Assembly: GCA_964608675.1 (NCBI GenBank)
Contig: CAZSOZ010000008.1
Span: 1-29,023, forward strand
Reading direction: 5' to 3'
Source: an uncultured archaeon
Lineage (GTDB): Archaea > Iainarchaeota > Iainarchaeia > Iainarchaeales > 1-14-0-10-31-34
Length of the DNA: 29,023 nt
This document shows positions 1 to 29,023 of the stretch, piece by piece. The notes beneath the pieces are model-generated. The model did no database searches and was not told the origin of the DNA. It saw only the letters and a program-made list of their open reading frames with translations. The position numbers and the translations under genes were made by a program. Within the stretch, counting starts at the first letter, position 1, and every line of letters starts with the position of its first letter.

Positions 1-2844
1 ACAAAAGAAGAAAAAGAACAAGAAAAAAAAAAAGAAAAAAAAACAAAAAAAAAAACAGAAAAACCAGAAGAAAAAAAAGAAACAAAAAAAGAAAACCAAG
101 AAAAAAAAGGAAAAAAATCTAATTCTGATTCAAAGAAAAAAAAAGAAAAGAAAAAAAAAGGAAAAACAAAAAAAGAATCTGATTACAAAAAAAAAGATTT
201 AACTGAAAAAGAAAAAAAGCTTTTAAAGCAGGCAGAAAACGATGAATTAGAAGAAGAACTTCCTAAAAAACCTGAAATAAAAAAGAAAATACTTGAAAAC
301 GCAATTAAAATGAGTGAAGACGAATTCGATGAATTTGATGCAGAAGAAATTGACGGAATAGAATATTATTCAGGCGACAAAAAATTTACTTTAAAAGACG
401 AAAAAGCAAAAGAAACAAAAGAAACTGCTATTGGAACAGAATTAAGTTTCCTTGAAAACCAAGAAACCGGAAACGCTTTTATTGGAAGAAAAAAAAGTAT
501 TTTTGAAAAATACCAGGAAAAAGCAGGATTGTTTGTAGGAAGAGTAGATGAAGAAGAAATACAAGAAAAAAACATTTTGCTTGATTCTTTGAATCCTCAT
601 GTAGTTTTTGTATGTGGTGCAAGAGGTTCAGGAAAAAGTTATGTTTTAGGAGTTTTGGCAGAAGAACTTGCATTAAAGAATCAGGATGTAGGATTAATTG
701 TAATTGATCCAATCGGAGTGTTCTGGTCAATGAGGTATCCAAACAAAGAAGTAAACGAAGTAACAAAATTAAGCGAATGGGATTTAATGCCTCAGGGACT
801 TGACAACATTAAAGTGTTTATTCCTGAAGGAATTAAATCAGAAGTTCCAAAAACAACTTATGATGCAACTTTTTCAATTCAGCCTTCTTTACTGACATCA
901 GAAGACTGGTGCCTGACTTTTGGAATGGAAAGATTTGGTCCAGGAGGACTCCTATTAAGCAAAGTATTAAAAAAATTAGAACATGGATTTAAGGCAGAAG
1001 GAAAATACATTAAAGCAAAAAAAGAAAATTATTCTTTAAACGACATTATTTTCTGCCTTGAAAAAGACGAAGAATTAAATTCAAGAGAAAGAGGATACAA
1101 ACAAGATTCAATAAGAGCTTTAGTTTCAAGATTTGAAGCAGCAAAAAGCTGGGGTATTTTTTCAGAAAAAGGAACTCCATTAGGAGAATTAAGCAGAGAA
1201 AACCAGCTAACTATTCTGGATACAAGTTTTTTAGAAGACGATGTCACAGCGTTAGTTATAGGAATAATTGCAAGAAGAATTCTTTCAGCAAGAAAAATTT
1301 CAACAAGAAAAGAAGCAGCAAAAAAATTCAAAAAAAATTTAGATGAAATGCTTGAATTAGATATTCCTCCGACATGGCTTTTTATAGATGAAGCCCATAC
1401 TTTGATTCCTTCAGGGAACGTTAAAACTCCTGCAACTTCTGCTTTAGTTGAATATGTAAAACAAGGAAGACGGCCGGGCTGTTCATTGGTGTTTGCAACC
1501 CAACAGCCTTCAGCAATTGACACAAAAGTTTTAAGCCAGCTGGATATAATGATTTCCCACAAGCTTGTTTTTGACGACGACATTAAAGCAATATTCAAAA
1601 GAGTTCCATCTATTGTACCAAGAAAATACAGAAAAAGCAGTTTTATTAGAACTCTTTCAGTGGGAACAGCTTTAGTTGCAGACCGAAGAGAAGAAACTTC
1701 AAGGGCTTTTGTAATGAATATTAGGCCAAGAATGTCACAGCATGAAGGAAGAGATGCAGAAACATCAGAATCCAAAACAGATGTATCAGAAAAAGATGTT
1801 TTGGAAATTGCAGTTGAAATGATTTGGAGAAAAATACAGGACGCGCCACTTGAAATGGAAAAAGTAAATGCATTAGTTGATACATTAAATGGAAAATACA
1901 AAAGCAAAGTAATGCTTTCATCTGTACTGGATGCATTAGAAGAAAAAAGTGCCGTGATTTCTGTAGACAAAGTTTTCATTAAAGGAAAAGAAAAAATAGA
2001 AGAAGAGGAAGAAGAATCAACAGAAACAGAAGAAGAAAAATATGAAAGAGAAATAGAAGAAGGACTAAAAAAACAAAAGGAAATAAAAGAAAAAGGTTTA
2101 ATTGGAGAAGAAAAGCCAATAAAAGAATTAAGTCTAGCAGTAAAAATAGATGAAGAAAATGCAAGAAAAATTGCAGACAAAAACAGAAAAAAAAAGGCAT
2201 TAGGTTTGTTTGGAAGCGAAGAAAGAATAAAAGGAATAATACTGAATTTTGAGCCAATCTACAAAATAAGTTTAAACGATTTTGATTTAAAGAAAGAATT
2301 TGTTTCAGTTGAATGCTATGTAAACGGTTTAACCGGAGAATTAATGCATTTTAATGGAAAACAATTCATTGAATCAAAAGGATTCAGCAAAGCTGATTCA
2401 TTAAACAGAGATGAATCCTTTATTTTAAGAAATTTACTGCAAAAAAAAATGTTAAAAGAAATCATTGAAAAAAATCCGGATTTAAGTGAAGAAAAAGCAA
2501 AAAAAATTGTTTCTTCTCTGGCAGAAAAAGGTTTTTTAAAAAAAGAAAAAAAAGAAGGAAGAATACAATATTCATTAAATAAAGAAATTGATTTACCTTT
2601 TAGTCCAAGAATAAAATTAATTAGTTCATTAAATGACTGTTCTTTTACAGAAAGCCTTGCAAACAACAATGTAAAAACAAAGTTTGGAGAAGAAGAAATA
2701 AATTCAAAAATAAAAGGTTTATGGCCTAATTCAGTTATAAAAAAAACAGAAAAAATACACAGACCTGTTTACTACATAATATTTGAGGAGAATGGAAAAG
2801 AAAGGCTTCTTAAATTAGATGCAGCAACAGGACAAAAAATTTAA
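1..2844 (+). CDS. HerA/FtsK-superfamily (DUF87-like) P-loop ATPase with a K/E-rich N-terminal region and a C-terminal wHTH-like region; probably 5'-truncated by the window
   Basis: Walker A GARGSGKS, VIDPIG, Walker B LFIDEAH, KQGRRPG, ATQQP. The frame of the ATG at 310 is open back to base 1 (TKEEKEQEKK...), so the real start may lie upstream of the window. Confidence 0.85.
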   Translation, partial: TKEEKEQEKKKEKKTKKKTEKPEEKKETKKENQEKKGKKSNSDSKKKKEKKKKGKTKKESDYKKKDLTEKEKKLLKQAENDELEEELPKKPEIKKKILENAIKMSEDEFDEFDAEEIDGIEYYSGDKKFTLKDEKAKETKETAIGTELSFLENQETGNAFIGRKKSIFEKYQEKAGLFVGRVDEEEIQEKNILLDSLNPHVVFVCGARGSGKSYVLGVLAEELALKNQDVGLIVIDPIGVFWSMRYPNKEVNEVTKLSEWDLMPQGLDNIKVFIPEGIKSEVPKTTYDATFSIQPSLLTSEDWCLTFGMERFGPGGLLLSKVLKKLEHGFKAEGKYIKAKKENYSLNDIIFCLEKDEELNSRERGYKQDSIRALVSRFEAAKSWGIFSEKGTPLGELSRENQLTILDTSFLEDDVTALVIGIIARRILSARKISTRKEAAKKFKKNLDEMLELDIPPTWLFIDEAHTLIPSGNVKTPATSALVEYVKQGRRPGCSLVFATQQPSAIDTKVLSQLDIMISHKLVFDDDIKAIFKRVPSIVPRKYRKSSFIRTLSVGTALVADRREETSRAFVMNIRPRMSQHEGRDAETSESKTDVSEKDVLEIAVEMIWRKIQDAPLEMEKVNALVDTLNGKYKSKVMLSSVLDALEEKSAVISVDKVFIKGKEKIEEEEEESTETEEEKYEREIEEGLKKQKEIKEKGLIGEEKPIKELSLAVKIDEENARKIADKNRKKKALGLFGSEERIKGIILNFEPIYKISLNDFDLKKEFVSVECYVNGLTGELMHFNGKQFIESKGFSKADSLNRDESFILRNLLQKKMLKEIIEKNPDLSEEKAKKIVSSLAEKGFLKKEKKEGRIQYSLNKEIDLPFSPRIKLISSLNDCSFTESLANNNVKTKFGEEEINSKIKGLWPNSVIKKTEKIHRPVYYIIFEENGKERLLKLDAATGQKI

Positions 2845-4523
2845 TTTTTTTCATTCAATTGACTGATTATTGTTTCAGCAATTTTTTTTGGATCATGCCT
2901 TAATAAATCAACTTTTTCCCATAAAACCCGTTTTTTTTCAGAAGAAATTGATTCAATTAAATCAGCTCTGATTATTTTTGTTTTATTTAATTTTTTTTCA
3001 TTTAAATTATCTTCTACAAGAAAAGCTCTTTCTTTTTCATATAATTCAAGAACTCTTTTTTCAGGAACAGAATTATTCAACAAAACAAAATCTATGAAAT
3101 CCAAGGAAATGATTTTGTTTAATTCATTCAAATAATCTGATGCCTTAAAATCAGGAGTTTGACCTGGCTGAGTAACAATATTTAAAACAAAAAATTTTTT
3201 TGCTTTTGATTTTTTTACTGCAGAATTAAGTTCTTTAACTAAAAGGTTGGGCAGAATGCTTGTATAAAAGCTTCCTGGAGCCAGAACAACTGCATCAGCT
3301 TCAAGAATTGATTTAACTGCTTCAGAGAAAGCTTTTGGTTCAGGAAACAAAAAAATTTTTTTTATTTTTCCTTTAGTGTTTCTTACATTAAATTCTCCTT
3401 CAACCTTTTTTCCGTCTTCAAATTCTGCACACAAGTTAACGTCATCCAAAGTTGAAGGAACAACTTTTCCTTTAATTGCGAGAATTTTAGAGGTTTCCTT
3501 TAAGCCTAACTCAAAGCTTCCTTTTAATTTAGTTAAAGCAGCAATAAATAAATTTCCAAAAGAATGCCCGTTTAATTCATGGTTGCCGTGAAAACGGTAT
3601 TGAAATAAATCTTTGAGCAGTTTTTCTGAATCACTTAAAGCAACAAGACAGTTTCTTATGTCTCCTGGAGGAAGAATATTCAAATCCTTTCTTATTTTTC
3701 CTGAACTTCTCCCTGAATCAGTTACAGTTACAATTGCAGTAAGATTTTTAGTGTATTTTTTTAATCCATTCAAAAGAATCGGCAGACCTGTTCCACCTCC
3801 TATTGCAACAATTTTAAGAGAAGACCCATTGGATTTTTTTTCTAGTGCATTAATTGCTTTATTTAACTCTGAAATAGAATTAATTGAATAATCTGCTTCC
3901 TCTAAAATGTTTTTAGCTTTAACTTTTGAAAACCTTCCGTGCAGTATTCGAATTGAATTCATTCCAAGAGAATTTGCAATTCTTATTTCTGAATGAATTC
4001 TGTCTCCAACAGAAACAATTTCTTCAGGCTTTAATTTAAAGCGCTTTAAGGTTTCCCTAAAAAATTCTTCTTTGTCAGGGCCTTTTTCTATATCGTGAAT
4101 AAAAATTTCATCAAACAAAGAAATTAAACCAAGCAATTCAATTTTTTTCTGCTGTCTTTTTGTGATTCCTGAAGTAATTAAAATTAATTTAATTCCTTTT
4201 GTTTTCAGGTTTTCAAGAAGGTCTCTTGTTTTAGGAAACAAATGAATTTCTTCAACTAAATCAGAGTTATATGCTTCAAGAGCTTTATTTACAATTAAAT
4301 CCTTTTTTTTTCCACCCGCATATTTTTCTGCAATTAAATCAAAAACGTTTGCAGTGGGATTCAGTTCATTTAATTTTTTTTGTTCTTCAATTAATTTTTC
4401 TTCACCTACATTAATTCCGGCTGAAACCATTGCTTTTACTGCACGCCTTCTTGCATTAAAAACAAGAAGATTAGTGCAATCAAACAAAGTGTCATCCAAA
4501 TCAAAAATTACTGCTTTAATCAT
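2841..4523 (-). CDS. Fusion of a HAD-superfamily hydrolase (N-terminal) and a YvcK/GlmR (UPF0052/CofD-like) domain (C-terminal)
   Basis: HAD motifs FDLDDTL, ITSG and VGDRIHSE. YvcK motifs IGGGTGL, VTVTDSGRSSG, PPGDIRNCL, FQYRF, GHSFGNL, PGSFYTSILPNLL, TQPGQT and RHDP. Confidence 0.9.
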   Translation of the reverse strand: MIKAVIFDLDDTLFDCTNLLVFNARRRAVKAMVSAGINVGEEKLIEEQKKLNELNPTANVFDLIAEKYAGGKKKDLIVNKALEAYNSDLVEEIHLFPKTRDLLENLKTKGIKLILITSGITKRQQKKIELLGLISLFDEIFIHDIEKGPDKEEFFRETLKRFKLKPEEIVSVGDRIHSEIRIANSLGMNSIRILHGRFSKVKAKNILEEADYSINSISELNKAINALEKKSNGSSLKIVAIGGGTGLPILLNGLKKYTKNLTAIVTVTDSGRSSGKIRKDLNILPPGDIRNCLVALSDSEKLLKDLFQYRFHGNHELNGHSFGNLFIAALTKLKGSFELGLKETSKILAIKGKVVPSTLDDVNLCAEFEDGKKVEGEFNVRNTKGKIKKIFLFPEPKAFSEAVKSILEADAVVLAPGSFYTSILPNLLVKELNSAVKKSKAKKFFVLNIVTQPGQTPDFKASDYLNELNKIISLDFIDFVLLNNSVPEKRVLELYEKERAFLVEDNLNEKKLNKTKIIRADLIESISSEKKRVLWEKVDLLRHDPKKIAETIISQLNEKN

Positions 4524-4534
4524 AAAAAAATCCC

Positions 4535-5011
4535 TTAATCAAAAAATTTTGCCATAACCAGTTCATTTTTTCCTTTATAATAATGGTCTTTTAATACTGT
4601 CTCTTTATGCATTCCTATTTTGGAATAAAAAGCAATTGCTCTCTGATTATCTTCATGAGTAAAAAGAAATAATTTTCTGAGCCTGCTGTTATTCAAAGAA
4701 AAAAATTTTTTTGCATGAACTTCAACTGAATCAAACAATTTTTTTGCAATTCCTTTTCCGCGAAATTCCGGCAAAATAGCAATTCTGTCTAATTCAATTA
4801 AACCATGCCTTGGAAGCCCTTTCATAGCCCAAGAAACAATCCCAATAACTTTTCCGTTAAATTCAGCTGAAATAAAATTCCATTCTTTTTTTGTTTCGTT
4901 TTCAAAAACTTTAAGGCCTTCTTCAATTGACTGAATGCTGTAGCCTTCCCTTAAAATTAATGCTATTTCCTGTGCATCTTTTTGTTCTGATTTCCTTAAA
5001 ATTAAATTCAT
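4535..5011 (-). CDS. GNAT-family N-acetyltransferase (RimI-like features)
   Basis: Acetyl-CoA motif ILPEFRGKGIAKKL, plus NQRAIAFYSKIG and HYY. ATG at 5011 preferred; an in-frame TTG at 5020 is the alternative. Confidence 0.85.
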   Translation of the reverse strand: MNLILRKSEQKDAQEIALILREGYSIQSIEEGLKVFENETKKEWNFISAEFNGKVIGIVSWAMKGLPRHGLIELDRIAILPEFRGKGIAKKLFDSVEVHAKKFFSLNNSRLRKLFLFTHEDNQRAIAFYSKIGMHKETVLKDHYYKGKNELVMAKFFD

Positions 5012-5023
5012 TAAAATCAATTC

Positions 5024-6796
5024 TCACTTAACTGTAACGCTTTTAGCAAGGTTCCTGGGTTTATCGGGATTTCTTTCAAGAAAAACTGCTGTATGAAAAG
5101 CAAGAAGCTGTAAAGGAATAATTGAAACCAAAGGAAACAAAAGTTCATTTACTTTAGGCAAAGGAACAAAAAAATCAAATACTTCATGATTTTCATTACT
5201 TACTCCAATAATGAAAGCTCCTCTGGATTTTGCTTCAATTGCATTGTTAATTGTATCCCTAAAAACTGAATCCCTTGGAGCAACCACAATAACAGGGGTT
5301 CCATCAGAAATTAATGCAAGAGGGCCGTGCTTTAAGCTTCCAGCCTGAAATGCTTCAGCATGAATATAAGAAATTTCCTTTAATTTTAATGCAGCTTCAA
5401 GAGCAGAAGAAAAATTAGTGTTTCGTCCAATAAAATAAACGTCCTTAGAAGACTTAATTTTTTTTGAAAGAGATTTAATTAAAGAAGAATTCAAGTTAAT
5501 GGCTTCCTGCATTTTAGAAGAAATTTCATTTAATTCCCTTAAAGCAGGAAAAAAATTTTCTTTACAGGAATTTGCAAGCAAATACAATAAAGCAAGCTGG
5601 GAAGTAAAAGCTTTAGTTGAAGCAACTCCTATTTCTTCTCCGCACTTCAAATAAATTACTTTATCGCTTGCTCTCGCAAGAGAAGAATTAAATACGTTAA
5701 CCATTGAAACAATCTTGAAGCCCTTTTTTTTGGTTTTCTTAACTGAATCCAATACATCTGCAGTTTCACCGCTTTGAGACAAAGCAAAAATCAAAGCGTT
5801 TTCAGGCAAAAAATCAATTTGATAAGGAAACTCTGAAGCTTCAATTACCTGAGGATAAATTCCAGCAATACGAGAAAAAAATTCTTTAGCAAACAAAGCA
5901 GCATTAAAAGAAGTGCCGTTTGCAATAAAAAAAACTTCAGAATATTTAATTAAAGAAGCAACATCAGAAAACAGTTTTTTGTCCTGCTCTAAAACAGACT
6001 TCATAACAGAAGGCTGTTCCATTATTTCCTTTAACATGAAATGAGAATACTTTAATTTGCCGGAAGAAGTAATATCAGAATTTACTTCAACAATTTTTCT
6101 TTTAACAGGCTTCAAAGAAAAATCAAAGCACTTGAATTCATTTTTTGCTTTATTCCTTGAAATCAAAGCAATATCGTTGTCCTCCAAAAACACAAACTTG
6201 TTTGTAAAAGAACTCAAAGGAATCTGATCAGAAGCAGCAAAAATTCCTTTTTCTGAAACCCCCAAAAGCAAAGGAGATTCATGCTTAACTGCAATAAGTT
6301 TGTCTGGCTCTCTTGAAGAAAAAACAAGCAAAGCAAAACTTCCCTGCAAAACAGAAACCGATTTGCTGACAGAAGTCAAAAGATTATTTCCTGAATTCAT
6401 TTCTTCTTCAATCAAACACAAAACAATCTCTGAATCTGTTTCAGAATTAAATTTTTTTTCTGAAAACTTTTTCTTTAAATCAGAAAAATTTTCAATTATG
6501 CCGTTATGCACAATAGTTATTTCATTAGAAGAAGAAACATGAGGATGCGCATTTTTTTCAGAAATTTTTCCGTGAGTTGCCCAGCGGGTATGCCCTATAA
6601 TTAAATGAGATTCAATGTCCTGAATTTTGCTTGGAATACTTGAAATAGAACCAACTGATTTAAAGGCTTCAACTTTTCCTTCAAAAAAAAACGCTGTCCC
6701 CCAGGAATCATAACCGCGGTATTCAAGTTTTTTTAATGCACCAATAAAATAATTTCCTTTAATGGGCTCTCCGATAAAGCCGATTATTCCGCACAT
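5024..6796 (-). CDS. glmS: Glutamine--fructose-6-phosphate aminotransferase (isomerizing)
   Basis: N-terminal MCGIIG (the catalytic Cys fixes the start at 6796), LEYRGYDS, GHTRWATHG, HNGIIEN, SQSGETAD, VASTKAF, LKEISYIHAE, KHGPLAL and C-terminal PRNLAKSVTV. Confidence 0.97.
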   Translation of the reverse strand: MCGIIGFIGEPIKGNYFIGALKKLEYRGYDSWGTAFFFEGKVEAFKSVGSISSIPSKIQDIESHLIIGHTRWATHGKISEKNAHPHVSSSNEITIVHNGIIENFSDLKKKFSEKKFNSETDSEIVLCLIEEEMNSGNNLLTSVSKSVSVLQGSFALLVFSSREPDKLIAVKHESPLLLGVSEKGIFAASDQIPLSSFTNKFVFLEDNDIALISRNKAKNEFKCFDFSLKPVKRKIVEVNSDITSSGKLKYSHFMLKEIMEQPSVMKSVLEQDKKLFSDVASLIKYSEVFFIANGTSFNAALFAKEFFSRIAGIYPQVIEASEFPYQIDFLPENALIFALSQSGETADVLDSVKKTKKKGFKIVSMVNVFNSSLARASDKVIYLKCGEEIGVASTKAFTSQLALLYLLANSCKENFFPALRELNEISSKMQEAINLNSSLIKSLSKKIKSSKDVYFIGRNTNFSSALEAALKLKEISYIHAEAFQAGSLKHGPLALISDGTPVIVVAPRDSVFRDTINNAIEAKSRGAFIIGVSNENHEVFDFFVPLPKVNELLFPLVSIIPLQLLAFHTAVFLERNPDKPRNLAKSVTVK

Positions 6797-6925
6797 TAAA
6801 CAATACTGCATCTCAAACTTTAAAAAGCATCTACTAAAAAAAAAATAAAACAAAAAAAGAAATATTTAAAAAGAAAAACCAACCAGTATAAATAAAAACT
6901 TAATAGTGCTAAAAATATTTTTATA

Positions 6926-7846
6926 ATGGTGATTTTTTTGGATGAAAAAATTTTTGAAAACCCTGTGAAATTAAAGCCCCTGCTTTCAAAAACAGGCTGG
7001 AAAATCTTTAAACTGCTTAACGAAAGAGCTTATTATCCTGCAGAAATAGCAAAAAAACTTGGACTGCATGAACAAAAAGTTTACTATTATATTAATCAAA
7101 TGAAAAAAAATGATTTAATTGAAATTGACAGAACAGAAGAAAAATTTGGAGCACTGGCAAAATATTTTAAAGCAAAATTTAATTCTGTTTCTTTGATTGC
7201 AGGAGAAGAAAAAGGAACAGAATTTCAGGCAGAAGGAAAACAAAAAAAAATAAACAAAAAACTTGAAGAATTCTTTTTTCCTTTTATTGAAAAAGGAAAA
7301 TTTAATGCAAAAATTGTAGTCGGAAGCCCTGACCCCCACGGAAGCTTTAAGGCAAGAGCAAGGGATTCTTTTCTTGGAATAGAATTAAGCGCTTTTTTGG
7401 GTGCGCTTTCAGATGAAATAAGATATCCAATGGTTTTTCTTGACACAGAATTAAAAAACCTGAAAGAAGAAAACTTTAATTTTATTGTAATAGGAGGAGT
7501 TTTAACAAACACTTTAACTAAAACCATTAACTCAAAGCTTAACGCTCAATTTATTCCTTTCGGAGGAAGATGGATAATTAAATCAAAAGCATCAAAAAAA
7601 GAATTCAACGAAGACGCAACAGGCTTTGTGGAAATAATCAGGCATCCTTTTTTTGCAAAAAAAAAGATTATGGTTATTGCAGGGAACAGGAATGCAGGAA
7701 CAAAAGCCGCAATTCTTGCATTAATAAGGAATTCCAAAGAAATAATTAAAGGAAATTCATTCAACGAAAAAATTCATTCAAAGATTGTTGAAGGCATTGA
7801 TTTGGACGGAGACGGAAAAATAGACAACATTGAAATAAAAGAATAA
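6926..7846 (+). CDS. Putative transcriptional regulator: ArsR-like winged HTH plus a C-terminal alpha/beta domain
   Basis: HTH YPAEIAKKLGLHEQKVYYYINQM. C-terminal FIVIGGVLTN and VIAGNRNAGTKAA resemble the S-layer C-terminal domain pattern. Ends in DLDGDGKID. Divergent from glmS. Confidence 0.75.
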   Translation: MVIFLDEKIFENPVKLKPLLSKTGWKIFKLLNERAYYPAEIAKKLGLHEQKVYYYINQMKKNDLIEIDRTEEKFGALAKYFKAKFNSVSLIAGEEKGTEFQAEGKQKKINKKLEEFFFPFIEKGKFNAKIVVGSPDPHGSFKARARDSFLGIELSAFLGALSDEIRYPMVFLDTELKNLKEENFNFIVIGGVLTNTLTKTINSKLNAQFIPFGGRWIIKSKASKKEFNEDATGFVEIIRHPFFAKKKIMVIAGNRNAGTKAAILALIRNSKEIIKGNSFNEKIHSKIVEGIDLDGDGKIDNIEIKE

Positions 7847-7879
7847 CTATTTTAAGGAGAACAAACAATAATAAAAAAT

Positions 7880-8215
7880 ATGAATAAAGGATTAAATAAA
7901 AGACAGGAAGAAGAAAAAAAATTAATAAAAAAAGACCCTCATCTGCTTAATGTGATTCTAGCAAAAGAAAGAACAATTGAAGCAAAATTAAGGACGACTT
8001 TGTCTGTTATTAATACTGGAACAGCAGTCGGAGCATTTGGTTTTGCATTAATTAAATTCTTTGAAGGAAATGAGTCAGCAACAGGACTGGGTTTTTTTCT
8101 TTTATTTTGTGCTTTATTGATTGCTTTGTACGGAATAAAAAGGTTTATTCATTATTATCAAGAATCAAAGCTTATTAAAAAACACAGAGCAGATTTAGCT
8201 GAATTAATTGAATAA
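7880..8215 (+). CDS. DUF202/YidH-like small membrane protein
   Basis: LAKERT..LRT motif followed by two hydrophobic segments. Confidence 0.7.
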   Translation: MNKGLNKRQEEEKKLIKKDPHLLNVILAKERTIEAKLRTTLSVINTGTAVGAFGFALIKFFEGNESATGLGFFLLFCALLIALYGIKRFIHYYQESKLIKKHRADLAELIE

Positions 8216-8224
8216 AGTGAAAAA

Positions 8225-8500
8225 ATGGAGTTAAATGAATTCACTGTTAAAAGCTGTATGAGCAAAACTGCATGCGAGTTTATTCCAAAAAAGAAAACTG
8301 AACTGGATTTAAGCAAAATCGCAGAAAAATTAAGGCAAAAAGAAGTTTTAGTGGATATTGAAACCCCTTATGTTTTGATTTTAAAATTTAAAGGAAAAAA
8401 CATTTCTTTATTCAAAAGCGGAAAAATTATTGTAAAAGAAACCCCTGAAGAAAAAGAAGCCCAAAAAATAGCAGAAGAATTAATGAAAAAAACAAAATAA
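8225..8500 (+). CDS. Hypothetical small protein (possible TBP-like/helix-grip fold)
   Basis: 91-aa ORF 9 nt after the previous stop. Pattern LDLSKIAEKL...TPYVLIL...ISLFKSGKIIVK. Confidence 0.65.
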   Translation: MELNEFTVKSCMSKTACEFIPKKKTELDLSKIAEKLRQKEVLVDIETPYVLILKFKGKNISLFKSGKIIVKETPEEKEAQKIAEELMKKTK

Positions 8501-8524
8501 TTAACAAAAAAATCAAACAGTAGA

Positions 8525-8578
8525 TTTAAATATAGGTTTTTACATATTTAGCCTAATTGTTTTAATTTCGTGAGGTGA
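8525..8578 (+). promoter_or_regulatory. Putative TATA box and Shine-Dalgarno of the 8586 gene
   Basis: TTTAAATA at 8525-8532 and GAGGTGA at 8572-8578, 7 nt before the ATG. Confidence 0.5.
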
Positions 8579-8585
8579 ATAAAAC

Positions 8586-9227
8586 ATGGTAGATTATGGA
8601 AATGCATTTAAAAAACCTTTCCAGGACATAACAAAATTGGTTATTGGAATAGTGTTAATGATACTTCCCATAGTGAATTTTCTTTCATTAGGATACTTTA
8701 TTGAAACAACAAAAAAAACTTTGAATAATGATACCTCTCTTCCTGAATGGACTAATTGGGGGCAATTATTTATTAACGGGCTTCTTTCAGCAGTAATAGG
8801 ATTCATTTATATGATTCCGGCAACGATAATAATGTTTATAGCATTTGCACCCATATTTGGAATTATTACAGGAGCTGTAATGGGAGGAGGAGACCCTACT
8901 GTTGCATTAGCAGGAGCCCTTGCAGGAGCAGGAGTTCTGTTAATGATTGGACTGCTTGTGTTCCTATTGACTGTATTTTTGCTTCCAATGGCAATAGTTT
9001 ACTTTGCTAAAGGAGGATTTGGAAACGCATTCAACATAGGAGGCATAATTAAAAGCTGTCTGACTTCAAACTATATTGTTTCATGGATAATCATAGCAGT
9101 AGTTACAATAATCCTTACATTAGTGCTTGGAATAATTCCTTTTATTGGATTAGCAATAGCCGGCTTTTATTTGGGAATTATTGAATACACAATTTTTGCT
9201 CAAGTATTAATTGAACAAGGGAAATGA
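8586..9227 (+). CDS. DUF4013-like integral membrane protein
   Basis: AFKKPF...ILPIVNFLSLGY...LPEWTNWGQLFINGL signature, multiple TM segments and a strong RBS. Confidence 0.8.
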   Translation: MVDYGNAFKKPFQDITKLVIGIVLMILPIVNFLSLGYFIETTKKTLNNDTSLPEWTNWGQLFINGLLSAVIGFIYMIPATIIMFIAFAPIFGIITGAVMGGGDPTVALAGALAGAGVLLMIGLLVFLLTVFLLPMAIVYFAKGGFGNAFNIGGIIKSCLTSNYIVSWIIIAVVTIILTLVLGIIPFIGLAIAGFYLGIIEYTIFAQVLIEQGK

Positions 9228-9257
9228 TTTTCCCTTTTTTTTATTTTCTTTTTTTTT
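9217..9257 (+). terminator. Hairpin plus T-tract terminator
   Basis: AAGGGAAA-TGAT-TTTCCCTT stem-loop spanning the stop codon, followed by long T runs. Confidence 0.55.
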
Positions 9258-9294
9258 GCATATTTTTAACTATTTATGGATTTAAGTCTTTAAT

Positions 9295-10386
9295 ATGAAG
9301 TCTTTTGTTATCGGAAGAATTCAAGGAATACAGGTTGAACTGCATTCAACTTTTGTTTTGTTTGTTTTATTTCTGGCTCTGCTTTTAGCAGTATTTGATC
9401 CAATTAATTTAGTGGGAAGCATTACATTAATTGTGTTTTTGTTTACTTCAGTTTTTTTTCATGAATTAAGTCATTCAATGGTTTCAATCAAAAAAGGAAT
9501 TAAAGTAAAAAAAATTATTTTGCTTCCAATAGGAGGAATGGCTTTAACAGACAGTTTTCCTGAAAACCCAAAAGAAGAATTTTTGATTTCAATTGCAGGA
9601 CCAATATTTAATTTTATAGTAGTAATTGTACTGTTACTTCTTGTAATTGCTTTTGATTTCATTCCGTTTCCATGGAATTTCCTAGAAAAAGGAATTGACT
9701 TCAGTTTAATGAATTATCCTGTGTTTGCATTAATGTATGTTAATTTAATGCTGGGAACATTTAATTTGCTGGTTCCAGCGCTTCCTTTGGATGGGGGAAG
9801 AGTATGGAGGTCTCTTTTAGCTATTCCTTTCGGAAAAACAAAAGCAACCAAATTTGTTTCAGTTTTAAGCCAAATAATTGCATTTGTTTTGTTTATTATA
9901 GCAGTATTTGGAGGAGGAATAATTTTGGGGGTGATTGCAGTGTTTATTTATTTTGCATCAAAATATGAAAACGAAATGCAAGAAATGAAAGAAACCTTAA
10001 AAGGAGTCACTCTTAAAACAGTAATAAACAAAAAAATTCCTTTAATGAAAAAAGAAACAGATTTAACTGAATTATTTAAATTAATGGAAAAAGAAAATAC
10101 TCACGCGTTCTTTTTTGAATCAGAAAAAAAAATTAAATACATTGATTTAGAGTTAATGAAACAAGTTAATTCAAAAAAATGGAGTTCAACAAAAACTTCA
10201 GATATTGCAATTGAAGTGCACCCAATTCCGGCTTCATCTAAAGCAGAAAAAGCAATGGAAATTTTTATGACAAAAAACTTTGAAATGATTGCAGTTCAAA
10301 ATAAAGGAAAGATAAGCGGGATAATTGAAAGAAAAGAAATGCAGAAATTATTTGAATTAGCAAAAGCAAAAAAAAGAAAAAAATAA
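9295..10386 (+). CDS. Site-2 protease (peptidase M50) with a C-terminal CBS-like pair
   Basis: HELSH zinc motif, LLPIGG, ISIAGP and FNLLVPALPLDGGR, then a soluble CBS-like C-terminus. Confidence 0.92.
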   Translation: MKSFVIGRIQGIQVELHSTFVLFVLFLALLLAVFDPINLVGSITLIVFLFTSVFFHELSHSMVSIKKGIKVKKIILLPIGGMALTDSFPENPKEEFLISIAGPIFNFIVVIVLLLLVIAFDFIPFPWNFLEKGIDFSLMNYPVFALMYVNLMLGTFNLLVPALPLDGGRVWRSLLAIPFGKTKATKFVSVLSQIIAFVLFIIAVFGGGIILGVIAVFIYFASKYENEMQEMKETLKGVTLKTVINKKIPLMKKETDLTELFKLMEKENTHAFFFESEKKIKYIDLELMKQVNSKKWSSTKTSDIAIEVHPIPASSKAEKAMEIFMTKNFEMIAVQNKGKISGIIERKEMQKLFELAKAKKRKK

Positions 10387-10401
10387 GGCATTTAATTTAA
10401 A

Positions 10402-10487
10402 GCTGGGGTGGCAGAGCGGTTAAATGCACCGGCCTCGAGAGCCGGAGCCTGAAAAAAGGCACGGGAGTTCAAATCTCTCCCCCAGCG
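10402..10487 (+). tRNA. tRNA-Ser(CGA)
   Basis: Acceptor stem GCTGGGG/CCCCAGC with discriminator G. Anticodon arm CCGGC-CT CGA GA-GCCGG, long variable arm, T arm GGGAG-TTCAAAT-CTCTC. CCA is not encoded. Confidence 0.95.
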
Positions 10488-10573
10488 TTGCCGGTTGCGT
10501 CCGGCTGTAATGTGTTATCTAAAGACAGCAATATAAGAAAACTCAATTAAATATTATTCCCCAATAATAAGTT

Positions 10574-12022
10574 ATGCAACAAAAAAAAACAATTAAATTT
10601 CTGGTTTTAATTCTTTTAATCGGAGTGCTTTTGAGGTTTGCTCCTGTAATGCTTTTTGAAACCCAAATGAGTTATGATGCTCCATACCATCAAAGAATAG
10701 CAGAAAAAGTGTTTGAAACAAAAAAAATTCCTTTAATGGACGATACTTTAGGAGGAAGAGCAAACATTTATCCGCCTTTATACAGTGTATTTCAAAACAT
10801 AATGCATTATACAACAGGATTTGACTTCTTTTTTCTGGGAATGATACTTCTTCCAATTATTTCAAGTTTAATTATATTAACAGTTTTTGTTTTTGTAAGA
10901 AAGTATTCAGGAGAAAAAAAAGCTTTGCTTGCAGGATTCCTTGCAGCAGTAAGTTCTTCTTTGATTGCATACGCTTACGACAGCCCTGAAAATTTTGTTT
11001 TCTTTTTTCTGCCTGCAATAATTTTTTTGTTTAATGAAAAAAAAGAAAAACTTGGAACAGTAATTTATGCAAGCGGACTATTATGGAATTATTTGATTGT
11101 AATTGCTTCATTTATTCCCTTAATTGTTTTTTTAAGAAAAAAAATTAAAGCAGTTTCTTATACTGTTTTAGGCTTGATTGCAGTCATAATTTATTATTTT
11201 GTTTTTCAGGGAGAAAGCGTTTTCTATAATCAGGATATTAATCTTGCAATGGATTTTGTTTCATTAAGTTTTAAGCCTGCTTTTTTTGCTTCAGTTTTTC
11301 TTTCATACATTTTAATTATTCCCTTAATTTATTTTATTTGGAAAAAAGGCATTCCAAAAAAAGTAAATTACTGGAAATATTTTGTTTTTTTTAGTTTGAT
11401 TGCATTAACAACAGTTTTTTTGACTCCTTTTTTAAGAGTGTGGGAACAAATAAAATTTTTGTCTTTGAGTTCAATAATAGTTTTAGGAAGCATTAAATTG
11501 TTTGACAAAAAAGTAAAAATTTATGCAGGAATTTATGCAATAGTATTGTTTTCTTCTGCATTAATTATGAGTATGCAGGGATTTTATCCAAGCACAATGA
11601 AAGAAGACTTTCATTCCATGAAATTTTTAGAAGAATTCACTGAAGAAGGCTCAATTTTAGCTGAACCAAGTTTTTCAGAACACATGAGAAATTCAACTGA
11701 ATTAAATAACAGAATTTTGACTTCGCTTTATTTTGAAAACGCAGGAAAAAACTCTTTTTTAAAAGAAAGCCTTCATTACCTGACTTTCCAAAAAACAGAA
11801 AACGAAAAAAAATTTTTTAAAGAAAGCCGACTAAAGTTCATTGTATTTAATTTTGAAGACACTGCAACAAGAGAAACAAAACAAATAGAAGAAAAACAAA
11901 TATTTAACAAAATTTATTCAATAAAATATTACAAAGAATGTTTTATTCCAGTAAAAGAATTAGGGTTTGCATGCGGATGGAATGAAACAAAAATTTTAAT
12001 GCATAACGAATTTGAGAAATAA
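10574..12022 (+). CDS. GT-C fold (STT3/PMT/ArnT-like) membrane glycosyltransferase, putative
   Basis: First TM ending LLRF, then YDAPYH and IYPPLY loop motifs, about 10 or more TM segments and a soluble C-terminal domain. Confidence 0.65.
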   Translation: MQQKKTIKFLVLILLIGVLLRFAPVMLFETQMSYDAPYHQRIAEKVFETKKIPLMDDTLGGRANIYPPLYSVFQNIMHYTTGFDFFFLGMILLPIISSLIILTVFVFVRKYSGEKKALLAGFLAAVSSSLIAYAYDSPENFVFFFLPAIIFLFNEKKEKLGTVIYASGLLWNYLIVIASFIPLIVFLRKKIKAVSYTVLGLIAVIIYYFVFQGESVFYNQDINLAMDFVSLSFKPAFFASVFLSYILIIPLIYFIWKKGIPKKVNYWKYFVFFSLIALTTVFLTPFLRVWEQIKFLSLSSIIVLGSIKLFDKKVKIYAGIYAIVLFSSALIMSMQGFYPSTMKEDFHSMKFLEEFTEEGSILAEPSFSEHMRNSTELNNRILTSLYFENAGKNSFLKESLHYLTFQKTENEKKFFKESRLKFIVFNFEDTATRETKQIEEKQIFNKIYSIKYYKECFIPVKELGFACGWNETKILMHNEFEK

Positions 12023-12038
12023 AAAAAGGAGTGAAAAA

Positions 12039-12530
12039 ATGAATGAAGTAAAACTTTTTTCTTTAAAAATAGAAAACCCTGAAATAAATGAAATAATTAT
12101 AGGACAGGGAAATTTTACAGTAAAAACAATAGAAGATTTGTTTAATAAAGCTGTTTCTAGTGTTCCAGGAATAGAATTTGGAATTGCAATGAATGAAGCA
12201 AAACCACAGCTTGTAAGAAAAAAAGGAAATTCAAAAGAATTAGAAGAAAAAGCAGGAGAACTGGCTTTAAAGATTGGAGCAGGACACGTTTTTATAATAT
12301 TGTTTAAGAAAGCTTTTCCAATCCATATATTAAATGAAATTAAAACGCTTCCAACTGTTGCAAACATTTTTTGTGCAACCAGCAATACACTGGAATTAAT
12401 TATTGCAGAAACAGAGTTAGGGAAATCTGTTTTAGGAGCAGTTGACGGAAAAAGCATGAAATCAATTGAAAATTCTGAACAAAAAAAAGAAAGAATTGAA
12501 TTGCTAAAAAAACTTGGATTCAAAAACTAA
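12039..12530 (+). CDS. Adenosine-specific kinase family protein
   Basis: IIIGQGNFTVKTIEDL, FGIAMNEA, IGAGHVF, IFCATSN, LGAVDG. GGAGTGA RBS before the ATG at 12039. Confidence 0.85.
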   Translation: MNEVKLFSLKIENPEINEIIIGQGNFTVKTIEDLFNKAVSSVPGIEFGIAMNEAKPQLVRKKGNSKELEEKAGELALKIGAGHVFIILFKKAFPIHILNEIKTLPTVANIFCATSNTLELIIAETELGKSVLGAVDGKSMKSIENSEQKKERIELLKKLGFKN

Positions 12531-12590
12531 AAATTGCAAAAAAAAATCCGAAAAATTATTCGAGTAAAACTTTTTGGAAAAAAAACTTCT

Positions 12591-12732
12591 GCGCCTATGA
12601 TCTAATGGCATGATTCAAGCTTCCCAAGCAAACTTTTTAGAAAAAAAATTTTGATTAAAAAAACAACTTTTCAAAAAGTTATATCAAAAAAGGAATAAGC
12701 TTGGTGCGCGGGTTCGATTCCCGCTAGGCGCA
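12591..12732 (+). tRNA. tRNA-Gly(CCC) with a 71-nt intron at the canonical 37/38 position (intron 12627-12697)
   Basis: Acceptor stem GCGCCTA/TAGGCGC-A. Anticodon arm CAAGC-TT CCC A|intron|A-GCTTG. T arm GCGGG-TTCGATT-CCCGC. Intron GGAA (12692-12695) pairs with exon TTCC, leaving a TA|A bulge. Confidence 0.9.
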
Positions 12733-12742
12733 ATCAATTTTT

Positions 12743-13555
12743 TTAACCCATATTTTTTTTGAGTTTTTCTATTTGTTTTGAGGGAGCAGAAACAAAAAAA
12801 GTGCCGGAAAAAATTTTTATTTGAACAGAAGAAAAATAAATTCTGATTCCCGGCTGTTTTAATTTAAGAGAAAAAAAAAGAAAGTCATCAAAAAATTCTG
12901 CTTTAAGAGAAAAATTTGGTTTCTTTGATTTAATTAAAAATTTTTCTGCAATTTTGTCAAAAACTTGTTCAGGGCATTCAATAAAAAATTCAGTTAAATC
13001 AAATGAATCAAAAAAAGAAGAAAGTTTTTTAACTGAATTCTTTTCTTTAAAAAAAGAAACTGAATCATTAAAATTTAATTTTTTTAAGGAATCAACCTGC
13101 TTTGAAAGAATTTTTGAAAGATAAGTTAAATGCTTTATTTTTTCGTTTGCAAGAAAGTTAAGTTTGTTTAAATCAGAAACCAGAAAAGTTGCAGACGTTC
13201 TTGCATCACGCAGTAAATCAGAATCATTTTTTGAGCGTTCAATTACTGTTTGCAGTTGTTCTACGACTGAATCCAATTCATTTATTTTAGGAGAAGAAAG
13301 AGAATTATTTAATTTCATTAACAGCTTGTTTTTCATTTCAAAAGAAATAGTTGAATTCCCTTTATCTGTAATAAAATAAGTGTTGTTCTTTTTTTTGAGA
13401 AACCCCAAAGAAACAGCATTCTTTAAGGTTCTGGACAAAGAAGCTTGGGCAGAATTAGTTGAACCAAAATCAGAAGAAATTTTTCCCAGCAAAGAATTAT
13501 AGCTTATGCCCGGCGACTGCTTAACCATTAACAAAATAGCATTTCTTGCAGTCAT
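12743..13555 (-). CDS. Hypothetical protein with an N-terminal winged HTH
   Basis: ILLMVKQSPGISYNSLL...SLSRTLKNAVSLGFLKKKNNTYFITDKG wHTH pattern. ATG at 13555 preferred. Confidence 0.7.
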   Translation of the reverse strand: MTARNAILLMVKQSPGISYNSLLGKISSDFGSTNSAQASLSRTLKNAVSLGFLKKKNNTYFITDKGNSTISFEMKNKLLMKLNNSLSSPKINELDSVVEQLQTVIERSKNDSDLLRDARTSATFLVSDLNKLNFLANEKIKHLTYLSKILSKQVDSLKKLNFNDSVSFFKEKNSVKKLSSFFDSFDLTEFFIECPEQVFDKIAEKFLIKSKKPNFSLKAEFFDDFLFFSLKLKQPGIRIYFSSVQIKIFSGTFFVSAPSKQIEKLKKNMG

Positions 13556-13655
13556 GTTAATTAAAAGGTTTTTGAAAAATAAAAAGGTTTTGGAAAAAAA
13601 AGACAAAAAAAAACTTAACAAAAGAAATAAAAACAGTGGATTCCTTTATATTAAA

Positions 13656-14435
13656 ATGATTAAAAGCCTGACTGACTCAGTTTTGCTTCTGATAAAGAAA
13701 CCTGCAATCCTAACTGCTGGAATTTTTTTTATTTTAATTGATTTTATATTCAGGTATTTTACTGAAGAACAGGCATTTGAAGCATTATTCAAGTTTTTGA
13801 ATATTTCCACTTACCCTATATTTGAACTGCAAAGAATGCCTTTCCAGTTAATTTCAAGTTTTTCCGGAGAACTGCTTTTTTTAGGATTGTTTTTAACTGC
13901 AAGCTCTGTGATTTCAGCCATGTTTTCTGTTTCAACAGCAAATTATATTTTTGAAAAAAAATCAATTATTGATTCAATTGTTTTTTCATTCAAAAATTTA
14001 ATGACAATAATTTTGTTTGTTTTGTTTTTCGGATTAATTGTTGTTTTTTCAGGAATAATTTTGTGGATTGTTTTTTTGTTTGCTTTGGCTTCAGGATTAA
14101 TCGGAGCAATAATTCTTGTATTAATTACAGTATTAATGGGATTCATTTTTTTGCATTTTGTTTTTGTTCCTGCATTGCTGGGAAAAGGAATGAAAATAAA
14201 AAAAGCATTTCAGGAAAGCTGGAATATTACAGAAAAAAATTTTATTTCAGTTCTGCTTTTACTGGTTGCATTAGGGCTGGCCGGAATTGTCTTTGAACAA
14301 ATTTATTTAATAATACTTACTTCAATTTTAGGAAAAAATTCTTCAGTGATTTTAATTGAAATGCTCTTAAGCCTGATTTTAGCGGCTTATGCTAATATAT
14401 TGTTTCCCTTATTCTATTTGAATAAAACCAAGTGA
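13656..14435 (+). CDS. Hypothetical multi-pass membrane protein
   Basis: About 6 TM segments and an AFQESWNIT motif. The ATG at 13656 avoids overlap with the divergent gene. Stop lies 4 nt before smc. Confidence 0.75.
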   Translation: MIKSLTDSVLLLIKKPAILTAGIFFILIDFIFRYFTEEQAFEALFKFLNISTYPIFELQRMPFQLISSFSGELLFLGLFLTASSVISAMFSVSTANYIFEKKSIIDSIVFSFKNLMTIILFVLFFGLIVVFSGIILWIVFLFALASGLIGAIILVLITVLMGFIFLHFVFVPALLGKGMKIKKAFQESWNITEKNFISVLLLLVALGLAGIVFEQIYLIILTSILGKNSSVILIEMLLSLILAAYANILFPLFYLNKTK

Positions 14436-14439
14436 TTAA

Positions 14440-17229
14440 ATGTCAACAGTAAGAATAGGCAAATTAAGGTTAAAGAATTTTAAGTCATTCAAAAAAGCAA
14501 TTATTCCATTCAGCAAAGGATTCACAGCAATAGCAGGAAGCAACGGAAGCGGAAAAAGCAATATTCTTGATGCAATAATGTTTGTTTTAGGAATGACTTC
14601 ATTAAAAATGATGAGAGCATCAAAATTAGTTGACTTAGTGAACAGAGAAGCAAAAGAAGATTACGGTTTAGTTGAAATGGAATTAAATCAGCCCGACAAA
14701 AAATATACTATTTCAAGAACAATAGACAAACAAGGAAAATCAGTTTACAGAATTGACTCAAAAAGGTCAACATTAAATGAACTGGTTTCGTTGCTTGCAG
14801 AATTAGGGGTAAGCGCAACAGGATACAACATTGTAGTGCAGGGAGACGTAACAAAAATAATTGAAATGAATCCAAGCCAAAGAAGAGAAATAATAGACGA
14901 TTTAGCGGGCTTAAGCGAATTTGATGAAAAAAAACAAGAATCATTAAAAGAACTAGAAAAAGTAAACACAAAAATAAAAGAAATAAATATCGTCTTAAAA
15001 GAAAGAGAAACATATTTAGAAGAACTTGAAAGAGAAAAAAAATCTGCAGTAGAATACAAAGAATTAACTCAAGAACACAAAAAAGTAAAAGCAACAATAC
15101 TTAAAAAAGAAATAAAAAAAATAGAAAAAGGAATGAAAGAAAACAAGGAAAAAATAGAAAAAATAAAAAACAAAATTGAATCAACAGAAGAAAAAAGCAG
15201 AGAAATAGAAAAAGAAGAAAAAGAATTAACAGAAAAAATAGAAGAAATAAACAACAAAATAATTAATGCAAAAGAAAAAACTTATTCCGGCGTAGGAATG
15301 GAAATAGAAGAAACAAAATCTGAAAAAAGAATAACTGAAGAAAGAATTAGTTCAAAAAAAGAAAACATTAACAGATTAAAAAACCGAATCTACGGAATAA
15401 TGCAGAAACAACAAAAAGAAAAAGAAAAAAATGAAAACCTGAAAAAAGAACTTGAAGAAACAAAAGAAAAAATAGAAAACCTGAAAATAGAATTAAAAGA
15501 AAAAGAAGAACAAGCAGAAAAAGAAAAGAAAAGAAAAAAAGAAATAAAAGAAAAAATAGAGGAAACAGAAAAAGAACTAGAAGAAAAAACCAGCAGACTG
15601 GAAACAGAAAAAGAAAAATTTTTCAGTAAAAAAAGCGAAGCAGAAAAACTTGAAAAAGAAATAAAAATGCATTCTTCTTTCCTTAAAGAAATACAAGAAG
15701 ATTTAAACAACCAAAAACTAAAAGAAAAATCAAGCGCATTAAAAGAAGCAGGAAAAAGACTCAAAGAACTGGAAAAAGAATTTGAAGAAAAAGAAAAAAA
15801 CGAAAAAATAAAAACAGAAATACAAAAATTAAAGGAAATAAAAGAAAAACTTGAAAAAGAAATAAAAGAAATCTTAATTACTTTAGATGAATTAGGAGGC
15901 ACAGAAAGAGAAGAAAGAATAAAAACAGAAAAACATAAAGCAGAAAACCTTTTTGAGGAAACAGAAACAGAAAAAAACAAAATCAAAGAATTACTTGAAA
16001 AAATCAAAACAGAAAAAGAAAAAACAAAAATACAGCTGAAGGAATTCAAAGAAGAAATAAAAATTGAAAACAGTTTAATTGAAGAAACAAACAATAAAAA
16101 AATTGAATTAAAAGAAATGGAATTAAGAAAGGATTCAATTAAAGAAAAGCTTTCAGGAATGGAAGAAAACAAAACTGATTCAGGAAAAGAAATAACTGAA
16201 ACCGAAGAAGAAATACATAAAACAGAAAAAAGCATTAAAGAAGAAGAAGAAAAAATAAAGGAAACAGAAAAAAAAATAAAGAATCTGACAATTGAATTAG
16301 AAAAGCAAAATAAAGAAAGCCACAGGTTTTACGAAGAAAAAGACAAAATAAACAAAAAAATAAATGAAACAAGAGAACAAAAAATAAAAAATCAATGGCT
16401 TCTTTCAAAGCTTTCAAAAGAAGAAAACGAAATAAGAATAGATAATTCAAAAAATGAAGTAAGAACTGCAGACTTAAACGAGGAACTGGATTCATTTCAA
16501 GGAATTGAATCAGTTGAAGGAAAAGAATTAGGTGAATTAAAAGAAAGACATGCGCGAATAGAAAAAAGAATAAATGAATTAGGTGCAGTAAACATGAAAG
16601 CAATTGATTCATTTGAAGGGCAGACAAAAGAATTAATTGAAATAAAAGAAAAAGCCCAAAAACTGGATGAAGAAAGAATTGCAGTTTTAGATATGATTGA
16701 AAAAATTGAAATCAAAAGAGCCACTGCATTCATGGACTGCTATAATCAAGTAAATGAAAACTTCAAAAAAACTTATTATTCTTTAGGAGAAAAAGAAGGA
16801 ATTCTTAAATTAACTGACGAAACAGACATAGAGAATTCAGGGCTATTAATTGAAGCAAAATATGATAAAGAAAAAATGATTAATATTGATTCAATGAGCG
16901 GAGGAGAAAAAACTTTAACTGCATTAGCTTTCCTTTTTTCAATTCAAATGTACAAGCCTGCTCCTTTTTATGTTTTTGATGAAGCAGATGCAGCATTAGA
17001 TAAAGCTAATTCACTGAAATTAAGCAGAATGATTGCAGAAGTCTGCAAAAAAAGCCAGTTTATTGCAATAACACACAATGATTCATTAATAAAAGAATCA
17101 AACCAAATAATTGGAGTTACATTAAACGAACAAAACAGTTCTGTAATAGGATTAAAATTAAAAGAAAAAATGGAAAAAAACACAGAAAAACAGGAAAATA
17201 AAAGTCCTTCGGTTCAATCAGTAAGCTGA
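14440..17229 (+). CDS. smc: SMC-family chromosome segregation ATPase, short form with no recognisable hinge
   Basis: NFKSF, Walker A GSNGSGKSNILDA, Q-loop VVQGDV, LGAVNMKAI, signature MSGGEK, Walker B/D-loop FYVFDEADAALD and ITHN. The middle is continuous coiled coil. Confidence 0.88.
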   Translation: MSTVRIGKLRLKNFKSFKKAIIPFSKGFTAIAGSNGSGKSNILDAIMFVLGMTSLKMMRASKLVDLVNREAKEDYGLVEMELNQPDKKYTISRTIDKQGKSVYRIDSKRSTLNELVSLLAELGVSATGYNIVVQGDVTKIIEMNPSQRREIIDDLAGLSEFDEKKQESLKELEKVNTKIKEINIVLKERETYLEELEREKKSAVEYKELTQEHKKVKATILKKEIKKIEKGMKENKEKIEKIKNKIESTEEKSREIEKEEKELTEKIEEINNKIINAKEKTYSGVGMEIEETKSEKRITEERISSKKENINRLKNRIYGIMQKQQKEKEKNENLKKELEETKEKIENLKIELKEKEEQAEKEKKRKKEIKEKIEETEKELEEKTSRLETEKEKFFSKKSEAEKLEKEIKMHSSFLKEIQEDLNNQKLKEKSSALKEAGKRLKELEKEFEEKEKNEKIKTEIQKLKEIKEKLEKEIKEILITLDELGGTEREERIKTEKHKAENLFEETETEKNKIKELLEKIKTEKEKTKIQLKEFKEEIKIENSLIEETNNKKIELKEMELRKDSIKEKLSGMEENKTDSGKEITETEEEIHKTEKSIKEEEEKIKETEKKIKNLTIELEKQNKESHRFYEEKDKINKKINETREQKIKNQWLLSKLSKEENEIRIDNSKNEVRTADLNEELDSFQGIESVEGKELGELKERHARIEKRINELGAVNMKAIDSFEGQTKELIEIKEKAQKLDEERIAVLDMIEKIEIKRATAFMDCYNQVNENFKKTYYSLGEKEGILKLTDETDIENSGLLIEAKYDKEKMINIDSMSGGEKTLTALAFLFSIQMYKPAPFYVFDEADAALDKANSLKLSRMIAEVCKKSQFIAITHNDSLIKESNQIIGVTLNEQNSSVIGLKLKEKMEKNTEKQENKSPSVQSVS

Positions 17230-17234
17230 ATTAC

Positions 17235-19574
17235 TTACTTTTTTTTGGAAGCAAATTTTGTTTTATTCTTTAAAGATTTTGTTTTTTTTACTGCCTGCTT
17301 TCTATCCTGTTTTGCACGGTTTAATTCTTCTTTTGAGTTTTTTTCAAATTTAGTTTCTTCATCTAAAAGTTTTTCGTATTCTTCGTTATACTGCCTTAAA
17401 GAAATTTTTTTCTGGTCCTTTAATTTTTTAAGGTCCCTTATTGCTCTTTCCCTTGCTTTTGCTTCTTCTCTGAATTCTTCTGCATGAATTAAATGCATGG
17501 GAATTTCCCCCATTTTTTTTCTTAAATCATTTGCCTGCAAAGAATACTCTTTGTTTAATTCATTGTGTTTTTCTTCAGAAATTTTTCCTGAAAAAAAGAG
17601 GTTGTCTGATTTCATTTTAAGTTTTCTTATTTCTTCAAGCTGTCCTTCAAGAGAATCCTCTTTTGATTTTCTTATAAACAAAAAAGCAGAAACAATTAAA
17701 ACCAATGAAAAAAGAATTATTGCTGAAGCCATTAAAACTGAATCAATTAAATTGTCTTCAACTAATTTTGTTGGTTTAACTGCACCAATAAAATCTTCTT
17801 CTGTAAAAGAATCATAATAAGAATAAACTGAATCAGATACAGCAAACAATTCTTCTGAAAGAAAAACCAAAGCCAAACCGCTTTTTACTTTTTCTGAAGC
17901 CGTTGAAGCATAACCCTGTTCTATATAAAATTCAGCTGAACGCAAAAAATATTTTGCGTGGTCAAGATAAAGTCTTGCCCAAATAAATTTATGTTCTTCA
18001 GTCTGCTTTTTTGAAAGATTTGCATCAATTTCATTTATTTTTGATTCAAGCAAAGCACGGCCTTCCTCTAAAGAAAGGTCTTCGGATTCAAATGAAGCCT
18101 TAATTAAAGCATAAGCAGAAGCAGAATCAAACGAAGTAGCCAAATACCAAGAATAATTTTCAGCAAGTTTTGCTGAATCAAGTCTTCTTAAAATGTCTTC
18201 TTTTTGTTCTTCTGAAACAGAAAGAATTGCTTCTTCTGAAGCAATAATATAATTATTTGAATATTCTTTAAAGGAGGAATCAACTGCGACTTTTTTTTTG
18301 GAGCCGTTTGTTTTGTCGTATAATTCTCTTGAAGCTTCAAACCAAGCTAATGCAAACTCATAGTCTTCAATTTTTTGCATTTGGCTTGATTCCTGTGTTC
18401 TTGCTCCGACATCAATTATAATATCAGAAACATCTTCAATTTTTTCAACGTTAATTTTTGCCCACAAAAGCCTTTGTTTTGCAGCAATATGCCATTCAAG
18501 GTAATCCAAAGGAATAAAAGCATCAAGGCTTTCCTTTAAAACAGTAATATTTGTTTTTAAGTCATCAACTTTTAAAGAAAACAATTTTGAATCAGAATTT
18601 AAAATTGAAGGATTTTCTGCAACATCTTTTACAAGCGATGCATAAATTTTTGCAATAAAAACATTGTTTGCAGCAGAATACAAATAATTTTTTTCATACA
18701 AAGTTTCTCCTTCAATCAAAGCTTGTTCAGCAGAATTCAAAGTAGACAAAAGAAAAGAAACATCTGCATCGCTTAAAGTAGTGTTAGACAAAGCATTTCT
18801 TGCTCCTTTAACTTTAATTTTTGATTCATCCAGCATTTTTTTTGCCAGTTGTTTCATTATTTTCATATCTTGTTCTTCAAGCAAAGGCTCGGGCAGAAAT
18901 TCTTTTATTTCAGAAACAACAGATACATTAACATCAATTTCGTCTATTTCAGAAAAAGCAAAATTCAGGACTTCATCAATAGAAGAAACTTCAACTACTT
19001 TCATTTCCCAGTTTTCTGCAGCATAATTAACTAAATTAATTGTTTTAACTGAACCATCTTCTTTAATTACCTGCCTTGATTCTCCTTTAGGAATCATAAA
19101 CAATTTTAGCCCTTGATTGTTTGCTTCTTCAGTTTTAGCAAATACTCCTCCAACAGGACCGATTTTTCCCTGAGAAGAAATTGTTCCAGTAATGCCTATT
19201 CTTTCATTCAATCTTTTGTCCTGAAGCATTGAAATAGCTAACAAAGCCATAGCACTTCCTGCACTCGGACCTTCAACAATTGAAGCATCAGAATCAATGT
19301 CAAACTTAAAATCCAAGTTTTTTGTTTCAGAAGAATAATTTTCTGCAACATCAACTGCAGTTATTGCAGCGCTCTGAGTAGTGGTTCCAACCAAAGGATA
19401 AACATTAGTCCATATTTCTCCTGAACCTGATTCAATAGTTAAAAATAAGTCAGCGGTAACAGCAGTGCCTTCAGTGGTAACAGCAAAAATTTTCATTTGA
19501 CCTTTAGGAAGAACAGCAAAAACACTTGAAAGCAAAAACAAAAAAATAAATAAGCAAAACAATTTGTTTTTCAT
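17235..19574 (-). CDS. Secreted, membrane-anchored Lon-type (S16) serine protease without an AAA+ domain
   Basis: Signal peptide from the ATG at 19574, catalytic EGPSAG, ITGTI...IGPVGGVFAK (Ser-Lys dyad), helical region, C-terminal TM and charged tail. Confidence 0.85.
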   Translation of the reverse strand: MKNKLFCLFIFLFLLSSVFAVLPKGQMKIFAVTTEGTAVTADLFLTIESGSGEIWTNVYPLVGTTTQSAAITAVDVAENYSSETKNLDFKFDIDSDASIVEGPSAGSAMALLAISMLQDKRLNERIGITGTISSQGKIGPVGGVFAKTEEANNQGLKLFMIPKGESRQVIKEDGSVKTINLVNYAAENWEMKVVEVSSIDEVLNFAFSEIDEIDVNVSVVSEIKEFLPEPLLEEQDMKIMKQLAKKMLDESKIKVKGARNALSNTTLSDADVSFLLSTLNSAEQALIEGETLYEKNYLYSAANNVFIAKIYASLVKDVAENPSILNSDSKLFSLKVDDLKTNITVLKESLDAFIPLDYLEWHIAAKQRLLWAKINVEKIEDVSDIIIDVGARTQESSQMQKIEDYEFALAWFEASRELYDKTNGSKKKVAVDSSFKEYSNNYIIASEEAILSVSEEQKEDILRRLDSAKLAENYSWYLATSFDSASAYALIKASFESEDLSLEEGRALLESKINEIDANLSKKQTEEHKFIWARLYLDHAKYFLRSAEFYIEQGYASTASEKVKSGLALVFLSEELFAVSDSVYSYYDSFTEEDFIGAVKPTKLVEDNLIDSVLMASAIILFSLVLIVSAFLFIRKSKEDSLEGQLEEIRKLKMKSDNLFFSGKISEEKHNELNKEYSLQANDLRKKMGEIPMHLIHAEEFREEAKARERAIRDLKKLKDQKKISLRQYNEEYEKLLDEETKFEKNSKEELNRAKQDRKQAVKKTKSLKNKTKFASKKK

Positions 19575-19644
19575 AAGCAACACTGAATTAACAGTAAAAT
19601 AAAAGAAAAAAGGATTAATAATCATTTTGTTTTTCAAAGAGATA

Positions 19645-20289
19645 ATGATTAAAGGGCATGAAACAGTTTGGAGCGGAAAAGGGAATAAAGAAAGGTTTAT
19701 TTCAAATTACATTCAATTTGCTCTTCCAATAATTGAACAAAAAAAAAGCATAAAAAAGGTTTTGGATTTAGGCTGTGGGCCATGCAAAGGAGCAGCATTT
19801 TTACTGCAAGAAAAAGGCTTTGATGTTTATGGATTTGATGCTTCTCCCACTGCAATAAAAAAATGCAGTGAAAAAATTGATTTAAGCAAACTTAAAATAG
19901 GAAACATGTATGAACCGCTTCCCTATCCAAACAATTTTTTTGATTGTATTGTTTGCTTTCAGGCAATACAACATTCAAGAAAAAAAGGAATTCAGAATGC
20001 ATTAAAAGAAATTTCAAGGATTTTAAAAAAAGACGGGATTTTTTTTCTTTCAAGCATGTTAAGGAATTACATTCAAAAAAAAAACAATTCTTTTTTTAGT
20101 TCAAAAGGAAATGAATGGAAAAAAATTGAAAAAAACACTTTTGTGCAGATTAAAGGACCAGAAAAAGGAATAATTCATTATTTTTTTGAAAAAAAAGAGC
20201 TGGAAGAAGAACTAAAAAAATTTTTTGACGTAAAAGAAATAAAAGAAATAAAAAAAAACAAATATTTTGTGCATGCAAAAAGGATTTAA
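19645..20289 (+). CDS. Class I SAM-dependent methyltransferase
   Basis: VLDLGCG, GFDAS, LPYPNNFFDCI and RILKKDG motifs. Confidence 0.88.
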   Translation: MIKGHETVWSGKGNKERFISNYIQFALPIIEQKKSIKKVLDLGCGPCKGAAFLLQEKGFDVYGFDASPTAIKKCSEKIDLSKLKIGNMYEPLPYPNNFFDCIVCFQAIQHSRKKGIQNALKEISRILKKDGIFFLSSMLRNYIQKKNNSFFSSKGNEWKKIEKNTFVQIKGPEKGIIHYFFEKKELEEELKKFFDVKEIKEIKKNKYFVHAKRI

Positions 20290-20311
20290 AGGATAAAAGA
20301 GTATTTAATAC

Positions 20312-23300
20312 ATGAAAAAATTACTTTGCATTATTTTTTTTGCATTATTTTTTTTGAATGGTTTTGCACAAGTAACAGAACCAAATTATACAACTTATTC
20401 AAATGGATGCAGTGATATTTCTCATTCAAACTGCATTGAAATTTCTGAATGCAATCCAGAAGAAACAGGAAAACCCTGCCTTGTATTAGATCAAGCAAAT
20501 ACATACTATCTTTTAACTGAAGATTTGACAACAGAAAAAACAGGAATAATCATAAAAAAAGATAATACAACACTTGACTTAGGCGGGCATACTTTAACTT
20601 TTGGGAACTCAGATGTTTCAGGAATACCTAATTCAGGATTTGAAACAGGCACTTCTTCAGGATGGGATTTAAGCAATGCGCCTAATGCAAGCATTGTTTC
20701 AACAAACGAGTTTCCAATGCTGGACAATTATGCTTTAAAAATTACTGCTCCTTCTTCAGGAAACGAAATAGTTTCCGGAACAACACAAATTAGTGTTTTA
20801 AACAGAGAGTATTCTGCTTATGCAGTAATAGACAGCAGTAATGAAAGCAATATCAGAATGTTAGTTGAAGGGCCAAACGGAGGAACTGTTTGTGACCAAA
20901 CCGGCATGTCAAGCGGAGCCTATCATAGAGGAGACGTAATGACCTGTGATTTTACTCCAACTACAGCAGGAAACTACAAAATTCATATAATTGGAGTGAA
21001 TTTGCTTAAAGACGACGGAAGAACAGACACATACATAGACAACGTGAATATAGGCCCAAAAGGAGACGTTGGAATTTTTTCCGGATGGAGTGACAGTTCA
21101 TGTGAATTAGCAGAAGAATACATTCAGTTCTCAAACAATGGCAGGCCAAACAACGTAAAAATAACAAACGGAAGAATTGTTCAAGGAAGTCCATATGGAA
21201 TAAACAATAAAGGAATTTATTTGTATTCTAATTCATCTGGTTCATATGAAATATCAAATATTTATTCAGAGAGTTCAGGGACATCAAGTGTTAATATTCT
21301 TGCAAGCCAATCATCAAACAATGACGTGCACAACAATGCATTTCAGGTTAATTCAATAAGGCTTATTTCAAGAGAAAGCTTAAGGAATCCTCTTTCATTT
21401 GTTAATGGAGAAAACATTCATTTTTATAACAATGAAATAGAGGGAGGAGAAGGAGGAATAATACTCAACAGAATAAGCGGGGGAACCATTCATGATAATG
21501 AAGTAAGAGTTAATACAACAGTAACAAACCATTATTCAATTCAGGTTTTTGCTGCAAACAATATAGACATATACAACAATTTTGTTCAGCCAATTCAAGG
21601 AGACGGAATTTATTTTGGCACATCCTTTAATACAATAGAAGTATACAATATCAACATATTTAATAATACTGTTATTTTGTCAAGTCATCCCTGCAACACA
21701 GAATATGTAAGAGAATTCAGCACTCCAATGCTAAGGGCAACAGATTACTTAAAAGGAACAGCTCACGACAACAAAGTTTACGGAAACGTGTTTGATGGAA
21801 CAGCAATAGATTATTCTTATAGAAACTGTTTTTCACGCATAAGAGGTTTTTTTATTAATTTAAGCGGGCCAAATAACGAATTTTATGACAACACAATAAT
21901 TACAAAAAAGCAGGAAAACTCTCAGGCAACCGCAATAGTTGCAGGAGGAACAGCAACAATAAAAAACAATTATATTGAAAGCGACCAATACTTCACATTA
22001 ATTGGAGGCGGGTATTCACCTTCTTATAATTACGTTTTTCAGGACAACAGGTTTATAAAAACAGAAAACCCTGACTATGAAGGAATAATAATAGGAGGAT
22101 TTAATGGAAGCGCAGGAGGAATTCAAGGAGCATTAAATAATTACTTTATTAATAATTCATTTGAAAACGGAGCAAGCCTTGAAGACATAAGTTATTCTGT
22201 AAACGAAGACAAAGATTTATGGATTCAATGGTATTTGAATATTAAAGCAAGAGATGCAGAAACACATAATCCAATTCAAAATGCACAAATAGAAATAAGA
22301 AAACACAATTCAACAGGAAAAATAATTTTTACAGGAACAACTGATTCAGAAGGAAAAATTGAAACACAAACTTTAACAGAATACTATGAATATGCTTTCG
22401 GCACAGAAGTTCCAGAAAGAGAACTATACAGCCCGTATTATATTACAGGAGAATACAACGAACAAGAAATAAACCAGTTAATTTCCTTAAATCAAAGCAA
22501 AACAGTTTACTTTGATTTTACTTTAAGTTCCTGTTCAGAAGGAGAAACACAAAATTGTACGACTCCAGAAAATTGTCCAGGAACACAAACATGCACAAAC
22601 GGAACATGGGAACTATGCAAAGATATTGCAGGAGACAATTGTCCGGCAGACATTAATCCAAGCATTATTGTAACTCAAATTAATCCTGTTTCAGATATTT
22701 CAGTTGAACAAGGCAAAGCATTTCCTTTTTCAACTTCAGTTACCTGTCTGGATAACGACTGTGGAAATATAGAAGCAGTATTGGATCCAGAAATAAATTC
22801 AACAGTAAACCAGGGAACAGACGATATATGGGTTTACGGAACAAGCATAAACACTTCAACAGATTTTGGAGAAATAGGGCACACAGGAACCCAGCCAGAA
22901 GCAATGGCTTTCAGATTCAACAATATTCAGATTCCAAGAGAAAGCACAATAAATTCAGCTGTAATAACTTTAACTTCAAGAAGTGCAATGGATTCACAAA
23001 CAGTAAATGTAATACTCAAAAGCCAAGTGGATGACAATCCAGCTACTTTTTCAACTTACTCAGATTATAGTTCAAGAACAAAATCAAATTCATCAATTGA
23101 ATGGAACAATGTGCCTGCATTTATTTATGCAGGAACATATAATACTCCTGACTTAAGTTCAATAATACAGGAAACAATAAACAAAAGTTATTGGCAGGAA
23201 GGAGATTCAATAGTAATATTTATTGAAGATAATGGCAGTTCAGCAGGAGCAGAAAGAAGAATTGTAACTTATGATAGTCCCTGGTTTGAAGACGGACAAG

Positions 23301-25060
23301 CAAAACTAACAATAAATTATGAAACAGGAAAATACAAAGGACAGATTTCAACTACAACAGGAGTACAGCCATTTTATACTACTTCATTAAATCCTCAAAT
23401 TTGTTCAAATATGACTGCAGGGGAAACTTGTACTAATACTTGGCAGGTAATTCCAACAGGAGAAATAAATGAAACTTATACTTTTTTTGTTGATTACATT
23501 CCAGAAAACAATGAAATTGATTTACAGCAAACAACAAAATTAAATATTACAATAAGTGAATCAGGAGAATGCATGGAAAACTGGGATTGCACAGACTGGA
23601 GTGAATGCATAAACGGAACACAAACAAGAACATGCATTGATTTAAGTGACTGCGGAACAACAAACAACAAACCAATAGAAACACAAACATGTCTTGAATG
23701 CAATTTTGGAGAAAGAAGGGATTGCACGACAACAGAAAGTTGTCCTGGATTACAGGTTTGCGTACAGGGATACTGGAGTGACTGTGAAGATGTTCCAGAC
23801 GACAACTGCCCTGTATTAAGTTGTTCGGAGGGAGAAATAACTGAAAGCTGTTATTGTGGTGATAATGTATATGATTCAGGATACTGTTGTAGAAACGAAC
23901 ACAGAGAAACAACATGTCCAACAGACTGCCCTCAAGGACAAATAACAGAAGAATGCTATTGTGGAACAGAAACATACACAACAGGATACTGCTGTACAGA
24001 ACAACACCAATCAAATGAATGCCAAGAAGAATGCATTGAAGACTGGAGTTGTCCTGACTGGACTACAATAGAATGCATAAACGCAACACAAACAAGAACA
24101 TGCATTGATTTAAATGACTGCGGAACAACAGAATTCAAGCCAGCAGAAACACAATCATGCGGAAACTGCACAACAGGACAAACAACAACCTGCTACACAA
24201 ACCAAGGATGCCAAGGCACACAAACCTGCATAAATTCATTCTGGCAAGAATGCATTGACATTCCAAATGACGGTTGCCCCTCAGAAAACAGTCAACCACT
24301 AAAAGAATTCACAATAAACATACAACCCGCAACAACAAAAGAAGGAGAAACATTCACAATAACAATAACTCATTCACAAACACCAATAATAAACGCAAAA
24401 ATAGAATACGCAAAAAAAACATACTACACAAAATCAAACGGAACAATAAAAACCCAAACAAAAAAAGACTACACACAAATAAAAATATCCAAAACAGGAT
24501 ACAAAACAAAAACCATAAACCTAATACTAAGAACAGATAAATGCGGAAACCAAATATGCGAAAAACCATACGAAACACAAACCAGTTGCCCAGCAGACTG
24601 CAAACAACCAGAAAAAATAAAAGAACTAAAAATTTACGTATTCAAAACAGAAAACACACTAATAATAAAAATCACTGACACAAACGAAAAAGAAATAGAA
24701 AACGCAAAAGTAAGCTACGGAACAAAAACCAAATACACAAACACACAAGGACTAGTCAACTTTATTGAATTAATTCAACCAGAAACAATAAAAGCAGAAA
24801 AACCAGGATACAAAACAACACAAAAAACACACAACCCAAAAACAACCTGCATAGAAAACACAACAAAAAACTGCACAACAAAAGAATGCCCAGGAACACA
24901 AACATGCACAAACGGAACATGGACAAACTGTATTGACACCCCAAACGACAACTGCCCAAAAGAAACCGAAAAAGAAACAAGTTTAACAACTATAACTCTT
25001 TCTATATTGCTGGTAATAGGAATAATTATTATGATAATAACTAAATTAAATAGTAGATAA
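20312..25060 (+). CDS. Large cell-surface protein: signal peptide, parallel beta-helix repeats, beta-sandwich domains, Cys-rich repeats and a C-terminal TM anchor
   Basis: N-terminal hydrophobic signal, TLDLGGHTL, many xIxNNx repeats, NSGFETG...YIDNV (CBM-like), repeated CPGTQTC..G.W..C.D.P.DNCP units and a terminal ITLSILLVIGIIIMII segment. Confidence 0.85.
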   Translation: MKKLLCIIFFALFFLNGFAQVTEPNYTTYSNGCSDISHSNCIEISECNPEETGKPCLVLDQANTYYLLTEDLTTEKTGIIIKKDNTTLDLGGHTLTFGNSDVSGIPNSGFETGTSSGWDLSNAPNASIVSTNEFPMLDNYALKITAPSSGNEIVSGTTQISVLNREYSAYAVIDSSNESNIRMLVEGPNGGTVCDQTGMSSGAYHRGDVMTCDFTPTTAGNYKIHIIGVNLLKDDGRTDTYIDNVNIGPKGDVGIFSGWSDSSCELAEEYIQFSNNGRPNNVKITNGRIVQGSPYGINNKGIYLYSNSSGSYEISNIYSESSGTSSVNILASQSSNNDVHNNAFQVNSIRLISRESLRNPLSFVNGENIHFYNNEIEGGEGGIILNRISGGTIHDNEVRVNTTVTNHYSIQVFAANNIDIYNNFVQPIQGDGIYFGTSFNTIEVYNINIFNNTVILSSHPCNTEYVREFSTPMLRATDYLKGTAHDNKVYGNVFDGTAIDYSYRNCFSRIRGFFINLSGPNNEFYDNTIITKKQENSQATAIVAGGTATIKNNYIESDQYFTLIGGGYSPSYNYVFQDNRFIKTENPDYEGIIIGGFNGSAGGIQGALNNYFINNSFENGASLEDISYSVNEDKDLWIQWYLNIKARDAETHNPIQNAQIEIRKHNSTGKIIFTGTTDSEGKIETQTLTEYYEYAFGTEVPERELYSPYYITGEYNEQEINQLISLNQSKTVYFDFTLSSCSEGETQNCTTPENCPGTQTCTNGTWELCKDIAGDNCPADINPSIIVTQINPVSDISVEQGKAFPFSTSVTCLDNDCGNIEAVLDPEINSTVNQGTDDIWVYGTSINTSTDFGEIGHTGTQPEAMAFRFNNIQIPRESTINSAVITLTSRSAMDSQTVNVILKSQVDDNPATFSTYSDYSSRTKSNSSIEWNNVPAFIYAGTYNTPDLSSIIQETINKSYWQEGDSIVIFIEDNGSSAGAERRIVTYDSPWFEDGQAKLTINYETGKYKGQISTTTGVQPFYTTSLNPQICSNMTAGETCTNTWQVIPTGEINETYTFFVDYIPENNEIDLQQTTKLNITISESGECMENWDCTDWSECINGTQTRTCIDLSDCGTTNNKPIETQTCLECNFGERRDCTTTESCPGLQVCVQGYWSDCEDVPDDNCPVLSCSEGEITESCYCGDNVYDSGYCCRNEHRETTCPTDCPQGQITEECYCGTETYTTGYCCTEQHQSNECQEECIEDWSCPDWTTIECINATQTRTCIDLNDCGTTEFKPAETQSCGNCTTGQTTTCYTNQGCQGTQTCINSFWQECIDIPNDGCPSENSQPLKEFTINIQPATTKEGETFTITITHSQTPIINAKIEYAKKTYYTKSNGTIKTQTKKDYTQIKISKTGYKTKTINLILRTDKCGNQICEKPYETQTSCPADCKQPEKIKELKIYVFKTENTLIIKITDTNEKEIENAKVSYGTKTKYTNTQGLVNFIELIQPETIKAEKPGYKTTQKTHNPKTTCIENTTKNCTTKECPGTQTCTNGTWTNCIDTPNDNCPKETEKETSLTTITLSILLVIGIIIMIITKLNSR
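23603..24130 (+). repeat. Intragenic 60-bp direct repeat (23603-23662 and 24071-24130)
   Basis: 58/60 identical by manual alignment; encodes ECIN(G/A)TQTRTCIDL(S/N)DCGTT. Confidence 0.85.
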
Positions 25061-25089
25061 AAAAAATAAAAAAAAGAAAAAGAAAAAGT
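25060..25089 (-). terminator. T-tract terminator downstream of rpl12
   Basis: Several consecutive T runs on the minus strand immediately after the rpl12 stop. Confidence 0.5.
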
Positions 25090-25392
25090 TCAGCCAAACA
25101 AGGCTCCTAAGCCTTCTGCTGCTTCTTCTTCTGTTTTTCCTTCATCTTCTTCTTCTTTCTTTTCTTCTTTTGCTGAGCCTTCTGCTGGAGCTGGCTGTGC
25201 CGGAGCCGCAGGCGCAACTGAAGCTGATTTAATTGCTTCTTCAATATCAACGTCTTTTAATGAAGCAACTAATGCTTTTATTCTGCTGGAATCAGCTTCG
25301 ATTCCTGCTGCTTTTAATACGTCTGTAACTGATTTTTCGTTGATTTCTTTTTTTGCAGAATGCAACAGCATTGCAGCATACACATATTCCAT
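25090..25392 (-). CDS. rpl12: 50S ribosomal stalk protein P1 (L12)
   Basis: [11 protein letters not shown]...[10 protein letters not shown], preceded by a GGAGG RBS. Confidence 0.97.
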
Positions 25393-25442
25393 TTTTTATT
25401 CCTCCTAAAAAAAAAATATAATTGAACAAAATCAATTAAAAA

Positions 25443-25661
25443 TTAATTTTCTTTTTCATTTTCTTCAGTATCATCATCTGATTCTTCTTCTGAATCATCT
25501 GAATCATCTGAATCATCTGAATCATCAGATTTTTCTTCTGAATTTTCCTGTGTTTCTTCTTCTGATTCATCAGAATTTTCTTCAGGGGTTTCTTCTGTTT
25601 TCTCAGTTTCTTCCCCTGATTCTTCTGTTTCGTTTTGGTTTTTCATTTCTTCTTCACTCAT
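25443..25661 (-). CDS. Very acidic 72-aa hypothetical protein
   Basis: AAGGAGG RBS upstream, co-oriented between rpl10 and rpl12, 39 of 72 residues D/E. Confidence 0.65.
   Translation of the reverse strand: MSEEEMKNQNETEESGEETEKTEETPEENSDESEEETQENSEEKSDDSDDSDDSDDSEEESDDDTEENEKEN
25489..25524. repeat. Tandem repeat (TCTGAATCA)x4
   Basis: Four perfect 9-bp units encoding the DDS repeat of the acidic ORF. Confidence 0.85.
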
Positions 25662-25717
25662 TTTAAATTCCTCCTTAAATAATCAAAAATTAATTCAATT
25701 AAAATAATTGTTTTTCT

Positions 25718-26821
25718 TTATTTTTTTTCTTCTGGTTTTCCTGCTTCTTTATTTTCATTTTGTTCTGTTTTTTTTTGTTCTCCTGTTTTTTTTTCTTTTA
25801 GTTCTTCTTCTTGTTTTTGTTCTGGTTTTTCTTCAAATTTTTCTTTTGTTTCTTCTTTCTTTTCAGCTTCATCTTTAATTTTTTTTTCTTCAGGATTTTC
25901 TTCTCTTGCATTTTCTTTTTGTTCTTTTTTGATTTCTTCTGGTTGTTTTTCTTCTTTGTTTTCTTTTTTTTCTTCTGGAAGTTCTTTTACTTTGCTTTTA
26001 ATGACTTGTGCCTGAATGTTTGCTTTGGAAATAAATGATTCAACTGTTTTTGAATTAAGAATTTTTGCATCCAAAGCAAGATTCATTGAATCATAAACTG
26101 CTTTGGTTAACAGCAAAGGAATTGTTTTCTTGTTTGTATAAGAAATATTCAAAGCCAGATTAAATGCCTGAGAATGTGCTGAAACAAATGAATTAAATAA
26201 TTCTTCTTCATTTACATCAAGAAGTTCTGCTTTAAATAATTCTTCTTTTTCATAAACAACATTTAATTTTAATCCAATTTTAATAGGTTTAATATTGAGT
26301 TTTGAAAGAACTGCTGCAGCAGGTTCAGAAACTTCTTCTCCTTTTTTGCATACAGTTTTGTCTTCAGTTATTTCAATTGAAGCTCCTGCTAATTTTACTT
26401 TTAATCCTGCTGCCTTTAAATCGCTTAAGGCAGGGCCGGGAGGCAAACCAGTGTCTCCTGCAGGAACAACAATGTCATTTGGAGCAGTCATCCCTGATTT
26501 TGCAGGAGCATTCCCTTTATTTTTTTTCAGCAAAGAATATAATTCAAACGGATTTAATTCAGTGAAAATAACTGCAATTGAACCCTCTGAAAAATCTTTT
26601 AATCCTGAATTCTTTAATTTTGATTCCTCTAAAGCTTTAAGGAAAATCCTTGTTTTAGAAACTCTTACAACAGCTTTATCTGAAAGAAGTTTTCTTACCT
26701 GAGCAAACAGGTTTGCAGGAAAAGTGACAAGAGAAGCAATTCCAATAACAGGATATTTGTTCAATAACTGCTTTAATTCTTCTACTTCTTTTTTCTTCCA
26801 AGTAATAGTATGAGAAGTCAT
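25718..26821 (-). CDS. rpl10: 50S ribosomal protein L10 (aP0)
   Basis: WKKKEVEEL, NPFELY, DIVVPAGDTGLPPGP, LSKLNIKP. Start overlaps the rpl1 stop. Confidence 0.95.
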   Translation of the reverse strand: MTSHTITWKKKEVEELKQLLNKYPVIGIASLVTFPANLFAQVRKLLSDKAVVRVSKTRIFLKALEESKLKNSGLKDFSEGSIAVIFTELNPFELYSLLKKNKGNAPAKSGMTAPNDIVVPAGDTGLPPGPALSDLKAAGLKVKLAGASIEITEDKTVCKKGEEVSEPAAAVLSKLNIKPIKIGLKLNVVYEKEELFKAELLDVNEEELFNSFVSAHSQAFNLALNISYTNKKTIPLLLTKAVYDSMNLALDAKILNSKTVESFISKANIQAQVIKSKVKELPEEKKENKEEKQPEEIKKEQKENAREENPEEKKIKDEAEKKEETKEKFEEKPEQKQEEELKEKKTGEQKKTEQNENKEAGKPEEKK

Positions 26822-27492
26822 TTTTTGGCCTCCTCTTTGGAATTTTCTCCAATTTTAATTGGAGGACTCATAGTGAGTTTAACTAAAACAGATTTAATGT
26901 TCTGGTTTCTTGCAGGAAGCTTTGATTCAACTGCATCATAAACTGCAAGAACATTTTCAGCCAAATCTTCATCCTGCATTATTTCTTTACCGACAGAAAC
27001 ATGAATCAAAGGCATAAATTTTCCTTTTTTGTTCGTAATTTTAGTTACTCCAGAAGAAGTGTGAATTAAATTCTGAACAGACTTTAATTCCTGAGTAATA
27101 GGTTTTGGCATTTTTCCTCTTGGAGCAAGAGTTTGTCCAAGATATTTTCCAACTGTAAGCATTACAGAGCCTTCAGCCATTAAAACATCAAAAGAATCAG
27201 ATATTTCCTGAATTTCTTTTTTGGATAAATTAGGAATCTCTGAATCCATTATAATTCTTGAAACAATTCCTTCAAGTTGTCTGACAAAATCCTTATCTTT
27301 AACAAACGCAATTGATTCAAGTTTTTTAGCAGAACCATGAGGCATTTTTACATCCAAATCAATTCTGTTTTCAGGTTTCTTGAAATCAATTCCTTTGAAA
27401 TTAATAGTTAAATCTACTGACTGCTGAAAATTTCTTTTCTTGGATGCATCACGCATTTTAGATAATGCTTCTAAAACTTCCTGTTTTTTCAT
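26818..27492 (-). CDS. rpl1: 50S ribosomal protein L1
   Basis: KRNFQQSVDLTINFKGID, LAPRGKMPKP and VKLTMSPP, with a GGAGG RBS. Confidence 0.97.
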   Translation of the reverse strand: MKKQEVLEALSKMRDASKKRNFQQSVDLTINFKGIDFKKPENRIDLDVKMPHGSAKKLESIAFVKDKDFVRQLEGIVSRIIMDSEIPNLSKKEIQEISDSFDVLMAEGSVMLTVGKYLGQTLAPRGKMPKPITQELKSVQNLIHTSSGVTKITNKKGKFMPLIHVSVGKEIMQDEDLAENVLAVYDAVESKLPARNQNIKSVLVKLTMSPPIKIGENSKEEAKK

Positions 27493-27600
27493 TTAAAAAT
27501 TGCCTCCTGCAACATCTTTCCCAAAAGCAGTATAAAAAAACAGCTTTTAGCAAGCAGTCAAACAGCGTAAAATAAAGTTAATTATTACTAATTTGTTCTG

Positions 27601-27615
27601 AAAAAGGTTTAAAAA
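27601..27615 (+). promoter_or_regulatory. Putative BRE/TATA for a leaderless transcript of the 27640 gene
   Basis: AAAAAGG-TTTAAAAA ending about 25 nt before the ATG at 27640. Confidence 0.4.
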
Positions 27616-27639
27616 AGAATGCATTAAAAAGTTCAATCA

Positions 27640-28077
27640 ATGAAAGCAAAAAAGTTTTTGGAGTTAAATAAAGCAAAAGGACTTGCATTATTAAGCACAG
27701 GAACAATAACTGTATTATACATAACAAAGAGTGTGGTGTGGGTTCCAGAAATTTTAATGATTTTTTTGGGAGCAGTATCTCTATTTAGAATAAAAATTCA
27801 TGGAATTTTTTTAAATGAAAAAAAAACTGAAATAAAAAAAGGAATTTATTTTTCTCTGGCAGGACTGTTTTTTGGTTTTCTTTTAAGAATTTTTGGGTTT
27901 AATTTTTTAATTGAAATTTTACTGGCTGTTTTTATTGCAGTGCTTTTAAAGGAAATTTACTCTCAGAAAAAAGAAAAATGGATTAATGCTTTTGTTTTAA
28001 TAGGAAGCTTTCTGATTGCTTGCGAAACAATCCTTCTTACATTTAATTTAATTGTGAATCAAATTTTCCTGCCTTAA
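27640..28077 (+). CDS. Hypothetical membrane protein, antisense to the ribosomal protein cluster
   Basis: 145-aa ORF with about 5 hydrophobic segments filling the rpl11-rpl1 gap; 35-bp convergent overlap with rpl11. Confidence 0.7.
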   Translation: MKAKKFLELNKAKGLALLSTGTITVLYITKSVVWVPEILMIFLGAVSLFRIKIHGIFLNEKKTEIKKGIYFSLAGLFFGFLLRIFGFNFLIEILLAVFIAVLLKEIYSQKKEKWINAFVLIGSFLIACETILLTFNLIVNQIFLP

Positions 28078-28513
28078 CTTCTGCAATCATTTCTTTGCCT
28101 GTTTTTCCTTCAACTGTTATCCCCAAAGAATTACATGAACCAAGGATTTCACAAACCTGTGATTTTAAATCAAACGAAGTTAAATCAGGAGCCTTCATTT
28201 TTGCAAGTTTTACAACCTGTTTGAATTCAAGGTTGCCTGCTTTGTTTTCTTTTGGGTTGCCTGTTCCCTTTGAAGCTTTTGCTTCACTTAAAATCAATGA
28301 ACTTGCAGGCGGACTTCCTACTTCAACAGAAAAATTCTTTTTTGAATCAACTTTAATTTTAACTGGAACCTTCATTCCAGAATACTCTTTTGTTTTTTCG
28401 TTTATTTCTTTTACTATTTCAGGAATATTCACTCCTAACGGACCTAAAGCAGGCCCTAATGGTGCAGCAGGAGAAGCTTTTCCTCCTTCAACCATAACTG
28501 AAACTTCCGGCAT
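28043..28513 (-). CDS. rpl11: 50S ribosomal protein L11
   Basis: VEGGKASPAAPLGPALGPLG, GMKVPVK and VGSPPAS, with an AGGTGA RBS. Confidence 0.97.
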   Translation of the reverse strand: MPEVSVMVEGGKASPAAPLGPALGPLGVNIPEIVKEINEKTKEYSGMKVPVKIKVDSKKNFSVEVGSPPASSLILSEAKASKGTGNPKENKAGNLEFKQVVKLAKMKAPDLTSFDLKSQVCEILGSCNSLGITVEGKTGKEMIAEVKAGKFDSQLN

Positions 28514-28523
28514 CCAATATCAC

Positions 28524-28964
28524 CTATTCATTTAATATTCTAATATGTTCTGCTTTAATTGTAACTGGAATCTTTACTGCTGCTTCAAGCAATTCAACTG
28601 TAACTTCTTCTTTTGTGTCATTTACTCTTGTCACTCTTGCTTTCTCTCCTTTAAAAGGACCTGCAATTAATTCAATTTTTTGTCCTTCCTTAATTGACTT
28701 CATTAATGGTTTTGCTTCAAGCAGATTAGATAATTCATCAATTTTTACTTGTCCTCCGACAATTCCTTTTCCCTTAATATGAGGAGTATTCATAATTGCT
28801 CTTCTTACAGTCAACTCAGTGTCTGCTTCAATCAAAATATATCCTTTCAAACCAGGAATAACTGAAAGAGAATAAACTTCAAGTTCATCTGTTTTAATTT
28901 TATTGCTTAAAATATCTACAACAAGAGACTCCTGTCCTACTGTGGTTCTTAAAGTAAAAATCAT
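28524..28964 (-). CDS. spt5: Transcription elongation factor Spt5 (NusG)
   Basis: RTTVGQE, LKGYILIEA and KOW motif IAGPFKGEKARV. GGTGA RBS before the ATG at 28964. Confidence 0.96.
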   Translation of the reverse strand: MIFTLRTTVGQESLVVDILSNKIKTDELEVYSLSVIPGLKGYILIEADTELTVRRAIMNTPHIKGKGIVGGQVKIDELSNLLEAKPLMKSIKEGQKIELIAGPFKGEKARVTRVNDTKEEVTVELLEAAVKIPVTIKAEHIRILNE

Positions 28965-29023
28965 CAATTCACCTTTTCAGCATAGTTGCCTTTAAACTCA
29001 AATAAAATAATAAGAAAAAGGCA

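Follow-up and report, generated by a model that had tools for sequence, protein, structure and literature searches.

UDP-GlcNAc feeds protein glycosylation and the formation of cell-surface polymers. In bacteria and archaea it is made by the GlmS-GlmM-GlmU pathway, and in eukaryotes by GFAT, GNA1, AGM1 and UAP1. The Firmicute protein YvcK, or GlmR, has also been connected with this metabolism, and the available parts of the reports on it describe both an enzyme and a regulator. The purified Listeria protein forms UDP-GlcNAc from GlcNAc-1-P and UTP (PMC10128056), and the catalytic residues reported are D38 and D39 in B. subtilis and D40, D41 and N198 in Listeria (PMC10128056, PMC13046274). For the B. 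subtilis protein, UDP-GlcNAc is a ligand and GlmS an interaction partner (PMC7525490, PMC6171935; summarised in PMC10128056), whereas no GlmR-GlmS interaction was found with the Listeria proteins (PMC10128056). B. subtilis GlmR also carries an acetylation at K296, which precedes R301 by five residues (PMC13046274). Single steps of UDP-GlcNAc synthesis have changed hands elsewhere: according to the accessible portions of the sources, the GNA1 activity of Apicomplexa has an independent GNAT origin (PMC5838249), NagU of S. aureus is a non-orthologous replacement, and "an unidentified acetyltransferase" is expected in bacteria possessing only the uridyltransferase half of GlmU (bioRxiv 10.64898/2026.06.23.733835).

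The sequence comparisons described here suggest that an uncultured archaeon probably makes UDP-GlcNAc by an unusual route, and that the locus analyzed most likely serves UDP-GlcNAc synthesis as an operon whose acetylation step is carried out by a GNAT. This operon was not described in the titles and opening lines of abstracts retrieved for YvcK, GNA1 and DPANN or GlmU in archaea, a search conducted for the most part outside subscription journals.

The glmS locus and its products

The window, i.e., the whole stretch of 29,023 nt that was analyzed, corresponds to positions 1-29,023 (forward strand) of contig CAZSOZ010000008.1 from the assembly GCA_964608675.1. This genome (G000) belongs to a DPANN-type archaeon, measures 1.2 Mb and is 94% complete as assembled. 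Three co-oriented ORFs were found on the minus strand, 5024-6853 (609 aa), 4535-5020 (161 aa) and 2841-4523 (560 aa), in the order glmS, GNAT and HAD::YvcK fusion and separated by 11-12 nt. The features are the following:

6797..6925, no strand: AT-rich intergenic region between glmS and a divergent S-layer-like gene (6926-7846)
5024..6796, minus strand: glmS, glutamine--fructose-6-phosphate transaminase, 590 aa (TIGR01135, NF001484, domains, N-terminus)
4535..5020, minus strand: type-1 GNAT acetyltransferase (PF00583), a proposed amino-sugar-phosphate N-acetyltransferase
3828..4523, minus strand: HAD-IA phosphatase-type domain, fusion residues 1-232 (PF13419, PF00702, intact motifs)
2841..3827, minus strand: YvcK/GlmR-type (CofD-like) domain, fusion residues 233-560 plus the stop codon (TIGR01826, solved relatives, motifs)

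The likely start of glmS is the ATG at 6796, in a frame that is open up to 6853, and its stop codon is the TGA at 5024-5026. The GNAT may start at TTG 5020 or, likelier, at ATG 5011 (158 aa, as in the public gene call P0121), which leaves 12 nt between glmS and GNAT; the GNAT stop (4535-4537) and the ATG of the fusion (4523) are separated by 11 nt. The tight, co-oriented GlmS, GNAT and HAD/YvcK genes reported in the preliminary description were thereby confirmed in strand, spacing and domain calls, as was its end coordinate of 6796. The intergenic region presumably contains the operon's promoter; a TATA-like run was read in it, some 90 nt upstream of the start codon of glmS. Relatives have the divergent S-layer-like gene next to glmS as well. 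A family scan of the window ORFs detected the archaeal neighbours Spt5-NGN, L10P and TBP; the yvcJ and whiA families were absent from the 19 ORFs scanned. It is very likely that the three genes form one operon and belong to the UDP-GlcNAc pathway.

The glmS product is a member of its family by all the features compared. It matched TIGR01135 over residues 2-589 of 590 with 642.8 bits (cut-off 418) and NF001484 from end to end with 651.9 bits, it contains a class-II GATase domain (GATase_6/4/7) and two SIS stretches, and it begins with Met-Cys-Gly-Ile-Ile-Gly, with the nucleophilic Cys directly after the initiator Met. A complex prediction of GlmS with the YvcK domain (fusion residues 233-560) returned a score of 0.00 and no verdict.

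The C-terminal part of the fusion was assigned to the YvcK family by TIGR01826 (354.4 bits; cut-off 196) and PF01933 (337.7 bits) on residues 238-555, and by the solved structures 2hzb/2o2z/2ppv, which matched it at E values of about 2e-72. The 2hzb alignment, combined with a constant numbering offset, was used to map its residues. R542, part of an L-R-H-D motif that aligns with L-R-H-N of 2hzb, occupies the position of the published UDP-GlcNAc-binding R301; together with N426 and K537 it is invariant in the 16 rows of alignment A1. K537 lies five residues before R542, in a loop modelled with low confidence (residues 529-539). In the motif T-D269-S270-G-R-S-S-G the first Asp is invariant, and where the second catalytic Asp would stand, Ser (13/16 rows) or Ala (3/16) is found. 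The Asp-Asp and Asn set of the uridyltransferase is thus kept at D269 and N426 and altered at the second Asp. Uridyltransferase activity is plausible for such a protein, while catalysis by this domain can only be proposed tentatively.

The N-terminal domain was recognized as HAD_2/Hydrolase on residues 1-232 (PF13419, 78 bits, cut-off 23.8; PF00702, 74 bits). The motifs of subfamily IA, D8-x-D10, T117-S118 and G173-D174, are intact and are conserved across the fusions in A1. Phosphatases and nucleotidases were its best-scoring families, and its best solved relative was 2hoq (PH1655). It scored 126.7 bits on TIGR02253 (cut-off 169.75) and remained under the cut-offs of the pyrimidine nucleotidase models YjjG (59.6 bits), PynA (38.9) and PRK09449 (37.1); on the beta-phosphoglucomutase models TIGR01990 and TIGR02009 it reached 37.1 and 32.1 bits (cut-offs 189.4 and 153.35). 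Its pairing with YvcK recurs as a fusion, as YvcK-HAD with the order reversed, and as two separate genes, and the fusion was also found in anammox Planctomycetota. The model of the full-length fusion (pLDDT 86.9, pTM 0.63) does not place the two domains reliably relative to each other. Pyrophosphate hydrolysis by this domain is a guess: family-I and DHHA2-type PPases were not found in G000, but a membrane H+-PPase is present, and therefore the HAD domain is not needed for PPi removal. A phosphatase seems a moderately better assignment for it than a mutase.

Occurrence in related archaea

The genome was also searched for the remaining pathway enzymes. No GlmM equivalog was found in G000, the best TIGR01455 match being 209.6 bits (cut-off 447), and no GlmU-type LbH acetyltransferase: the four TIGR03992 matches all covered the nucleotidyltransferase (N-terminal) part, none over the cut-off, and the sole Hexapep ORF has 169 aa. 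The genome encodes one generic PGM/PMM-family mutase (contig C1, 455 aa) and four short nucleotidyltransferases, which could serve as uridylyl-transfer enzymes. UDPGP/NagU-type uridyltransferases (PF01704) gave no match in G000, nor in any of 14 control genomes, which makes this a weak negative.

Across the order, GlmM exceeded the cut-off in 24 of the 61 genomes, 23 of them also with an LbH part or GlmU; at least 24 of the 61 had an LbH part or a full GlmU among the matches listed, where diverged LbH parts could be missed. None of these genomes coincided with the 18 in which YvcK was detected, and in those 18 no LbH part was present among the matches listed. At the level of the phylum (215 genomes), YvcK was detected in 48 genomes and GlmM (E<=1e-100) in 57, again without overlap, in a set of genomes that are not independent, owing to kinship, and whose assemblies are 60-99% complete. 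The sister lineages with GlmM carry a glmS-(HAD)-glmM-LbH cluster at the equivalent place, and in four of their operons (G057, G055, G018 and G010; family scan) the HAD gene adjoins GlmM. In family f20, YvcK was found in 21 of 23 genomes, and G100 has glmS-glmM and no YvcK. The preliminary description had proposed a route that dispenses with GlmM and GlmU; the lack of a GlmM-equivalog and a GlmU-type LbH match in G000 agrees with it, and the sisters supplied the canonical counterpart.

The proposed linkage of these genes also held in related genomes. Of the 22 phylum genomes that encode glmS as well as YvcK, 19 carry the two side by side, in three gene orders: glmS-GNAT-HAD::YvcK, HAD::YvcK-glmS-GNAT (G101) and glmS-HAD-GlmU-like-YvcK (G212). 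These results support a glmS-YvcK linkage that is conserved and, as far as gene order can tell, functional. Neither glmS nor GNAT was found in the flanks of 80 wider YvcK loci, mostly bacterial; within the data searched, the three-gene arrangement thus belongs to this archaeal phylum. YvcK also has a function outside the operon, given that 7 of the order's 18 YvcK-bearing genomes lack glmS. YvcK adjoins PGM/PMM in G029 and in L104, whose row is YvcK-HAD-PGM/PMM, and a PGM/PMM-family mutase was present in all 16 glmS+YvcK genomes tested. In G212, YvcK shares an operon with a GlmU-like protein containing nucleotidyltransferase and LbH parts, and YvcK therefore need not replace GlmU. Ten of the 61 relatives have the trio, and five of these ten, one being G000, lacked a GlmU-N-like nucleotidyltransferase of about 205-225 bits, their best matches reaching 160-171 bits among the matches listed.

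The GNAT slot of these operons is filled by two types of protein with 23% identity to each other. Type 1 was found in 11 (the window included) of the 19 genomes with adjacent glmS and YvcK, and type 2 in 7, namely G008 and six f20 genomes; each type is present in both families f1 and f20. The type-1 protein of the window scored 59.1 bits on PF00583 and 49.4 bits on TIGR01575 (rimI), below the cut-off of 86.4, and a separate GNAT of G000 is the better RimI-like protein (64.7 bits). Orthologues (E<=1e-37) were detected in 9 of the 61 relatives, always between glmS and HAD::YvcK, within a family that is small and confined to DPANN (128 proteins at E<=1e-10). The best solved relatives of the window's GNAT were diamine/spermidine acetyltransferases and the archaeal N-terminal acetyltransferase Ard1, and its fold (AF2 model, pLDDT 95.5) was close to the RimI-like chains 9mto (TM 0.81-0.89), 2cnm and 5isv in Foldseek. 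GNA1 was absent from its 31 phmmer hits and from the profile (60) and Foldseek matches listed, and a GNA1-like nature of this protein by sequence or fold was consequently rejected. The type-2 protein, by contrast, has solved GNA1 enzymes as its closest solved relatives (3fb3, 5.8e-22; 3t90, 1.9e-19; 2vez, 3e-15; 1i12, 4.9e-15; 4ag7; 2huz), and JGI names 2 of 15 of its relatives glucosamine-phosphate N-acetyltransferase. No type-2 GNAT was found elsewhere in G000. The earlier comparison with GNA1 thus stands for the slot, which holds a true GNA1 homologue in seven relatives, but not for the window's own GNAT, for which the caveat of RimI likeness proved right: its neighbours in sequence and fold are RimI/SpeG-like. 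The true GNA1 homologues that fill this slot in related genomes lend strong, though positional and indirect, support to the idea that the type-1 GNAT acts like GNA1, most likely on GlcN-6-P. Its family has the invariant residues H72, R115, K116, H122 and H146, which we infer would suit a phosphate-bearing substrate. Altogether, the operon GNAT is probably an amino-sugar-phosphate acetyltransferase.

Proposed route and alternative explanations

In the route proposed here, GlmS would supply GlcN-6-P, as its family membership indicates. The GNAT would then perform the N-acetylation, most likely on GlcN-6-P, replacing the LbH part of GlmU used in sister lineages, and the PGM/PMM mutase encoded on contig C1 would shift the phosphate from C6 to C1. 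HAD::YvcK would stand at the end of the pathway, with YvcK as GlcNAc-1-P uridylyltransferase, as UDP-GlcNAc-binding control element, or as both, and the fused HAD domain would be a phosphatase, not a mutase, clearing PPi, UMP or a sugar phosphate that arises as a by-product or in excess. Taken as a whole, this explanation, a hexosamine operon ending in UDP-GlcNAc, is about evenly balanced between right and wrong. A bolder and fairly unlikely version would make HAD::YvcK the main, and not an accessory, UDP-GlcNAc former of these GlmU-less archaea, its YvcK domain joining UTP to GlcNAc-1-P through an Asp-Ser site in place of Asp-Asp, with the HAD domain hydrolysing PPi to pull the reaction and a RimI/SpeG-like GNAT independently turned into a GlcN-6-P acetyltransferase, so that a pathway of eukaryotic order would be run by non-eukaryotic parts.

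The same genes may be read as a control module on GlmS, in which YvcK would be a non-catalytic, GlmR-like UDP-GlcNAc sensor tuning GlmS, possibly via HAD, while the GNAT would still acetylate the amino sugar and a short nucleotidyltransferase would make UDP-GlcNAc. The binding and GlmS interaction of B. subtilis GlmR, according to the parts of the reports at hand (PMC7525490, PMC6171935, PMC10128056), the invariant R542, the loss of the second Asp, the neighbouring GlmU-like enzyme of G212 and the four nucleotidyltransferases of G000 all speak for it. We nevertheless consider it unlikely, given the five trio genomes with no close GlmU-N-like match among those listed, the occurrence of YvcK without glmS and beside PGM/PMM, and the Listeria study, in which GlmR and GlmS were not found to interact (PMC10128056). 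Placing the GNAT outside sugar chemistry, as a protein acetyltransferase regulating YvcK (or GlmS), would agree with its RimI, Ard1 and SpeG neighbours and with K296 of B. subtilis GlmR (available part of PMC13046274), whose distance to the Arg is reproduced by the clade's invariant K537. It is nonetheless improbable: the slot holds a small-molecule enzyme, the GNA1 homologue, in seven related genomes, another GNAT of G000 is more RimI-like, the invariant His, Arg and Lys residues would suit a phosphate-bearing substrate, and the pathway would be left without an acetyltransferase, because no LbH part was found in G000.

Two further readings concern the fusion. Some HAD enzymes are phosphomutases, and the preliminary description had accordingly considered a self-contained route of four steps in which HAD would interconvert GlcNAc-6-P and GlcNAc-1-P and YvcK would transfer the uridylyl group, without PGM/PMM. 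The operon would then be complete in itself, the HAD motifs are intact and the G212 cluster has no mutase gene; yet the mutase role is not supported and is opposed by PGM/PMM in all 16 glmS+YvcK genomes tested, by HAD and PGM/PMM standing side by side with YvcK in L104, by the four sister operons with HAD beside GlmM, and by a beta-phosphoglucomutase score (37 bits against 189) far below the cut-off in a domain whose top families are phosphatases and nucleotidases. This route appears quite improbable. YvcK also belongs to the CofD family (PF01933), and CofD moves a phospho group from its nucleoside-diphospho donor to an acceptor, releasing NMP. YvcK might by analogy pass GlcNAc-1-P from UDP-GlcNAc to an acceptor, the UMP released being hydrolysed by a HAD nucleotidase, which would agree with the sub-cut-off scores on YjjG, PynA and PRK09449 and with the recurrent HAD-YvcK pairing. 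However, the acceptor and product are hypothetical, uridylyl transfer is the sole published activity of this branch of the family, and the nucleotidase scores do not exceed those of other phosphatase families; phosphotransfer is therefore highly improbable.

Metabolic reconstructions that seek only GlmM and GlmU would call the pathway incomplete in such genomes, and the comparison of operons shows how the gap is probably filled. True GNA1 homologues are present in an archaeal glmS operon, and a second, unrelated GNAT appears to do the same job. The retention of YvcK in a glmS operon of genomes without a GlmM-equivalog or LbH-type GlmU match bears on the question of whether it is an enzyme or a regulator, and its recurrent HAD partner points to an undescribed phosphatase step coupled to YvcK.

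Relation to known pathways

Apicomplexan GNA1 and S. aureus NagU offer precedents for the takeover of a single step by an unrelated or distantly related enzyme. They differ from this case in organism and protein, and the available parts of their sources mention neither archaea, YvcK-HAD fusions nor a glmS-linked GNAT.

Firmicute GlmR, an accessory GlcNAc-1-P uridyltransferase and UDP-GlcNAc-binding GlmS activator, shares the family TIGR01826 with the window's YvcK, which is about 45% identical to 2hzb over the aligned part, as judged by eye. The archaeal domain keeps GGGTG, the first Asp of DD, the Asn of Listeria N198 and the Arg of B. subtilis R301. It differs in its N-terminal HAD fusion, in Ser/Ala for the second Asp, in a context of glmS and GNAT instead of yvcJ and whiA, and in its archaeal host without a GlmM-equivalog or LbH-type GlmU match.

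With the GlmS-GlmM-GlmU pathway the proposed route would have in common the first enzyme and the end product, and sister lineages carry glmS-glmM-LbH at the equivalent place; by contrast, at E<=1e-100 GlmM was not matched in G000 or in any of the 48 phylum genomes with YvcK. In its sequence of steps the proposed route would follow the eukaryotic pathway, with GNAT acetylation at the 6-phosphate stage followed by a phosphohexomutase. The window's GNAT comes from another GNAT branch, and the last step would belong to YvcK or a short nucleotidyltransferase in place of a UAP1/UDPGP-family enzyme, but a true homologue of eukaryotic GNA1 occupies the GNAT slot in seven related genomes.

The glmS-GNAT-HAD::YvcK operon and its genome

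The open reading frames (ORFs), their gaps and the domain scores confirmed the three-gene arrangement as the preliminary description had put it. The minus strand carries the genes head to tail, with gaps of 12 nt (counting the GNAT gene from its likely ATG at 5011) and 11 nt:

5024-6796, minus strand: glmS; TIGR01135 642.8 bits (cut-off 418), N-terminus Met-Cys-Gly-Ile-Ile-Gly
4535-5020, minus strand: GNAT; PF00583 59.1 bits, rimI model 49.4 bits (cut-off 86.4)
2841-4523, minus strand: HAD::YvcK fusion of 560 aa; HAD-IA domain at residues 1-232, CofD-like domain of the YvcK/GlmR type at 238-555

The YvcK part of the fusion scored 354.4 bits vs 196 with TIGR01826. In the family scan of the window, archaeal genes flank the trio (Spt5-NGN/KOW, L10P with insertion domain, L1, L11 and a TBP-like ORF), and public proteins close to those of the window are labeled Diapherotrites, Woesearchaeota, Aenigmarchaeota or "archaeon"; these neighbors and labels point to a DPANN-type archaeon. 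The assembly, G000, comprises 1.2 Mb in 53 contigs, with about 30% G+C, and is 94% complete; the window corresponds to bases 1-29023 of its contig C8.

Other ORFs of the window were also recorded. The gene at 310-2844 (plus strand, in a frame open from base 1) encodes a HerA/DUF87-type ATPase of 844 aa, whose long C-terminal half is rich in Lys and Glu. It stands tail to tail with HAD::YvcK, with a 4-nt overlap, and this convergent pair is kept in most relatives, genomes without glmS included. A 91-aa ORF (8225-8500, plus strand), roughly half as long as a typical archaeal TBP, holds one TATA-binding protein fold repeat (PF00352, 24.5 bits). No Pfam match at E≤1e-4 was obtained for a 1582-aa ORF (20312-25060, plus strand) or for the ORFs at 10574-12022, 12743-13621 and 13506-14435.

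The preliminary description had proposed a route without GlmM and GlmU, and the genome search agreed with this, since neither a GlmM-equivalog match nor a GlmU-type acetyltransferase was found in the 94% complete assembly. The single mutase of the PGM/PMM family (contig C1, 245117-246484, 455 aa) stayed below all the cut-offs (PgmG 483 vs 600, archaeal GlmM 400 vs 439, bacterial GlmM 210 vs 447). The archaeal GlmU model gave only N-terminal matches, to four short nucleotidyltransferases whose genes form a cluster on contig C3. These are GalU, a protein resembling RmlA, one of 281 aa encoded beside a GDP-mannose-dehydratase-like gene and one of 268 aa. All four lack the acetyltransferase (LbH) part of GlmU. 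Only one Hexapep ORF, of 169 aa, was detected.

Distribution of YvcK, GlmM and the glmS cluster

Among the 61 genomes of the order, the YvcK domain was found in 18, fused to a HAD in 14 and alone in four. GlmM above the cut-off was detected in 24, and the LbH part of GlmU in at least 24 (21 as a separate gene of about 200 aa and three as full-length GlmU); among the matches listed, 23 genomes are common to both sets, and none of the 24 GlmM/LbH genomes is one of the 18 with YvcK. The odd ones out were G021, whose GlmM reached 384 bits, and G041, for which (in an assembly 75% complete) no LbH part was among the matches listed. Across the 215 genomes of the phylum, YvcK (E≤1e-30) was found in 48, GlmS (E≤1e-60) in 107 and GlmM (E≤1e-100) in 57, with zero genomes in common between the YvcK and GlmM lists. 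Family f20 is mostly YvcK (21 of 23 genomes), and one of its two genomes without YvcK, G100, has glmM directly after glmS, indicating a switch within one family.

In the GlmM lineages, glmS, glmM and the LbH gene stand in a row in G023 (family scan) and, judging from ORF sizes and coordinates, in most of the loci L066-L087. A beta-PGM-like HAD lies between glmS and glmM in G057, G055, G018 and G010 (family scan), and an unnamed 248-aa ORF in G033. GlmU is often split in the phylum, with a stand-alone LbH gene of about 200 aa after glmS-glmM and the nucleotidyltransferase (NT) half elsewhere (G023, G051, G052, G047 and others; L066-L087).

The neighborhood survey showed that glmS and YvcK are adjacent in 19 of the 22 phylum genomes with both, in three gene orders; in the other three they are 9 kb apart (G013) or on different contigs (G172), or a contig end hides their arrangement (G116). 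The order glmS-GNAT-HAD::YvcK occurs in families f1, f9 and f20, and HAD::YvcK-glmS-GNAT in G101 (L210). The third was found in G212 (L211), from another order of the same class: glmS, a separate HAD gene (232 aa), a GlmU-like NT+LbH protein (428 aa; TIGR03992 276 bits vs 292) and YvcK (343 aa). Since the cluster persists through this reshuffling, there is good evidence that its products cooperate. The combination of YvcK with a GlmU-like enzyme in G212 means that what YvcK strictly excludes is the glmM+LbH module of bacterial type, rather than every GlmU.

Within the order, eight of the 13 fusion loci outside G000 read glmS-GNAT-HAD::YvcK by tblastn, and in a ninth (G008) the same place is filled by a different GNAT; the four without the trio are in G059 (a 5.5 kb contig), G048, G044 and G013. 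Orthologues of the window GNAT (E≤1e-37) were found in nine of the 61 genomes, all between glmS and HAD::YvcK. In the loci searched, the glmS linkage is specific to this archaeal phylum, since neither glmS nor the GNAT was present in the flanks of any of 80 YvcK loci taken from species genomes, most of them bacterial and with YvcK standing alone. A HAD was fused or adjacent in five of these 80. HAD plus CofD-family domains were found in 99 of the best 120 YvcK-domain relatives, and the named ones among these 120 are DPANN archaea and anammox-group Planctomycetota (Brocadiia, Jettenia), at about 54% identity.

Several variations were recorded alongside. The fusion occurs in anammox-type Planctomycetota (Brocadiia, Jettenia, Loosdrechtia; P0081, P0088, P0091, P0100, P0104; L100, L102, L103), and its identity to the archaeal proteins suggests that HAD::YvcK moved between domains of life; in L102 and L103 it follows scpB and endonuclease V genes, away from glmS. 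In a same-genus genome (G003:C70; L045/L016), the HAD part carries an in-frame TAA and the public gene call is a 367-aa YvcK-only protein (P0007), which may mean that the gene was split recently, that it is a pseudogene or that it was misassembled. Two GlmS subtypes, about 40% identical, were distinguished by TIGR01135 scores of about 600-690 bits (f1 and most glmM lineages) and about 730-855 bits (f2, f9, f20, G025, G018 and G050), and both were found ahead of GNAT-HAD::YvcK. In family f2, 18 of 22 genomes have glmS without GlmM (E≤1e-100) or YvcK, and the glmS of G009 (L215) has no obvious pathway partner alongside, its neighbors being an Rce1-like protease and malic enzyme; a third solution to the pathway may operate there.

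Candidate roles of the GNAT, YvcK and HAD domains

Two kinds of GNAT, 23% identical, occupy the same slot, and both occur within f1 and within f20. Type 1, that of the window, was found in 11 of the 19 genomes with adjacent glmS and YvcK (G000-G005, G007, G016, G027, G098, G101), and type 2 in seven (G008, G096, G099, G107, G108, G109, G110). By sequence, type 2 is clearly a homologue of eukaryotic glucosamine-6-phosphate N-acetyltransferase (GNA1): its nearest solved structures are 3fb3 (5.8e-22) and Arabidopsis 3t90 (1.9e-19), followed by Aspergillus 2vez, yeast 1i12/1i21, C. elegans 4ag7 and human 2huz, and two of its 15 relatives bear the JGI name "glucosamine-phosphate N-acetyltransferase." By contrast, phmmer, profile and Foldseek searches (the last with a confident predicted model, pLDDT 95.5) placed type 1 near SpeG/diamine acetyltransferases, RimI-like proteins and archaeal Ard1, with no GNA1 among the matches listed. 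The type 1 family is small, with 128 members at E≤1e-10, the named ones all DPANN; H72, R115, K116, H122 and H146 are among its invariant residues. A search of G000 for a type 2 GNAT elsewhere found none, and a separate GNAT of this genome fits the rimI model better than the window GNAT (64.7 bits). The GNA1-like role formerly suggested is thus supported by position, with a GNA1 homologue in the same slot in seven genomes, but not by the protein's own family. From position, we infer that an acetyltransferase for amino-sugar phosphates is needed in this slot, and that one of the two types has taken the place of the other without being its orthologue. Apicomplexa offer a published precedent, in which GNA1 activity arose in a GNAT lineage of its own (PMC5838249).

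Purified Listeria GlmR is described in PMC10128056 as converting GlcNAc-1-P and UTP to UDP-GlcNAc without acetyltransferase activity, and its D40A/D41A/N198A mutant as about 100-fold less active. For its activity, the B. subtilis GlmR "requires two consecutive aspartates," which are D38 and D39; it depends on R301 to bind UDP-GlcNAc and is acetylated at K296 (PMC13046274). These residues were mapped through the 2hzb alignment and a 16-row alignment of YvcK-domain proteins. Every row keeps the first Asp (D269), the Asn (N426), the Arg (R542) and also K537, which lies five residues ahead of R542, as K296 does of R301, within the model's only low-confidence loop (529-539). The second Asp position is Ser in 13 of the 16 sequences and Ala in three, and the next Gly-Gly is Gly-Arg; by alignment, therefore, a variant site is common to the whole archaeal and planctomycete clade. 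Five of the 10 trio genomes of the order (G003, G005, G007, G016, G027) have an NT that scores 205-223 bits with the archaeal GlmU model, over its positions 1-230. In the other five, G000 included, the best NT among the matches listed reached at most 160-171 bits, which leaves room for a YvcK domain acting as uridyltransferase where a close GlmU-N-like NT is missing. The reaction of CofD, a member of the wider family, is known. The YvcK domain may be an enzyme or a sensor.

The catalytic motifs of the HAD domain (D8/D10, T117-S118, G173-D174) are intact and conserved in all aligned fusions. Its nearest family is TIGR02253 (126.7 bits vs 169.75) and its nearest solved structure PH1655 (2hoq, 5.9e-22), with weaker matches to phosphatase, pyrimidine nucleotidase and PpaX pyrophosphatase models. 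The separate HADs beside YvcK in G212 and in locus L104 are of the same TIGR02253-like kind; the order is swapped to YvcK-HAD in L104, and a second HAD follows HAD::YvcK in L100, so that HAD plus YvcK is a module of its own. The mutase step assigned earlier to the HAD (GlcNAc-6-P to GlcNAc-1-P) is unlikely. A PGM/PMM is present in all 16 glmS+YvcK genomes examined, so the HAD is not needed for this step; YvcK, HAD and PGM/PMM stand in a row in L104, and the beta-phosphoglucomutase model gave 37 bits vs 189. In G029, YvcK is followed by a PGM/PMM and an inositol-monophosphatase-family gene. Our guesses for the HAD substrate are PPi (its removal would pull the uridylyl transfer), UMP and a sugar phosphate present in excess. 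E. coli NagD is a UMP phosphatase. G000 carries a membrane H+-PPase, and searches for soluble family-I and DHHA2-type PPases found neither.

Comparison with known UDP-GlcNAc pathways

Comparative genomics thus lends good support to the earlier proposal that the trio is a putative non-canonical UDP-GlcNAc module. A preprint on S. aureus NagU describes bacteria that possess just one half of GlmU, for which it predicts "an unidentified acetyltransferase" (bioRxiv 10.64898/2026.06.23.733835). PMC13046274 presents GlmR as conserved "in some archaea," with little known outside Gram-positive bacteria. In the limited literature searched by title and abstract start, no paper had the trio operon, an archaeal GNA1 or HAD-YvcK fusions as its topic. 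Alternative UDP-GlcNAc routes are a current research topic. Known in archaea are the GlmS/GlmM/GlmU pathway of Methanococcus and ST0452 of Sulfolobus. The trio operon is worth bench work.
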